A DNA stretch of 64,000 bases, from NCBI RefSeq assembly GCF_988242995.1, contig NZ_OZ547043.1; one strand, written 5' to 3'. Positions 1 to 64,000 of the stretch are shown piece by piece. The notes below the pieces were generated by a model. That model was not told where the DNA came from and did not search any database. It was given only the letters and a program-made list of their open reading frames with translations. The position numbers were made by a program, and so were the translations under genes. Positions within the stretch are counted from its first letter, which is position 1. Each line of letters begins with the position of its first letter.

Positions 1-9800: not shown

Positions 9801-10993
9801 ATGCAGGTAGCCCAGTTCAACTCTCACTACCAGTATGATCCCAAGTTCGAGCGCGGAATGTATCTGTATGAGCATCGTCGCTGTTTCAATAACATCATCG
9901 ACTACTGTAACTCACTTTGCTATCACGGTAAGTTGCAGCCTAAAAGAGGGATGGAAAAAGGACGATTTTCCCCGCAATGGGATATTTACATATTGATGGT
10001 AGAGGCATGAAGCCAAATGGAGGGAGCCGTCATAACCCTCTTGAAGCTGAAACAATAGCAGCATGGCTGGTGGCACATAAGGATGATATAGAGCGCCATT
10101 ACGGGGAACCACTGTACAAAGTTGTTGGTGTTGTGACGCCATTTTCGGCGCAGGTTAATGCTATCAAAATGTCATTGCGTAAGCTGGAAATTAATGGCAA
10201 AGACGAGCAGGGTTTACTGACAGTGGGGACTGTGCACTCCTTGCAGGGGGCGGAAAGGGCGATTGTTCTCTTTTCTCCTGTCTACTCAAAACATGAAGAT
10301 GGCAGGTTTCTTGATAGCAACAGCACTATCCTCAATGTTGCTGTCTCACGCGCTAAAGATAGTTTTCTGGTATTTGGCGATATGGACCTTATCGAGATGC
10401 AGCCCGCATTTTCGCCGCGAGGGTTATTGGCAAAATATCTCTTTTCTTCAGATAATAATGCGTTGCAATTTGAGTTTCAGAAACGACAGGATTTAATTTC
10501 CGCACATACACAAATTTCAACGCTGCATGGTGTGGAGCAGCATGATGAATTTTTGAACAAGACTCTTGCCGGAGCTCAAAAGAAAATAACGATTATTTCC
10601 CCTTGGTTATCCTGGCAAAAAGTGGAGCAAACGGGATTTCTGGCATCAATGGCTTTGGCCCGTTCCCGGGGCATTGATATTACCGTGGTGACGGATAAAA
10701 ACTGCAATATAGCGCATGTCGATGATGATAAGCGTCAGGAGAAACAACATCTGCTGAATGATGCTGTTGAAAAGCTCAATAAGATGGGTATCGCTACGAA
10801 ATTGGTTAATCGTGTTCACAGCAAAATTGTGATTGAGGATGAAGAACTGCTGTGTGTCGGATCTTTTAACTGGTTCAGTGCTACACGGGAAGATAAGTAT
10901 CAACGATACGATACGTCTTTGGTGTACCGTGGTGAAGGCGTAAAAAATGAAATAAAGGCAATATATGGTAGTCTGGATCAACGTCAGCTTTAA
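9801..10993 (+). pseudogene. yjhR: remnant of SF1 helicase (C-terminal lobe) fused to PLD-family nuclease domain; frameshifted and 5'-truncated
   Basis: Two consecutive frames (9801-10010 and 9977-10993). Helicase motifs V/VI ([28 protein letters not shown]) and an HxKxxxxD motif (HSKIVIED at about 10816-10839). No room upstream for a Walker-A lobe. Confidence 0.65.
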
Positions 10994-11575
10994 ATGTGAT
11001 GAGCCGTTCATGATACAGGAGTAGTAAAGGGCATATTTTACCAATGTTAAGGCGACTTTCCGTTTTATTGCGAGTCGCCTTTCCTGATTATAAATCTTAT
11101 TGTTTACCTAATCATTTTCCTTTGCATAATGCGCCTGGGATTAATGGCGGGTGCTTTTAGGAATGAAAGAAAATGCAAGCAATAATATAATAATGGCCTA
11201 ATTTCTTTGAACATCATTAAGCATATCATCATCGTCTATTTGCCAGAATCCGTCGACTTATAATCGCCAGAACGGCATATCAGGACGGTGCTGCGAACGC
11301 TGTGGCCCAAAACGTTCCAGTAAACTGTGTAGATGTTCGTAGATTTCCGAGCCATAATCGAAAAGGCGCGGATGTCTATTAAGGCATCCGGCTAATCTGT
11401 AAGCAATAACAACGGTTTATGCGGTACGCGTTTTTCACCCTTGTGCCAGATTATTATATTGGCAATTGCCTGCTGTTCGAGCCCGCAAGTGAAGAGATAT
11501 TACCTTGATCTCATTTGTTTTTTGTTGTCTACTCTGAGAACGAACAAGGACATCCCCCATGAATAAACTCCCCGC

Positions 11576-12556
11576 TCACCTTTCGCGCCAAAACTGCAAA
11601 ATTGCTTCTACAAATCTGTCAGAAATAATCCCCCGACGGGCTGCAGTGCTGAAATGACTGCTTCGCAGTGCCGTCGTCCAGTTCTCCGGTGACCGGTACG
11701 CTGAACCGTAATATCCCGTGCTTAAATCGTCCGGGTCTTCATCAGGCGCGTTCGTCAGTCCTCTTTCACCTTGTTGCTGGAAGTCGACGAAAATAATATT
11801 GGCTAAAACATTATTTTGATAATTGCCATAAATAGCTTCATACGAATGCGGGAAATTTTCTTTCCAGTACCAGGTGGTATCGCCGCAAAACCACGGCGCG
11901 TCAGTAATATTATTAAGCTGAGAATGGTATTGTTTTAGATCCCTACGAAAGGCTTCAACCATATGATTAAAGTGTTGAGGGTGTGACGCGTAGTCACTGG
12001 TCATTAAGTCAAATTCGCCTTGCATCCAGCATGCGCCGAGGAATTTGTTCTGCGGATTTTTTGCCAGTGCGGCTCGCGTTCTGCTGACTAAATCCTGGTA
12101 CAGCGGAGTATCCGTTCCCCAACGACAAGCATCATGGCTGGCTCCGTGCCGTTCTGAATATGTCCCTTCGCTGCCCGCGGTAAAAGCCGATCCGCCACGG
12201 CAACACGGAACGATAAGAATCCCTGCATTATCAGGAATGAAGGGCAGTAATTTCCGTGCAATATGCAGTGCCTGGCCAACGGTGCCGTACTGTGTTTGAT
12301 GATTCGTTGCCAGAGGATGGTGATAACCCTGCATATCCTGAACATCGTGTGGGCAGTGAGTCAGTGGAATAATGTCGTTAAAGTGACATGGCGGGCCTCC
12401 GGGATGCGTATGCGCAAATCTCGCTAATTGTTTAATTCTGGGATGAGGCGCATCTTCCCTGTCCGGTAATGGCAGTCCTTCGCCATACGCCATGGCATTA
12501 GACTGACCAGCAACGGTAAGAACATAGTAATAATCGGGCGATATTATTGCGTTCAT
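11576..12556 (-). CDS. nanS: 9-O-acetyl-N-acetylneuraminate esterase
   Basis: 335-aa ORF; start placed at MNAIISPDYYY... for about 326 aa; recognised as NanS/YjhS. Confidence 0.8.
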   Translation of the reverse strand: MNAIISPDYYYVLTVAGQSNAMAYGEGLPLPDREDAPHPRIKQLARFAHTHPGGPPCHFNDIIPLTHCPHDVQDMQGYHHPLATNHQTQYGTVGQALHIARKLLPFIPDNAGILIVPCCRGGSAFTAGSEGTYSERHGASHDACRWGTDTPLYQDLVSRTRAALAKNPQNKFLGACWMQGEFDLMTSDYASHPQHFNHMVEAFRRDLKQYHSQLNNITDAPWFCGDTTWYWKENFPHSYEAIYGNYQNNVLANIIFVDFQQQGERGLTNAPDEDPDDLSTGYYGSAYRSPENWTTALRSSHFSTAARRGIISDRFVEAILQFWRER

Positions 12557-12620
12557 ATAAATTTCGCGTAATTGAAATGACAAATTGATAGCAGGGCCCC
12601 TTTACCGGGGCCCTGAAGCG

Positions 12621-13727
12621 TTAGTTTTGTACTGTGACTTTATTATCCTTCACAGTGATCAAAACTGAATCCGTCACCGCTTTGCCGCCTGCAGTTTCAC
12701 CGCCAATAATCAATAGACTATTATTCCAGGGCAATGATACTCCGTAGGCCCGACCTTGCGATAATTCACCCGATTTATCCCATTTCCCGTTATGCCAAAG
12801 ATGAATATCAGTGCTATATGATTTTTTCAGGCCTTCATGCGCATAGTTCTTACCGTTCTGGTAATTTTCTCGTGAACCTTTGAATCCGGCCCCTCCGGCA
12901 AATATAAGAGAATCATTGCTTATCCCCGCAAAACCGCCAGCTACGCCATCTGGTGATGAGACGGGAGCAAGCTTATTCCATTTTAAATTATTACCGGTGA
13001 AATCAAGTTCAAATACGGCATCCGTTCGCAATCCTGGTTTGGCTTCGCCATTAATAAGCCAGGTTTTATCACCTTTATTCACAACCGCCGCACCAGCCGT
13101 TCCGTACCAGGGCGATTCGCCAGCGTAACTCCATTGCTGTGTTGAGGGATCAAAAGACAACAGAAACTTATTGAAGAAATAATCTTCTGCTTTTTTGTCA
13201 AAATAGTGAGCATTGATTTTATCTATAGCGGTTGAATCTTTTCCAGCCTCGTTGAGATCTTCAAAATAGCCATTGAAGATATTCTGGTTAACACCACCAG
13301 TAACATAAGCCTTGCCGTTGTGTACAAAAGTCACATGGCCCGCCATGCCCATCGGCGCGTGCGACATCAATTTAACCCAACTATTGGTTTTGGGGTTGTA
13401 TTTGTGTACGTCATTAAATACCTGAGTCAAGCCCTCGCTGTTTTTGCCAATGCCGCCAAACACATACAGATTGCCATCAATAAATGCAGAGGTTGCTTGA
13501 TCTCTTGGTCCGCCAGGGAATGCAGCTAACGCTGTCCATTTTTTATCTTTGGCCTGTGTATCCAGCTTGTACCATGCCGTACCTGCGCTACCTAAACCAA
13601 TGTAGACAGTGTCGTTATCAATTGCTCCGGTACCACTTTTAAATGGCACAGGAGTTTCCGGTAATACAGACGCGTTTGCGGCAAATGAAGCCATCATGAT
13701 AGCAAGCGCCGTTATTGTTTTATTCAT
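12621..13727 (-). CDS. nanM: N-acetylneuraminate epimerase (Kelch-repeat, periplasmic)
   Basis: Start at MNKTITALAIMMASFAANA (signal peptide), ATG checked at 13725-13727; 368 aa; repeated Kelch-like motifs. Confidence 0.9.
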   Translation of the reverse strand: MNKTITALAIMMASFAANASVLPETPVPFKSGTGAIDNDTVYIGLGSAGTAWYKLDTQAKDKKWTALAAFPGGPRDQATSAFIDGNLYVFGGIGKNSEGLTQVFNDVHKYNPKTNSWVKLMSHAPMGMAGHVTFVHNGKAYVTGGVNQNIFNGYFEDLNEAGKDSTAIDKINAHYFDKKAEDYFFNKFLLSFDPSTQQWSYAGESPWYGTAGAAVVNKGDKTWLINGEAKPGLRTDAVFELDFTGNNLKWNKLAPVSSPDGVAGGFAGISNDSLIFAGGAGFKGSRENYQNGKNYAHEGLKKSYSTDIHLWHNGKWDKSGELSQGRAYGVSLPWNNSLLIIGGETAGGKAVTDSVLITVKDNKVTVQN

Positions 13728-13746
13728 TGTGACTGTCTCCTGTCTA

Positions 13747-14463
13747 CTACAGTTTAAATGACACACCAATGCGATAACTGTTTTCCGATAAATTATCTCT
13801 GCCGTTGTAAACACCCTGACGGTCAAGGTAGTCATATTCTATGTATGGCGTAATATCGGGCGTCATATGGTATTGTAGAACAAATGCATTTTCCGTCGCC
13901 CATTTCTTATGGTTTGCATAGCGATAATCGTTCTGTTTGCTGTATAGCGTCGTTTGCCATGCGAAGGTGAAATCACTATTAATATGGTAAGTGACATATC
14001 CATCCCAACGATGAACGTTATCACGAGACATATCACCGGATAAGTCTTGTTGTCGGTAAGCTTTCCAGTCGTAACGATAGCGAATGCCAAAATTAAGATC
14101 TTTTGTCGCGTCCCAGGACAGTTTTACGTAGGGTCCGTAGCGTGTGCCGTTGCTGCTAAAATGCGTTAACATTCCCGGGCGCACCGTCCATTGATCATCA
14201 AGTTTAATCGCGTAATTAACTTCAACCTGAACATCATTGAGTGCGGCATTTTCCTTTTTATTATCATGAATGGTATTCCAGGTATTACTTTCCATGCTTG
14301 CCCACCATCCATTTTGCCATCCCTCACTGACTTTGAGTCGAGTCTCATAGGCGTGGCTTCCACTACGATATCCACCACGTACGTCCAGTGTCGCAGCCTG
14401 AGAAATTAATGGGGACGAAAAGCACAGTAATAATACGCCAGAAAGTATTTTAGCCTTTTTCAT
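13747..14463 (-). CDS. nanC: N-acetylneuraminic acid outer-membrane channel (KdgM family)
   Basis: 238 aa from ATG at 14461-14463 (MKKAKILSGVLLLCFSSPLISQA signal peptide); beta-barrel-like alternation; C-terminal F-x-L. Confidence 0.9.
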   Translation of the reverse strand: MKKAKILSGVLLLCFSSPLISQAATLDVRGGYRSGSHAYETRLKVSEGWQNGWWASMESNTWNTIHDNKKENAALNDVQVEVNYAIKLDDQWTVRPGMLTHFSSNGTRYGPYVKLSWDATKDLNFGIRYRYDWKAYRQQDLSGDMSRDNVHRWDGYVTYHINSDFTFAWQTTLYSKQNDYRYANHKKWATENAFVLQYHMTPDITPYIEYDYLDRQGVYNGRDNLSENSYRIGVSFKL

Positions 14464-14880
14464 AAATTTCACTCATTTGTAGGATACAGAAAGCAATACA
14501 AAGCCCGCATAAACAATTAGCATTTATGTTGTGTAATATTTTTTTGCCAGGCTTATAGTGTCTTTGGCAACCGGTAGCTGTATTTTATATTTTTTTGTAT
14601 AAGGTCTCCTGTGAAAAATCTCTTTTCACATTATTTAAATAAACAGAGATCCAGATTAAATACCTGAGTATAAAATCTCTTCTGATGTTTAATTGATTTG
14701 AATGTTCGTAAGCTATATCACTTACTCAATCCATTTTACCCAGAGTCATAAAATAGAATGTCTGTTGATCTCATTTTCATATTCCTTTCAGACTGAAGTG
14801 CGTTTTCATCACCCGATGAGAAAGAACTGAAGTGATGTTTGCCATAGATTGCGAGATGCCCTGTCTCATTGACTATCTTG

Positions 14881-14904
14881 GTGCACCTTTATACCTGTTA
14901 TACC
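14881..14904 (-). promoter_or_regulatory. NanR-type operator (GGTATA hexamer repeats) upstream of nanC
   Basis: Minus strand reads GGTATAACAGGTATAAAGGTGCAC, two perfect GGTATA repeats plus a degenerate third, in the long nanC-fimB intergenic region. Confidence 0.45.
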
Positions 14905-15918
14905 AGATCAAAAATCACGCAATCCATACAACAAAACCAGATTTGCAATTCGTGTCACAAAATATGTCGATCTTTTTCTAAGAGGAAGATGCCATGTGAA
15001 GCCAGACGAACACTTGCGGTGGTCTTCAAAAACTAAAGATCTTAGTTTAACTATTTGTTTTATAAATAATTTGTTTAGAGTCTAAACAAGGGGAGCTTTG
15101 CAAGCTAACTCAGTGAGCTTGGTGAAAATCAGTGTTTACCCGCCATCAGGCTGAGCATAATTCTCATCATGAAATATGTTTCCTGGTTTGTGGCTTGTAA
15201 CTGGTCACTTCTGAAGTCGATCTGGAGAGGCTTGTTGATGTTGGTGTTTTCAGGATGATGTTTCACTTAGTTTGTTTGCCGTATCGCCCGGCGAATGGCT
15301 GTGATTGAGGAAGGTTTAAGTCGTAGTGACCAAAGCTATATTTACCAACGAATGTAGATGAAAAAATCATCTCCTGCGTTCCCCCATATCTCCAGGATAA
15401 AAAGGAATGTAACAATCTCATGGCGTAAGCTGACGAATCAGCAGGAATAATCGCTAGGGACCTAAGAATTAGCATGATAATAGCCACTAAGAAATTACTG
15501 CGCTCCATGAAATAGCCATTTTGTGGCAAATGGAGTTGACTAATAATGTCATATGTGAGACGGCTAGTTGAACGAATATTAAATTTTGCTGAATTTTTTA
15601 TGTTGATTTTACTTGTTACAGAACATATCACATGATATATAGATAAGATTAGTTGCATTAATGATGAGGGTTATTATTAGATTCGTATCCGATTGATAAA
15701 TATATAAAGGTACATAGCATGCAAGAGCATGGCGTTTGTATGGCAACGTTATTATAATTAACAGTTGCTACTCCATTTAAGTTCACTCAGAAGAACTGGT
15801 CCACTTACGTTAGTTATTAAGCAAACGTTCGCTTTTATAAACATAATCAGGATAAAAATGTTGGATTATTGCTAACCCAGCACAGCTAGTGCGCGTCTGT
15901 AATTATAAGGGAAAAACG

Positions 15919-16521
15919 ATGAAGAATAAGGCTGATAACAAAAAAAGGAACTTCCTGACCCATAGTGAAATCGAATCACTCCTTAAAGCAGCAAATACCG
16001 GGCCTCATGCAGCACGTAATTATTGTCTGACTTTGCTTTGTTTTATTCATGGTTTCCGGGCGAGTGAAATTTGTCGATTGAGGATTTCGGATATTGATCT
16101 TAAGGCAAAGTGTATATATATCCATCGATTAAAAAAAGGCTTTTCAACAACGCACCCGCTATTGAATAAAGAAGTTCAGGCTTTAAAAAACTGGTTGAGT
16201 ATCCGTACTTCGTACCCGCATGCTGAGAGCGAGTGGGTATTTTTATCACGTAAGGGGAATCCGCTTTCTCGGCAACAGTTTTACCATATTATCTCGACTT
16301 CCGGTGGTAATGCCGGGTTGTCACTGGAGATTCATCCGCACATGTTACGCCATTCGTGTGGTTTTGCTTTGGCGAATATGGGAATAGATACGCGACTTAT
16401 CCAGGATTATCTTGGGCATCGCAATATTCGTCATACTGTCTGGTATACCGCCAGCAATGCAGGGCGTTTTTACGGCATCTGGGATAGAGCCAGAGGACGA
16501 CAGCGTCACGCTGTTTTATAG
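15919..16521 (+). CDS. fimB: tyrosine recombinase FimB (fim switch ON/OFF bidirectional)
   Basis: ATG at 15919 (MKNKADNKKRNF...), 200 aa; tyrosine-recombinase motifs (HPHMLRHS...LGHRNIRHTVWYT). Confidence 0.95.
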   Translation: MKNKADNKKRNFLTHSEIESLLKAANTGPHAARNYCLTLLCFIHGFRASEICRLRISDIDLKAKCIYIHRLKKGFSTTHPLLNKEVQALKNWLSIRTSYPHAESEWVFLSRKGNPLSRQQFYHIISTSGGNAGLSLEIHPHMLRHSCGFALANMGIDTRLIQDYLGHRNIRHTVWYTASNAGRFYGIWDRARGRQRHAVL

Positions 16522-16998
16522 AGATAGTTGAGATACCAGGGATGGTGTTAAAAACTACATTATTCTTACGATATATCAAAAATGATTAACCATTTATTAA
16601 TTGATGTTATTGTAAGTGTGATTCTTAATTATCATAATAAACATTAAGTTAACCATATCCATACAAAATACAATGGTTTATGTTCTTCAAAATAAATAAA
16701 CAAAATCATTCATAAATTTACACATCACTTAAAATCTCCTGTTTCCGCACTTTTTTCTTTATTTTTTAAGCAACTGGAAGTTAATCCACTGCAATCTATT
16801 GTTATATTGAATCAAATCAATGAAAATAGATGTTGTCACATCAGTGATATTTTATTTTTGTATGATATTTAATGTAATTGACTGATAGCCACATCACTCC
16901 GTGTGTGGTTATCTTTTTATCTATTGGGCTAATTTTGACCGATTGAGGTTTCCTATAGGTATTCATTCAAATATATCTCAGTTAGGAGTACTACTATT

Positions 16999-17595
16999 GT
17001 GAGTAAACGTCGTTATCTTACCGGTAAAGAAGTTCAGGCCATGATGCAGGCGGTTTGTTACGGGGCAACGGGAGCCAGAGATTATTGTCTTATTCTGTTG
17101 GCATATCGGCATGGGATGCGTATTAGTGAACTGCTTGATCTGCATTATCAGGACCTTGACCTTAATGAAGGTAGAATAAATATTCGCCGACTGAAGAACG
17201 GATTTTCTACCGTTCACCCGTTACGTTTTGATGAGCGTGAAGCCGTGGAACGCTGGACCCAGGAACGTGCTAACTGGAAAGGCGCTGACCGGACTGACGC
17301 TATATTTATTTCTCGCCGCGGGAGTCGGCTTTCTCGCCAGCAGGCCTATCGCATTATTCGCGATGCCGGTATTGAAGCTGGAACCGTAACGCAGACTCAT
17401 CCTCATATGTTAAGGCATGCTTGCGGTTATGAATTGGCGGAGCGTGGTGCAGATACTCGTTTAATTCAGGATTATCTCGGGCATCGAAATATTCGCCATA
17501 CTGTGCGTTATACCGCCAGTAATGCTGCTCGTTTTGCCGGATTATGGGAAAGAAATAATCTCATAAACGAAAAATTAAAAAGAGAAGAGGTTTGA
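16999..17595 (+). CDS. fimE: tyrosine recombinase FimE (ON-to-OFF)
   Basis: 198-aa paralogue of FimB with the same R...HxxR...Y catalytic motifs. Confidence 0.95.
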   Translation: MSKRRYLTGKEVQAMMQAVCYGATGARDYCLILLAYRHGMRISELLDLHYQDLDLNEGRINIRRLKNGFSTVHPLRFDEREAVERWTQERANWKGADRTDAIFISRRGSRLSRQQAYRIIRDAGIEAGTVTQTHPHMLRHACGYELAERGADTRLIQDYLGHRNIRHTVRYTASNAARFAGLWERNNLINEKLKREEV

Positions 17596-17643
17596 TTTAA
17601 CTTATTGATAATAAAGTTAAAAAAACAAATAAATACAAGACAA

Positions 17644-17957
17644 TTGGGGCCAAACTGTCCATATCATAAATAAGTTACGTATTTTTTCTCAAGCATAAAA
17701 ATATTAAAAAACGACAAAAAGCATCTAACTGTTTGATATGTAAATTATTTCTATTGTAAATTAATTTCACATCACCTCCGCTATATGTAAAGCTAACGTT
17801 TCTGTGGCTCGACGCATCTTCCTCATTCTTCTCTCCAAAAACCACCTCATGCAATATAAACATCTATAAATAAAGATAACAATAGAATATTAAGCCAACA
17901 AATAAACTGAAAAAGTTTGTCCGCGATGCTTTCCTCTATGAGTCAAAATGGCCCCAA
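17644..17957. promoter_or_regulatory. fimS: fimS invertible element (314 bp) bounded by 9-bp inverted repeats
   Basis: TTGGGGCCA at 17644-17652 and its reverse complement TGGCCCCAA at 17949-17957, between fimE and fimA. Confidence 0.85.
17663..17692 (-). promoter_or_regulatory. sigma70-like promoter inside fimS, reading toward fimE (away from fimA)
   Basis: Minus strand TTGAGA (plus 17687-17692), 18-nt spacer, TATGAT (plus 17663-17668), a few bp inside the left inverted repeat. Confidence 0.5.
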
Positions 17958-18076
17958 ATGTTTCATCTTTTGGGGGAAAACTGTGCAGTGTTGGCAGTCA
18001 AACTCGTTGACAAAACAAAGTGTACAGAACGACTGCCCATGTCGATTTAGAAATAGTTTTTTGAAAGGAAAGCAGC

Positions 18077-18625
18077 ATGAAAATTAAAACTCTGGCAATC
18101 GTTGTTCTGTCGGCTCTGTCCCTCAGTTCTACAGCGGCTCTGGCCGCTGCCACGACGGTTAATGGTGGGACCGTTCACTTTAAAGGGGAAGTTGTTAACG
18201 CCGCTTGCGCAGTTGATGCAGGCTCTGTTGATCAAACCGTTCAGTTAGGACAGGTTCGTACCGCATCGCTGGCACAGGAAGGAGCAACCAGTTCTGCTGT
18301 CGGTTTTAACATTCAGCTGAATGATTGCGATACCAATGTTGCATCTAAAGCCGCTGTTGCCTTTTTAGGTACGGCGATTGATGCGGGTCATACCAACGTT
18401 CTGGCTCTGCAGAGTTCAGCTGCGGGTAGCGCAACAAACGTTGGTGTGCAGATCCTGGACAGAACGGGTGCTGCGCTGACGCTGGATGGTGCGACATTTA
18501 GTTCAGAAACAACCCTGAATAACGGAACCAATACCATTCCGTTCCAGGCGCGTTATTTTGCAACCGGGGCCGCAACCCCGGGTGCTGCTAATGCGGATGC
18601 GACCTTCAAGGTTCAGTATCAATAA
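18077..18625 (+). CDS. fimA: type 1 fimbrial major subunit
   Basis: 182-aa ORF with signal peptide and Ala/Thr-rich pilin sequence ending in a C-terminal beta-strand (FKVQYQ). Confidence 0.95.
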
Positions 18626-18689
18626 CCTACCCAGGTTCAGGGACGTCATTACGGGCAGGGATGCCCACCCTTGTGCGATAAAAATAACG

Positions 18690-19229
18690 ATGAAAAGGAA
18701 GAGATTATTTCTATTAGCGTCGTTGCTGCCAATGTTTGCTCTGGCCGGAAATAAATGGAATACCACGTTGCCCGGCGGAAATATGCAATTTCAGGGCGTC
18801 ATTATTGCGGAAACTTGCCGGATTGAAGCCGGTGATAAACAAATGACGGTCAATATGGGGCAAATCAGCAGTAACCGGTTTCATGCGGTTGGGGAAGATA
18901 GCGCACCGGTGCCTTTTGTTATTCATTTACGGGAATGTAGCACGGTGGTGAGTGAACGTGTAGGTGTGGCGTTTCACGGTGTCGCGGATGGTAAAAATCC
19001 GGATGTGCTTTCCGTGGGAGAGGGGCCAGGGATAGCCACCAATATTGGCGTAGCGTTGTTTGATGATGAAGGAAACCTCGTACCGATTAATCGTCCTCCA
19101 GCAAACTGGAAACGGCTTTATTCAGGCTCTACTTCGCTACATTTCATCGCCAAATATCGTGCTACCGGGCGTCGGGTTACTGGCGGCATCGCCAATGCCC
19201 AGGCCTGGTTCTCTTTAACCTATCAGTAA
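18690..19229 (+). CDS. fimI: fimbrial subunit FimI
   Basis: ATG at 18690 ([19 protein letters not shown]...), 179 aa, pilin-like with C-terminal SLTYQ. Confidence 0.9.
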
Positions 19230-19265
19230 TTGTTCAGCAGATAATGTGATAACAGGAACAGGACA

Positions 19266-19991
19266 GTGAGTAATAAAAACGTCAATGTAAGGAAATCGCA
19301 GGAAATAACATTCTGCTTGCTGGCAGGTATCCTGATGTTCATGGCAATGATGGTTGCCGGACGCGCTGAAGCGGGAGTGGCCTTAGGTGCGACTCGCGTA
19401 ATTTATCCGGCAGGGCAAAAACAAGTGCAACTTGCCGTGACAAATAATGATGAAAATAGTACCTATTTAATTCAATCATGGGTGGAAAATGCCGATGGTG
19501 TAAAGGATGGTCGTTTTATCGTGACGCCTCCTCTGTTTGCGATGAAGGGAAAAAAAGAGAATACCTTACGTATTCTTGATGCAACAAATAACCAATTGCC
19601 ACAGGACCGGGAAAGTTTATTCTGGATGAACGTTAAAGCGATTCCGTCAATGGATAAATCAAAATTGACTGAGAATACGCTACAGCTCGCAATTATCAGC
19701 CGCATTAAACTGTACTATCGCCCGGCTAAATTAGCGTTGCCACCCGATCAGGCCGCAGAAAAATTAAGATTTCGTCGTAGCGCGAATTCTCTGACGCTGA
19801 TTAACCCGACACCCTATTACCTGACGGTAACAGAGTTGAATGCCGGAACCCGGGTTCTTGAAAATGCATTGGTGCCTCCAATGGGCGAAAGCACGGTTAA
19901 ATTGCCTTCTGATGCAGGAAGCAATATTACTTACCGAACAATAAATGATTATGGCGCACTTACCCCCAAAATGACGGGCGTAATGGAATAA
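19266..19991 (+). CDS. fimC: periplasmic fimbrial chaperone
   Basis: 241-aa PapD-like chaperone. Confidence 0.95.
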   Translation: MSNKNVNVRKSQEITFCLLAGILMFMAMMVAGRAEAGVALGATRVIYPAGQKQVQLAVTNNDENSTYLIQSWVENADGVKDGRFIVTPPLFAMKGKKENTLRILDATNNQLPQDRESLFWMNVKAIPSMDKSKLTENTLQLAIISRIKLYYRPAKLALPPDQAAEKLRFRRSANSLTLINPTPYYLTVTELNAGTRVLENALVPPMGESTVKLPSDAGSNITYRTINDYGALTPKMTGVME

Positions 19992-20057
19992 CGCAGGGGG
20001 AATTTTTCGCCTGAATAAAAAGAATTGACTGCCGGGTGATTTTAAGCCGGAGGAATA

Positions 20058-22694
20058 ATGTCATATCTGAATTTAAGACTTTACCAGCGAAACACACAAT
20101 GCTTGCATATTCGTAAGCATCGTTTGGCTGGTTTTTTTGTCCGACTCGTTGTCGCCTGTGCTTTTGCCGCACAGGCACCTTTGTCATCTGCCGACCTCTA
20201 TTTTAATCCGCGCTTTTTAGCGGATGATCCCCAGGCTGTGGCCGATTTATCGCGTTTTGAAAATGGGCAAGAATTACCGCCAGGGACGTATCGCGTCGAT
20301 ATCTATTTGAATAATGGTTATATGGCAACGCGTGATGTCACATTTAATACGGGCGACAGTGAACAAGGGATTGTTCCCTGCCTGACACGCGCGCAACTCG
20401 CCAGTATGGGGCTGAATACGGCTTCTGTCGCCGGTATGAATCTGCTGGCGGATGATGCCTGTGTGCCATTAACCACAATGGTCCAGGACGCTACTGCGCA
20501 TCTGGATGTTGGTCAGCAGCGACTGAACCTGACGATCCCTCAGGCATTTATGAGTAATCGCGCGCGTGGTTATATTCCTCCTGAGTTATGGGATCCCGGT
20601 ATTAATGCCGGATTGCTCAATTATAATTTCAGCGGAAATAGTGTACAGAATCGGATTGGGGGTAACAGCCATTATGCATATTTAAACCTACAGAGTGGGT
20701 TAAATATTGGTGCGTGGCGTTTACGCGACAATACCACCTGGAGTTATAACAGTAGCGACAGATCATCAGGTAGCAAAAATAAATGGCAGCATATCAATAC
20801 CTGGCTTGAGCGAGACATAATACCGTTACGTTCCCGGCTGACGCTGGGTGATGGTTATACTCAGGGCGATATTTTCGATGGTATTAACTTTCGCGGCGCA
20901 CAATTGGCCTCAGATGACAATATGTTACCCGATAGTCAAAGAGGATTTGCCCCGGTGATCCACGGTATTGCTCGTGGTACTGCACAGGTCACTATTAAAC
21001 AAAATGGGTATGACATTTATAATAGTACGGTGCCACCGGGGCCTTTTACCATCAACGATATCTATGCCGCAGGTAATAGTGGTGACTTGCAGGTAACGAT
21101 CAAAGAGGCTGACGGCAGCACGCAGATTTTTACCGTACCCTATTCGTCAGTCCCGCTTTTGCAACGTGAAGGGCATACTCGTTATTCCATTACGGCAGGA
21201 GAATACCGTAGTGGAAATGCGCAGCAGGAAAAACCCCGCTTTTTCCAGAGTACATTACTCCACGGCCTTCCGGCTGGCTGGACAATATATGGTGGAACGC
21301 AACTGGCGGATCGTTATCGTGCTTTTAATTTCGGTATCGGGAAAAACATGGGGGCACTGGGCGCTCTGTCTGTGGATATGACGCAGGCTAATTCCACACT
21401 TCCCGATGACAGTCAGCATGACGGACAATCGGTGCGTTTTCTCTATAACAAATCGCTCAATGAATCAGGCACGAATATTCAGTTAGTGGGTTACCGTTAT
21501 TCGACCAGCGGATATTTTAATTTCGCTGATACAACATACAGTCGAATGAATGGCTACAACATCGAAACACAGGACGGAGTTATTCAGGTTAAGCCGAAAT
21601 TCACCGACTATTACAACCTCGCTTATAACAAACGCGGGAAATTACAACTCACCGTTACTCAGCAACTCGGGCGCACATCAACACTGTATTTGAGTGGTAG
21701 CCATCAAACTTATTGGGGAACGAGTAATGTCGATGAGCAATTCCAGGCTGGATTAAATACTGCGTTCGAAGATATCAACTGGACGCTCAGCTATAGCCTG
21801 ACGAAAAACGCCTGGCAAAAAGGACGGGATCAGATGTTAGCGCTTAACGTCAATATTCCTTTCAGCCACTGGCTGCGTTCTGACAGTAAATCTCAGTGGC
21901 GACATGCCAGTGCCAGCTACAGCATGTCACACGATCTCAACGGTCGGATGACCAATCTGGCTGGTGTATACGGTACGTTGCTGGAAGACAACAACCTCAG
22001 CTATAGCGTGCAAACCGGCTATGCCGGGGGAGGCGATGGAAATAGCGGAAGTACAGGCTACGCCACGCTGAATTATCGCGGTGGTTACGGCAATGCCAAT
22101 ATCGGTTACAGCCATAGCGATGATATTAAGCAGCTCTATTACGGAGTCAGCGGTGGGGTACTGGCTCATGCCAATGGCGTAACGCTGGGGCAGCCGTTAA
22201 ACGATACGGTGGTGCTTGTTAAAGCGCCTGGCGCAAAAGATGCAAAAGTCGAAAACCAGACGGGGGTGCGTACCGACTGGCGTGGTTATGCCGTGCTGCC
22301 TTATGCCACTGAATATCGGGAAAATAGAGTGGCGCTGGATACCAATACCCTGGCTGATAACGTCGATTTAGATAACGCGGTTGCTAACGTTGTTCCCACT
22401 CGTGGGGCGATCGTGCGAGCAGAGTTTAAAGCGCGCGTTGGGATAAAACTGCTCATGACGCTGACCCACAATAATAAGCCGCTGCCGTTTGGGGCGATGG
22501 TGACATCAGAGAGTAGCCAGAGTAGCGGCATTGTTGCGGATAATGGTCAGGTTTACCTCAGCGGAATGCCTTTAGCGGGAAAAGTTCAGGTGAAATGGGG
22601 AGAAGAGGAAAATGCTCACTGTGTCGCCAATTATCAACTGCCACCAGAGAGTCAGCAGCAGTTATTAACCCAGCTATCAGCTGAATGTCGTTAA
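20058..22694 (+). CDS. fimD: outer-membrane fimbrial usher
   Basis: 878-aa usher-family protein. Confidence 0.95.
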   Translation: MSYLNLRLYQRNTQCLHIRKHRLAGFFVRLVVACAFAAQAPLSSADLYFNPRFLADDPQAVADLSRFENGQELPPGTYRVDIYLNNGYMATRDVTFNTGDSEQGIVPCLTRAQLASMGLNTASVAGMNLLADDACVPLTTMVQDATAHLDVGQQRLNLTIPQAFMSNRARGYIPPELWDPGINAGLLNYNFSGNSVQNRIGGNSHYAYLNLQSGLNIGAWRLRDNTTWSYNSSDRSSGSKNKWQHINTWLERDIIPLRSRLTLGDGYTQGDIFDGINFRGAQLASDDNMLPDSQRGFAPVIHGIARGTAQVTIKQNGYDIYNSTVPPGPFTINDIYAAGNSGDLQVTIKEADGSTQIFTVPYSSVPLLQREGHTRYSITAGEYRSGNAQQEKPRFFQSTLLHGLPAGWTIYGGTQLADRYRAFNFGIGKNMGALGALSVDMTQANSTLPDDSQHDGQSVRFLYNKSLNESGTNIQLVGYRYSTSGYFNFADTTYSRMNGYNIETQDGVIQVKPKFTDYYNLAYNKRGKLQLTVTQQLGRTSTLYLSGSHQTYWGTSNVDEQFQAGLNTAFEDINWTLSYSLTKNAWQKGRDQMLALNVNIPFSHWLRSDSKSQWRHASASYSMSHDLNGRMTNLAGVYGTLLEDNNLSYSVQTGYAGGGDGNSGSTGYATLNYRGGYGNANIGYSHSDDIKQLYYGVSGGVLAHANGVTLGQPLNDTVVLVKAPGAKDAKVENQTGVRTDWRGYAVLPYATEYRENRVALDTNTLADNVDLDNAVANVVPTRGAIVRAEFKARVGIKLLMTLTHNNKPLPFGAMVTSESSQSSGIVADNGQVYLSGMPLAGKVQVKWGEEENAHCVANYQLPPESQQQLLTQLSAECR

Positions 22695-22700
22695 GGGGGC

Positions 22701-23234
22701 GTGATGAGAAACAAACCTTTTTATCTTCTGTGCGCTTTTTTGTGGCTGGCGGTGAGTCACGCTTTGGCTGCGGATAGCACGATTACTATCCGCGGCTATG
22801 TCAGGGATAACGGCTGTAGTGTGGCCGCTGAATCAACCAATTTTACTGTTGATCTGATGGAAAACGCGGCGAAGCAATTTAACAACATTGGCGCGACGAC
22901 TCCTGTTGTTCCATTTCGTATTTTGCTGTCACCCTGTGGTAATGCCGTTTCTGCCGTAAAGGTTGGGTTTACTGGCGTTGCAGATAGCCACAATGCCAAC
23001 CTGCTTGCACTTGAAAATACGGTGTCAGCGGCTTCGGGACTGGGAATACAGCTTCTGAATGAGCAGCAAAATCAAATACCCCTTAATGCTCCATCGTCCG
23101 CGCTTTCGTGGACGACCCTGACGCCGGGTAAACCAAATACGCTGAATTTTTACGCCCGGCTAATGGCGACACAGGTGCCTGTCACTGCGGGGCATATCAA
23201 TGCCACGGCTACCTTCACTCTTGAATATCAGTAA
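22701..23234 (+). CDS. fimF: minor fimbrial subunit FimF
   Basis: 177-aa pilin-like ORF (true start may be 22704). Confidence 0.9.
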
Positions 23235-23240
23235 CTGGAG

Positions 23241-23750
23241 ATGCTCATGAAATGGTGCAAACGTGGGTATGTATTGGCGGCAATATTGGCGCTCGCAAGT
23301 GCGACGATACAGGCAGCCGATGTCACCATCACGGTGAACGGTAAGGTCGTCGCCAAACCGTGTACGGTTTCCACCACCAATGCCACGGTTGATCTCGGCG
23401 ATCTTTATTCTTTCAGTCTTATGTCTGCCGGGGCGGCATCGGCCTGGCATGATGTTGCGCTTGAGTTGACTAATTGTCCGGTGGGAACGTCGAGGGTCAC
23501 TGCCAGCTTCAGCGGGGCAGCCGACAGTACCGGATATTATAAAAACCAGGGGACCGCGCAAAACATCCAGTTAGAGCTACAGGATGACAGTGGCAACACA
23601 TTGAATACTGGCGCAACCAAAACAGTTCAGGTGGATGATTCCTCACAATCAGCGCACTTCCCGTTACAGGTCAGAGCATTGACAGTAAATGGCGGAGCCA
23701 CTCAGGGAACCATTCAGGCAGTGATTAGCATCACCTATACCTACAGCTGA
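23241..23750 (+). CDS. fimG: minor fimbrial subunit FimG
   Basis: 169-aa pilin-like ORF. Confidence 0.9.
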   Translation: MLMKWCKRGYVLAAILALASATIQAADVTITVNGKVVAKPCTVSTTNATVDLGDLYSFSLMSAGAASAWHDVALELTNCPVGTSRVTASFSGAADSTGYYKNQGTAQNIQLELQDDSGNTLNTGATKTVQVDDSSQSAHFPLQVRALTVNGGATQGTIQAVISITYTYS

Positions 23751-23760
23751 ACCCGAAGAG

Positions 23761-24672
23761 ATGATTGTAATGAAACGAGTTATTACCCTGTTTGCTGTAC
23801 TGCTGATGGGCTGGTCGGTAAATGCCTGGTCATTCGCCTGTAAAACCGCCAATGGTACCGCTATCCCTATTGGCGGTGGCAGCGCCAATGTTTATGTAAA
23901 CCTTGCGCCCGTCGTGAATGTGGGGCAAAACCTGGTCGTGGATCTTTCGACGCAAATCTTTTGCCATAACGATTATCCGGAAACCATTACAGACTATGTC
24001 ACACTGCAACGAGGCTCGGCTTATGGCGGCGTGTTATCTAATTTTTCCGGGACCGTAAAATATAGTGGCAGTAGCTATCCATTTCCTACCACCAGCGAAA
24101 CGCCGCGCGTTGTTTATAATTCGAGAACGGATAAGCCGTGGCCGGTGGCGCTTTATTTGACGCCTGTGAGCAGTGCGGGCGGGGTGGCGATTAAAGCTGG
24201 CTCATTAATTGCCGTGCTTATTTTGCGACAGACCAACAACTATAACAGCGATGATTTCCAGTTTGTGTGGAATATTTACGCCAATAATGATGTGGTGGTG
24301 CCTACTGGCGGCTGCGATGTTTCTGCTCGTGATGTCACCGTTACTCTGCCGGACTACCCTGGTTCAGTGCCAATTCCTCTTACCGTTTATTGTGCGAAAA
24401 GCCAAAACCTGGGGTATTACCTCTCCGGCACAACCGCAGATGCGGGCAACTCGATTTTCACCAATACCGCGTCGTTTTCACCTGCACAGGGCGTCGGCGT
24501 ACAGTTGACGCGCAACGGTACGATTATTCCAGCGAATAACACGGTATCGTTAGGAGCAGTAGGGACTTCGGCGGTGAGTCTGGGATTAACGGCAAATTAT
24601 GCACGTACCGGAGGGCAGGTGACTGCAGGGAATGTGCAATCGATTATTGGCGTGACTTTTGTTTATCAATAA
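23761..24672 (+). CDS. fimH: mannose-binding fimbrial adhesin
   Basis: 303-aa ORF (start may be 23770); lectin domain followed by pilin domain ending VTFVYQ. Confidence 0.95.
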   Translation: MIVMKRVITLFAVLLMGWSVNAWSFACKTANGTAIPIGGGSANVYVNLAPVVNVGQNLVVDLSTQIFCHNDYPETITDYVTLQRGSAYGGVLSNFSGTVKYSGSSYPFPTTSETPRVVYNSRTDKPWPVALYLTPVSSAGGVAIKAGSLIAVLILRQTNNYNSDDFQFVWNIYANNDVVVPTGGCDVSARDVTVTLPDYPGSVPIPLTVYCAKSQNLGYYLSGTTADAGNSIFTNTASFSPAQGVGVQLTRNGTIIPANNTVSLGAVGTSAVSLGLTANYARTGGQVTAGNVQSIIGVTFVYQ

Positions 24673-24744
24673 AGAAATCACAGGACATTGCTAATGCTGG
24701 TACGCAATATTACCTGAAGCTAAAAACCTGCACGTTAGCCCTTT

Positions 24745-24850
24745 GTAGGCCAGATAAGACGCGTCAGCGTCGCATCTGGCATAAACAAAGCGCACTTTGC
24801 TGGTCTGTTCCCCTCACCCTAACCCTCTCCCCGGAGGGGCGAGGGGACTG
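24745..24850. repeat. REP-like palindromic units and a GC-rich palindrome in the fimH-gntP intergenic region
   Basis: gtaggccagataagacgcgtcagcgtcgcatctggc and ctccccggaggggcgagggga palindromes. Confidence 0.4.
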
Positions 24851-24914
24851 TCCGGGCACATTTTTAGACTTTGTCATCAGTCTGAGCCTGCCATTGGCAG
24901 GCTCTGGTGTCCTT

Positions 24915-26258
24915 TTACGCTACCATGCTAATAATCAGCACAATAATCAGCCCAACCACAGAGTTGACCAGCTCCAGCAGACCCCAGGTTTTCAACGTGT
25001 CTTTTACTGACAGGTCAAAGTAACCTTTGAACAACCAGAAAGATGCATCGTTAATGTGGGTGAGGGTGTTGGAACCCGCAGCCGTCGCCAGTACCAGCAG
25101 CGCCGGATTCACGCCAACCAGCTGACCAGTTGCTGGATCTAGGATTGCAGCACTGATAATCCCGGCGGCGGTCATCGCCGAAACGACACCCTGACCCGTC
25201 GCCAGACGAATTAGCACAGTGATCAGCCATGCCATGATGTAGGGCGAGATATTGCCGTGGGACATCAACATGCCGATGGTGTCGCCAATGCCGGTGTCGA
25301 TGATGGTCTGCTTCAGCACGCCACCCGCACCGATGATCAGAATCACCATTGCAATACTCTTCACCGCGCTTTCAAAAGCGTTCATCACCCACTGCATGTC
25401 ATGACCACGTGCGGTGCCAAAGAGTACGAATGCAACCACCATCGCAATAAACATTGCAATCGGCGAGGAACCGATAAAGTTAACCACTTCCCAGGCAGGG
25501 GTATCTTTTACCAGCCAGATATTGGCGATGGTGGTAGAGATCATAATGATCGCCGGGATCAGCGGCACCAGAATCGAAACGCCGAAAGAGGGCAGATTAT
25601 TCATATCTACCGGTTGATCTGCTTTCAGGAATGATGGCGTTGGGCGCTCAAGATTGCCGAGGAACTTCGGCAGGATCAGACCTGCGCAGATTACACTTGG
25701 GATCGTCACCAGTACGCCATAGATATAAACCATCCCCATATCCGCGCCATAAGCATTCACCAGCGCCACCGGACCCGGCTGCGGTGGGAACAGTGAATGT
25801 GCGGTAGTGGCAGCTGCTACTGCCGGGATCGCCAGTTTCAGGAACGGAATTTTAGCTTCGGCGGCAATAACAATAACCAGCGGCGCTAACATGATAAAGG
25901 CCACTTCATAGAACATCGCCAGACCAAAAATCAGGCCGATGATAATCACCGACAGCTGTACATAGCGCAGACCGAGACGCGCCAGCAGCGTATGCGCTAT
26001 CTGGTGAGCCGCGCCGGAGTCGACCATCAATTTACCGATGACCGCACCGAACACCACGATGATAGCCAGTTCCCCCAGCGTGTTGCCGAAGCCCGCTTTC
26101 ATAGTGTGCAGCAGCGACATCAAATCCATGCCCGCCAGCATCCCGACGGACAGCGCCGCCACCAACAAAGCCACCATTGAATTGATTTTGAACTTCAAAT
26201 TCAGTACCAGCATCAGACCAATGCCGAATACCACCCAGAGAATGTTAAGCACATGCAT
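24915..26258 (-). CDS. gntP: GntP-family gluconate/fructuronate transporter
   Basis: 447-aa polytopic membrane protein; divergent from uxuA. Confidence 0.9.
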
Positions 26259-26597
26259 AACGTTTTACCTTACCTGGTTGAACCGTTGTTATTTTGGGCG
26301 ATATGTTATGTAAATTGGTCAACCATTGTTGCGATGAATGTCACATCCTCTGATCAATAACCATCGATTACCCTTTGCTGCAATTTGCAGCAACAACCAT
26401 GAGAGTGAAATTCTTGTGATGTGGTTAACCAATTTCAGAATTCGGGTTGACATGTCTTACCAAAAGGTAGAACTTATACGCCATCTCATCCGATGCAACG
26501 CCACGGCTGCGGTCTGGTTGTTCATCCGGATACCTAAACAACTCCAGGGTTCCGCGTCTCTTTGCTGTGGAACCCACTATGTGAAAGAGGAAAAATC

Positions 26598-27782
26598 ATG
26601 GAACAGACCTGGCGCTGGTACGGCCCAAACGATCCGGTTTCTTTAGCTGATGTCCGTCAGGCGGGCGCAACTGGCGTGGTTACCGCGCTGCACCATATCC
26701 CGAACGGCGAAGTATGGTCCGTTGAAGAGATCCTCAAACGCAAGGCGATCATTGAAGACGCAGGCCTGGTGTGGTCTGTCGTAGAAAGCGTGCCAATTCA
26801 CGAAGATATCAAAACCCACACTGGCAACTATGAGCAGTGGATCGCTAACTATCAGCAGACTCTGCGCAACCTGGCGCAGTGTGGCATTCGCACCGTGTGC
26901 TACAACTTCATGCCGGTGCTCGACTGGACCCGTACTGACCTCGAATACGTGCTGCCAGACGGCTCCAAAGCTCTGCGCTTCGACCAGATCGAATTCGCTG
27001 CATTCGAAATGCATATCCTGAAACGCCCAGGCGCGGAAGCGGATTACACCGAAGAAGAAATTGCTCAGGCAGCTGAACGCTTCGCCACTATGAGCGATGA
27101 AGACAAAGCGCGTCTGACCCGTAACATCATTGCTGGTCTTCCGGGCGCGGAAGAAGGCTACACCCTCGACCAGTTCCGTAAACACCTGGAGCTGTACAAA
27201 GATATCGACAAAGCGAAGCTGCGCGAAAACTTTGCCGTCTTCCTGAAAGCGATTATTCCAGTTGCTGAAGAAGTCGGCGTGCGTATGGCTGTTCACCCGG
27301 ACGATCCGCCGCGCCCGATCCTCGGCCTGCCGCGCATTGTTTCCACCATTGAAGATATGCAGTGGATGGTTGATACCGTAAACAGCATGGCAAACGGTTT
27401 TACCATGTGCACCGGTTCCTACGGCGTGCGTGCTGACAACGATCTGGTTGATATGATCAAGCAGTTCGGTCCGCGTATTTACTTCACCCATCTGCGCTCC
27501 ACCATGCGTGAAGATAACCCGAAAACCTTCCACGAAGCGGCGCACCTGAACGGTGACGTTGATATGTACGAAGTGGTGAAAGCGATTGTTGAAGAAGAAC
27601 ACCGTCGTAAAGCGGAAGGCAAAGAAGACCTGATCCCGATGCGTCCGGACCACGGTCATCAGATGCTGGACGACCTGAAGAAGAAAACCAACCCAGGTTA
27701 CTCCGCAATTGGTCGTCTGAAAGGCCTGGCCGAAGTTCGCGGTGTCGAACTGGCGATCCAGCGCGCTTTCTTTAGCCGTTAA
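26598..27782 (+). CDS. uxuA: mannonate dehydratase
   Basis: ATG at 26598 ([16 protein letters not shown]...), 394 aa. Confidence 0.95.
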
Positions 27783-27862
27783 TATCCACCGGCATGGCTG
27801 CGCGCCGTGCCGGTTCCTTCTTCCTTGCCGTCACTCTTTGAAGACGGATTCTGGAGTTTACG

Positions 27863-29323
27863 ATGACTACTATTGTTGACAGCAATCTGCCGGTTGCCCG
27901 CCCGTCATGGGATCATTCTCGTCTGGAATCACGCATTGTGCATCTCGGTTGCGGGGCGTTTCACCGCGCGCACCAGGCGCTGTATACCCATCATCTGCTG
28001 GAAAGCACCGACAGCGACTGGGGCATCTGCGAAGTTAACCTGATGCCAGGCAACGACCGCGTGCTGATCGAAAACCTGAAAAAACAGCAACTGCTGTACA
28101 CCGTAGCGGAAAAAGGCGCAGAGAGCACCGAGCTGAAAATTATCGGTTCGATGAAAGAAGCGCTGCATCCGGAAATCGATGGCTGCGAAGGTATTCTCAA
28201 CGCGATGGCGCGTCCGCAAACGGCGATTGTCTCTCTAACGGTCACGGAAAAAGGCTACTGCGCTGATGCGGCAAGCGGTCAACTGGATCTCAATAACCCG
28301 CTGATCAAGCACGATCTGGAAAACCCGACTGCGCCGAAGTCCGCGATTGGTTACATCGTCGAAGCGTTGCGTCTGCGTCGTGAAAAAGGGTTGAAAGCGT
28401 TTACGGTGATGTCCTGCGATAACGTGCGTGAAAACGGTCATGTGGCGAAGGTCGCGGTACTGGGGCTGGCTCAGGCGCGTGACCCGCAGCTGGCGGCATG
28501 GATTGAAGAAAATGTCACCTTCCCGTGCACCATGGTTGACCGCATCGTTCCGGCGGCGACGCCAGAAACCATACAGGAAATTGCTGACCAGCTGGGTGTT
28601 TACGACCCGTGCGCCATTGCCTGCGAACCGTTCCGTCAGTGGGTGATTGAAGATAACTTCGTTAATGGTCGCCCGGATTGGGATAAAGTGGGCGCACAGT
28701 TCGTTGCAGACGTTGTGCCGTTCGAAATGATGAAGCTGCGTATGCTGAACGGCAGCCACTCTTTTCTGGCGTACCTCGGTTACCTCGGCGGCTATGAAAC
28801 CATTGCCGACACCGTGACTAACCCGGCTTATCGCAAAGCGGCCTTTGCCCTGATGATGCAGGAACAAGCGCCAACGCTGTCGATGCCGGAAGGTACAGAC
28901 CTGAACGCCTATGCGACGCTGCTGATCGAGCGTTTCAGCAACCCGTCTCTGCGTCACCGTACCTGGCAGATTGCGATGGACGGCAGCCAGAAGTTACCGC
29001 AGCGTCTGCTGGACCCGGTGCGTCTGCACCTGCAAAACGGCGGCAGCTGGCGTCACCTGGCGCTGGGCGTGGCTGGCTGGATGCGTTACACCCAGGGCGT
29101 GGATGAGCAGGGTAATGCCATTGACGTGGTCGACCCGATGCTGGCGGAGTTCCAGAAGATCAACGCGCAGTATCAGGGCGCAGACCGCGTGAAAGCGCTG
29201 CTGGGCCTGAGCGGTATTTTTGCCGATGATCTGCCGCAGAATGCCGACTTTGTTGGCGCAGTGACGGCGGCATATCAGCAGCTGTGCGAACGCGGTGCGC
29301 GCGAGTGTGTGGCTGCGCTGTAA
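27863..29323 (+). CDS. uxuB: D-mannonate oxidoreductase (fructuronate reductase)
   Basis: 486-aa ORF of the mannitol-dehydrogenase family. Confidence 0.95.
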   Translation: MTTIVDSNLPVARPSWDHSRLESRIVHLGCGAFHRAHQALYTHHLLESTDSDWGICEVNLMPGNDRVLIENLKKQQLLYTVAEKGAESTELKIIGSMKEALHPEIDGCEGILNAMARPQTAIVSLTVTEKGYCADAASGQLDLNNPLIKHDLENPTAPKSAIGYIVEALRLRREKGLKAFTVMSCDNVRENGHVAKVAVLGLAQARDPQLAAWIEENVTFPCTMVDRIVPAATPETIQEIADQLGVYDPCAIACEPFRQWVIEDNFVNGRPDWDKVGAQFVADVVPFEMMKLRMLNGSHSFLAYLGYLGGYETIADTVTNPAYRKAAFALMMQEQAPTLSMPEGTDLNAYATLLIERFSNPSLRHRTWQIAMDGSQKLPQRLLDPVRLHLQNGGSWRHLALGVAGWMRYTQGVDEQGNAIDVVDPMLAEFQKINAQYQGADRVKALLGLSGIFADDLPQNADFVGAVTAAYQQLCERGARECVAAL

Positions 29324-29347
29324 CTAACTGATTACCCTACAGACTTA

Positions 29348-29392
29348 CTGGTCAATCAAACTGATATTTGGTTGACCAGTTTTCGTTTTTTT
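29348..29392 (+). terminator. rho-independent terminator after uxuB
   Basis: Hairpin ctggtcaa...ttgaccag followed by ttttcgttttttt. Confidence 0.6.
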
Positions 29393-29460
29393 GCCCACCT
29401 GTACGTGCCAACTTCCAGTGCTAATGGTATAGTTTGAGATTAACGGGGGCCGTAAAATTG

Positions 29461-29510
29461 CCCGTTGTAGGCCGGATAAGGCGTTCACGCCGCATCCGGC
29501 AAAAATTTGA
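29461..29510. repeat. REP element
   Basis: cccgttgtaggccggataaggcgttcacgccgcatccggc, a canonical enterobacterial REP palindrome. Confidence 0.55.
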
Positions 29511-29537
29511 TTAACCGCACCTAACGGACACAACACC

Positions 29538-30311
29538 ATGAAATCTGCCACCTCTGCGCAAAGACCTTACCAGGAAGTCGGGGCGATGATCCGCGATCTG
29601 ATCATAAAGACGCCGTACAATCCTGGCGAACGGCTGCCGCCGGAGCGTGAAATTGCAGAAATGCTTGATGTCACGCGGACGGTGGTACGTGAAGCGCTGA
29701 TCATGCTGGAGATCAAAGGGCTGGTGGAAGTACGCCGGGGTGCCGGTATCTATGTTCTTGATAACTCAGGCAGCCAGAACACAGACAGTCCGGATGCCAA
29801 CGTCTGCAACGATGCCGGTCCTTTTGAGCTGTTACAGGCGCGGCAGTTATTGGAGAGCAACATCGCCGAGTTTGCCGCTTTGCAGGCTACCCGCGAAGAT
29901 ATCGTCAAAATGCGTCAGGCATTGCAACTGGAAGAGCGTGAACTGGCTTCCAGTGCGCCGGGCAGCAGCGAAAGCGGTGACATGCAGTTCCATCTCGCTA
30001 TTGCCGAAGCAACGCATAACAGCATGCTGGTGGAGCTGTTCCGTCAGTCCTGGCAGTGGCGGGAAAACAATCCAATGTGGATCCAGTTGCACAGCCATCT
30101 GGATGACAGCCTGTATCGCAAAGAGTGGTTGGGCGATCACAAACAGATCCTCGCCGCGTTAATCAAAAAAGATGCCCGAGCGGCGAAGCTGGCAATGTGG
30201 CAGCATCTGGAAAACGTTAAGCAACGTCTGCTGGAATTCTCGAACGTTGACGATATTTATTTTGATGGCTATCTGTTTGATTCATGGCCGCTGGATAAAG
30301 TCGACGCCTGA
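29538..30311 (+). CDS. uxuR: GntR/FadR-family repressor of hexuronate genes
   Basis: 257-aa ORF with N-terminal GntR HTH. Confidence 0.95.
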   Translation: MKSATSAQRPYQEVGAMIRDLIIKTPYNPGERLPPEREIAEMLDVTRTVVREALIMLEIKGLVEVRRGAGIYVLDNSGSQNTDSPDANVCNDAGPFELLQARQLLESNIAEFAALQATREDIVKMRQALQLEERELASSAPGSSESGDMQFHLAIAEATHNSMLVELFRQSWQWRENNPMWIQLHSHLDDSLYRKEWLGDHKQILAALIKKDARAAKLAMWQHLENVKQRLLEFSNVDDIYFDGYLFDSWPLDKVDA

Positions 30312-30451
30312 CTTATTATAATAAGCGCAAGGGTAAACGTTCCTTGCGCTTTCTTAAATTAAGAAGTCGCAATGAGTATTACTTTGTAAATTGCAGGGTA
30401 TTGTTTAGCTATCTGTATAACCTGAATGTTAGTACTCATTCTTCCTGGTAG

Positions 30452-31282
30452 TTATTTACCAATATAATTCCATTCACCATTTTTTAATTCAAACAGTTCT
30501 GGAAGAGATGACGGTTGCAGAGTCATACGTTTGAGTGGTGCATTTTCATCACCCGGGATAACTTTATATCCCATTTTTGCATGGATCTCCGCGGTACCGG
30601 GATAGGCTTCTATACCAATTATTGGGTCATTACCCAACTCAATATTAGCATTAAGTAATGCGGCAAGGGCGAATCCGGAAGAATTTGCTACCCCTGTTAC
30701 CGTCATTATCTGATCAATATAGATATCAATCCTTGGCTGCTCATTGGTCCATCTTTTTGCCTGAGAAGCTGGAAGGGTTGAAATATATCCTATCGTGGTT
30801 CCGGCATAACCAGGAACATTGCAACCAGGGCCTAATGTTATTTCATGAACTGTATAGTCCTCAACAGGATCGAAAGGGCTCTTCATAAATAAATTTAGCC
30901 GTAAACCTTCTGCTAACTCTGTGGTAGCATGCGCCTTTTTACATATGCCACCATATATTTCGTCTAAAGCTGAGGTGATTTTCAAGTTCCGATAGAGCAT
31001 ACGTCCTGTTGTTGTAATACCATCGGATTCTCTGCATGCTCCTGTCACATAATTAAATGGCCAAGGCTCTTTACTAATATCAAGTTTTCTAATTTCGACA
31101 ACGCTTTTTCCATCGTAATTATGGTTATTGCCACGAGTAAGAGGCGGAAGATAGATGTTTTCCGAATCCATGCGTGCATATTTTAATTTACGTGTAAACT
31201 CACTGTCGACTATTGGGTGATGAAGGAAGTGAGCATCTGTAATAATTTGACTCTGAAGGGCATTGCTTAATGGCATAGACAT
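30452..31282 (-). CDS. yjiC: uncharacterised protein YjiC
   Basis: 276-aa ORF in the expected position; no motif recognised. Confidence 0.75.
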   Translation of the reverse strand: MSMPLSNALQSQIITDAHFLHHPIVDSEFTRKLKYARMDSENIYLPPLTRGNNHNYDGKSVVEIRKLDISKEPWPFNYVTGACRESDGITTTGRMLYRNLKITSALDEIYGGICKKAHATTELAEGLRLNLFMKSPFDPVEDYTVHEITLGPGCNVPGYAGTTIGYISTLPASQAKRWTNEQPRIDIYIDQIMTVTGVANSSGFALAALLNANIELGNDPIIGIEAYPGTAEIHAKMGYKVIPGDENAPLKRMTLQPSSLPELFELKNGEWNYIGK

Positions 31283-31954
31283 AATAGTTACCTTTTATGA
31301 GTATTTCACTGATGTTTAGAAAAATAGATAAATTTTTCTGTAGTAAAAAGAGAAGTAAACAAATGACATGCATGTTTCTGTTGTAGTGATATCAACTCTA
31401 CACGGTGATATTAAAGGGTAGGAAACACTCTAAAGTATCAAAAAACGCTCATTTAAAATTACTTGCATGCAATTTAAAAGCATATCTTATTACTAATTGG
31501 AATTTGATGTTGCTATATTGAGGTCTATATTAATAATGCCTGTGAATGGTATTTTTGATGTATTTGATATGTTATCAATTTATATTATTTACAAACTAAT
31601 TGTTTCAAATAATACATGGCTGATTATGCGGAAATAAATAATTTCCCACCGGAATTAAGTAGCAGCGGTGACAAGTATTTTCATCTACGTAACTATTCGG
31701 AATATTCAGAATATACTAGCGGTTTTTTTTTGAGTTTGATGATTTTTATCAAATCATGACTTTTTTCCTGAAAAGTCAGTAGATATTCATAGGCAAGTAA
31801 GGTTTTATACTTTGCTGACAGGATTCAGGCCTGTCTCAGACTGACATGGATGTAATGAACAAAAGGGAATGGCTATGGAAAATGAGCATCAATACAGTGG
31901 TGCCCGGTGTTCAGGGCAAGCCGCATATGTTGCTAAACGTCAGGAGTGCGCAAA

Positions 31955-32347
31955 ATGATGCGACAATCACTTCAGGCTGTTTTACCTGAAATTTCAGGCA
32001 ATAAAACGTCATCGCTGCGTAAATCGGTATGCAGCGATCTCCTCACTCTTTTTAATTCTCCTCATTCGGCATTACCGTCATTACTTGTTTCAGGCATGCC
32101 CGAGTGGCAAGTGCATAACCCGAGCGACAAACATCTCCAGAGCTGGTATTGCCGTCAGCTGCGTTCTGCACTGTTATTTCATGAGCCACGGATTGCGGCG
32201 TTGCAGGTTAATTTGAAAGAAGCGTACTGCCACACTCTGGCGATCAGCCTTGAGATAATGCTGTACCACGACGATGAACCGCTAACGTTTGATCTGGTCT
32301 GGGATAATGGCGGTTGGCGCAGTGCGACGCTGGAGAATGTCAGCTAA
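31955..32347 (+). CDS. iraD: anti-adaptor protein IraD (stabilises RpoS)
   Basis: 130 aa from [17 protein letters not shown]...; recognised from memory. Confidence 0.8.
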
Positions 32348-33251
32348 GCACAATCTCCAGCTCGCGCAGTTCACGCCAGAAGCGTTCGGCAACGGGATTC
32401 ATGCGGGTATTCATCCGGTATGCATAGGCCTGAATCGGGATCACCAGTTCGTCCCGATTCAGTACAACGAGCTTCCCGCTGCGAATTTCTTGTTGGATGG
32501 CGTACTCCGGCAGCCAGGCAATCCCACAGCCGTCGAGGGCAACCTGCTTTAAAAGCTCGCTCATCGAAGAGACAAAAAAGGTGCTGAAACTTAACTCACT
32601 GTGGCGCGTCAGGGTGCGATTAATCAATCGCCCCATGTAGGAGTTGCGGCTGTAATTCAGTAACGGAAAGTGTGGCTGCGCGAGGTTAAAAAGTGCTTCT
32701 CCGTGTTCGTCACTGGCGCAGACAGGGAACAATTGAGATTCAAATAAGCGAATGTGGTCAAACGGCGCTTCCAGCAAATCTTCGTCGTGAAAGGAAAAAA
32801 TACAGTCACTTTGCCCTTCACGCAGTTTATCGACCGCTTCATCGACATCAATAGCTTCAATTGCCCAGGTAAAGAGCGGCGGCATCTGGCTGATAATGGA
32901 CGGTAACAGCCCGAGGGAAAGAGAGTGTGCAGCGGCTATCTTGATTTTTCGTTGCGCGTAATCGCTGCCGCCACGCAGCTCTGCCAGATTGCTCTCTAAC
33001 TGTTGCAACAGATGGCGGATCTGCGAATGGAAGATTTTCCCTTGTTCTGAGAGTTGCAGCGGCGTTACCTGGCGGTTAAACAATTCAACACCAATCGCCT
33101 GTTCCAGCGCACGGATGCGGCGGCTGAATGCCGGTTGCGAGACGTTGCGACTGACTGCCGCCTGGGAAAAATTGCGGCATTTTTCCAGGGTCAGAAAATC
33201 ATAAAGCCATTTGGTTTCAATATTATGCAAAATCGCACCACAGTCATCCAT
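32340..33251 (-). CDS. hypT: LysR-family transcriptional regulator (hypochlorite-responsive HypT)
   Basis: 303-aa ORF with LysR N-terminal HTH ([31 protein letters not shown]). Confidence 0.85.
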
Positions 33252-33315
33252 TACGTTTTACTCTGTCAGCCGCCCTTGCGGGCATTCTACGTCCATTCGG
33301 GCGGCTGACAACCGT

Positions 33316-34488
33316 TTAAGCCGTTTCAAACGTTCCTTTCACGCAGGCTTTGCCGTCTTTGACCATCAGTTTGCCGCGAGCGTATACCTGCTCAATGCGC
33401 AGTTCTGGCGTCATGACCAGCAAGTCAGCATCATTGCCTGGCAGAATTTCGCCTTTCCCGGTCAGGTTAAGGAAACCGGCTACGCTACTGGTGAGCGGGC
33501 GCAGGGCATCGCTGATACTGAAATCATAGTCTTTGACCAGCACCTGCACGGTTTCCAGCAACGTTTCAAAACCGGCAACACCGATATGGGTTAAATTCCC
33601 TTCGTCATCGAAGAACGGCTGGCTACCGTTGCCGTCGGAGCTGAGGGTGACGCGTGCCAGCGGAATACCCGCCTGAACGGCGCGGGCAATACCTTCGGCA
33701 GGGGCGACCGGTTCGTCAATGCTGCTGGTGATATCGATGGTGCCGCCTTTGCGCGCGAACTCCAGCGCCTGCTCAAACAACGGTACGTTGCGGTTAACGT
33801 GGGTCGGCAGCAGCTTGCTGATCGGCACATCGCAGTTTTCCAGCAGGTCATAAATAGGCTGTAACGCCTTTTTACTGTCGCCCATGTGGAACACGGTGAC
33901 GCCAGGTTTACCGCCGAGCAAACCGCCAACGCGGGATTCTGCCGCCATATTGGCCAGGCGATAAACGTCCGGTGCGGCAGAACGGTGATCAGAGATGGCG
34001 CATTTCACGCCAATCACACGATCGATAATCGCCACGTCTTTTTCCACGGAACCCGTAATGGTGCGGGAAGGGACATGATAAGCGCCGGTCAGCATCCAGG
34101 CGCTGATGCCTTCTTCATTGAGCGCACGGGTCTTGGCGAGCAGGGATTCCGGGTGGCGAGAGATAGAGTCGGTGCCCAGCAGACCAACCACTGACGTGAC
34201 GCCCGCTTCCGTCAGGCGACTTAGCGCCACTTCCGGCGTGCGCGTCGTGGGACCTGCTTCGCCGCCACCGCCAATCAAATGGACGTGTTGATCAATAAAA
34301 CCTGGGCAGAGGATCTGCCCACTGAGATCGACAACCGTGCAGTTCGGTACAATGTCAGAAGGGATATTGCTGGCAACGGCGATAATTTTGCCGTTAGCGA
34401 CGAGGACATCGCAAATTCCCCGATCTTCCGGCGCATACAAATGCGCTCCCTGCAGCAGGGTAAAACCGGCTGCGGTATAATCAATCAT
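33316..34488 (-). CDS. iadA: isoaspartyl dipeptidase (amidohydrolase superfamily)
   Basis: 390-aa ORF with metal-binding HxH near the N-terminus (DQHVHLIGG). Confidence 0.9.
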   Translation of the reverse strand: MIDYTAAGFTLLQGAHLYAPEDRGICDVLVANGKIIAVASNIPSDIVPNCTVVDLSGQILCPGFIDQHVHLIGGGGEAGPTTRTPEVALSRLTEAGVTSVVGLLGTDSISRHPESLLAKTRALNEEGISAWMLTGAYHVPSRTITGSVEKDVAIIDRVIGVKCAISDHRSAAPDVYRLANMAAESRVGGLLGGKPGVTVFHMGDSKKALQPIYDLLENCDVPISKLLPTHVNRNVPLFEQALEFARKGGTIDITSSIDEPVAPAEGIARAVQAGIPLARVTLSSDGNGSQPFFDDEGNLTHIGVAGFETLLETVQVLVKDYDFSISDALRPLTSSVAGFLNLTGKGEILPGNDADLLVMTPELRIEQVYARGKLMVKDGKACVKGTFETA

Positions 34489-34500
34489 GGTAACTCCTTG

Positions 34501-34962
34501 TTAAACAATAAGCTGCATAACCCAGATCGACAGCAATGCGTTAATCACGCAGACCGTAATGATATGCGGGTAATATTTGGCATTCACTTCGGCTGTCCCC
34601 AGGCAGCGACCGACATTTTGCACCGGGTTGCCCATTAAATACATCGCGGGCAGTAAAACGGTGACATCGTGACCGGTTAATGCGCCAGCGGTTGCCAGAC
34701 TGGCGGCAACACCGACTGCGCCACCCATACTCATTAATGCGGCTAAAAGGACGGTTGCCGCTTCACCGGGTAATCCCCACAGCGCCATTACGGGTTCACA
34801 GATATGCCCCACCCAGTCGAGCAGGCCGGTAATTTTCAGCGCCTGAATGATGACAAACGCCATCACCACGTTTGGCAGCAGGTTGGTCGTGGCGATAGTA
34901 AAGCCACGGCGCGCGCCATCGATAAACATATCCATGACGTTTTTGCGGACCTGAGTTGTCAT
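34501..34962 (-). CDS. yjiG: SpmB-like inner-membrane protein
   Basis: 153-aa hydrophobic ORF; overlaps yjiH stop. Confidence 0.8.
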   Translation of the reverse strand: MTTQVRKNVMDMFIDGARRGFTIATTNLLPNVVMAFVIIQALKITGLLDWVGHICEPVMALWGLPGEAATVLLAALMSMGGAVGVAASLATAGALTGHDVTVLLPAMYLMGNPVQNVGRCLGTAEVNAKYYPHIITVCVINALLSIWVMQLIV

Positions 34963-35642
34963 GCTTGCGCTCCTTGCGTTGGGTTGCGACGTTCTTCGAA
35001 GTTAAGCCAGACGCGCAAAATGTTGGCTCCGACAAATTTAAACACCAGGATGACGGCTAAAGGTACGATTACGGACGTGCCCAGAAAGGCAAACACCGCG
35101 ACGCCGGAAGAGAAGTAGTTGGTGATGATGGCGCTACCGCTGGTTTGATATGCGGCGAAAATCACTTTATCGCGTTCGGTAATTTCACCTTCCTGCGCCA
35201 GCTCTTTGGTCATACCGGCGGCGGCATCGGTGTTTTGCAGGTTAGCGATCAGCGCCAGCGAGCAGATCCCAGGAATGCCCAACAACGGTTTTAGCACAGG
35301 TGTCATTAACTGCTGCGCGGCGCGTAATCCACCAAGACCATCGGTAATTGAAATAATCCCCAGAGAGAGAATGACTGACGGTGCCAGCTCCAGCGCAAAG
35401 AGAAAGCCATCTTTAGCCCCCGCGCCACCCGCGCCGCGAAATGAGGTGGTGGCTCCGTTCGCACCAGGCAGTTGCCCAAACGATCCGTTCAGAACGGAAA
35501 AATCAAAAACGCGCCACCAGCTGTCTGTTCCGGAAAAAACACCGGAAAAAAAGATTATGGTGAGAAAAAAGGCCAGATACCCTTTAATGCCCACTTTTTC
35601 TGTCGCCAGCTCCCCGGCTACAGCATCCCCTTGTTGTGTCAT
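34959..35642 (-). CDS. yjiH: nucleoside-recognition (GATE) domain inner-membrane protein
   Basis: 231-aa ORF, start placed at internal Met for about 227 aa. Confidence 0.8.
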   Translation of the reverse strand: MTQQGDAVAGELATEKVGIKGYLAFFLTIIFFSGVFSGTDSWWRVFDFSVLNGSFGQLPGANGATTSFRGAGGAGAKDGFLFALELAPSVILSLGIISITDGLGGLRAAQQLMTPVLKPLLGIPGICSLALIANLQNTDAAAGMTKELAQEGEITERDKVIFAAYQTSGSAIITNYFSSGVAVFAFLGTSVIVPLAVILVFKFVGANILRVWLNFEERRNPTQGAQA

Positions 35643-35891
35643 AACAATCCCCATTGTTTTTTTGTGTTTGTGTGTTGCTTGAGCCAGGAAAATTCCTGGA
35701 ACTGAAAAACCTTATCAGCCATGTGGGTATGGGGAAAATGCAAGTATGTTTCTGGCTATGCGTTTTTTGCATAGCGGAAAAATTACGCTGTGTGGAAAAG
35801 GCTCTGCGCAGGATTGAGTTGCAGAAAATTCATAAACCAAGTGACAATGACATCAGTAAATAAAAACAGAAAATCCAGGGACGAAAACGAG

Positions 35892-36446
35892 ATGGCAAAG
35901 TACAACGAAAAAGAGCTGGCGGATACGAGCAAGTTTTTAAGTTTTGTCCTCCGACACAAACCGGAGGCGATTGGTATCGTACTGGACCGTGAAGGATGGG
36001 CGGATATCGATAAGCTCATACTTTGTGCCCAAAAAGCGGGCAAGCGGTTAACCCGTGCATTGCTGGATACTGTGGTTGCCACCAGCGATAAAAAGCGTTT
36101 TAGTTATTCCAGTGATGGTAGGTGCATCCGCGCGGTTCAGGGGCATTCGACTTCGCAGGTCGCTATTTCCTTTGCCGAAAAAACACCGCCACAGTTTCTC
36201 TACCACGGTACGGCAAGCCGTTTCCTTGACGAGATAAAAAAACAGGGGCTGATTGCAGGTGAGCGTCACTACGTACATCTCTCTGCTGATGAAGCAACGG
36301 CACGCAAAGTGGGAGCAAGACACGGATCGCCGGTTATTTTAACCGTCAAAGCACAGGAAATGGCGAAACGAGGCCTCCCTTTCTGGCAAGCGGAAAACGG
36401 GGTCTGGCTGACATCAACGGTTGCGGTTGAGTTTCTTGAGTGGTAA
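35892..36446 (+). CDS. kptA: RNA 2'-phosphotransferase (Tpt1/KptA family)
   Basis: ATG at 35892 ([25 protein letters not shown]...), 184 aa. Confidence 0.9.
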
Positions 36447-36458
36447 GGGAAACTTCCC

Positions 36459-37637
36459 TCATGAAGTGACCACTTGTAGCTTAAATAATTGCACTGTGCT
36501 GATAAGCGCAGCAATAAACAACGCCGCCGCGCCGCAGAGAGTGGCGCTGGCAAGCGCCGATGTTCCATTGCTGAGCATACTGGTCAGCGCCGGGCCGAGG
36601 ATTTGCCCAATGCCGTAAATGAGCGTCACAAAGCCTAAAAGATTGAGATTTCCCGGTACGCTCAGTTGGCGGGCGATAGTCATCACCAGAGATGTCGTGC
36701 CCATAAAGGTACCGCCAAAACCAAGACTGCTGATGATAAGCAAGAGAGGCGAGTCGCTGGCGAGAGTAAGCAGCACACAGATAGCCTGCACCAGCAAATT
36801 CGCCGTCAGGCAGGGCAAAGCCCCCCAACGTTTTGCTGCCCATAGCCAGCCAAAGCAACCAGGCACAATTGATAAGCCGACTAACGTCCAGAGATGGGCG
36901 GTTAACAATGGTGAGCCTGCATCTTTCGCCATGAGCGGCAGGTAAGTCGCGACGATGATATAACCAAATCCCGCCAGGCCGTACAGAATAGCCAGTAACC
37001 ACCAGCTCATTATCTGTTGCTCCGTTTTTGCCAATGGCATTGGTGTGATGGCGTGTTTTTTCGAGGGCATTAAAAGCGTAAGTGCAATCAGCATCATGCC
37101 AGAAAGCGCCCCGGCGCCTTGCCATAACGTTTGCGAGGAGAGGTCAAAATGCAGGCCTGCCAGAACATATTCATTGCCCAGTGCGATGCCAATGCCAACG
37201 CCAGAAAACAAAGCTGCCAGCACAAAAGGATGGCGCGTGTGCTGCATAATCAGCGTCGAACCAAAAATCAGCATACCGGCGCTGGCGACACCCGCCAGGA
37301 CGCGAATCAATAACACCAGAATAAATGGCGGCAACCATGCCATTGCGAGGATCAACAACCCGCTCGCCAGGGCAGAAGCCAACAGAAATGGGCGCAGGCG
37401 CGATGGCTGGTGAAATGCGCCAAAAGAAAATAGCAGACTGCCAGCCAGATACCCCGCATAGTTGCCGCTGGCAATCCACGAGAGCTGGCTAAATGAAAAC
37501 GATCCTTCCGCCATCATGACGGGCAACATAGGCGTATAAAGGAAGCGGCCTAAACCCATACCTAAGGTCAGAACCAGCATCCCGAAAAGCGCGGTGCTGA
37601 AAGAAAAGCGTTCTACGGGATGCGTGGACGAAGGCAT
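36459..37637 (-). CDS. yjiJ: MFS-type transporter
   Basis: 392-aa polytopic membrane protein. Confidence 0.8.
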
Positions 37638-37704
37638 GTTTAACCTTGTTTGTCATTTTTGTTGTTAACAAGTTAATAACAAAAAGGTGAAGCATGCCAG
37701 CCTG

Positions 37705-39657
<1,953 letters not shown>

Positions 39658-39660
39658 TCC

Positions 39661-40812
39661 TTACAGCATCTCAATAAAGGCCGCGACACGGGTACTGAGC
39701 TGCCCGACATCCGAGGTGGAGTAGTCTGTTTCAATAGCGATATAAGGAATGTTGTGCTGCTGGCGCACATGACGTTTAATCGCCAGCGATTCCACCGCGT
39801 AGGTATGGCACGCCTGCAAAATCACATCAACTACGCCATCGACCTGATATTCCTCCACCATCTGGCTGAGCATTTTCAGGCGCTGATCGTTCGGCGAAAC
39901 ACAGGAGCAGCCAATCGCCAGATATTTATCCGCCAGCGCGTCGTAGACATCGCCCGTTTCTGCCACGCATTGCTCGGTCGCTTTCGCCCCGGTGCAGTTT
40001 TCATAACCGACAACCCAGCCGCCATTCTCTTCAATCGCGCGCACCACTTTTTCTGCTGCGCCGCCAATCGGGCAGCCGGTGATTAAAATGCGCGGACGCG
40101 GGTCCAGTCGCTGGCCTTCTTCCCACTGCTGACGAACGCGGGCGGTCATTGCATCCAGTTCATTGATCAACGCCTCTTTATCGAACCGGAAGGTTGCGCC
40201 GTAAACCACTTTCAGAATGTCGCTGCCGCTAAGCGCCGGAGGATTTAACTGCCCAAGATGATAAAAATTAGCCAGTGCGCGACGTTCGCGGTTTTTCAGC
40301 GCAATGGCATCGCGCAGAGCATCTTCGCTAATCTCGTGCCCAAAACGTTCTTCTACCGTTTTTTGCAAGCGCAGCATCTCGGCTTTCCATAACGCACGCG
40401 AGGCATCGTCCTTAACGCTGTTGGGCAATTGCATCACATGAACAGGCTTAAACTCCGCCATGTATTCATACATTTTCTTTTTGCCGTCGCAGGTGGTTTC
40501 ACCGACCACCAGATCCGAAAAGTAGAAGTAGGGGCATTTATCGGTTTTGCCGAAGCCGTAGCTGCTTTTAATCAGCGGGCAGAGGTTGCGCGGCAGATCT
40601 TTCTCCGCTTCTTCAATGGTTTCATCAGAGGTGGAACAGAGCGAAACCACAACCGCACCGGCTGCCATCGGGATCTCTTGCGGCATAAAGGTGCAGTAAG
40701 TGCCAACCAGCGGAATGCCGCGCTCCTTGAGATCCATGACGGTGAGAAAGCCTGTCTGGCGAGCTTCAGAGAACTGATCGAAAATGGCGGGTAGATCGGT
40801 GACAAGTGACAT
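39661..40812 (-). CDS. yjiM: 2-hydroxyacyl-CoA dehydratase-family protein
   Basis: 390-aa ORF, start placed at MSLVTDL; 3 nt upstream of yjiL. Confidence 0.8.
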   Translation of the reverse strand: MSLVTDLPAIFDQFSEARQTGFLTVMDLKERGIPLVGTYCTFMPQEIPMAAGAVVVSLCSTSDETIEEAEKDLPRNLCPLIKSSYGFGKTDKCPYFYFSDLVVGETTCDGKKKMYEYMAEFKPVHVMQLPNSVKDDASRALWKAEMLRLQKTVEERFGHEISEDALRDAIALKNRERRALANFYHLGQLNPPALSGSDILKVVYGATFRFDKEALINELDAMTARVRQQWEEGQRLDPRPRILITGCPIGGAAEKVVRAIEENGGWVVGYENCTGAKATEQCVAETGDVYDALADKYLAIGCSCVSPNDQRLKMLSQMVEEYQVDGVVDVILQACHTYAVESLAIKRHVRQQHNIPYIAIETDYSTSDVGQLSTRVAAFIEML

Positions 40813-40927
40813 GATTTTCCTTCCCCGTACCACGGGAGATAATGAAAAGAGGCCACATTATTACCATTCTTTTAGTATGGTTTATTTGATCTCTCTCGCG
40901 GTTAGCCACTTAGTTTTTCATGGATTT

Positions 40928-42208
40928 CTAAAAATTGCCGAGGGGGAACAAGGCCGGGAGCTGCGACAGCAAATATAAAATTAGCCCAATACAACCGCCA
41001 ACCAGCGTACCGTTGACACGAATAAACTGCAGATCTTTGCCGATATTTAACTCTATTTGCCGCGACATATCCCGCGCATCCCAGCTTTTTACCGTATCGC
41101 TGATGTGGCGCGTCAGGAATGCGGAAAACTCAGGCGCGACGCGGTGCGCGGCTTGTTCAAGATGACCATTTAACGACGCCCGCAAGGCATCATCGGCAAT
41201 TAACGTTTCGCCAAACCATTGACCCGCTCGTGCGATGCGTTCTTTCACACGAGAATCTTCACTGTTGATATCCACTTTCAGCCATTCCCGTAAATCCCCC
41301 CACAATTCACTGAGATAGCGATTAAAAGCTTCATCTTCTTTCAGATAGCTTTTTACGGCATCGGCTCGCGCTGCCATTTCCGGATCGTTTTTCAGCTTGT
41401 CGATCAGGGCGAAGGTGGCGCGATCAAACGCATGGCGGATCTGATGCGCACGATCGCGACTAATATCATCAAGCAAAGAATTCACCGCGTCAGAAACCAA
41501 CTCCGCGCTATGTTCGCCCAACCATTCGGTGGGGAGAATTTTGGCTTTCAGTGGATGCTCGCTCTCCAGCCAGCGAACAATTTGCTGGGCGATAAACTTG
41601 CGCGATTTATCGCGCTGGAGAAGGGCGATCAACTGTGCGATCAGCGTATCCAGCAGCACCTGATGACGATCGTTTTTGGTCATACTCTCCAGCATCAACG
41701 CACTGGTGCCGGAAAGATCGACCTTATCAATCGCCCGATGGACCGCGCGCTTAAGCAGGCGCTGAATACGCGCATCATCGGTAAGTTCGAGAAAACCGCT
41801 CATGATCTGCAACAGATGCTGACCAACGCGGCGGGCGTTTTCTGGCTGGCTAAACCAGTTGCCAATCAGCAACGCCGGTTCGTGGCGTCGAATCAATGCC
41901 ACCAGGGATTGAGTATCAAGAAATTTTTCCTGCACGAACTGGCCGAGATTTTCGCCAATCCGGTCTTTATTACGCGGGATAATCGCCGTATGGCGAGAAA
42001 TGATCGGAATCGGCACGCGGCGAAACAGCGCCACCACCGCAAACCAGTCCGCCAGCGCGCCGACCATCGCCGCTTCAGCAATCGCCTTCACGCCGCTCAC
42101 CCAAAAATTGGGCGGCAAAAACAGCGTAACGACAAAGGTAGCAGCGGCGATAAGCAGTAAAGAGAGCGCCAACCTTTTGGCGCGTCTGAGTTCGATGAGT
42201 TTATTCAT
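40928..42208 (-). CDS. yjiN: DUF445-family inner-membrane protein
   Basis: 426-aa ORF with N-terminal TM helices. Confidence 0.8.
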
Positions 42209-42248
42209 AACGTTAAGAATAGAGCCTGACGGCAGGATCGCGCAAAAA

Positions 42249-43481
42249 TCACTGCTCCTCCACTAGCTCGGCTGCCTGATGCTGGCGCACGCGATTGAGC
42301 AATCCCGCCAGGGTGAAAACGACGATAACGCCCGCCACAACGGCTAACAGATGAAACGGCAAGCGACCGCCGTTAAACCATAGCCAGCGGCCGATTTCGA
42401 CCGAGACCGACATCACCATCAGGATCACCATATTTAGCGATGCGGAGACGGTCCCTTTCGGTAACTTATTGGAAAACAGCGTAAAGCGGAATAAGGTCGG
42501 GAAAATCAAACCAATCCCGAAAGCATACAGACTGGTGCCCAGCACCGACCACAGCCAGACGTGCGGCGACAGCAGATTGCCGACAATCAACAGCGAGAGG
42601 CCGACCAGTTGAATGGGTACGGCACGCCAGATAAACCGCGGTTCGGTCGGATCTTTAACAAAACGCGCCACGATGGCATTCGCAACAATCACCGCGCCGA
42701 ACACCGGAACCTGTGTCCAGGCGAACTGCGAAGTTGTTAAGCTGCCTGCATCGATAAGGATCACCGGCGAGACAGCCACCCAGCTCATCATCGGGATATA
42801 GCTTAAAGAGATGGTTGCTGCGCCAAAGAGGAACAGCCGATTGCAAAAGACATTACGAAAATCGCGCAAGACGCTTTTGGCGCTAAACGGAACCGCGCCG
42901 CGCTTCACCGTCTCTGGCATCGCCAACAGTAAGCCAACAAATGAGATAAAACCCATAACCGCAATGATGGCAAAAAGGACTTTCCAGTGCATAAAGTGCA
43001 TCAGAGCTGCGCCGGAAAGCGGGCCGATAATCGGCGCAATCAGTACGATGGAGGTGATAATCGCCATCAACTTGATCCCTTTTGTCTGTCCGAACGCCTC
43101 CTGCACCGTGACATAACCAACGGTGGCAATAAAACAGATACTGGTGCCCTGAATTGCACGCGCGATAAGAAACTGTGTCATAGACGTTGTGAACATTGTC
43201 GCGGCGCAGGCAAGGGTAAAAATTAGCGCCCCGGTAATCAGCACCGGCCTGCGGCCAATTCTGTCGGAAAGCGGCCCCAGCAGCCACTGTAACGCCATAC
43301 CGCCAGCAAGATAGAGACTGACGGCAGCAGGGGCCAGACTGACATCGGCATTAAAATCACGTACCACATTAATGATCCCAGGCTGGATCAGATCCGTCGA
43401 CAGATACGCAGCAAAGTCATACAAAATCAACGCCATCGGGAAAAACAGCGTGGCGGCATGGCGGGTAAAAAAACGTGGCAT
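42249..43481 (-). CDS. mdtM: MFS multidrug efflux transporter
   Basis: Start at [14 protein letters not shown] (ATG 43479-43481) for 410 aa; 12-TM MFS. Confidence 0.9.
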
Positions 43482-43959
43482 AACAAACAACTCCTTGTCC
43501 GGAGAACCCCAACGGGGAAAACGAAATTCAATACCGTCGGTAATGACGAAAGGCAGGTGAGAAGGGCAACGAGACTGCAAATGTACTGAATTTCATGTAA
43601 TCAACCACACTGCCTGTGAACACACAGACAGAGAAATACTTTCTGACTTAGGGTCAGAATGTATAACGATTACAAATAGTCATCAGCACATTACACCTCT
43701 TGAATTGATGGGTTGCATAGAAAATATACACCTTAAGTGTAATTAAAATTTGCGGTTAATCAAAAGAGCGCGGTGGAAAGGGGAATATCTGCCGGGTACA
43801 GGACATGTAAAACGCGAGCTTGTTTCCGGAAAAATGTATCGTTTGCAGAAGAATAAAAATAGCCTGGAAAGCGCCTCGGGGAATGGGAAATTGCCGGGTG
43901 AGAATGGTTTTGTTAGTCGCTAAAGTCAGGCCATCTTTTTCAACAGGTGATGGATCGCC

Positions 43960-44874
43960 ATGACAAACTTCACGACCAGCACGCCGCATGATGCATTATT
44001 TAAAACCTTTCTCACGCACCCTGACACTGCGCGGGATTTTATGGAGATTCACTTACCTAAAGATTTACGTGAACTGTGCGATCTCGATAGCTTAAAACTG
44101 GAATCCGCCAGCTTTGTCGATGAAAAATTGCGGGCGCTACACTCCGATATTTTATGGTCGGTAAAGACCCGCGAAGGCGATGGCTATATCTATGTGGTGA
44201 TTGAACATCAGAGCCGCGAGGACATTCATATGGCCTTTCGCCTGATGCGCTATTCCATGGCGGTGATGCAGCGCCATATAGAGCATGATAAACGCCAGCC
44301 GCTACCGTTGGTCATCCCGATGCTATTTTATCACGGTAGCCGTAGTCCTTACCCCTGGTCCCTGTGCTGGCTGGACGAATTTGCCGACCCGACTACCGCA
44401 CGGAAGCTTTATAACGCCGCGTTCCCGCTGGTGGATGTTACTGTCGTGCCAGACGACGAGATTGTGCAGCATCGCAGAGTCGCCCTGTTGGAGTTGATCC
44501 AAAAGCATATTCGCCAGCGCGATCTGATGGGGCTTATCGATCAACTGGTAGTATTACTGGTTACAGAGTGTGCTAATGACAGCCAGATAACTGCGCTGTT
44601 AAATTACATTTTACTGACTGGCGATGAAGCGCGTTTTAATGAGTTTATCAGTGAACTTACCCGTCGAATGCCACAACACAGGGAGCGAATAATGACGATT
44701 GCAGAGCGAATTCATAATGATGGATATATAAAAGGGGAGCAGCGCATTCTTCGATTGTTGTTGCAGAATGGGGCGGATCCTGAATGGATACAAAAGATTA
44801 CCGGACTTTCGGCAGAGCAAATGCAGGCATTAAGGCAGCCCTTGCCTGAGCGCTATTCATGGCTCAAGAGCTAA
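43960..44874 (+). CDS. rpnD: Rpn-family (YhgA-like, PD-(D/E)xK) recombination-promoting nuclease, intact
   Basis: 304-aa ORF with D...E-x-Q nuclease core (DILWSV...YVVIEHQS). Confidence 0.7.
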
Positions 44875-45117
44875 TCAGAGACGGATGACAAACGCAAAGC
44901 AGCCTGATGCGCTATGCTTATCAGGTCTACATAACCCATTAAATATATTGAACTTTAAAGATTTTTGTAGACCTGGTCAGGCGTTCACATGGCATCCGGC
45001 ATGAACAAAGCGTACTTTGCTTAATTCAGGCTGGAACGTGGCGATGACCCAGCAAAGATAAAACGAGTCACAGGTTATGCATGAGAGGAAATCAGGCGCT
45101 TCGCCGCTATTTCGAAT

Positions 45118-46530
45118 TTATTCCATTGCCCGATACACGGCCTCGCCAATTTGCTTCAGTGCTTCGCGATAGGTTTCGCTGAGCGGCAAAGCGCAGTTGA
45201 TGCGCAGACAATTACGGTATTTGCCGGAAGCTGAGAAAATCGAGCCTGCCGCCACCTGGATTTTCATGCGGCACAGCTGCCGCGCGACGCAGACCATATC
45301 GACCTGTTCAGGCAATTCTATCCACAGTAAAAATCCGCCTTTCGGGCGCGTAATACAGATTTCGCAGGGAAAATATTCCCGTATCCAGCAGGTATAAAGC
45401 GCCAAATTGCGCTGATAGATCTGCCGCATCCGCCGGATATGGCGATGATAGTGACCTTCCAGCACAAACGTTGCCGCCGCCATTTGCGTGGACGGCACAT
45501 TAAAGCTGCTGATGGCGTATTTCATATGCATCAGTTTATCGTGATAACGCCCCGGTGCGACCCAACCCACGCGCAGGCCTGGTGCAATACTTTTACTGAA
45601 CGAGCTGCACAACAGCACTCGCCCGTCGATATCCCAGGAATGAATGGTCCGCGGGCGCGGATACTCCGTCGCCAGTTCGCCATAGACATCATCTTCAAAA
45701 ATCACAATATCATGACGCTGAGCGAGAGAGAGAACGGCCCGTTTGCGCGCGTCCGGCATAATAAATCCCAGCGGATTATTACAGTTTGGCACCAGAATGA
45801 TGCCTTTAATCGGCCACTGTTCCAGCGCCAGTTCCAGCGCTTCAACGCTGATGCCAGTTTCTGGATCGGTTGGGATTTCAATCACTTTCACGCCCATGCC
45901 GCGCAGCATCTGCATCGAACCGTAATAACAGGGGGATTCGACCGCGACAATATCGCCCGGTTTACACACTGCCATTAACGCCAGCGACATCGAGTTATGG
46001 CAGCCGCTGGTGATGATGATGTCATCGGCGGTGACCACCGAGCCGCTGTCGAGCATCAGGCGGGCAATCTGCTCTCGCAATACTCGCTGACCGGCTAACA
46101 AGTCATAACCGAGAACGGTTTGCAGATTATGCTGCACCACCCGGCTTAGCTCCCGCCAAAGCGGTTTCAGGCTGGGCGCTTCGACATCCGGTGTGCTTTT
46201 GCTTAACGGAACAATGGAACTGTCGCTATGCGCCTCCAGCATATCCAGCACCTGATCCCACTGGGTAATTTCCACCGGGCGCTGCACCGGACGCGTCATC
46301 GGCGGTACTGGCGGCTGGGCTTTACGTTGTGCGACAAAATAACCCGAACGCGGCTGCGGAGTGATGAGCTTCATCGTCTCCAGCGTCTGATACGCCTGCT
46401 GCACGGTGCTGATACTGACGCCGTGCTCCTGACTTAAGCTGCGCACCGACGGCAATTTCTCCCCGTGACGATACAGCCCTTGCTCAATCCGCTCGGCAAG
46501 CAGAGTTGCCAGATGTTGATAACGCGTCAT
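45118..46530 (-). CDS. yjiR: MocR-family regulator (GntR HTH fused to PLP-aminotransferase domain)
   Basis: 470-aa ORF with N-terminal HTH and aminotransferase-like remainder. Confidence 0.85.
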   Translation of the reverse strand: MTRYQHLATLLAERIEQGLYRHGEKLPSVRSLSQEHGVSISTVQQAYQTLETMKLITPQPRSGYFVAQRKAQPPVPPMTRPVQRPVEITQWDQVLDMLEAHSDSSIVPLSKSTPDVEAPSLKPLWRELSRVVQHNLQTVLGYDLLAGQRVLREQIARLMLDSGSVVTADDIIITSGCHNSMSLALMAVCKPGDIVAVESPCYYGSMQMLRGMGVKVIEIPTDPETGISVEALELALEQWPIKGIILVPNCNNPLGFIMPDARKRAVLSLAQRHDIVIFEDDVYGELATEYPRPRTIHSWDIDGRVLLCSSFSKSIAPGLRVGWVAPGRYHDKLMHMKYAISSFNVPSTQMAAATFVLEGHYHRHIRRMRQIYQRNLALYTCWIREYFPCEICITRPKGGFLLWIELPEQVDMVCVARQLCRMKIQVAAGSIFSASGKYRNCLRINCALPLSETYREALKQIGEAVYRAME

Positions 46531-46706
46531 GCTGTATTCCTTATTTGGACCATACAGAGAGAAAAACCGGTACAGATGAGGCTAAAAAACCGGATGCAGA
46601 TGCTGTTTTAACCTGTCTGTATGTTAAATAAAACTAATATTTGCATCTGTATTGTGAACTGCCTGAAGGTGGATGATGAAGCCTCTGAAAGATGAGGAGG
46701 CAGCAG

Positions 46707-46871
46707 ATGGAATTTTACGAAAACAAAGCCAAAACGCCGTTTATCAGACTTGTGCAACTCTGGCAGGCGGTGAGGCGTTGGCGGCGGCAAATGCAGACCC
46801 GACGAGTGTTACAGCAGATGAGTGATGAGCGGTTGAGGGATATCGGGTTACGCAGGGAGGATGTGGAGTGA
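46707..46871 (+). CDS. yjiS: DUF1127-family small protein
   Basis: Found by hand (below ORF-track size cutoff): GAGGAGG RBS, ATG at 46707, MEFYENKAKTPFIRLVQLWQAVRRWRRQMQTRRVLQQMSDERLRDIGLRREDVE, 54 aa. Confidence 0.8.
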   Translation: MEFYENKAKTPFIRLVQLWQAVRRWRRQMQTRRVLQQMSDERLRDIGLRREDVE

Positions 46872-47320
46872 GGGGGATATAGATTTATATATAATAAAAC
46901 GTTTTTATGTTGTTAAATTAAGTTATAAAAATTTTCCCGAGACAATTCATCAATAGGTATGGAGTGTACAGGAATATCTTCTTCACTAACCTCTTTAAAC
47001 TCATACTGATAACGGTCAAAAAACGCACAGTGATTACTTGTGTTTTTTGACTGACTTTACAACTCTCATTATTCGCTATTGTGCAGTTTCTCTAATTGTT
47101 TTATATCCTGGAATGTTAAATGTCAGCTACTGAATACTTTTTGATTGTTTGAGATTTATTTTCATTTGAAATTATAAAATCAGGTGATAAATGAGTTGTG
47201 ATTAATAGATGGTTGATATCATTTTTATCAAAAATTGATTTCTAGTATCGACCTTAAAAAATAGTTGTTGCCGCTTGGTTAATTATACGATATTTTGAAA
47301 AGTTTTCTTTCAAATTAGAA

Positions 47321-50300
47321 ATGTTGTGGGGTTTTGTTTTTGTATCTTTTATCTCTAAGGAGCTTGCTTTGGGTCAATCAGAATACATTTCATGGGTAAA
47401 ATGTACTTCCTGGCTAAGTAACTTTGTGAATCTTAGAGGGTTGAGACAACCGGATGGACGTCCTCTTTATGAATATCATGCAACCAATGCTGAATATAAC
47501 CAATTAACGCAGCTACTCTGTGCTGTTGGTCAATCACAATCTAATATATGTAATAGAGACTTTGCTGCCTGTTTTGTTCTTTTTTGCTCTGAGTGGTACC
47601 GCAGGGATTATGAACGGCAATGCGGATGGACGTGGGACCCTATATATAAAAAAATAGGGATTTCATTCACCGCCACAGAGCTTGGTACTATCGTACCGAA
47701 AGGGATGGAAGATTACTGGCTGCGCCCAATTCGATTTTATGAATCTGAACGACGTAATTTTCTCGGAACATTATTCAGTGAAGGTGGTTTACCTTTCCGG
47801 CTACTCAAAGAATCAGACAGTCGCTTTCTGGCTGTTTTCTCCAGGATCCTTGGACAATATGAGCAAGCAAAGCAGTCAGGTTTTTCTGCCCTTTCGCTGG
47901 CAAGAGCTGTCATAGAAAAATCAGCGCTGCCAACTGTTTTTAGCGAAGATACCTCTGTAGAACTTATCAGTCATATGGCTGATAACCTCAATTCCTTAGT
48001 ACTTACTCACAACCTAACAAATCACAAAGAACCAGTACAACAGCTTGATAAGGTTCACCCTACCTGGCGAAGCGAGTTTCCAATACCGTTAGATGATGAA
48101 ACAGGAACGCATTTTTTGAATGGACTGCTATGCGCAGCCTCTGTAGAGGCTAAGCCTCGACTACAAAAAAATAAGAGTACGCGTTGCCAATTCTATTGGT
48201 CAGAAAAGCATCCAGATGAGCTTAGGGTGATAGTATCTCTTCCTGACGAAGTTTCCTTTCCTGTAACTAGCGAGCCGTCAACTACGCGCTTTGAACTTGC
48301 CATTTATGAAGATGGTGAGGAAGTCTCTGGCCTTGGGCCAGCCTATGCTTCCCTGGAAAACAGACAGGCAACAGTTCGATTACGTAAAAGCGAAGTGAGA
48401 TTTGTCAGGCAAAATCCATCTGCAGGTTTGTCGTTAGTGGCTCGTGCTGGAGGGATGATTGTTGGGAGCATTAAACTTGATGACAGTGAAATTGCCATTG
48501 GTGAGGTGCCGTTAACCTTCATCGTTGATGCAGATCAATGGCTGTTACAGGGACAGGCCTCCTGCAGTGTGCGAAGCAGCGATGTTCTGATTGTGCTCCC
48601 TCGGGACAATAGCACTGTTGCTGGTTTTGATGGCCAATCGAGTGCAGTAAACGTATTAGGACTTAAAGCGCTACCTGTTAAGGGATGTCAGGACGTTACA
48701 GTTACAGCAAATGAAACTTATCGGATTCGCACCGGAAGAGAACAAATCAGCATCGGAAGGTTTGCTCTAAATGGAAAGCGTGCAAGCTGGGTTTGTCATC
48801 CAGATGAGACATTTATTGGTGTACCAAAAGTCATTTCTACACTACCAGATATTCAAAGCATTGATGTAACGCGTTACCTGAGCGGAATTTCAATTGAGCA
48901 ATGTCATATACAAGAGATGCTAGGGGCTCAATATCTTTCTATCCGTAATAGTAATAATGAAACGCTCTTGCGTCGCAAAATCGGTATCTTGCCTGCTGAT
49001 TTCAGTATTGAGATAAAAGGTGGAATGCACGCAAATGAAGGCACTATCGTAATCACCACACAGCATCCTTGTGTAGCAACACTTAAAGATAAAACATTGG
49101 AGGCTACACGTAAGCGTACTGAGGGGCGAACAGAGATACAACTCAAAGCGGAAGGGGTACCTCCGGCATTTATTACATTACAAGTTCTGCCTAATTTGGC
49201 GGCTGATACCATCGACATTGAGTTACCTTTCCCAGCTAAAGGCTGCCTTGCTCTTGATGTAAACGGACGTCCTCTGGATAAAAACATTACGCTGCATGAT
49301 CTGCTGGGTTCCAGAGCATTCCTGTTCTCCAGAAATGGTGAGCCGACAAAATATACATTGCAGTTGCATTTGCGCTCCATTAGTGGATTACAGGCATGGC
49401 ACGAATGGAGTTATACGGCATTGAGCGAGCGTCCTGTTGAATTGAATCTCTATAGTCTACGTGAACACATTGAAAATCTGATTTCACTTGAGGCAGGTAT
49501 TGATCAGGTTGTTGAGATGCGTATTACGGGGGCGGGTGTGGTCATGGCCTGGCAAATTCGTCGCTATAAATACAGCCTGCGCTATGATTATGAAAAAGAA
49601 CTATTACTCAGCCAGTCAGTGAACCATCGTGCTGGACAGATTCCTTCCCCCGTTATCATGCTGTTAAGTGAACCCGAGAGGAAATCCATTCCCTTAGCAT
49701 CAAGAATGAGCGAGGGAGTGCCTGTCGGTGAATATGAGTTGAGCTCAATCGTTAACAAAAACGGACCATGGTTGGTTGTTCCTAAACCGGGTGAAGAGAT
49801 GGCTTTTCGCCCCTGCTTCATTCGTGGCGAATCTTCGTTACCGGTAGAAGAAAGCAACATCCGCTCATTGCAGAAAGCGACCCAGCTTTTTAATCCACAG
49901 GCAGAAGTTAATACCATCACACGGGTTCTCGGACAGATGGCTAACGATCCTGCCCATTCCGGCTGGCAATTTATGCGTAGCCTGTACGATCAATTTGGTT
50001 ATTTACCGCTGGCAACCTTTGAAGTATGGCGTGCACTAGTGCAGCATCCGCAGGCATTGGCGATGTCGCTCTTCAAATTCGAAATGTCAGCAGAGTATCT
50101 GAGTCGTATTGAGAATGAGTTCCCTATTTTATGGGAGTTTTTCCCCATCTTTGAGATCAAAGCTGCATCTGAGCGTTTCAAATTGTTCCTGAGCCAAAAA
50201 GGTGCACCGGAGGAAACCCAGAAATTACTGGTTACCAATATGTTTCAACGGCTGGGGCTCGTGTTCCCGACATATGCCGATGAAATTGAGAAATGGTTAA

Positions 50301-50659
50301 GTAATGGATATCTCCCCCCGTCTATTCCTGAATCTTGTGTCCACGGGTGGTATCAGGAGCTCTTACGTGAGCACAGTGAAGCTCGCTGGCCTGAATACGG
50401 CTGCAAGCGTCTGTATAAATGGATGATGTCACAAAAAAATCCAGTGATTGGTATTAATCCTGACGCAAATCACCGCTATTCCGTGGCCTGGTTACCCGTC
50501 TTCGCCGCAGCGGTGGCAAGCGGAAATGCTTCTTTTGAATCTGTATTTGACCGTAAACCCGGTGCCGTATTTTTCCTGAGGCAAGTCAGGGATTTCGATT
50601 CCCGCTGGTTTAAGGCCATCTTCCAGTTCAGCCTGTTGCGTTATGTTGCTAAAAAATAA
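47321..50659 (+). CDS. large protein (1112 aa) of unknown function, first gene of candidate defence operon
   Basis: Uninterrupted 3.3-kb ORF. No nucleotide-binding or nuclease motif recognised by eye. An in-frame TTG at 47369 preceded by AAGGAG may be the true start. Stop lies 12 nt before the helicase gene. Confidence 0.8.
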   Translation: MLWGFVFVSFISKELALGQSEYISWVKCTSWLSNFVNLRGLRQPDGRPLYEYHATNAEYNQLTQLLCAVGQSQSNICNRDFAACFVLFCSEWYRRDYERQCGWTWDPIYKKIGISFTATELGTIVPKGMEDYWLRPIRFYESERRNFLGTLFSEGGLPFRLLKESDSRFLAVFSRILGQYEQAKQSGFSALSLARAVIEKSALPTVFSEDTSVELISHMADNLNSLVLTHNLTNHKEPVQQLDKVHPTWRSEFPIPLDDETGTHFLNGLLCAASVEAKPRLQKNKSTRCQFYWSEKHPDELRVIVSLPDEVSFPVTSEPSTTRFELAIYEDGEEVSGLGPAYASLENRQATVRLRKSEVRFVRQNPSAGLSLVARAGGMIVGSIKLDDSEIAIGEVPLTFIVDADQWLLQGQASCSVRSSDVLIVLPRDNSTVAGFDGQSSAVNVLGLKALPVKGCQDVTVTANETYRIRTGREQISIGRFALNGKRASWVCHPDETFIGVPKVISTLPDIQSIDVTRYLSGISIEQCHIQEMLGAQYLSIRNSNNETLLRRKIGILPADFSIEIKGGMHANEGTIVITTQHPCVATLKDKTLEATRKRTEGRTEIQLKAEGVPPAFITLQVLPNLAADTIDIELPFPAKGCLALDVNGRPLDKNITLHDLLGSRAFLFSRNGEPTKYTLQLHLRSISGLQAWHEWSYTALSERPVELNLYSLREHIENLISLEAGIDQVVEMRITGAGVVMAWQIRRYKYSLRYDYEKELLLSQSVNHRAGQIPSPVIMLLSEPERKSIPLASRMSEGVPVGEYELSSIVNKNGPWLVVPKPGEEMAFRPCFIRGESSLPVEESNIRSLQKATQLFNPQAEVNTITRVLGQMANDPAHSGWQFMRSLYDQFGYLPLATFEVWRALVQHPQALAMSLFKFEMSAEYLSRIENEFPILWEFFPIFEIKAASERFKLFLSQKGAPEETQKLLVTNMFQRLGLVFPTYADEIEKWLSNGYLPPSIPESCVHGWYQELLREHSEARWPEYGCKRLYKWMMSQKNPVIGINPDANHRYSVAWLPVFAAAVASGNASFESVFDRKPGAVFFLRQVRDFDSRWFKAIFQFSLLRYVAKK

Positions 50660-50671
50660 AAAGGAATAAGG

Positions 50672-53600
50672 ATGACTACACGCTATTTTTCGTCACTTAT
50701 TGAACAATCGTTGTCTCGTTCAACTGAAGCAACGCTCAGTATCATGGGCGTTACAAACCCGCAGTTGCGTGAACATCTCGCGCAGCAAATGGGGGCTGAT
50801 TGTGGGAAACCGGGCTCATTCCTTGCTTCTCCGGTATTCCAGCAAATGTTTGGCTGGAAGGAGTCAAACCACACGATGCGCAGTCTGACGGAAGGCAACG
50901 CATTGTTGAGCAAAGCAGTGGTTGATTCACTGGATGATCAGAGTAATGGCCGGTACCGATTTGGTGCTGACTGGAAGCCTTTTACACACCAGTTAGCCAG
51001 TTGGAAAGCTTTGCTGGAAAAGAAACATTCAGTGGTGGTAACCAGTGGTACGGGTTCAGGTAAAACGGAATGTTTTATGGTACCGGTGCTGGAAGATCTT
51101 TACCGGGAACTGCATGAAAATGGCAACAATCCGTTGGTCGGTGTCCGAGCCCTTTTTCTCTATCCATTGAACGCCTTGATTAATTCACAGCGCGAGCGTC
51201 TGGATGCCTGGACGCGTGGTTTTGGTACTGGGATCCGCTACTGCTTGTATAACGGAAATACAGAAGAGCTCCACGCAAAAATGAAAACAGTGCAGGATAA
51301 TAGACCAAATGAAGTCTTATCCCGTGAAAAGATGCGTCTGGAGCCAGCCCCGATTCTGGTGACCAACGGCACGATGCTGGAATATATGATGGTTCGCCAG
51401 GTCGACGCCCCGATTATCCAGCAATCCAAAGCACAAAAATCACTACGCTGGATTGTACTGGATGAAGCGCATACCTATGTCGGGTCGCAGGCCGCTGAAC
51501 TGGCACTCCAGCTGCGTCGTGTGATGACAGCGTTTGGCGTGACGCCAGATGATGTGCGCTTTGTAGCGACCTCTGCGACCATTGCCTGCAGCGACGCCGA
51601 AAAGCAGCTGAAAAAATTTCTCTCTGAATTATCCGGTATCCCGCAGGAGCGCATCGATGTTCTGGACGGAAGTCGGGTGATTCCTGAACTGGAACCATCC
51701 AAAAACGTTTCTGTTCCGTTAGACGAAATAGAGCAAATACCTGATCTGGATCTAAAAGATAAAAATGATAATAAAATTAAAGGGATAAGCCCTGAGCGCT
51801 TTTATGCGCTTACGCACTCCCCCGAAGCGCGTTACATACGTGAAATGTTGGTTAGCCAACCCAATCCAATGAAACTGGATGAGATGACGCAGCGGTTAAA
51901 TGCGCTGACAAAACAGCATTACAGCCAGCAGGAAGTACTGCGTTGGATCGATGTCTGTTCAGGGACTCAACCTAATGCAAAGGATCCCGCATTTCTTAAA
52001 GTCAGGGCGCATATCTTCCAGCGTAATACCCAAGGAATATGGGCTTGTGTTGATAAAGATTGCAGATTAAAGCACGGTACACCGCTCGAAAAAGGCTGGC
52101 CCTTTGGCTATGTGTATGTGAACCAGCGACAAAATTGTGACTGTGGAAGCCCTGTATACGAAGTTGCATTCTGTAATGATTGTAATGAGCCTCATCTTCT
52201 GGCGCAGGACAAAAAGGGCAAACTTGTCCAATGGGAAAATAAAGGTGGCGATGAGTTCTCCTTGCAGGATGAAGTACCTGTTGAACATGACACTACAGAG
52301 GAAAAAGTCGAAAAAGAGAACGGTTTCCTGCCTCCGTTGATTATTGCCGCAGGAGAGACCAGCGAGACAGGCTATACCCTACAACGCCTCGACCACCAGA
52401 CGCGCCGTATTGGCGTTATTAACAATGACAGCATTCCGCTGATTATTAATGATGTTGAACAGGTTTGTAGCGCCAGTGGCTGTGGCTACAGAGGCATGAG
52501 TGGGAAACAGCCCTTCCGGCGTGCACTATTAGGTGGGCCATTTTACGTTACTAATATCGTGCCCACCGTTCTTGAGTATTGTCAGGACTTTACCAGTGAT
52601 GAAGGCAAAGAGGGCGTCGGACCAGATTCGTTGCCAGGGCGAGGACGTCGACTCATTACCTTTACGGACAGTCGACAAGGTACAGCTCGAATGGCGGTGC
52701 GTATGCAGCAAGAAGCAGAACGCAGTCTCTTACGCGGAAGCGTAGTCGAAATTCTGAGCTGGCATCAACGGACGCAAACGTCCACGGCGCCGAATGCCAA
52801 TGCCGATCTGGAAAAATTAGCGGCCAGGGCAAAGCAAGCCCGTGAGCAGGCAGAAGAATATCGAAGCTGGGGAATGCCAGACCAGGCGAAATTGTCACAA
52901 GCACAGGCTGAACAGCTTGAACAGGCTTATCAGGCTGCAACCGGTGGAAAAGCAGCAACTACCCTGGTATCCCGCACCTGGACAGAAATGGTTAACGAGC
53001 TTAAAGATAAAGCCGATATCCGTGGCCCGGTACTGAAATATAACCACTATTTGCAGCCTGAAGTGTTTAATAAAAACGGCGGGCCACTAAAGCTTTCGGA
53101 AATGTTGTTGTTCCGGGAATTCATGCGTCGCCCTAAACGGACTAACAGCCTGGAAACACAGGGGCTGGTTCAGGTTGGTTACCAGGGGCTGGAGAAAATA
53201 CATAAGAGCCCCTTGCACTGGCAGGAAAAAGGATTAACGCTGGATGACTGGCGCGATTTTCTCAAGGTTACGTTGGATCTTTATGTTCGCGAAAGCAACT
53301 TCACACAGCTGGATGATGAGCTGAAAAACTGGATTGGTAGCCGTTTTTCATCAAAATTCGTCCGTAACCCGGAATCAAAAGATCCTGAAGATAATCAGAA
53401 CAGACGCTGGCCTCAAATTCGTAATGGCAACGTATCCCATCGTTTAGCGAAGTTACTGATGCTGGGGGCTGGATTCAAAACCGTCAATACGGCGACTATT
53501 GATATTATCAATACATGGCTGAAAGAAGCATGGGCCCAACTTACCGGACCACTTGCAGTACTGAAACCCGATGGCAACCGTTTTTATTTACCGAAAGAGC

Positions 53601-56600
53601 ATATGACTTTTTCTTTAATCACGGATGCCTGGATTTGCCCGGTAACCAATAAAATCCTGGATACGGCTTTTAAAGGCTTAACCCCTTATCTGCCCACCCA
53701 TATTTCGTTCGAGCATCTTACCCAGGCGCAATATGACACTTTTGTCGCGCAGAAAGTCACCATGCCGGAAATCTGGAAGCTGGATCGTTCACAGGAAGAC
53801 TACGCAGAGGGTCTGGCAAAAGCACGAGACTGGGTCAACAATGATCCGCTGATCGCACAATTGCGGTCGGAAAACGTCTGGACAGACATCAACGATCGTG
53901 TAGTGGAAGGCGGTTTCTACTATCGCACTGCCGAGCACTCTGCCCAGCAGTCGTCAGAACGCCTGCAAAGCTATGAAAAGATGTTCAAGAACGGGCAACT
54001 AAATGTTCTCAACTGTTCCACCACCATGGAAATGGGGGTTGATATTGGGGGCATTACTGCGGTGGTAATGAACAACGTTCCGCCACATCCGGCCAACTAT
54101 TTACAGCGCGCCGGGCGAGCCGGGCGTAGTAAAGAATCACGCGCGATCTCTTATACCCTATGCAAAGGTAACCCACACGACCAGCAGGTTTTTGCCAACC
54201 CACTCTGGCCATTTGAAACCATGATCCCGGCACCCATGGTCGCGATGAACTCCGCCCGACTGGTGCAACGTCACGTCAATGCATTATTACTGTCTGACTT
54301 TTTATGTAACGTTATTGGCGAAACCGATAAAGAGAAAACCAGCCTCGATAGCCTCTGGTTTTTCGGTGAAGATGACGGGCAGTCAAAATGCGAACGCTTT
54401 AAAGTCTGGCTGGAACGCCCGGTTCTTGATATCGACATGGCGCTGGAACGGCTGGTGAAAGGTACGGCGTTGCATGGCGCAAGAGCCGAACATCTGCGGG
54501 ATAAAACAATCAATGCGATCACCTTCCTGCAACAGCGGTGGCTCTCCGTTTATCGCGATCTCGTGACCCAGGAGCGTGAGTCGCAGCCGCAAACGCCTTA
54601 TCGTAAGCGCATAGAGCTGGAGAAGAAACGGCACTGTGGCGAGTATCTGCTGCGCGATCTGGCTGCCAGAACCTTCCTGCCGGGATACGGTTTCCCGACA
54701 GATGTAGTGACGTTTGATAACTTCACGATGGAAGATTATATCCGCGAAAAATCGCAGAAAAGTCGTGATAAAAAGGACCGTGAAGATAACGTCTCCCGTT
54801 ATAAAGGATTACCTTCCCGTAACCTCGGTGTTGCCATTCGTGAATATGCACCGGGAGCAGAGATCATTCTTGATGGTCGTGTCTTCCGCTCTGCCGGTGT
54901 CTCACTGCACTGGCACAACATTAATGCTGATACCAATGAAGCCCAGCGTCTGGATTGCGCCTGGCGCTGTCACAAATGCGGGACCATTGGCTATGAAGAG
55001 GGGATGAGCAGTTCCGGGATGCTCTTTTGCTCCAACAGCGCCTGCGGCGAAAAAATAACCATGGATAATCGCCGTCAGGTGTTGCAGCCTGCCGGGTTTG
55101 TCACCGATGCACACGCTCCGGTAACGAACAATATTGAAACCATGAAATTCGTCCCGGTTGTCCCCGCGTGGGTCTTTGTTAAAGCAGAGCCTGTACCGTT
55201 GCCTAACCCGCTAATGGGTTATATGGCTTCTGGGGCTGATGGGCATGTTTTCCAGCAAAGTTTGGGGGAAGGTGGACACGGTTATGCATTGTGTCTGAGC
55301 TGTGGCCGTGCGGAGTCGATGCTGAATGAAAATGATGCACCGAAAAGTATGGAAGCTCACTATCCACCGCGTCCGGGTAAAGCGGACCGCGACAGCCAGA
55401 ATCATCGTCTGATTTGCCCCGGTTCGACGGCACTCATGAAGAACGTCACCCTGGGCGCACTGGCGCGCACCGATGTCTTTGAAATGGTTCTGCGCAAACC
55501 GCAAAACGGCGAGTATCTGCCAGATAACACAGAAGAGGGGCGGATTGTCGCTATGACTCTGGCGGTTGCTCTGCGTCAGGCGCTGGCAGGCGTTCTGGGT
55601 ATCTCCGCCGCAGAACTCGGCTATTCTGTACGTCCGGTCAGACTGGAGGATGGGCAATCGGTATTAGCCGTTCAGCTTTATGATGTGATCAGCGGTGGTG
55701 CTGGTTTTGCCTCCAGCGCACCGGTACATATTGAAGCTATATTGCAGGGAATGGTGAAACAGTTAGGCTGCCGCCATTGTGATACTGCATGCAGTGAATG
55801 TCTGCTTGATTCCCAGACTCGCCACGATCACGATTTGCTGGATCGCAAAGTGGCGCTGGCTTGGCTTGGCGATGACTTCACGTATTACATCGGTTTACCG
55901 GATGAAGAGACATTCTCGCTGCCGGATGCCCGCTACTGCCCTGGCGCTATTGGCGATACGATTCGCCGGGCGATTAACGAAGGCGCTGAAAAGCTCACCC
56001 TGTGGATGACTGGCGCGCCCAATGAGTGGGATTTATACGGCCGTCAGTTCCGCGCGGCTATTCAGAGCTATCGGCTAAAAGACAACGTCGAGGTCGATCT
56101 TGTTATTCCTGCGGGAGTGGATGACCCAGACCTGTTGCATGAACTATCGCAATTTACTGCGCTGGGTGTGCGGTTGTGCCATGTTGAGCAGGAGCTGCAA
56201 TTACCGATTGTTGCCCAGGTCACCTTTGCCGATCGCGTGATGACGCTGGCCTCTCGCAGTCAGCAGGCAACGATTCCGGGGCCGGAGTGGCACCTGAATG
56301 ACGAACTGGTGGTGCGTAGTCTCGGTTATCAAACGGTAGAACTGAACGAGTTTATTCTGCCCGCTAAAGCCGCCAACGCTGTCGAGCGGGTCAAAGACAT
56401 TCAGATCCACAAACAGTTGAATGGACCACTTTCGCAGTTTGGGCAACGCTTCTGGGACGTGCTGTTTAACGACCATGAAGAAGCGCAGTCACTGATGAAA
56501 AACACGCGAATTACCGGCGTTCACTATACCGATCGCTATCTGCAAAACCCGGTTGCGCTGGCGTTGTTGGGATCAATTCTGAAACCGCTAAAAACAAAGC

Positions 56601-57016
56601 TGACCGATGGCGCTGAAGTGGCGCTGGATACGCTGTTTAAAGATAAAGATCGCCCCGGTAACCGGCCTTTCCATGACTGGATGAGCATAGCGGATTTTCA
56701 GGATTTCGCTGATCAGTGGTTTGCTGCTGCGCTGGGCAGGCCGATAGAACTGACGGTGTTCGATTCGCCGCGCGATATCCCTCACCATCGTAAACTGACG
56801 GTGACTTTTGAGGATGGTCAGGTATTGAAGATCCGCTTCGATCAGGGGATGGGCTACTGGCGCATCAACTTTGCATCGCAATGGCATTACTTTGATTTCC
56901 GCGATGACGTTTCTTTCCAGTTAGTCAAAATGGCTCAGGCCTGCAAGGAAGGGAATGTGGCCAACAGCGAAGAGAGCTGGGCAACGGATGTGCTGGTGGA
57001 GGTGATCGCCTCCTGA
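50672..57016 (+). CDS. giant SF2 (DEAH-type) helicase, 2114 aa, with Cys-rich zinc-ribbon clusters (DUF1998/MrfA-like); DruE-like candidate
   Basis: Walker [11 protein letters not shown] (51041-51070); DEAH box VLDEAH (51455-51472); FVATSAT; motif [10 protein letters not shown] (54104-54127); Cys clusters at 52046-52183, 54956-55045, 55292-55303 and 55769-55801; AAGGA RBS before the ATG. Confidence 0.85.
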
Positions 57017-57023
57017 TGATGTG

Positions 57024-57050
57024 CCGCTCCCGACGTCGTGTCGGGAGCGG
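57024..57050. terminator. bidirectional hairpin terminator between the convergent helicase gene and mcrC
   Basis: Perfect inverted repeat ccgctcccgac-gtcgt-gtcgggagcgg 8 nt after the helicase stop, followed by tattgtct. Confidence 0.55.
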
Positions 57051-57072
57051 TATTGTCTATAAAACTTACCGC

Positions 57073-58119
57073 TTATTTGAGATATTCATCGAAAATGGCG
57101 AGTAATTCTTGATGTATACACGGCCATTCCTGACCTAAATTGACGGTACACAGGCCAATATCGAAGCCATTAATTTTATAACGATGTTTCACTGCGGTGT
57201 CTACGTGGGGGTATATTAATAAACCCCCTATGTTTTCGCCATTTTCAGGTTTTAACGACCATAAGTAATTCATCAGTTGATAAAGATTTTGAGAGTGAAA
57301 TTTTTCTGAGCCCATTCGTCGTGAAAAAATGCTCTTATAGTATTTGGCGTCAACGATAAGTATTTTTTCTGATGAGCGAATGGTGATGTCAGTTTCCATT
57401 CGAGGTAACAAATTAAGTGACTGATCCGATATGCTCGATGCATCCCATTTTAAATAAGAGCGGGTTGTATTTGCAGACGTTAATTCACGGCGGCAAAATT
57501 CAAAAAGAAACTTTTGATAAAGTAATGACATCTCTTTTTCGTTTCTTTCAAAATCATAGAAACGGTAGTGTCCTTTGTTTTGACCTGGGATAGAATTATT
57601 GACGATGAACTTACAGACGCTGATAACAAATTTATAATAACGCGTGTTCTTTCCGCCATTCAGATAGCTGAAATGCTGCGGAGTTAAATGAAGAGTGCTA
57701 ATGCCCGGTAATTTTCTATAAAGTGAACGAGCTTCATCTCTGATGGTTGAGTTTAACTTTTCATGCTTAATTAACATGGCTAATGTGCTTTTTATAATTC
57801 GGTTAGCCAGCGTATCTTCATTAAGCAGATCAAAAGTACTGACGGTTTTCCCATGATTAAGATGGAAGCCGCGTATTGTTTTAGCAAACTCTATTCGCCC
57901 TTTGATGCCAGGAATGATCTCGGTATTAGGATTGTAATCAAGCTCAAGCCCTCGGCGTGAAAGCTGTAAAACCCCTTTATTTAATACATACCCCAGGATA
58001 TCAAGAAGATTGTTACCGGGAATGGCTTCAAGGTCGGCCTGCTTAATTTCCTGTAAATAACCCCATGCATAGGTAAGCATGTAATAGATATTACGGACAG
58101 GTATCACGGGCTGTTCCAC
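57073..58119 (-). CDS. mcrC: McrBC restriction endonuclease, nuclease subunit
   Basis: 348-aa ORF whose start overlaps the mcrB stop; recognised as McrC. Confidence 0.9.
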   Translation of the reverse strand: MEQPVIPVRNIYYMLTYAWGYLQEIKQADLEAIPGNNLLDILGYVLNKGVLQLSRRGLELDYNPNTEIIPGIKGRIEFAKTIRGFHLNHGKTVSTFDLLNEDTLANRIIKSTLAMLIKHEKLNSTIRDEARSLYRKLPGISTLHLTPQHFSYLNGGKNTRYYKFVISVCKFIVNNSIPGQNKGHYRFYDFERNEKEMSLLYQKFLFEFCRRELTSANTTRSYLKWDASSISDQSLNLLPRMETDITIRSSEKILIVDAKYYKSIFSRRMGSEKFHSQNLYQLMNYLWSLKPENGENIGGLLIYPHVDTAVKHRYKINGFDIGLCTVNLGQEWPCIHQELLAIFDEYLK

Positions 58120-59498
58120 TATGAGTCACCTAATAATTTGTCGGCCCATATCTGTTGTTTATAGGGGTCATCAAAGAAATATTCTTCGAGTAAAGGGGCG
58201 ATATCCGTCATCACAATTTCCTTAAGCCATTGCGTATCAGGAGAGGTGCCATCTTCCAACCCGGAGCAGAAGTAACTATGCCCAATGCGGAATCCTTTCC
58301 CAAGGATAGTGGCCTCTTTGCTGATTTCCTGGTTTAACTCATTCATTTTTTGGCATAAAGACTCAACAAATGAAGGTTCTGCTTTTTTATTCAGTAAAAA
58401 ATTACGGAACTGTGGTGTATCAAAACCAGGCTCAATATCTATGAAAGAAAATCGTCTGCGCAGGGCATAATCAACAACGGCCAGAGAGCGATCGGCAGTA
58501 TTCATTAAACCGATAATATAAACATTCTCCGGGACATAGAATCGTTCTTCATCGTTTTCGGAATAGGTTAAGGGAACAGACCAGTTTTCACCTCGTTTAT
58601 CATGTTCCATTAACATCATCACTTCGCCAAATACTTTACTGAGATTGGCACGATTGATTTCATCTATAATAAAAACATACTTTTTCTCTGGCTGCTCTTT
58701 AGCTTGCTGACAAAAATTGTAAAATATGCCGTCTTTACGTCGGAAGCCGACGCCATTCGGACGATAGCCCTGTATAAAATCCTCATAGCTATAAGATTGA
58801 TGGAACTGAACCATATTGACGCGTTGCGGAGCCTTTTCTCCTGTCAGCAGGTAAGCCAGACGGCGTGCAACAAAGGTTTTTCCAACGCCGGGCGGCCCCT
58901 GGAGGATAATATTTTTTTTGATGGTTAATCGTTTGAGTATCGTCTCTATCGTGGTTTCAGGGATAAACAAATCATTTAACGCATCTTCCAGACAGTATGA
59001 TTCAGTTTTTGACATAGGTGGAATAACACTCTTGCCAGAATTAAATATTAATTTATAGTCGTTGATTATGTTGTCCAGCATGGAGGCAAACCGGGTATAA
59101 TCAAGACCCTGTGAGACTTTTTGGGAACAGGCGTAATAGGACTGTCCGTATTTTTTAGGATAAACACCTGAAGTTGTCTGGAAATACTCTGCGATTGTTT
59201 TAGGTATGTCTGAAGAGAACTGCCATTGGGCATGTGGTTTATTCGTGTCGCTTATACCATAAGCCAAAACCAACTCATCAAAATCTTTATAATAGAGAAT
59301 AACGGGATATATACCGTTAGAAACTTCCTGACCTTCTCCCAGAAATGCAAACCAGGGAATAGATGTAAAATTGCCATAACCGAAACTCACTTTTACTCGC
59401 AGGTTACGGTAAGACGTTGGATAATCTTTGGTGGATTGTGAACTTTTTTGCTGTGCTTGCTCAATAAATTTTTCAATCCAGGCTTGAATTGATTCCAT
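58119..59498 (-). CDS. mcrB: McrBC 5-methylcytosine-specific restriction enzyme, GTPase/DNA-binding subunit
   Basis: AAA+ Walker A GPPGVGKT and Walker B FIIDEINRAN; start placed at MESIQAWIEKF for about 459 aa (ORF track begins 6 codons earlier). Confidence 0.9.
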   Translation of the reverse strand: MESIQAWIEKFIEQAQQKSSQSTKDYPTSYRNLRVKVSFGYGNFTSIPWFAFLGEGQEVSNGIYPVILYYKDFDELVLAYGISDTNKPHAQWQFSSDIPKTIAEYFQTTSGVYPKKYGQSYYACSQKVSQGLDYTRFASMLDNIINDYKLIFNSGKSVIPPMSKTESYCLEDALNDLFIPETTIETILKRLTIKKNIILQGPPGVGKTFVARRLAYLLTGEKAPQRVNMVQFHQSYSYEDFIQGYRPNGVGFRRKDGIFYNFCQQAKEQPEKKYVFIIDEINRANLSKVFGEVMMLMEHDKRGENWSVPLTYSENDEERFYVPENVYIIGLMNTADRSLAVVDYALRRRFSFIDIEPGFDTPQFRNFLLNKKAEPSFVESLCQKMNELNQEISKEATILGKGFRIGHSYFCSGLEDGTSPDTQWLKEIVMTDIAPLLEEYFFDDPYKQQIWADKLLGDS

Positions 59499-59659
59499 AA
59501 GATGTGCCTTCCTCATTGCTAAGCCTCTATTATCGCTTTCGCAACGTACTGAAACAATAGATTTTTACTGCAAAAGGTGGTGGGTAAATATTTACTGAGG
59601 GGGAAAGTTTCTATTGAGTCAGTGGAAGGCTCCCGGTGGTTAACCGGGAGTAAACGCTG

Positions 59660-60001
59660 TTACGCGACTTTCTGTTTACCGGCAATCACTCCAATAAACG
59701 CCTGCACCTGCTTTTGTTTACGTGCCGACAGCTTGCACACCTGGCGCAGCGACTGCATCAGTTCGCTCTCTTCGACGGCGAGTGGTTGGGCGGTGAGGAC
59801 AATACAGCCTTCCATCACTTTGACATCTACCGCCGTGCCGGTGGTAAAACCGGCGGCTTCCAGCCACTGACCTTTCAGGGTGATGGCGGGAATACGGCTG
59901 TAATCCGGGTAGCGACTCGCATAACTCACGGTTAATTGACGGTTATTTGCCGGGGAGACTTCTGCTTCGAACGGTTGTGCAATAGAATGCATGTCAGTCA
60001 T
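59660..60001 (-). CDS. symE: SOS-induced toxin SymE (AbrB-fold RNA endonuclease-like)
   Basis: 113-aa [55 protein letters not shown]...; upstream LexA box. Confidence 0.85.
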
Positions 60002-60072
60002 GATTACTATTCCTTAGAAATAGGGATTGTGATTAGCGGTGCGGGTGTGTTGGCGCACATCCGCACCGCGCT
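59996..60072 (+). ncRNA. symR: cis-antisense sRNA SymR (antitoxin RNA of symE), approximate
   Basis: Plus-strand TAGAAT -10 at 59983-59988 inside the symE 5' codons; GC-rich hairpin at 60036-60069 would end a roughly 77-nt transcript antisense to the symE RBS and start codon. Boundaries inferred. Confidence 0.35.
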
Positions 60073-60078
60073 AAATAC

Positions 60079-60094
60079 CTGGATATATCATCAG
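60079..60094. promoter_or_regulatory. LexA box (SOS operator) upstream of symE
   Basis: CTGGATATATCATCAG fits CTGT-N8-ACAG with one mismatch in each half; about 80 bp upstream of the symE start. Confidence 0.5.
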
Positions 60095-60228
60095 TAAATA
60101 CCGGGAAAGTCCAGCTAAAAATAGAATAAAATGGGCAATTTCCGGAATGATTTAAATATATTTATGTGAGTTATGATTGGCGAGAAATAATAAAAAGCGC
60201 ACCGGAAAGGTGCGCCAGAAAATAATGA

Positions 60229-61653
60229 TCAGAACTTTTTACGCGAGGCTTTTTTACCCCCGCTGGCTGCGCGCTCAGCTTTGATTTTCTCCAGCAACGC
60301 AGCGGCGCTGTTTTCTCCGCTGATTAAATCCGGGTTTTCGGCCCGCCACTGGGCGGTGAGTTCACCACGGAACGCTTTTGCCAGGATGGATTGCGTCAGG
60401 TTGTTGACGCGGGCTAAGGCGTTGTTGACCTGTTTTTCTATGGAGTCGGCGTAGGCGAAGAGTTGCTCGACGCGGCGAACGATTTCGTGTTGTTCTTCTA
60501 TAGACGGTAAAGGGACAAATGCATTTTTAAGATCTTTTAAATTTAATGTCTTTCTGGCGACCTCCTTAGATGACTGAACTAGCCATGTTTGCATAACTGG
60601 TGAACTTAACCATATATGGAGAAACATAGGAACAATAATCTTATATTCAGGAGATATTCTGGCAACGGCACGAGCGATATTAACATTTATATCTTCTCTA
60701 ACAATACCTATTCTACCTATAGCCCCAACAATTGTTACAAGAATGTCATTCTTTCGTACTTTGGAACGCTTATATTGTAAATCTATTTCCTTTGAAATTT
60801 TACGAAGATGATTTAAATCTACTTCACCATCGTTAATATCACAAACACGAATTAATTCTATACCGTCTTTTATATCATCTCCAGGTTGCACCACACCATA
60901 ACATAATGGTCTTTGTGTATTGATAATGTTATTCAAAATTGTTTCACTCCAGTCTTCTGGAATAAGGATTTTGTAGTTATCTAATTCAACTTTTTTTGTT
61001 ATAAAATCTTTATCTTCTTTGGTCAACCTACCAGTTACTGCCGCAGCCAACACCGCCTGACGAAAACGTTTCAGGATTTGTGGGATTTGCTCAAGGCGTG
61101 CTTTGGTGCTGTCTACCTGCGCCAGCAGCGTATCGAGTTTTTCAGCGATGATTTTTTGCTCGGCAAGTGGTGGCAACGGAAGTAGGGTATCTTGAAGTGT
61201 CCTGGAAGAAAGATGCTTTACAGTAACCGAGGACGTATTTGCATTGATTGCGGATAAATATCCTGGTAAGGCGTGATAGAAAAACCTTTTATTGTATTTG
61301 TCTTCCTGAACTTCAATTTTACATACTCGTTGATTTAACAGAGCTGGTTCTGAGCACCATATAGTTGCATTAAAATCACCATCCATTCCCACGATTAAGT
61401 CTTCGGGATATACCCAATATCCCTCAGGAATTTGACCCGAGTAATAAGTCGATGTATTACCTTTTAGAACATCACGAATTCTAATTAATGGTACACCATC
61501 TTTACGATTATTAAATTCTGACGACTTAAAAGCAAAACCGTTTGTGATGTTTGCTACGGAATCCATTGAAATACGTAACCAGCTATCATGGATTGAAAGT
61601 AACCCATTGATATTTTGCTCAATTAATTCTTTTGATGTTGAGTTGAAACTCAT
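60229..61653 (-). CDS. hsdS: type I restriction-modification specificity subunit
   Basis: 474-aa ORF with two variable target-recognition regions separated by a conserved central repeat (LPPLAEQKIIAEKLDTLLAQVDSTKARLEQIPQILKRFRQAVL) and a similar C-terminal repeat (LPSIEEQHEIVRRVEQLFAYADSIEKQVNN); 4-nt overlap with hsdM. Confidence 0.9.
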   Translation of the reverse strand: MSFNSTSKELIEQNINGLLSIHDSWLRISMDSVANITNGFAFKSSEFNNRKDGVPLIRIRDVLKGNTSTYYSGQIPEGYWVYPEDLIVGMDGDFNATIWCSEPALLNQRVCKIEVQEDKYNKRFFYHALPGYLSAINANTSSVTVKHLSSRTLQDTLLPLPPLAEQKIIAEKLDTLLAQVDSTKARLEQIPQILKRFRQAVLAAAVTGRLTKEDKDFITKKVELDNYKILIPEDWSETILNNIINTQRPLCYGVVQPGDDIKDGIELIRVCDINDGEVDLNHLRKISKEIDLQYKRSKVRKNDILVTIVGAIGRIGIVREDINVNIARAVARISPEYKIIVPMFLHIWLSSPVMQTWLVQSSKEVARKTLNLKDLKNAFVPLPSIEEQHEIVRRVEQLFAYADSIEKQVNNALARVNNLTQSILAKAFRGELTAQWRAENPDLISGENSAAALLEKIKAERAASGGKKASRKKF

Positions 61654-63239
61654 TCCTTCACCCCACCAAACGCTTCTTCCAGCAACTGACGCTGTGCATC
61701 CGCCTCATCGCTCGCTCCCAGTTCACGTATCAGCGCATCCAGTTCGCCCAGCGCCTGTACCAGCTCGCCCATCGCTTCTGCCGCTAATACATCCGGCTCC
61801 GGCAGGTTGTCGGCATCAATGCTATCTTTATCTTTCAGCCAGGAGATATCCAGCGAATCGGATTTCGTGGTGCGGATCCACTCGCGGGTGAACTTACGCC
61901 AGCGGCTGGTAGCCAGGTGCTGGTCGGTGTTTTTGTTCTCTTCGCTGTCGGCAACTTCCGTCTCTTCGGCGTTAAAACTCCATTCCCCTTCGCTACGCGG
62001 GCTTAAACCGTGCGGATCTTCGCCATACACGCGCTCAAACGGCTGCAGATGCTCGTCGGTAAACGGCGTGCGTTTGCCGAAGCTCGGCATATTGGTACGC
62101 AGGTCGTACACCCACACATCATCGGTACAGTTCTTATCCTGATGCGGGTTCGCCACCGTCCCTTTGGTAAAGAACAGCACGTTCGCCTTCACGCCCTGCG
62201 CGTAAAAAATACCGGTCGGCAGACGCAGAATAGTGTGCAGATGACACTTATCCATCAGGTCACGACGGATGTCCGTGCCTTTGCCGCCTTCAAACAGCAC
62301 GTTATCCGGCACCACCACCGCCGCACGACCGCCGGGGTGCAGTGTTTCGATAATATGCTGCATAAAGCACAATTGTTTGTTGCTGGTCGGGTGAACAAAG
62401 GTACGGGTAATGTTGGTGCCTGCGGCGCTACCAAACGGCGGGTTAGTGGCGACAATATGCGCCTTCGGCAGGTTTTCACCGTCGCTACCCAGGGTGTTGC
62501 CCAGACGGATTGCGCCACCGTGGTCGAGGTTGCCTTCGATATCGTGCAGCAGGCAGTTCATTAGCGCCAGACGACGGGTGCCGGGTACCAGTTCGAGGCC
62601 GATAAACGCGCGGTGGATCTGGAAATCCTGCGTGTCGCCATCAAGGTCGTCCAGATCGTTAGTCTGCGACTTAACGTAGCGGTCAGCTTCAATCAAAAAG
62701 CCCGCTGTACCTGCTGCCGGGTCCTGCACCACTTCACGCGGCTGCGGTTTCAGCAGATGAATAATGGTTTTAATCAGCGGACGTGGGGTGAAGTACTGGC
62801 CCGCGCCAGACTTGGTTTCGTTGGCGTTTTTCTGCAACAGCCCTTCGTACATATCGCCGAAGTCATCGCGTGACTTACCGTGCGCGCCGTTGTACCAGTC
62901 CAGTGAATCCATATTGCTGACCAGTTCGGTCAACTGTTTCGGCTGGGTAATGGTGGTGTTGACGTTCTGGAACACCGCCTGCACCAGCTTTTGATTGTCG
63001 GCGCCCAGATGCACCAGCAGGTTACGGTAGAACTGCAACTGCTCCTGGCCGATGCGGGATTTCAGGTCATCCCAGCGGTAGCCTTCCGGCAGGTATTCCG
63101 CTTCCTGTCCGGTTTCTTTACACATTTTCAAAAACAGCAGCGAGGCGAGTTCATTGACGTAGTTTTGATAGGAAACGCCGCCATCGCGCAGGTTGTCGCA
63201 CAGTTTCCACAGCTTCGCGACCAGATCGTTATTGTTCAT
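61650..63239 (-). CDS. hsdM: type I restriction-modification N6-adenine DNA methyltransferase subunit
   Basis: 529-aa ORF with the catalytic NPPF motif (IVATNPPFGSAAG) and SAM-binding region. Confidence 0.95.
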   Translation of the reverse strand: MNNNDLVAKLWKLCDNLRDGGVSYQNYVNELASLLFLKMCKETGQEAEYLPEGYRWDDLKSRIGQEQLQFYRNLLVHLGADNQKLVQAVFQNVNTTITQPKQLTELVSNMDSLDWYNGAHGKSRDDFGDMYEGLLQKNANETKSGAGQYFTPRPLIKTIIHLLKPQPREVVQDPAAGTAGFLIEADRYVKSQTNDLDDLDGDTQDFQIHRAFIGLELVPGTRRLALMNCLLHDIEGNLDHGGAIRLGNTLGSDGENLPKAHIVATNPPFGSAAGTNITRTFVHPTSNKQLCFMQHIIETLHPGGRAAVVVPDNVLFEGGKGTDIRRDLMDKCHLHTILRLPTGIFYAQGVKANVLFFTKGTVANPHQDKNCTDDVWVYDLRTNMPSFGKRTPFTDEHLQPFERVYGEDPHGLSPRSEGEWSFNAEETEVADSEENKNTDQHLATSRWRKFTREWIRTTKSDSLDISWLKDKDSIDADNLPEPDVLAAEAMGELVQALGELDALIRELGASDEADAQRQLLEEAFGGVKE

Positions 63240-63439
63240 TGTAAGTTCCGTAAATTAAGCAGCGGCCCGCATGTTCGGGGCCGCAGAAGAAGAAATTGCC
63301 GAGGGTAATATACACAAAATCATTCAGATTGCATCAAGGCGGCAAGTGAGCGAATCCCCGGGAGCGTACAGAAGTACTTGACCGGGGTAAACGAGCGCAG
63401 CCAACGCAGAGGCAGCCTGAAGGATGAAGTGTATACGTG

Positions 63440-64000
63440 TCAGGCCAGCTCGTCCCAAATGTAATCGCTGAATTTATCGAGCAGGTTGTCGAGATTATCG
63501 TCAAAGGTTCTTTGCAGCATCGCCTTCCCGCCGCGACGGTGGAAGTTGCCGGTTTTGAAGACATCGTCGTCGAGCACCACTTTCTCTTTCAGCGCCTGCG
63601 CTAAACGATCGAGCCAGCTTAATTGCTCGCTGCTCCAGTCATTTTCGCCCTTAATGCGCGTCAGCGCGTGATCGACACGTTCCTCAAACGGTTTCAGCGC
63701 ATCGCCCACCGCAGCGCGGCGAATATGTCCAATCAGCCGGGCGGCGATATCTTCATTGCGCGTCTCTTGCCATGCTTTGCGCAGGGAAGATTCCTCAAAG
63801 TGCTGGCGGTCAAACCACTCCTGTAGCTCGACCAGCCCTTTACGGGTGAGATCGCGCGGGCGATTAATCACCGCCTGCAATGCCGGCTGTGCATTCGGGG
63901 AACGTTGCACCAGCGAGTCAAAGGCTTCGAGGAAATCCTGCGGCGTGTCGTAATCACCGTACAGCGATTTTACGCTCACCACTTCATCGTCGATATCGAG
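63440..64000 (-). CDS. hsdR: type I restriction enzyme R subunit, C-terminal 187 codons only (gene continues beyond window)
   Basis: Minus-strand ORF ending ...DYIWDELA with stop at 63440; position upstream of hsdM as in hsdRMS operons. Confidence 0.85.
   Translation of the reverse strand, partial: LDIDDEVVSVKSLYGDYDTPQDFLEAFDSLVQRSPNAQPALQAVINRPRDLTRKGLVELQEWFDRQHFEESSLRKAWQETRNEDIAARLIGHIRRAAVGDALKPFEERVDHALTRIKGENDWSSEQLSWLDRLAQALKEKVVLDDDVFKTGNFHRRGGKAMLQRTFDDNLDNLLDKFSDYIWDELA

Follow-up and report, generated by a model that had tools for sequence, protein, structure and literature searches.

The yjiT reading frame of an E. coli immigration control region as druH of an intact type III Druantia operon

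The open reading frame confirmed at 47321-50659 on the + strand of the window (the whole stretch of 64,000 nucleotides that was analysed, from contig NZ_OZ547043.1 of assembly GCF_988242995.1) is, to judge from its sequence matches, almost certainly druH (yjiT in E. coli), which opens an intact type III Druantia operon of two genes, druH-druE. A sequence-only reading of this DNA had taken the gene for the non-helicase sensor or effector partner in a two-gene helicase defence system, which is borne out by PADLOC, where the pair matches DruH3 and DruE3 of type III Druantia. The DruH3 profile (PDLC00049) matches the product with E=0 and 1830 bits (protein residues 19-1112, in ATG numbering, on profile positions 3-1099), the NCBIfam model NF038336 (YjiT_fam) gives 1277 bits (cut-off 150), and RefSeq annotates the product as WP_001556397.1, 'protein YjiT'. 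A profile search also matches the solved DruH structure 9tud (E=9e-42), and profile-profile alignment to the clade of the characterised E. coli DruH (EcDruH) spans the full length at a probability of 100% (residues 1-1090 vs 3-1113). How far the match to 9tud extends depends on the method: a single-sequence phmmer search of PDB sequences covered residues 14-266, a profile reached about residue 945, and the full length needed a profile for each clade. Close homologs carry the precomputed Pfam labels PF27201 (YjiT_N) and PF27205 (YjiT_2nd). This identity is already known and not new, as the family is named and under active study; the partner role proposed earlier thus stands, while the label 'uncharacterised' does not, since the family has a name (DruH/YjiT; NF038336; YjiT_N, YjiT_2nd) and cryo-EM structures. 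The features of the locus are as follows.

46872..47368, + strand: AT-rich intergenic region between yjiS and druH (GC 0.286 vs 0.484 for the window)
47321..47368, + strand: 16-codon in-frame extension from the ATG, lacking a Shine-Dalgarno sequence and not in the RefSeq CDS
47357..47362, + strand: Shine-Dalgarno AAGGAG of druH, with a 6-nt spacer before the TTG
47369..50659, + strand: druH (yjiT) CDS, 1096 aa, TTG start (PADLOC, NCBIfam, RefSeq)
47369..48142, + strand: predicted N-terminal alpha-helical domain, aa 1-258 (AF2; PF27201 YjiT_N on orthologs)
47573..47788, + strand: conserved functional patch, aa 69-140 (F69, E75, R78, R79, W89, Y116, W117, L132, T134, L135, G139, G140)
48182..49828, + strand: predicted beta-rich Ig/FnIII-like array, aa 272-820 (AF2; Foldseek)
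49868..50656, + strand: predicted C-terminal alpha-helical domain, aa 834-1096 (AF2)
50657..50674, + strand: druH stop, 12-nt spacer with AAGGA and druE ATG (direct sequence reading)
50672..57016, + strand: druE, 2114-aa SF2 helicase with an MZB domain (PADLOC, Pfam, 9tu7 match)
57073..63239, - strand: neighbouring restriction genes mcrC, mcrB, symE, hsdS and hsdM (RefSeq annotation of the identical locus of strain 789)

The locus, ordered yjiS, druH, druE, mcrCB, symE, hsdSMR, is the immigration control region of E. coli; in the RefSeq annotation, yjiS (DUF1127) lies upstream of the operon and mcrC downstream on the opposite strand, and none of the other Druantia genes (druA-D, druM/F/G) is found among the neighbours. 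The pairing of DruH with DruE is kept in O157, S. Typhi and Pseudomonas. A housekeeping role was also weighed and rejected, since the family occurs in restriction/defence neighbourhoods in four genera and is matched by defence-system models only. The tight coupling to the helicase gene noticed in the sequence-only reading is confirmed, with 12 nt separating druH from the 2114-aa reading frame. A scan found no terminator-like site in this gap, and such matches inside the operon occur at chance level (11 observed vs 10.7 expected). Orthologous junctions measure 12 nt in S. Typhi, a 1-nt overlap in O157 and an 8-nt overlap in Pseudomonas. The druE product itself matches PADLOC DruE3 (PDLC00037) with E=0 and 2692 bits, carries the Pfam domains DEAD (106-310), Helicase_C (1085-1153) and MZB (about 1631-1711), and has intact motifs (GSGKT128, DEAH264, RAGR1146 and a Cys cluster at 1700). 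It matches the solved EcDruE 9tu7 over its full length, with 1018 bits and an alignment over 5-2089. Subtype III-A is defined by a long DruE with PLD domains and III-B by a compact DruE; the length of 2114 aa and the 5-2089 alignment to the III-A EcDruE favour III-A here, and neither a regex search for the HxK motif nor Pfam PLD gave a match.

We place the start of druH at the TTG at 47369, codon 17 of the ATG-initiated frame, because orthologs in S. Typhi and Pseudomonas begin at the equivalent position with in-frame stops just upstream. Specifically, the S. Typhi ortholog has the identical context, AAGGAGCTTGCT followed by TTG, offers no other start and is preceded by an in-frame TAA at a distance of 5 codons; in the Pseudomonas ortholog the equivalent position holds an ATG, and a stop lies 1 codon upstream. 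RefSeq places the yjiT start at the same TTG (locus position 16270, window position 47369), and the PADLOC DruH3 profile also begins at this codon. The suggestion that this TTG with its AAGGAG ribosome-binding site is the true start was therefore correct, and the length of 1112 aa, which does correspond to the 1112 codons counted from the ATG, was over-extended; the protein has 1096 aa. The ATG at 47321 was rejected as the start by comparison with the orthologs, which lack the 16-codon extension because of the stops upstream of their starts. The extension, which would encode the hydrophobic peptide MLWGFVFVSFISKELA, is probably not translated. The AT-rich region ahead of druH is presumably its promoter region, in which a sigma-70 scan returned nothing convincing, with weak matches only (8/12).

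The AF2 model of DruH (pLDDT 77) assigns residues 1-258 and 834-1095 to helices and 272-820 to strands, predicting a helical domain at each terminus with an Ig-like array between them, as in the published cryo-EM descriptions of DruH. With Foldseek, as had been proposed earlier, the model matched only generic tandem Ig/FnIII ectodomains in a PDB library older than 9tud, with TM-scores near 0.1. By analogy with PaDruH of P. aeruginosa, whose C-terminal helical domain touches the DruE stalk (10.64898/2026.05.13.724313), the C-terminal helical domain is presumed to be the one that docks on DruE. The earlier observation that Walker motifs, nuclease signatures and transmembrane segments are absent also held: local Pfam-A gave nothing even at E<=10, a pattern search found no Walker A, DExH, PD-(D/E)xK, HKD or GIY-YIG motif, and a known nuclease motif or fold was not detected by Pfam-A, Foldseek or the pattern search. 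With a maximal Kyte-Doolittle mean of 1.29 over 19 residues, a transmembrane segment is not indicated.

Conservation is unevenly distributed over the three regions. The N-terminal domain is the best conserved, with a mean identity of 37% family-wide vs 27% in the Ig region, and the Ig-like array (aa 272-820) is the least conserved and fastest-evolving, a variability likewise reported by Wu et al. (PMC13192584). In EcDruH, alanine substitution at F69, E75, R78/R79, W88, W115, L129, T131/L132 or G136/G137 abolishes defence (PMC13192584), and every one of these essential residues is kept here (F69, E75, R78, R79, W89, W117, L132, T134, L135, G139 and G140; hhalign confidence 8-9). Across both clades and a family alignment of 129 sequences, the patch residues vary little or not at all, and polar residues conserved family-wide are essentially confined to the N-terminal domain (E42, E75, R78, R79, R119 and E138). 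The nucleotide pocket of EcDruH (Y670, N672, H689, Y733, R1031, H1062, R1064, K1067) behaves differently: the MAFFT, HMMER and hhalign mappings onto the present protein disagree, at confidence 1-4, and none recovers the full set. The sole confidently mapped position, Y733, corresponds to T720 in a variable column (hhalign confidence 8). Within the EcDruH clade itself, pocket residues are conserved in 8-11 of 13 sequences vs 13 of 13 for nearly all N-terminal residues.

Both druH and druE are required for defence in relatives (10.64898/2026.05.13.724758; 10.64898/2026.05.13.724313), yet four 2026 studies disagree on whether DruH is an exonuclease, an ATP-gated ssDNA binder, a phage sensor or a scaffold. 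PaDruH was described as a Mg-dependent 3'-5' exonuclease with a putative site in the N-terminal cleft, forming a fork-dependent 1:1 complex with DruE via its C-terminal domain (10.64898/2026.05.13.724313). In contrast, Hu et al. saw neither DruH nuclease activity under any tested condition nor a DruE-DruH complex (10.64898/2026.05.12.722862), according to Himpich et al. the two proteins form no stable complex and DruH leaves DruE unwinding in vitro unchanged (10.64898/2026.05.13.724758), and Wu et al. detected no more than weak nuclease activity in the monomer (PMC13192584). By analogy with these relatives, we lean, with a probability of roughly 55%, towards a reading in which DruH is a partner that engages DNA ends or forks and licenses DruE. 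DruH itself would have no helicase or ATPase activity, and would act with DruE on phage DNA intermediates that contain ssDNA, for example 3' tails or forks. The N-terminal helical domain of DruH, with the E42, E75, R78, R79, R119 and E138 cluster, would engage exposed DNA ends and probably trim them 3'-to-5'. At such substrates, docking of the C-terminal helical domain on the DruE stalk would release a DruE dimer from autoinhibition and make it an active helicase-nuclease, which would clear the phage DNA without killing the cell, while the fast-evolving central Ig-like array may tune or sense in a phage-specific manner. This account draws on the retained loss-of-function N-terminal residues, the polar cluster of that domain, the exonuclease and fork complex of PaDruH and the variable Ig region; it is weakened by the contested biochemistry, by the lack of a detectable nuclease motif or fold and by the use of other lineages in the experiments, EcDruH being only 18% identical.

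Alternatively, DruH could be a non-catalytic, ATP-gated ssDNA clamp that holds DruE-unwound ssDNA by base insertion into a pocket between Ig5 and the C-terminal domain, a proposal that follows from cryo-EM of the ssDNA-bound and ATP-bound forms of EcDruH and from the finding that R1031A, H1062A and R1064A partly impair defence (10.64898/2026.05.12.722862). Cellular ATP would then block the pocket until infection lowers local ATP. We consider this clamp unlikely for the present protein: pocket conservation is not demonstrable here given the discordant mappings and the replacement of Y733, it is only moderate even in the EcDruH clade, and N672A and Y733A have only minor effects on defence (10.64898/2026.05.12.722862). 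No better placed is the idea that DruH is mainly a sensor of phage protein, whose baseplate-J-like and Ig-like region binds a phage structural protein and thereby triggers dimerisation and pathway activation. Wu et al. reported that DruH resembles baseplate J-family proteins in structure, that its Ig domains are under positive selection and that it co-immunoprecipitates with Bas37_0273 (PMC13192584), and the Ig-like region is indeed the fastest-evolving part in our own comparison; however, the co-immunoprecipitation signal was weak, Foldseek returned only generic repeats, and PaDruantia degrades forked DNA in vitro without a phage protein (10.64898/2026.05.13.724313). [quoted passage not shown]

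Of modest value in its own right is the second, uncharacterised E. coli lineage of DruH represented here, and its conservation pattern, with the N-terminal cleft kept and the EcDruH nucleotide pocket not demonstrably so, offers comparative evidence on the dispute among the 2026 studies. It is tempting to speculate, tentatively and from sequence comparison, that the DruH proteins of E. coli fall into two lineages that have diverged deeply, while their DruE partners are much more alike, and that the lineage of the immigration control region keeps the N-terminal cleft while lacking the ATP/ssDNA pocket of the O157 type. If so, the cleft would be the site at which DruH worked ancestrally, with gating by ATP as a lineage-specific addition, and comparing the two lineages could settle the dispute between nuclease, ssDNA clamp and sensor. 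In annotations, the gene is best called druH (yjiT) and started at 47369, with the operon marked as an intact type III Druantia that lies next to McrBC and a type I R-M system.

Among known systems, EcDruH of the Zorya II/Druantia III/ARMADA II island (E. coli O157:H7 EDL933, ATCC8739 and NCTC12923; PDB 9tud) belongs to the same YjiT_fam, with YjiT_N and YjiT_2nd. The two proteins are of similar length (1119 vs 1096 aa), both start at TTG and lie directly upstream of a DruE of about 2100 aa, and they share identical essential N-terminal residues and, as modelled, the N-helical/Ig-array/C-helical architecture. Their identity is 18% overall and drops from 26% in the N-domain through 17% in the Ig region to 13% in the C-domain, whereas the cognate DruE proteins are far more similar (1018 bits, full length); moreover, the ssDNA/ATP pocket residues are not demonstrably retained here, and EcDruH is flanked by Zorya II and ARMADA while the present copy lies in the immigration control region by mcrBC/hsd. 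By its sequence, the present druH thus belongs to a lineage distinct from the characterised E. coli DruH. The PaDruH-PaDruE pair of P. aeruginosa type III Druantia (Loeff et al.) likewise consists of DruH and DruE, with the DruH architecture as described; a search for PaDruH (ERY33375.1) among 267 proteins by its published residue numbers (R22, K28, E64, E220) gave no match, and the numbering in one related sequence suggests that PaDruH E64 may correspond to E75 here. Closer relatives in the same clade as the present protein are STY4851 of S. Typhi and further enterobacterial and Pseudomonas orthologs, 41-77% identical over the full length, which share its start context, DruE pairing and restriction/defence neighbourhoods but occupy different genomic sites; in S. 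Typhi, unlike here, druE appears split into two ORFs. The pseudogenes yjiT and yjiV of E. coli K-12 lie at the same locus, between yjiS and mcrC. K-12 retains about 503 N-terminal druH codons, fused to DruE fragments with internal stops, and a 3' fragment of druE with 97.9% DNA identity to the window, whose operon is intact; yjiT and yjiV of K-12 are the decayed form of this druH-druE operon.

We assign the first gene of the helicase-coupled pair to druH, the non-helicase gene of type III Druantia, with a probability of about 97%. The ORF described in the sequence-only reading is present, with the helicase ORF 12 nt downstream:

47321-50659, + strand: druH ORF counted from an ATG, 1112 codons
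50672-57016, + strand: druE (helicase) ORF, 2114 aa

The druH product matches the PADLOC profile DruH3 (PDLC00049) end to end (E=0, 1830 bits) and the downstream protein matches DruE3 (PDLC00037; E=0, 2692 bits), which bears out the earlier proposal of a non-helicase partner in a two-gene helicase defence system. DruH also belongs to NCBIfam NF038336, the “YjiT_fam, STY4851/ECs_5259 family” (1277 bits; cut-off 150). The newer Pfam families PF27201 (YjiT_N) and PF27205 (YjiT_2nd) are present in its close homologs, and the helicase of homologous pairs has YjiV_N and MZB domains. At E<=1e-3 the family numbers 1534 cluster representatives, and 527 pass E<=1e-30; nearly all are close to 1100 aa long and align from end to end. 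The DNA of the locus recurs with 100% identity in several complete E. coli chromosomes, where RefSeq names the pair yjiT and “DEAD/DEAH box helicase”. The gene order (yjiR, yjiS, yjiT, helicase, mcrC, mcrB, symE, hsdS, hsdM, hsdR in RefSeq), with yjiT and the helicase between yjiS and mcrC, is that of the immigration control region.

The claim that the first gene lacks recognisable motifs also stands: the local Pfam-A library gave zero matches to DruH even at E<=10, a search for Walker A, DExH, PD-(D/E)xK, HKD and GIY-YIG patterns found none, and the maximum 19-residue hydropathy mean is 1.29, so a membrane segment is not indicated. The observation is thus real, but the partner is not “uncharacterised”, since it belongs to an already known, named and actively studied family. 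An AlphaFold2 model of DruH (mean pLDDT 77, pTM 0.46) is helical at 1-258 and 834-1095 and beta-rich in between (272-820), a three-part layout that agrees with the published cryo-EM descriptions of DruH. Foldseek comparison with a PDB library predating 9tud, the E. coli O157-type DruH structure (EcDruH), returned nothing but ectodomains with tandem Ig/FnIII repeats, at TM-scores close to 0.1; a similarly uninformative outcome was reported by Loeff et al. (10.64898/2026.05.13.724313) and Himpich et al. (10.64898/2026.05.13.724758).

The start codon is the in-frame TTG at 47369, as had been suspected; a spacer of 6 nt separates it from AAGGAG at 47357-47362. RefSeq starts yjiT at this TTG (locus position 16270), and position 3 of the DruH3 profile falls on residue 19 as counted from the ATG. 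In S. Typhi the ortholog (63% identity) has an identical start context (AAGGAGCTTGCT followed by TTG), with an in-frame TAA 5 codons upstream and without an alternative start; the Pseudomonas ortholog has ATG at the equivalent position and a stop 1 codon upstream, and O157 DruH likewise starts with TTG. On these grounds the 16-codon extension from the ATG (MLWGFVFVSFISKELA) is excluded, and DruH therefore has 1096 aa rather than the 1112 first proposed. Two antisense ORFs within druH (48928-49380 and 49588-49920, both - strand; 150 and 110 aa) are probably chance ORFs.

Within the druH-druE gap lies AAGGA but no terminator-like site; across the region such matches stand at chance level (11 seen, 10.7 expected). 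S. Typhi likewise has a 12-nt junction, and the two genes overlap by 1 nt in O157 and by 8 nt in Pseudomonas. DruE retains intact GSGKT128, DEAH264 and RAGR1146 motifs and the Cys cluster at 1700, has Pfam domains DEAD (106-310), Helicase_C (1085-1153) and MZB (about 1631-1711), and matches the solved EcDruE (9tu7) over residues 5-2089 with 1018 bits.

Upstream of druH, 46872-47368 is very AT-rich (GC 0.286), and no good sigma-70 consensus was found there. Horizontally acquired DNA bound by H-NS typically has such a composition. In infected cells, Himpich et al. (10.64898/2026.05.13.724758) found both H-NS and StpA enriched with DruE; a connection to this upstream region is speculative. Elsewhere in the window, hsdS (60229-61653, - strand; 474 aa, WP_000009567.1) is a different allele from that of K-12 (WP_001272447.1), so the type I restriction specificity beside Druantia differs from EcoKI. 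An Rpn-family recombination-promoting nuclease gene in the yjiP/yjiQ region (43960-44874, + strand) is intact, encoding 304 aa; the K-12 copy is a RefSeq pseudogene with an internal stop. At about 8750-11500, what looks like a second, decayed defence site comprises topAI (YjhX toxin), yjhQ, yjhP, the frameshifted “helicase YjhR” and, adjoining nanM, part of a restriction endonuclease that binds phosphorothioated DNA. The O157 Zorya II/Druantia III/ARMADA island is bordered by an intact phosphorothioated-DNA-binding endonuclease and a nanM fragment, and S. Typhi druH has genes for a YjhX toxin and a ScoMcrA-like HNH protein beside it; this other site may therefore be where the O157-type island inserts. 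Gene coordinates in 1-31000 are shifted by 6-8 nt relative to strain 789 (fimD 20058 vs 20052), so the two genomes are closely related and differ by small indels.

K-12 J53 has a decayed equivalent of 47369-57016 at L007:2792-7233: about 503 codons of yjiT remain, and beyond them lie two fragments of DruE that contain internal stops. The yjiT/yjiV pseudogenes of K-12 are hence a dead type III Druantia system. A comparable deletion may have given rise to P0119 (229 member sequences), a 921-aa protein carrying both YjiT and MZB domains. In O157:H7 17B6-2 (L002:7354-10713), the well-studied DruH allele is interrupted by a stop at codon 533 and carries a pseudogene annotation; druE is intact. In S. 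Typhi (L004:11313-17637), druE after the STY4851-type druH is called as two overlapping ORFs (845 and 1281 aa), pointing to a frameshift that may have inactivated the system. In some RefSeq records (hits H39 and H41) O157-type DruE goes under the name “motility-regulating DEAH-box RNA helicase”, which has nothing to do with defence; Himpich et al. (10.64898/2026.05.13.724758) list motility assays on a druE mutant of EDL933 among their methods.

Four 2026 studies conflict on DruH biochemistry. Loeff et al. (10.64898/2026.05.13.724313) describe a 3'-5' exonuclease that depends on Mg, has its putative site in an N-terminal cleft and, via its C-terminal domain, forms a fork-dependent 1:1 complex with DruE that activates the helicase. 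Wu et al. (PMC13192584) describe a phage sensor whose nicking activity is enhanced in the dimer and whose N-terminal surface is essential, and Himpich et al. (10.64898/2026.05.13.724758) a monomer whose association with DruE is indirect and infection-sensitive. Hu et al. (10.64898/2026.05.12.722862) instead report ssDNA binding with ATP competing, and neither nuclease activity nor a complex. The alanine substitutions that abolish EcDruH defence (PMC13192584) map onto the window protein with hhalign confidence 8-9:

EcDruH F69, E75, R78/R79: window F69, E75, R78, R79
EcDruH W88, Y114/W115: window W89, Y116/W117
EcDruH L129, T131/L132, G136/G137: window L132, T134/L135, G139/G140

Both clades and the 129-sequence family alignment show little or no variation at these positions, except for Y114/Y116 and conservative T/S and L/V/I exchanges. 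Charged residues conserved at >=93% family-wide lie almost all in the N-domain (E42, E75, R78, R79, R119, E138); conserved C-terminal positions are aromatic or proline, and the Ig-like region is the most variable portion. For the ssDNA/ATP pocket of EcDruH (Y670, N672, H689, Y733, R1031, H1062, R1064, K1067; 10.64898/2026.05.12.722862), MAFFT, HMMER and hhalign mappings differ (confidence 1-4), and the sole confident position, Y733, corresponds to T720 in a variable column, so that its conservation in the window protein cannot be shown from alignment. Within the EcDruH clade itself, pocket residues are kept in 8-11 of 13 sequences, and the N-terminal set in 13/13 at nearly all positions. We thus favour the N-terminal cleft as the putative working site. 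The conservation data lead us to prefer a partner that would engage DNA ends or forks and license DruE, a specific mechanism, extrapolated from relatives at every step, to which we give about even odds.

The experimentally studied E. coli DruH (EDL933, ATCC8739, NCTC12923) has 1119 aa and is flanked by Zorya II and ARMADA II; our reference EcDruH is the locus from an O157:H7 genome, with which all published residue numbers agree. The window DruH shares only 18% identity with it (N-domain 26%, Ig region 17%, C-domain 13%), yet their homology is certain: the window-clade profile matches 9tud at E=9e-42, and clade-against-clade hhalign aligns residues 1-1090 with 3-1113 at 100% probability. DruE is far more conserved than DruH between the lineages, in agreement with the faster divergence of DruH noted by Wu et al. 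(PMC13192584). Among 5426 complete E. coli genomes, about 280 carry the window type in intact form and about 470 the O157 type, while the K-12 lineage retains a decayed remnant of the former. The window DruH belongs to a second lineage within E. coli, itself uncharacterised, and the way its residues are conserved bears on the dispute over what DruH does.

Follow-up and report, generated by a model that had tools for sequence, protein, structure and literature searches.

The window, i.e., the 64,000-nucleotide stretch of DNA analysed here, carries in its last seven kilobases mcrC-mcrB, symE with its antisense RNA, and hsdS-hsdM-hsdR, adjoining a convergent two-gene operon, druH-druE (Table 1). 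The interval 57073–64000 very probably belongs to the E. coli immigration control region (ICR, defence hotspot #36), of which it would form the restriction core, arranged as in E. coli B. The hallmark of the ICR is present, with type I hsdRMS alongside the type IV modification-dependent restriction genes mcrB and mcrC. Of the two ICR anchors, yjiR and yjiS lie inside the window at 45118–46871, and the yjiA side lies outside it. The latter is seen in strain CRE444, which, like many other E. coli chromosomes, is 100% identical to the window, and whose annotation runs hsdR-mrr-yjiA beyond the window edge. A sequence-only reading had placed mcrC-mcrB, symE and hsdS-hsdM-hsdR opposite to the helicase gene in the classical immigration-control arrangement. 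All of these elements were found intact on the minus strand, hsdR being represented in the window by its 3' end, and the gene order and strands match K-12 and B.

Table 1. Genes, RNA and sequence elements of the ICR in the window (positions are those of the whole window).
Feature	Position	Strand	Evidence or remarks
yjiS (DUF1127), conserved left anchor	46707..46871	+	Annotation of identical genome; breakpoints
druH (yjiT), Druantia type III component	47321..50659 (annotated start 47369)	+	PADLOC DruH3 1830 bits; NCBIfam YjiT_fam 1277 bits
druE, Druantia type III helicase-nuclease, 2114 aa	50672..57016	+	PADLOC DruE3 2692 bits
Hairpin between convergent druE and mcrC, perfect 11-bp stem, 5-nt loop	57024..57050		CCGCTCCCGAC-GTCGT-GTCGGGAGCGG
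mcrC, 348 aa	57073..58119	-	NCBIfam equivalog 450 vs cut-off 338 bits; PF10117 (McrBC)
mcrB, 459 aa from annotated start 59498	58119..59516 (longest ORF start 59516)	-	NCBIfam equivalog 1103 vs cut-off 637 bits
symE, type I toxin / nucleoid-associated protein	59660..60001	-	NCBIfam NF010128 223 vs cut-off 132 bits; PF08845 77 bits
symR antisense RNA antitoxin	59996..60072	+	Rfam RF01809, 93 bits vs gathering 61, E = 2e-17, full length 1-77/77
LexA-box-like palindrome	60079..60094		CTGGATATATCATCAG; pattern match only
Terminator-like hairpin and T tract, just past hsdS stop codon	60196..60216	-	Top-ranked site in terminator scan
hsdS, EcoBI allele, family IA, 474 aa	60229..61653	-	PADLOC 679 bits; BL21 identity
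hsdM	61650..63239	-	PADLOC MTase_I 765 bits; N6_Mtase and HsdM_N
hsdR 3' end, cut by window edge	63440..64000	-	PADLOC REase_I 408 bits, positions 992-1170 of 1170

The identity and intactness of the genes, the limits of the modules and the variability among strains were observed directly, and the enzymatic activities given below for the ICR systems are those that would be expected from knowledge of the respective families.

The mcrB and mcrC genes share base 58119, mcrC lying immediately downstream. McrB combines an N-terminal MrcB_N domain with AAA_5 (Pfam), as expected for a DNA-binding domain followed by an AAA+ GTPase. The proteins are nearly the same as those of K-12, with 342/348 identical residues in McrC and 444/459 in McrB. 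At 97–98% identity to the K-12 enzyme, McrBC would be a GTP-dependent type IV enzyme cutting DNA that contains modified cytosine. PADLOC did not detect McrC or SymE and gave McrB only a weak REase_II label; we regard this as a gap in the library and not as evidence against these identities, the NCBIfam equivalogs being decisive.

The product of symE contains the AbrB-like SymE_toxin domain found in SymE (PF08845). The antisense RNA to this gene that the sequence-only reading had proposed was confirmed by the Rfam match on the plus strand: symR covers 6 nt at the beginning of symE (start at 60001) together with its 5' untranslated region, as in K-12. Rfam gave no other known RNA above the gathering threshold in 46000–64000. 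A single CTG-N10-CAG palindrome lies a short way upstream of where the symE transcript begins, as a pattern match only. SOS control of symE is established in K-12, and by analogy symE may be under LexA control here as well. SymE would be an SOS-inducible toxin or nucleoid-associated protein, silenced by the cis-antisense RNA SymR. A consensus promoter scan found fewer promoter-like sites than were present in shuffled sequences (16 vs 25) and therefore says nothing about promoters.

The hsdM and hsdS genes overlap by 4 bp (61650–61653), and hsdR is separate upstream, with a gap of 200 bp before hsdM. Since only about the last 180 codons of hsdR fall within the window, the integrity of the restriction-modification system rests on the identical genome of CRE444, where hsdR is complete. 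HsdM shares 510/529 residues with its EcoKI counterpart. EcoKI was rejected as the identity of the system by comparison of hsdS, which shares with the K-12 and 19A14 alleles only the segments 60229–60500 and 61022–61173, the variable target-recognition regions being located at about 60501–61021 and 61174–61647. At the same time, the nucleotide sequence of hsdS matches BL21 hsdS with 100% identity in both halves, on either side of IS1, which identifies the type I system, by its allele sequence, as EcoBI of family IA. HsdS scores 405 bits against an NCBIfam equivalog cut-off of 662 bits, as is to be expected of a model fitted to an allele of different specificity. HsdRMS would methylate its own sites and cut unmethylated ones after ATP-driven translocation.

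On the other side of mcrC, the operon that the sequence-only reading had singled out as a candidate can be assigned to Druantia type III, a known anti-phage system. Its two genes are separated by a gap of 12 bp. DruE contains DEAD, Helicase_C and MZB/DUF1998 domains (Pfam) and aligns end to end with the solved structure 9tu7 (1018 bits). The match of DruH to the solved DruH (9tud) is weak, with only 79 bits, mostly from the first 260 residues, and DruH has been assigned (PMC13192584) to the ICR-encoded YjiT family. The YjiT-type DruHE resident in the ICR represents a divergent Druantia III lineage. An anti-phage activity that needs both proteins has been reported for other Druantia III lineages; no experimental test of the ICR-resident lineage was found in the literature searched. 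The operon thus indeed belongs to a slot dedicated to defence, as had been proposed, and that slot is a published defence hotspot. A new system was rejected, given the DruH3 and DruE3 matches in PADLOC and the already published occasional presence at the hotspot (PMC10121019, PMC13192584). This is a textbook defence island, and the operon is not worth pursuing as a new kind of system.

The GC-rich hairpin in the space where druE and mcrC converge folds with −29.2 kcal/mol (z = −4.9) as read on the plus strand and −24.7 kcal/mol (z = −5.2) on the minus strand, and in either orientation none of 200 shuffled sequences was as stable. It was called on neither strand by a consensus terminator scan because its T tract is weak: the stem is followed by TATTGTCT on the plus strand, and the minus strand lacks a T run. 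K-12 and strain 19A14 keep the same hairpin, which in 19A14 adjoins symE and precedes a TTTTT run. In the 60 genomes that have DruHE without mcrBC, druE directly adjoins symE and the hairpin stays with druE, the homology to the window stopping at 57049, the last-but-one base of the stem. By this comparison the hairpin should be considered part of the druE module, marking the right edge of DruHE, and not part of mcrC; it is probably the terminator of druE. The position and convergent setting of the hairpin had thus been described exactly, and its suggested role in separating two transcription units is retained as a probable one, with the hairpin now attributed to the druE side.

The location of the homology break within the stem, and the presence of a different GC-rich hairpin at each convergent ICR junction sampled, would also fit an element serving mainly recombination or module swapping at cassette boundaries, rather than transcription termination. 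We consider this unlikely. The junction hairpins are unrelated in sequence, which rejects one hairpin common to all ICR junctions as a shared recombination site; the hairpin with TTTTT in 19A14 looks like a classical intrinsic terminator of druE; and any exchange of cassettes would be expected to leave a break where a transcription unit ends.

The variability of the locus was assessed in 5,426 complete genomes, a set in which laboratory derivatives of K-12 and B are strongly over-represented, so that the following frequencies are not population estimates: the yjiR-yjiS flank is present in 3,760 genomes, symE in 2,872, DruHE DNA of any kind in 674 (near-full ICR-type, with at least 80% of the length, in 231), mcrBC in 596 (nearly complete in 581), and the present hsdS allele in 101. 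At least seven different ICR configurations were seen among the sampled strains, and the slot downstream of yjiS contains nothing, GmrSD or penicillin acylase in other strains. In most other E. coli, homology to the window ends 0–7 bp past the yjiS stop codon (46871–46878). The sequence-only reading had named an invariant yjiS-mcrC slot as the outcome that would speak against it; the slot proved far from invariant. However, the natural unit of variation is yjiS-to-symE rather than yjiS-mcrC, because mcrBC is itself an optional cassette, of 2.6 kb. This cassette (57050–59663) sits as an insertion, with the probable druE terminator hairpin on one side and the symE stop codon on the other. The junction of the druE 3' end with mcrC was found in 582 genomes, as against the 581 with near-complete mcrBC, and mcrBC appears to occur in E. 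coli essentially only next to an ICR-type druE 3' end.

These data are consistent with the ICR being a mosaic of cassettes that recombination would swap within the interval anchored by yjiS and yjiA. The GC content is likewise mosaic, with 37% in the 5' region of druH, 54% in the 3' region of druE, 39–42% in mcrBC, 37–40% in hsdS, and 53–56% in hsdM and hsdR. A repeat search over 46500–64000 revealed only short, chance-level direct and inverted repeats, and none of the modules was found to be flanked by repeats or att-like sites; there is therefore no evidence for delivery of the cassettes by a site-specific mobile element.

The four modules of this ICR (McrBC, HsdRMS, SymE/SymR, and druH-druE) would each work independently. 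Alternatively, the location of Druantia III beside McrBC and the type I system could be functional and not mere co-location, the ICR acting as an integrated system in which cleavage by McrBC or EcoBI would supply DNA ends or single-stranded regions for DruE. Both the near-equal numbers of druE-mcrC junctions and near-complete mcrBC loci and the published observations that Druantia III acts on phages also sensitive to restriction, and that it shows synergy with the nickase-bearing Zorya II, agree with such coupling. Yet the linkage is explained equally well if mcrBC was inserted once into an ICR that carried DruHE, and the locus then descended vertically and decayed. Moreover, the majority of mcrBC-positive genomes, e.g., K-12 and B, hold only remnants of DruHE, McrBC being known to work in genomes of these types, and the 60 genomes mentioned above have DruHE but not mcrBC. 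An integrated system seems improbable to us, and we give just as little weight to cooperation of the ICR-resident DruHE lineage with the adjacent restriction enzymes, in analogy to the suggestion that Zorya II feeds the other lineage of Druantia III in E. coli.

Another reading is that the locus is a decayed or silent remnant devoid of a present defence role, like yjiT/yjiV of K-12. Decay is common here, as exemplified by the deletions in K-12, by those associated with IS1 in B and in GN25, and by IS elements that have inserted in several strains. For the window, such a state is most improbable, since all open reading frames are full length, with no frameshifts or internal stops found, the proteins are identical to those of many independent isolates, and symR is intact over its full length. 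The intact B-type ICR could offer natural material for assays of the ICR-resident Druantia III, alone or with McrBC and EcoBI.

The ICR has been described as a defence island holding type IA, IB and ID systems, Mrr, McrBC, GmrSD and symE-symR (PMC12707154), and Druantia and type IV systems are occasionally present at hotspot #36 (PMC10121019). Hence, the gene set, its arrangement and the presence of Druantia here are already published in outline, and exact boundaries are now given for the DruHE, McrBC, symE/symR and type IA hsd cassettes. The Druantia III systems of E. coli ATCC 8739, EDL933 and ECOR19, which are characterised both by experiment and by structure, have the same two-gene druH-druE composition and the same DruE domain set, with a DEAD core, but are located on another island, beside Zorya II and ARMADA II.

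Among the ICR variants, those with type IB and ID systems, in O157:H7 and ST131, have the same yjiS and yjiA anchors and a symE/symR core (window 59664–60132) that is 92–95% identical. In contrast to the window, they contain other type I families and neither DruHE nor McrBC. The type IV partner in O157 is a split GmrSD, whereas ST131 has a restriction endonuclease and BrnTA, with yjiS adjoining symE across a 42-bp spacer.

The K-12 ICR (yjiS-yjiT'-yjiV'-mcrCB-symE/symR-hsdSMR-mrr-yjiA) has the same gene order, strands, symR position and hairpin between the helicase gene and mcrC, and 94–98% identity of McrC, McrB, SymE and HsdM. It differs in carrying the EcoKI allele of hsdS, for which the alignment gives only 205 identical residues, and in two deletions (window 48878–51894 and 54045–56228) that leave yjiT and the pseudogene yjiV of DruHE. 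In the ICR of E. coli B, the DNA is 99.9–100% identical over 53663–64000. BL21 has the same EcoBI hsdS allele, and its McrC, McrB, SymE, HsdM, HsdR and Mrr are identical, with WP accessions in common. On the other hand, an IS1-associated deletion has removed from B the segment from the 3' part of rpnD through yjiR, yjiS and druH to the 5' part of druE (window 44727–53662), and IS1 lies inside BL21 hsdS, which is uninterrupted in the window. As judged from these breakpoints, yjiT/yjiV of K-12 and the helicase fragment of E. coli B are deletion remnants of an intact druH-druE operon, and the window can be regarded as the undamaged ancestral form of the E. coli B ICR.

The window is E. coli chromosome, with positions 50000-64000 matching many complete genomes at 100% identity. 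In CRE444, a complete genome identical to the window, the annotated gene order is yjiR, yjiS, yjiT, DEAD/DEAH helicase, mcrC, mcrB, symE, hsdS, hsdM, hsdR, mrr, yjiA. The locus is the immigration control region (ICR) of the E. coli chromosome, the earliest defence island studied, which has been equated with defence hotspot #36 (PMC12707154). The sequence-only reading had placed mcrC-mcrB, symE with its antisense RNA, and hsdS-hsdM-hsdR on one strand, opposite a two-gene candidate operon, and had called this the classical immigration-control arrangement. Matches to NCBIfam, Pfam, PADLOC, and Rfam confirm the genes and their strand, and the gene order of CRE444 bears out the arrangement. No internal stops occur in any of the window ORFs; hsdR is incomplete and ends at the window end.

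Genes of the ICR in the window and the family matches that identify them
Feature	Coordinates	Strand	Evidence
druH ORF	47321-50659	plus	1112 aa; PADLOC DruH3, 1830 bits; NCBIfam YjiT family
druE ORF	50672-57016	plus	2114-aa helicase; PADLOC DruE3, 2692 bits; DEAD, Helicase_C, MZB/DUF1998 domains
mcrC ORF	57073-58119	minus	NCBIfam equivalog NF007277, 450 bits (cut-off 338); Pfam McrBC
mcrB ORF	58119-59516	minus	NCBIfam NF008457, 1103 bits (cut-off 637); Pfam AAA_5 and MrcB_N
symE ORF	59660-60001	minus	NCBIfam NF010128, 223 bits (cut-off 132); Pfam SymE_toxin
symR	59996-60072	plus	Rfam RF01809, full length, 93 bits (gathering score 61)
hsdS ORF	60229-61653	minus	Pfam Methylase_S; PADLOC type I S subunit, 679 bits
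hsdM ORF	61650-63239	minus	Pfam N6_Mtase and HsdM_N; PADLOC type I M subunit, 765 bits
hsdR partial ORF	63440-63982, continuing to window edge	minus	Pfam EcoEI_R_C; PADLOC type I R, 408 bits

SymR, antisense to the start codon and 5' UTR of symE, is the single match of the Rfam search, no further families reaching threshold within 46000-64000. A CTG-N10-CAG palindrome at 60079-60094, found by pattern match only, lies just 5' of the symE transcript start. In K-12, symE is under SOS control, and the palindrome is compatible with control of the same type. Directly 3' of the hsdS stop codon, the consensus scan identified a terminator-like hairpin with a T tract (60216-60196, minus strand), while a repeat search found no meaningful repeats flanking any module.

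The PADLOC and domain matches identify the candidate operon as Druantia type III (DruHE), in line with the earlier proposal that it sits in a slot devoted to defence. Over its full length DruE can be aligned with 9tu7, a DruE-like helicase of solved structure (1018 bits), and DruH matches the solved DruH 9tud with 79 bits only, mostly over its first ~260 residues. The YjiT family includes DruH, and its E. coli member is located in the ICR (PMC13192584). The yjiS-druH spacer (46872-47368, ~450-500 bp) is strongly AT-rich, at about 37% GC, and a consensus scan detected no sigma-70-like promoter there.

Between druE and mcrC, the hairpin reported at 57024-57050 was recovered at exactly these coordinates (CCGCTCCCGAC / GTCGT / GTCGGGAGCGG). 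Its folding energy is -29.2 kcal/mol for the plus and -24.7 kcal/mol for the minus strand (z-scores near -5), and none of the shuffled sequences reached the same stability. The hairpin is kept in K-12 and in 19A14, a DruHE-bearing strain without mcrBC; druE retains it where mcrBC is absent. Comparison of the window with these two strains gives no evidence for or against covariation, because the differences are confined to the loop and a single pair at the top of the stem (C-G to T-G). In 19A14 the hairpin is followed by TTTTT, as a classical intrinsic terminator of druE would be; the corresponding tract of the window is TATTGTCT, no T run occurs on the minus strand, and the consensus terminator scan made no call at 57024-57050. 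We infer that the hairpin is a putative druE terminator, which may also weakly impede transcription of mcrC. It might instead be a recombination site common to ICR junctions, but each sampled convergent junction carries a different GC-rich hairpin, which argues against this role.

The module limits were taken from pairwise blastn and junction sequences. Homology with strains lacking DruHE ends at 46871-46878, immediately 3' of the yjiS stop codon, and the DruHE module extends to 57049, including the hairpin. The 2.6-kb mcrBC cassette (57050-59663) is followed by a symE/symR core, from 59664 to approximately 60122-60132, with 92-95% identity to type IB and type ID ICRs, and then by the family IA hsd genes. 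Shifts in GC content agree with these limits: ~37% at the druH 5' end, 54% at the druE 3' end, 39-42% in mcrBC, 37-40% in hsdS, and 53-56% in hsdM/R. The spacer between symE and the converging gene, yjiS or druE, has the same ~42-bp, one-hairpin form in three unrelated ICR types (in the numbering of the comparison loci, L004 25452-25495, L008 201-243, and L013 15017-15060).

Of 5,426 complete E. coli genomes, 582 contain the junction of the druE 3' end, hairpin, and mcrC, and 581 have near-complete mcrBC; these near-equal totals, compared by count rather than per genome, suggest that within this set mcrBC is practically always situated beside the 3' end of an intact or decayed druE. In 60 further genomes druE directly abuts symE, without mcrBC. 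On the simplest reading, mcrBC was inserted only once, into an ICR that carried DruHE, and the arrangement was then passed on by descent and decayed; functional coupling of the two systems is a possible but unsupported explanation of the linkage.

Laboratory derivatives of K-12 and B are over-represented in the same set, and hence the following are counts, not population frequencies. The yjiR-yjiS flank was found in 3,760 genomes, any part of ICR-type DruHE DNA in 674, DruHE at at least 80% of its length in 231, the DruHE segment missing from K-12 in 245, mcrBC in 596, conserved segments of family IA hsdS in 922, and the hsdS allele of the window in 101. The most widely kept element is symE/symR (2,872 genomes), common to type IA, IB, and ID contexts.

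Between yjiS and yjiA, the window and CRE444 carry DruHE, McrBC, SymE, type IA hsd, and Mrr. Strain 19A14 has the same set without McrBC, and ETEC-2265 resembles 19A14 with an IS-disrupted DruHE and a rearranged upstream flank, so yjiS is unannotated; K-12, BL21, and GN25 retain deletion remnants. In ST131, E110019, and a musk deer isolate, yjiS is followed directly by symE; next come type I hsd genes arranged R-S-M, a restriction endonuclease, and BrnTA. O157:H7 has a split GmrSD, symE, EcoAI-family type I hsd, and a second split GmrSD-like pair; FEA3 and PAR have decayed forms, and SE11 and W only penicillin G acylase. The ICR of PAR (L011 3374-5224) contains only symE, an hsdR fragment, and an annotated 616-aa 3'-5' exonuclease gene adjoining yjiA. 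The slot is highly variable and its occupants are mostly defence genes; given this variety and the genome counts, the comparison across strains proposed earlier therefore does not reveal an invariant housekeeping interval.

Elsewhere in the window, CRE444 annotation places a frameshifted and N-terminally truncated yjhR helicase gene beside a restriction endonuclease gene fragment (9747-11460); this region, ~36 kb upstream of the ICR, may be what is left of a further defence or mobile element. The window has one more toxin-antitoxin-like module, a topAI (YjhX-family toxin)-yjhQ-yjhP cluster at 7393-9009, annotated in an identical genome. At 43954-44874 it carries an intact copy of rpnD, which encodes a recombination-promoting nuclease of the Rpn family; this gene has become a pseudogene in K-12 MG1655, and IS1 truncates it in E. 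coli B and GN25. Inside it, at 44726/44727, begin the IS1-associated deletions of the B lineage.

Family membership suggests how each of the four modules would act. The McrB N-terminal domain would bind modified cytosine, with GTP-driven translocation and cutting via McrC. An EcoBI-type HsdM2S complex would methylate a bipartite target and, with HsdR, translocate on unmodified DNA and cleave at a distance. SymR would pair with the symE 5' end and block expression until SOS induction; SymE is now labelled a nucleoid-associated protein in K-12 annotation. As shown for other Druantia III lineages, DruE may be a helicase-nuclease that works on phage DNA where it is single-stranded, and DruH its sensor or partner.

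The ICR arrangement, its variability, and Druantia at the hotspot have already been published; PMC10121019 describes hotspot #36 as an occasional site of Druantia. Mildly new are the precise limits of the cassettes, the apparently near-complete mcrBC-druE linkage within the 5,426 genomes, and the distance of the ICR-resident DruHE lineage from characterised Druantia III. The tested E. coli systems (ATCC 8739, EDL933, ECOR19) reside in a different island, adjoining Zorya II; the ICR-resident lineage, for which the literature searched yielded no experimental test, is by sequence a divergent one, far from that characterised. In K-12, yjiT and the pseudogene yjiV represent the DruHE operon of the window minus 48878-51894 and 54045-56228; B strains have lost 44727-53662, beside an IS1.

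The ICR version in the window is assigned to the E. coli B form, because the McrC, McrB, SymE, HsdM, HsdR, and Mrr accessions are the same in BL21, the DNA is 99.9-100% identical from 53663 onward (pairwise blastn), and hsdS matches as well. In BL21 this gene is split by IS1; both halves are 100% identical to hsdS of the window and overlap by 8 bp, as expected for an IS1 target duplication. This identity identifies the type I system as the EcoBI allele of family IA. EcoKI has a similar HsdM (510/529 residues identical), but its HsdS is common to the window only in the conserved distal and central segments (60229-60500 and 61022-61173), and both target-recognition regions differ.

Follow-up and report, generated by a model that had tools for sequence, protein, structure and literature searches.

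A segment of Escherichia coli DNA lying between mcrB and hsdS raises the question of whether it encodes the gene symE together with its antisense RNA SymR, and whether the regulatory elements that an earlier note had read from the letters alone are correctly assigned. When both strands of the window (the whole stretch of DNA that was analyzed, 64,000 nucleotides in length) were read, all four features claimed in that note were found where it had placed them (Table 1). Our main reading, to which we give a probability of about 94%, is that this locus is the chromosomal symE-symR module of E. coli, in its B-type allele, between mcrBC and hsdSMR. This is an already known system in a common natural allele, and the finding is correct but ordinary.

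Table 1 Elements of the symE-symR locus, with positions in the window.
Feature	Position	Strand	Basis
symE CDS, 113 aa, ATG start	59660-60001	-	ORF, Pfam, NCBIfam, K-12 identity, genome annotation
symR -35-like hexamer TTCTGC, weak, putative	59960-59965	+	17 nt upstream of the -10
symR -10 hexamer TAGAAT, in symE codons 5-7	59983-59988	+	Same as the K-12 hexamer; conservation
SymR antisense RNA, 77 nt	59996-60072	+	Rfam RF01809, 93.1 bits (gathering score 61), E=4e-18
SymR stem-loop 1, apex complementary to the symE Shine-Dalgarno (SD) and spacer	59996-60034	+	Rfam consensus structure
symE SD AAGGA, 9 nt before the ATG	60011-60015	-	Read off the sequence
SymR 3' GC-rich stem-loop, 15 bp, loop UGGC	60036-60069	+	Fold, covariation, strand asymmetry
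LexA box, 20-mer TACTGATGATATATCCAGGT on the symE strand	60077-60096		Sequence, K-12 orthology, conservation
symE -10-like TGATAT, in the LexA box, putative	60085-60090	-	17 nt downstream of TGGACT
symE -35-like TGGACT, putative	60108-60113	-	Conserved block

The identity of symE was confirmed by two profile matches, one to Pfam PF08845 SymE_toxin (77.2 bits for a cutoff of 29, E=1e-21) and one to the NCBIfam equivalog NF010128, "endoribonuclease SymE" (223.2 bits for a cutoff of 132, over residues 1-112 of 113). The protein is 94% identical to K-12 SymE, with seven amino-acid differences. Over this region, the window shares 99.9% identity with E. coli B/BL21, strain C, and many wild isolates, and 93-94% with K-12. 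The neighbors of symE in the window (mcrB and hsdS) are those found in MG1655, where symE (b4347) and the non-coding RNA symR (b4625) are annotated between mcrB and hsdS with the same 6-nt overlap. The locus is present in ~2870 of 5426 complete E. coli genomes, and symE is annotated in more than 2800. A terminator of hsdS was located at 60216-60196 on the minus strand in a sigma-70/terminator scan, hence symE is a transcription unit separate from hsdS.

The surroundings of the locus differ among strains. The window hsdS (60229-61653) is intact and encodes 474 aa, while BL21(DE3) carries an IS1 within the same gene. Upstream of symE, either hsdS of different types or hsdR is found, and the downstream neighbor also depends on the strain (mcrB, a GmrSD-type gene, DUF1127/yjiS, or a member of the STY4851 family). 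As neighbors vary on both sides, symE lies at a junction of variable defense genes. In E. coli strain 600055, an IS1 in the 5' part of symE (at ~655-680 of locus L012) has cost the module its start codon, LexA box, and promoter along with SymR, a natural inactivation. Over 52000-64000, the best genome matches scored slightly under perfect, which suggests a handful of private differences.

On the strand opposite to symE, the earlier note had proposed an antisense RNA of roughly 77 nt crossing the ribosome-binding site and the start codon. Both its extent and its length were borne out by Rfam: the SymR match covers all 77 of 77 model positions without truncation, it is the single Rfam match in 58000-62000 at E<=1, and its offset to symE is that of symR b4625 in MG1655. 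SymR reaches 6 nt into the symE ORF and covers the start codon (60001-59999), the SD (60015-60011), and almost the whole 5' UTR, and its complementarity to symE, perfect over 77 nt with the SD and AUG included, is a direct consequence of this overlap. In K-12, SymR is very stable and in 10-fold excess over symE mRNA. It acts in trans, and an anti-SymR RNA de-represses SymE (PMC1891008). A K-12 mutant of the symR -10, which lacks SymR, showed a ~3-fold rise in symE mRNA and a more than 7-fold rise in the protein, and LexA, SymR, and Lon were found to repress SymE additively (PMC1891008). RNase III was not required in K-12, where no role was seen for it. As the SymR of the window also covers the SD and the AUG and extends 6 nt into the ORF, a translational block like that in K-12 is expected, and this allele would by analogy behave like that of K-12.

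The plus-strand TAGAAT that had been taken as the -10 of this RNA is the very hexamer mutated in K-12, where two silent changes (CATTCT to CACTCC on the symE strand) abolished SymR (Kawano, Aravind & Storz 2007, PMC1891008). Read on the plus strand, this mutation turns AGAATG into GGAGTG and hits positions 2 and 5 of TAGAAT. The -10 hexamer and the +1 region of the window are identical to those of K-12, and TAGAAT is invariant among the 11 sampled E. coli alleles. For a wider view, 38 enterobacterial loci were gathered with a SymR-derived DNA pattern, making 39 with the window, and a SymE-like ORF with its ATG at the same offset was found in 38/38 of the retrieved loci. At -13 to -8, the 39 loci carry TAGAAT (21), TACAAT (17), or TACACT (1). 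In the -35 region of symR, ACTTCTG is conserved across genera, yet this stretch is also coding. The transcription start site (TSS) of SymR was found exactly by Cappable-seq in O157:H7 EDL933 (PMC10469882).

The GC-rich hairpin had been assigned by the earlier note to the symE 5' leader. The inverted repeat is present, GCGGTGCGGGTGTG (60036-60049) pairing with CACATCCGCACCGC (60056-60069), with one position that forms G.U on the plus strand and C.A on the minus strand, and ViennaRNA extended the stem to 15 pairs. Its assignment to the leader did not hold, as covariation and strand asymmetry both point to SymR. The 77-nt plus-strand RNA folded into two stem-loops with an MFE of -41.4 kcal/mol (z=-7.2). 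The hairpin might still work mainly in the symE leader, as an attenuator, a stabilizer, or a control of translation, rather than as an element of SymR. Indeed, a mirror hairpin of 13 pairs with an internal mismatch does form in the minus-strand RNA (MFE of -32.2 kcal/mol for the 101-nt leader, z=-3.2), and it would stand between the putative symE TSS and the SD.

However, an alignment of 38 SymR sequences, in which the columns of the 3' helix were unconstrained by the retrieval pattern, showed compensatory changes on both sides at 9/15 pairs. The covariation score of this helix was reached in 0/500 shuffles, and slid controls paired at no more than 49%. Pairing was kept in 97.5% of the helix cells on the plus strand and in 84.4% on the minus strand, many of the substitutions producing a G.U on the former and a C.A on the latter. 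The mean MFE of the hairpin was -27.0 kcal/mol for the plus strand and -21.1 kcal/mol for the minus strand, and the plus-strand form was the more stable one for the hairpin in 37/38 sequences and for the whole RNA in 38/38. This better pairing on the plus strand indicates that selection acts on SymR. In addition, the Rfam SymR model contains the hairpin, and no U-tract follows it on the minus strand. A role mainly in the leader is thus very unlikely in our estimation.

On the comparison of these sequences, the GC-rich hairpin is best read as primarily the 3' stem-loop of SymR, and its mirror copy in the symE leader as a by-product of the overlap. No U-tract was found in the flanks of 60036-60069 on either strand; therefore, the 3' hairpin of SymR is not a textbook intrinsic terminator. 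It probably defines the 3' end and the stability of SymR, and the high stability reported for this RNA would fit a protective terminal stem. In stem-loop 1, 88% of the cells were paired, and most of this element was invariant, partly by ascertainment.

In some alleles, the loop of the 3' hairpin (60050-60055) occurs as its reverse complement. While the window and K-12 read GTG-TTGGCG-CAC, ATCC 25922 and an Enterobacter locus (L010 and L013) read GTG-CGCCAA-CAC, and a Raoultella locus (L033) reads GTG-CGCTAA-CAC. This variant resembles a short inversion of the loop between the two arms of the stem, an event that apparently took place more than once.

Upstream of symE, a near-consensus LexA box had been described. 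A CTG-N10-CAG core (CTGGATATATCATCAG, 60079-60094) with a spacer of 8/10 A/T is present and conserved there, while the term near-consensus proved generous: against the LexA 20-mer consensus TACTG(TA)5CAGTA (PMC6590174), the window 20-mer matches at only 14/20 positions, with six mismatches and one match fewer than K-12. By consensus fit, this is only a moderate LexA box. No match to the consensus 20-mer with <=3 mismatches was found anywhere in the 64,000-nt window. The CTG-N10-CAG pattern alone gave 21 matches, compared with 12.1 ± 3.5 in shuffles; those at 21526, 47955, and 58379, with spacers at least as A/T-rich as that of the symE box, were rejected as chance occurrences within long ORFs. 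In the last one (58379-58394, CTGCTTTTTTATTCAG), 9/10 spacer positions are A/T, more than in any other CTG-N10-CAG match of the window; it lies in the coding sequence of mcrB, probably by chance.

Such a frequency of the bare pattern, along with a sigma-70 consensus scan that detected neither the symR nor the symE promoter, might suggest that the motifs of the symE locus are themselves chance matches without any regulatory role. Against this, the symE box is intergenic and lies 6 nt past the 3' end of SymR, and a CTG-N10-CAG box is kept 6-12 nt past this end in 35/39 loci (window included) from many enterobacterial genera. The spacer sequence of the box differs between two sequence families, while CTG and CAG are kept. 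The box is thus credible because of its position and conservation, the pattern alone being uninformative. As the positions of the box, the -10, the SymR structure, and the ORF are all conserved across genera, and as experimental data in K-12 and EDL933 support a regulatory role, chance is effectively refuted, and we give it a negligible probability.

The LexA site of K-12 yjiW/symE is known (PMC1891008), with a mid-range heterology index of 7.9 (PMC11228462), and this orthologous box differs from that of the window by one base, CTGT being replaced by CTGG (60082). It could be argued that the CTGG box is too degenerate for useful LexA binding, which would leave symE under the control of SymR and Lon alone. 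The window box has one mismatch more than that of K-12, and position 60082, read on the symE strand, is A in 29/35 boxes and C in only 3/35, the CTGT of K-12 being the usual state in other genera. Even for the K-12 box, the induction of symE with AZT was modest (1.5-fold; 2.5-fold lexA-dependent, PMC11228462).

However, CTGG is the usual state in E. coli, found in 10/11 sampled alleles of a box that is otherwise strictly conserved (two alleles also carry CTGGAC). EDL933 has the same LexA 16-mer and flanks as the window, and its symE (EDL933_RS28195) was 2.5-fold up with ciprofloxacin and listed among the SOS genes (PMC11125564). In K-12, symE was induced clearly by mitomycin C (PMC1891008). 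We consider it unlikely that the CTGG box fails to bind LexA usefully. As CTGG is the commonest form in E. coli, the common operator lies one step further from the consensus than that of the laboratory reference, and the operator of the window allele is a normal E. coli form with no defect.

A promoter for symE can be proposed around this box. The stretch AAAGTCCAGC, which reads GCTGGACTTT on the symE strand and includes the -35-like TGGACT, is invariant in the 11 E. coli alleles, and the motif A[AG][TC]CCA is present in 31/35 boxed loci. It lies within a conserved block that stops near 60125, beyond which alleles with different upstream neighbors (hsdS, hsdR, IS1) diverge. The putative -10 falls within the LexA box, where T-[T/G]-A-N-A-T is kept at columns 7-12. 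Transcription of symE would then start near 60078, giving a leader of ~77 nt. The duplex between SymR and symE was reported to cover the entire SymR (PMC7967276), which fits a symE TSS at or upstream of ~60072. A coordinate search of the supplements of the EDL933 Cappable-seq paper (PMC10469882) did not find a symE TSS. Another promoter-like sequence, at 60183-60155 on the minus strand, was rejected as the conserved symE promoter since alleles with different upstream neighbors do not share the DNA in which it lies. Separately, position 60102, which falls in the spacer of the putative symE promoter, is C in the window, where BL21 and its relatives have A, K-12 has G, and none of the best-matching E. 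coli genomes has C.

The earlier note had also placed the locus within the logic of SymE/SymR type I toxin-antitoxin systems. The locus is indeed symE/symR, but the label "toxin" needs a caveat. SymE is a soluble protein of 113 aa, with a probable AbrB-like domain, and does not have the small hydrophobic membrane peptide form of type I toxins, so that the locus counts as a type I member only in the regulatory sense. This atypicality of symE/symR is already known, as is that of an antitoxin RNA which is stable and made in excess. A sequence search of the PDB found no relative of SymE. Its AF2 monomer model had a mean pLDDT of 71 and a pTM of 0.42, and a Foldseek search with this model against the PDB gave no match with E <0.4; the weak, non-significant matches were to MazE (1mvf_D, 2mru) and AbrB (1yfb), with target-normalized TM scores of 0.5-0.56 over ~48 residues.

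SymE was first described through a ribosome-associated RNA cleavage (PMC1891008). According to PMC11894785, Thompson et al. 2022 found no RNase activity, with instead a genome-wide non-specific DNA binding and a condensation of the nucleoid, and the current MG1655 annotation is "nucleoid-associated protein SymE". The endoribonuclease activity has been disputed, and current evidence points to a revised role as a nucleoid-condensing DNA binder. The symE/symR module might not be a true toxin-antitoxin pair at all, SymE being an SOS-induced nucleoid-associated protein fine-tuned by an antisense RNA, and its harm an artifact of overexpression. The dissimilarity of SymE to the small hydrophobic peptides of other type I toxins and the stability and excess of SymR, unlike a labile antitoxin, would agree with this. 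Conversely, overproduction of SymE inhibits growth in K-12 and is counteracted by SymR, the protein is degraded by Lon, and three layers of repression (LexA, SymR, and Lon) suggest that it is dangerous (PMC1891008). We see the absence of a true toxin-antitoxin pair as a serious possibility that falls somewhat short of even odds. It touches the name of the system and the activity of the protein, and it leaves the sequence features intact.

Truncated SymE ORFs (30-95 aa, some cut at contig ends) were observed in several species (L014, L023, L033, L037, L043, and L048). Wherever sequence is available, a SymR-like stretch is still there, in most cases along with the LexA box, whose CTG half is lost in L014.

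The region 60002-60025 (SymR positions 7-30, containing the symE SD and spacer) is a hot spot of polymorphism, as 10/24 of its columns vary among E. coli alleles compared with only 6/62 in the adjacent 5' coding part of symE. It has at least five haplotypes, all of which retain a purine-rich SD (AAGGA as in the window, GGAG, or AGGGA). Across genera, the apex of SymR stem-loop 1 also varies, its flanks being invariant. Two symER loci were found per genome in Raoultella planticola (L038 and L039) and in Ca. Pantoea gossypiicola (L044 and L045), the L045 locus being without an intact CTG-N10-CAG box. Co-resident SymRs differ in the apex of stem-loop 1 and, with compensation, along the whole 3' stem. 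A speculative explanation, which we hold to be rather unlikely, is that the apex of stem-loop 1 is a specificity determinant against cross-repression between symER modules, whether resident together or newly acquired, with CTGG also tuning the SOS sensitivity. If true, this would be a small twist on a known system and not a new one.

Together, these elements suggest the following mechanism for the module. Transcription of symE on the minus strand would start from a promoter that has its -10 region within the LexA box core. With the -10 in this location, LexA is predicted to block symE transcription until DNA damage triggers its cleavage. A constitutive plus-strand promoter within symE codons 5-7 would fire at 59996 to produce a stable SymR made of two stem-loops, the 3' GC-rich one being the hairpin of the earlier note. 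SymR may then pair with the start of the ORF, the SD, and nearly the entire 5' UTR, which would block translation and moderately lower the mRNA level. The product would be an AbrB/MazE-like protein, harmful when overproduced, that probably acts by binding DNA non-specifically and condensing the nucleoid rather than by cleaving RNA. For this allele, the SOS induction, the role of the symR -10, the repression by SymR, and the degradation of SymE by Lon are expected by analogy with the experiments in K-12 and EDL933.

The discovery value of the locus is small, since symE/symR has been characterized since 2005-2007, has entries in Rfam, Pfam, and NCBIfam, and already figures in the MG1655 annotation. 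The check shows that a reading made only from the DNA letters was accurate, with the hairpin reassigned to SymR, and the comparison across genera adds modest support for selection on the LexA operator, the internal symR promoter, and the SymR 3' stem-loop.

Compared with known systems, the closest is symE (yjiW)/symR (ryjC) of K-12 itself, which has the same gene order (mcrB-hsdS), 6-nt overlap, 77-nt SymR, and TAGAAT -10. The LexA box has the same position, the -35-like block is shared, and the sequence of the 3' hairpin is identical bar one base: a G44-C71 pair closes the SymR 3' stem in the window, where K-12 has an A.C mismatch. The two SymRs differ by nine substitutions clustered at positions 7-29, in the SD and spacer, the GGAG of K-12 becoming AAGGA in the window. 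Such differences are natural variation between alleles, and the window allele is also carried by E. coli B/BL21, strain C, and many wild isolates.

Like symE/symR, the SOS-controlled type I pairs tisB/istR-1 and dinQ/agrB of E. coli combine a LexA-repressed toxin with a constitutive small RNA that blocks its translation. However, these systems make small membrane peptides as toxins and encode their RNAs divergently or adjacently, with imperfect pairing, whereas symE/symR has a fully complementary cis-antisense RNA and the soluble, probably AbrB-like protein of 113 aa described above. In cis-antisense type I pairs such as ibs/sib and hok/sok, as in symE/symR, the antisense RNA overlaps the toxin mRNA where its translation is initiated. 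Compared with these systems, SymR stands out by its unusual stability and its 10-fold excess, there is no mok-like leader ORF, and RNase III showed no role in K-12.

Follow-up and report, generated by a model that had tools for sequence, protein, structure and literature searches.

[quoted passage not shown]

The window analyzed here, a stretch of 64,000 nucleotides, carries on its minus strand an intact specificity gene that is almost certainly the wild-type hsdS of EcoBI, the Type IA restriction-modification (R-M) system of E. coli B, placed in the hsdR-hsdM-hsdS operon that is usual in the immigration control region. EcoBI is a founder Type IA enzyme, and no restriction enzymes were characterized before it and EcoKI. 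Its hsdS is a long-known textbook allele, and no novelty is claimed for it. Nothing was found in the sequence that runs counter to this assignment.

Results

The hsdS gene and its domain organization

Translation of the minus strand between positions 60229 and 61653 gives an uninterrupted open reading frame (ORF) of 474 codons, with its stop codon inside the interval; the plus strand of the same interval is riddled with stops. These are exactly the bounds at which a prior sequence-only reading of this DNA had placed hsdS, to which the strand, absent there, can now be added, and the protein start quoted in it, MSFNSTSKELIEQNINGLLSIHDSWLRISMDSVANITNGFAFK, is indeed the N terminus of the translated minus-strand product. 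[quoted passage not shown]

Positions 60229..61653, minus strand: hsdS, assigned as the EcoBI specificity subunit, 474 aa, intact (ORF, Pfam, DNA identity, and protein name).
Positions 61180..61653, minus strand: target-recognition domain 1 (TRD1), residues 1–158 including a 22-residue N-terminal leader; 19% identity to EcoKI TRD1.
Positions 61015..61179, minus strand: central conserved region, residues 159–213, with the first dimerization helix (D1); 85.5% identity to EcoKI, gapless.
Positions 60508..61014, minus strand: TRD2, residues 214–382; 24% identity to EcoKI TRD2.
Positions 60229..60507, minus strand: C-terminal conserved region, residues 383–474 plus the stop codon, with the second dimerization helix (D2) and tail; 93.5% identity to EcoKI.

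The Pfam family Methylase_S (PF01420) is recognized in two stretches of the protein (E = 7e-34), which thus has the two tandem TRDs of this type expected of a Type I HsdS, and the PADLOC model Specificity_I matches it with E = 1e-204. Among solved structures, EcoKI HsdS (model 2Y7C) matches best, with E = 3e-88; the HsdS crystal structures 1YF2, 3OKG, and 5YBB come next. The Methylase_S and Specificity_I matches, together with dozens of complete genomes in which an annotated hsdS has 100% DNA identity to the ORF, exclude a chance ORF, and the interval holds a real hsdS gene.

Identity to the EcoBI allele and its distribution

When the gene was compared by megablast with 5426 complete E. coli genomes, it proved 100% identical, over 1425 of 1425 nucleotides, to that of strain B, ATCC 11303, and several B derivatives, with no difference from E. 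coli B HsdS in either TRD of the encoded protein. The same 1425-nucleotide sequence is present, again at 100%, in many natural isolates of human, pig, cattle, poultry, and water origin. The protein, looked up as an exact sequence, occurs on more than 1000 contigs, its source name being "Type I restriction enzyme EcoBI specificity subunit". At a coverage of at least 80%, the full-length allele occurs in 101 of the 5426 complete genomes (~2%), from varied hosts, a frequency with which the earlier finding of EcoBI isoschizomers among clinical E. coli (PMC2490747) is in agreement.

The partner genes and the integrity of the operon

Upstream of hsdS on the same strand lie the genes of the two other subunits, the second of them seen in part.

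Positions 61650..63239, minus strand: hsdM, Type IA methyltransferase subunit, 529 aa, intact; 96% identity to K-12 HsdM, PADLOC MTase_I E = 1e-230.
Positions 63440..64000, minus strand: 3' end of hsdR, last 186 codons; the frame is open to the window edge, and the remainder of the gene lies beyond it.

The identity of HsdM to its K-12 counterpart extends over 529 of 529 residues. The stop codon of hsdM and the start codon of hsdS overlap by 4 bp (ATGA), which indicates that the two genes are translationally coupled, as they are in K-12. The locus is syntenic with mcrCB-symE-hsdSMR of K-12, and the closest complete genomes (99.9% identical over 24 kb) have the gene order yjiT-helicase-mcrC-mcrB-symE-hsdS-hsdM-hsdR-mrr, as in the window, with a full-length hsdR of 3513 nucleotides at the same position. 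As judged from the window, the methyltransferase half of the system (M2S1) is intact, and the strain would be restriction-proficient provided that hsdR, covered by the window over its 3' 186 codons, is complete.

The sequence could be that of EcoBI and the system still lack restriction activity, modification activity, or both, as in laboratory r-m- derivatives of B, in which case the predicted barrier would be absent. Most of hsdR is outside the window, and the B lineage loses the system easily, as is seen from the IS1 element inserted in hsdS near codon 238 in the BL21 lineage and from the T219I change of REL606. In the window, however, hsdS is uninterrupted and free of the REL606 substitution, hsdM is intact, and the hsdR frame is open throughout the part that is present, while the closest complete genomes have hsdR in its full length. 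We therefore regard an inactive system as very unlikely and retain the reading of the locus as wild-type EcoBI.

Separate searches with the two target-recognition domains

In principle, the gene could combine one EcoBI TRD with that of another allele and so have a new or hybrid specificity toward an uncharacterized target. Such combinations occur: in separate TRD searches of the 5426 genomes, seven complete genomes were found to have a TRD1 ~97% identical to that of EcoBI at the nucleotide level, paired with a TRD2 other than the EcoBI one. One of them is the natural hybrid hsdS of E. coli 2013C-4282 (NZ_CP027579.1, L003:2501-3889; WP_072004068.1, 462 aa). Yet when TRD1 and TRD2 of the window gene were each searched alone, both were 100% identical to E. 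coli B, TRD1 being found in 114 of the 5426 genomes at an identity of at least 95% and TRD2 in 107. Together with the identity of the entire gene over 1425 nucleotides, these searches rule out a novel combination of TRDs, to which we attach hardly any probability, and leave the assignment to EcoBI as it stands.

A partial copy was observed in E. coli CEA106S, where the first 97 nucleotides of the allele, and these only, are present at 100% identity (NZ_CP166722.1, 4884439-4884535), under a feature annotated hsdM. This suggests that in CEA106S hsdS may have been truncated or replaced downstream of hsdM.

Comparison with the HsdS subunit of EcoKI

The window protein was aligned with EcoKI HsdS of K-12 MG1655 (NP_418768, 464 aa; L001:10069-11463, minus strand). 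The two conserved regions align without a single gap, with identities of 85.5% (residues 159–213) and 93.5% (residues 383–474), which bears out the proposal of the sequence-only reading that the protein is built on the IA-family HsdS framework. The variable regions are of another kind, with identities of 19.1% for TRD1 (residues 23–158) and 24.3% for TRD2 (residues 214–382). The N-terminal leader comprises residues 1–22, about 15 of which have no EcoKI equivalent. At the DNA level, K-12-type genomes cover just 29% of the gene in the megablast search of the 5426 complete genomes, corresponding to the conserved parts. The order TRD1-CR1-TRD2-CR2 (CR, conserved region) and the family-specific conserved regions are those of Type IA, as are the partners, HsdM and the part of HsdR that is seen, and the arrangement hsdR-hsdM-hsdS in the immigration control region.

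The N-terminal variable region had been put forward as different from that of EcoKI, and the alignment agrees; the second variable region, unflagged at the time, differs as well. Identity to EcoKI across both TRDs, the outcome that would have overturned the proposal, is clearly absent. With only 19–24% identity in either TRD, the recognition sequence is expected to differ from that of K-12 in both half-sites, as had been suggested for the sequence as a whole. The further suggestion of a methylome unlike that of K-12 is well supported, since hsdM and hsdS are intact; a restriction barrier unlike that of K-12 would follow on the condition of a complete hsdR, since most of this gene is beyond the window end and its 3' part alone is seen.

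A reading of the gene as the K-12 allele, or as a trivial variant thereof that the sequence-only reading took for a different one, has next to no likelihood and is ruled out by the EcoKI alignment: the central and C-terminal conserved regions are 85–94% identical to EcoKI and K-12 has the same neighboring genes, but TRD1 and TRD2 align at 19% and 24% with many gaps, and what K-12 genomes match of the DNA (29%) is confined to the conserved parts.

The surrounding defense island and the source background

The EcoBI operon is adjoined by other defense genes. The genes mcrC (348 aa) and mcrB (positions 57073-59516, minus strand) are both intact, with a one-base overlap; an in-frame ATG further upstream lengthens the mcrB ORF to 465 aa, versus 459 aa in the annotation of relatives. 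The K-12 arrangement is also seen between mcrB and hsdS, where symE (59660-60001, minus strand, 113 aa) and the SymR antisense RNA antitoxin (59996-60072, plus strand; Rfam RF01809, 93 bits) are located.

Upstream of mcrC, two large plus-strand genes give full-length matches to components of Druantia type III: a 1112-aa ORF (47321-50659) to DruH, with 1830 bits, and a 2114-aa DEAD/DEAH helicase (50672-57016) to DruE, with 2693 bits. They are named yjiT and "DEAD/DEAH box helicase" in RefSeq. At this locus K-12 has only a 505-aa YjiT and a yjiV pseudogene, so this strain keeps an intact Druantia III system that was lost from K-12. With mcrBC, Druantia III, and EcoBI side by side, the immigration control region is a dense defense island.

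For positions 40000-64000, no identical 24-kb stretch was found among the complete RefSeq E. coli genomes. This segment is matched best, at 99.9% identity and with a 6-bp length difference, by natural isolates of cattle, pig, dog, and human origin. Since the best matches are natural isolates and none is identical, the host of the EcoBI allele is here probably a wild isolate and not a laboratory B strain.

Frequency of EcoBI sites

A pattern search of the window for the EcoBI recognition sequence TGA(N8)TGCT returned three predicted sites.

Positions 62904..62918, plus strand: predicted EcoBI site, inside hsdM.
Positions 33419-33433, minus strand: predicted EcoBI site.
Positions 49853-49867, minus strand: predicted EcoBI site.

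Shuffles gave an expectation of 8.85 sites, and the same half-sites at spacers of the same codon phase occur 10–14 times (~11.5). The site survey covered the window and loci L004-L022. Independent sequence from strain B and K-12, 700 kb in all, shows the dip again, with 92 sites versus 123–143 at same-phase spacers (mean 135.5, ratio 0.68), the EcoBI word being about 30% rarer. Within this sample, K-12 regions orthologous to strain B regions have site counts on a par with the latter (18 versus 20), which means that the dip does not depend on the presence of EcoBI. Words other than the EcoBI site are similarly scarce, with ratios of 0.64 for GGA-N8-TGCT, 0.76 for GA-N8-TGCT, and 0.68 for TGA-N8-AGCT; TGC-, TGG-, and TGT-N8-TGCT are free of it, with ratios of 1.1–1.2. 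In a permutation control on the window alone the EcoBI site was unremarkable, ranking 17 of 72. Depletion of the EcoKI site was looked for, and none was found.

The equal counts in K-12 and B, the dips of neighboring words, and the permutation rank in the window all argue against restriction avoidance of the EcoBI site. The deficit looks like a general periodicity of coding sequences, with no bearing on the system of this strain; it may have its source in an Asp or Glu codon followed, three to four codons on, by a hydrophobic xTG-CTx pair. A small extra deficit specific to the exact EcoBI site, such as EcoBI-type systems circulating within the species might leave through prolonged selection, seems quite improbable.

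Discussion

The recognition sequence of EcoBI, TGA(N8)TGCT, has been known from the late 1970s (PMC3874165 Table 1). EcoBI is listed as a Type IA enzyme with a methylation interval of 8, and EcoKI, with the target AAC(N6)GTGC, has the same interval of 8 (PMC3874165 Table 1; PMC12707154 Table 1; PMC2490747). The family was originally defined by subunit complementation and antibody cross-reactivity with EcoKI, both of which have been reported for EcoBI (PMC3874165, PMC12707154). From the literature on the identical protein we infer that the window HsdS targets TGA(N8)TGCT. The S subunits of Type IA enzymes are ordered S1-D1-S2-D2, and in Salmonella IA hybrids the 5' half-site followed the N-terminal TRD and the 3' half-site the second TRD (PMC3874165). 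By analogy with these hybrid experiments, TRD1 would read the 5' half-site TGA and TRD2 the 3' half-site TGCT.

In the proposed mechanism, which takes the activity of the window system from published work on the identical protein, the helices of the two conserved regions would serve as a scaffold that binds a pair of HsdM subunits and sets the spacing of the TRDs; each TRD would read one half of the bipartite target, in this allele TGA(N8)TGCT. The M2S1 enzyme would then N6-methylate one adenine in each half-site, the two adenines being 8 bp apart, at the same interval as in EcoKI. Because this interval is constant, near-identical conserved regions can serve both the N8 and the N6 spacer. With a full HsdR, R2M2S1 would translocate and cut DNA bearing unmethylated sites.

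The Type I methylation and, if hsdR is intact, the restriction barrier to be expected of this strain are those of E. coli B and not of K-12. DNA grown in K-12, with its TGA(N8)TGCT sites unprotected, would be restricted in this strain if HsdR is full-length, and DNA from this strain, with unprotected AAC(N6)GTGC sites, would be restricted in K-12 r+ hosts. Such a barrier bears on transformation and phage plating; the value of the assignment is practical, and the science is not new.

Comparison with known systems

An intact gene, its domain layout, a sequence identical to that of the E. coli B allele, and an hsdM that is both intact and coupled are direct observations, against which the known systems can be set. 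With EcoBI of E. coli B, the window locus shares the gene (identical at 1425 of 1425 nucleotides, with no differences), the protein name, the operon, and the chromosomal position.

Two departures from the wild-type allele are found within the B lineage. In BL21, BL21(DE3), C41, BLR, and related strains, the EcoBI allele is split by an IS1 insertion near codon 238, whereas the window gene is uninterrupted. REL606 (L016:562-1986) has the EcoBI allele with one nucleotide change, C656T, which gives T219I at the start of TRD2 and is absent from the window gene.

The HsdS of 2013C-4282 resembles EcoBI in TRD1, which at ~97% nucleotide identity has few amino acid changes, and in having the same conserved regions, but its TRD2 is unrelated to that of EcoBI and its length is 462 aa. 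Its target is presumably TGA joined to a different 3' half-site. By its sequence, a hybrid of this type exemplifies, in natural strains, the domain shuffling described for Type IA enzymes, and it indicates that the TRDs are modular in nature.

EcoKI HsdS has in common with the window protein the order TRD1-CR1-TRD2-CR2, conserved regions 85.5% and 93.5% identical, an HsdM partner 96% identical, the locus, and the 8-bp interval between the methylated adenines. It differs in both TRDs (19% and 24% identity), in its target, AAC(N6)GTGC versus TGA(N8)TGCT, and at the N terminus, which is longer by about 15 residues in the window protein.
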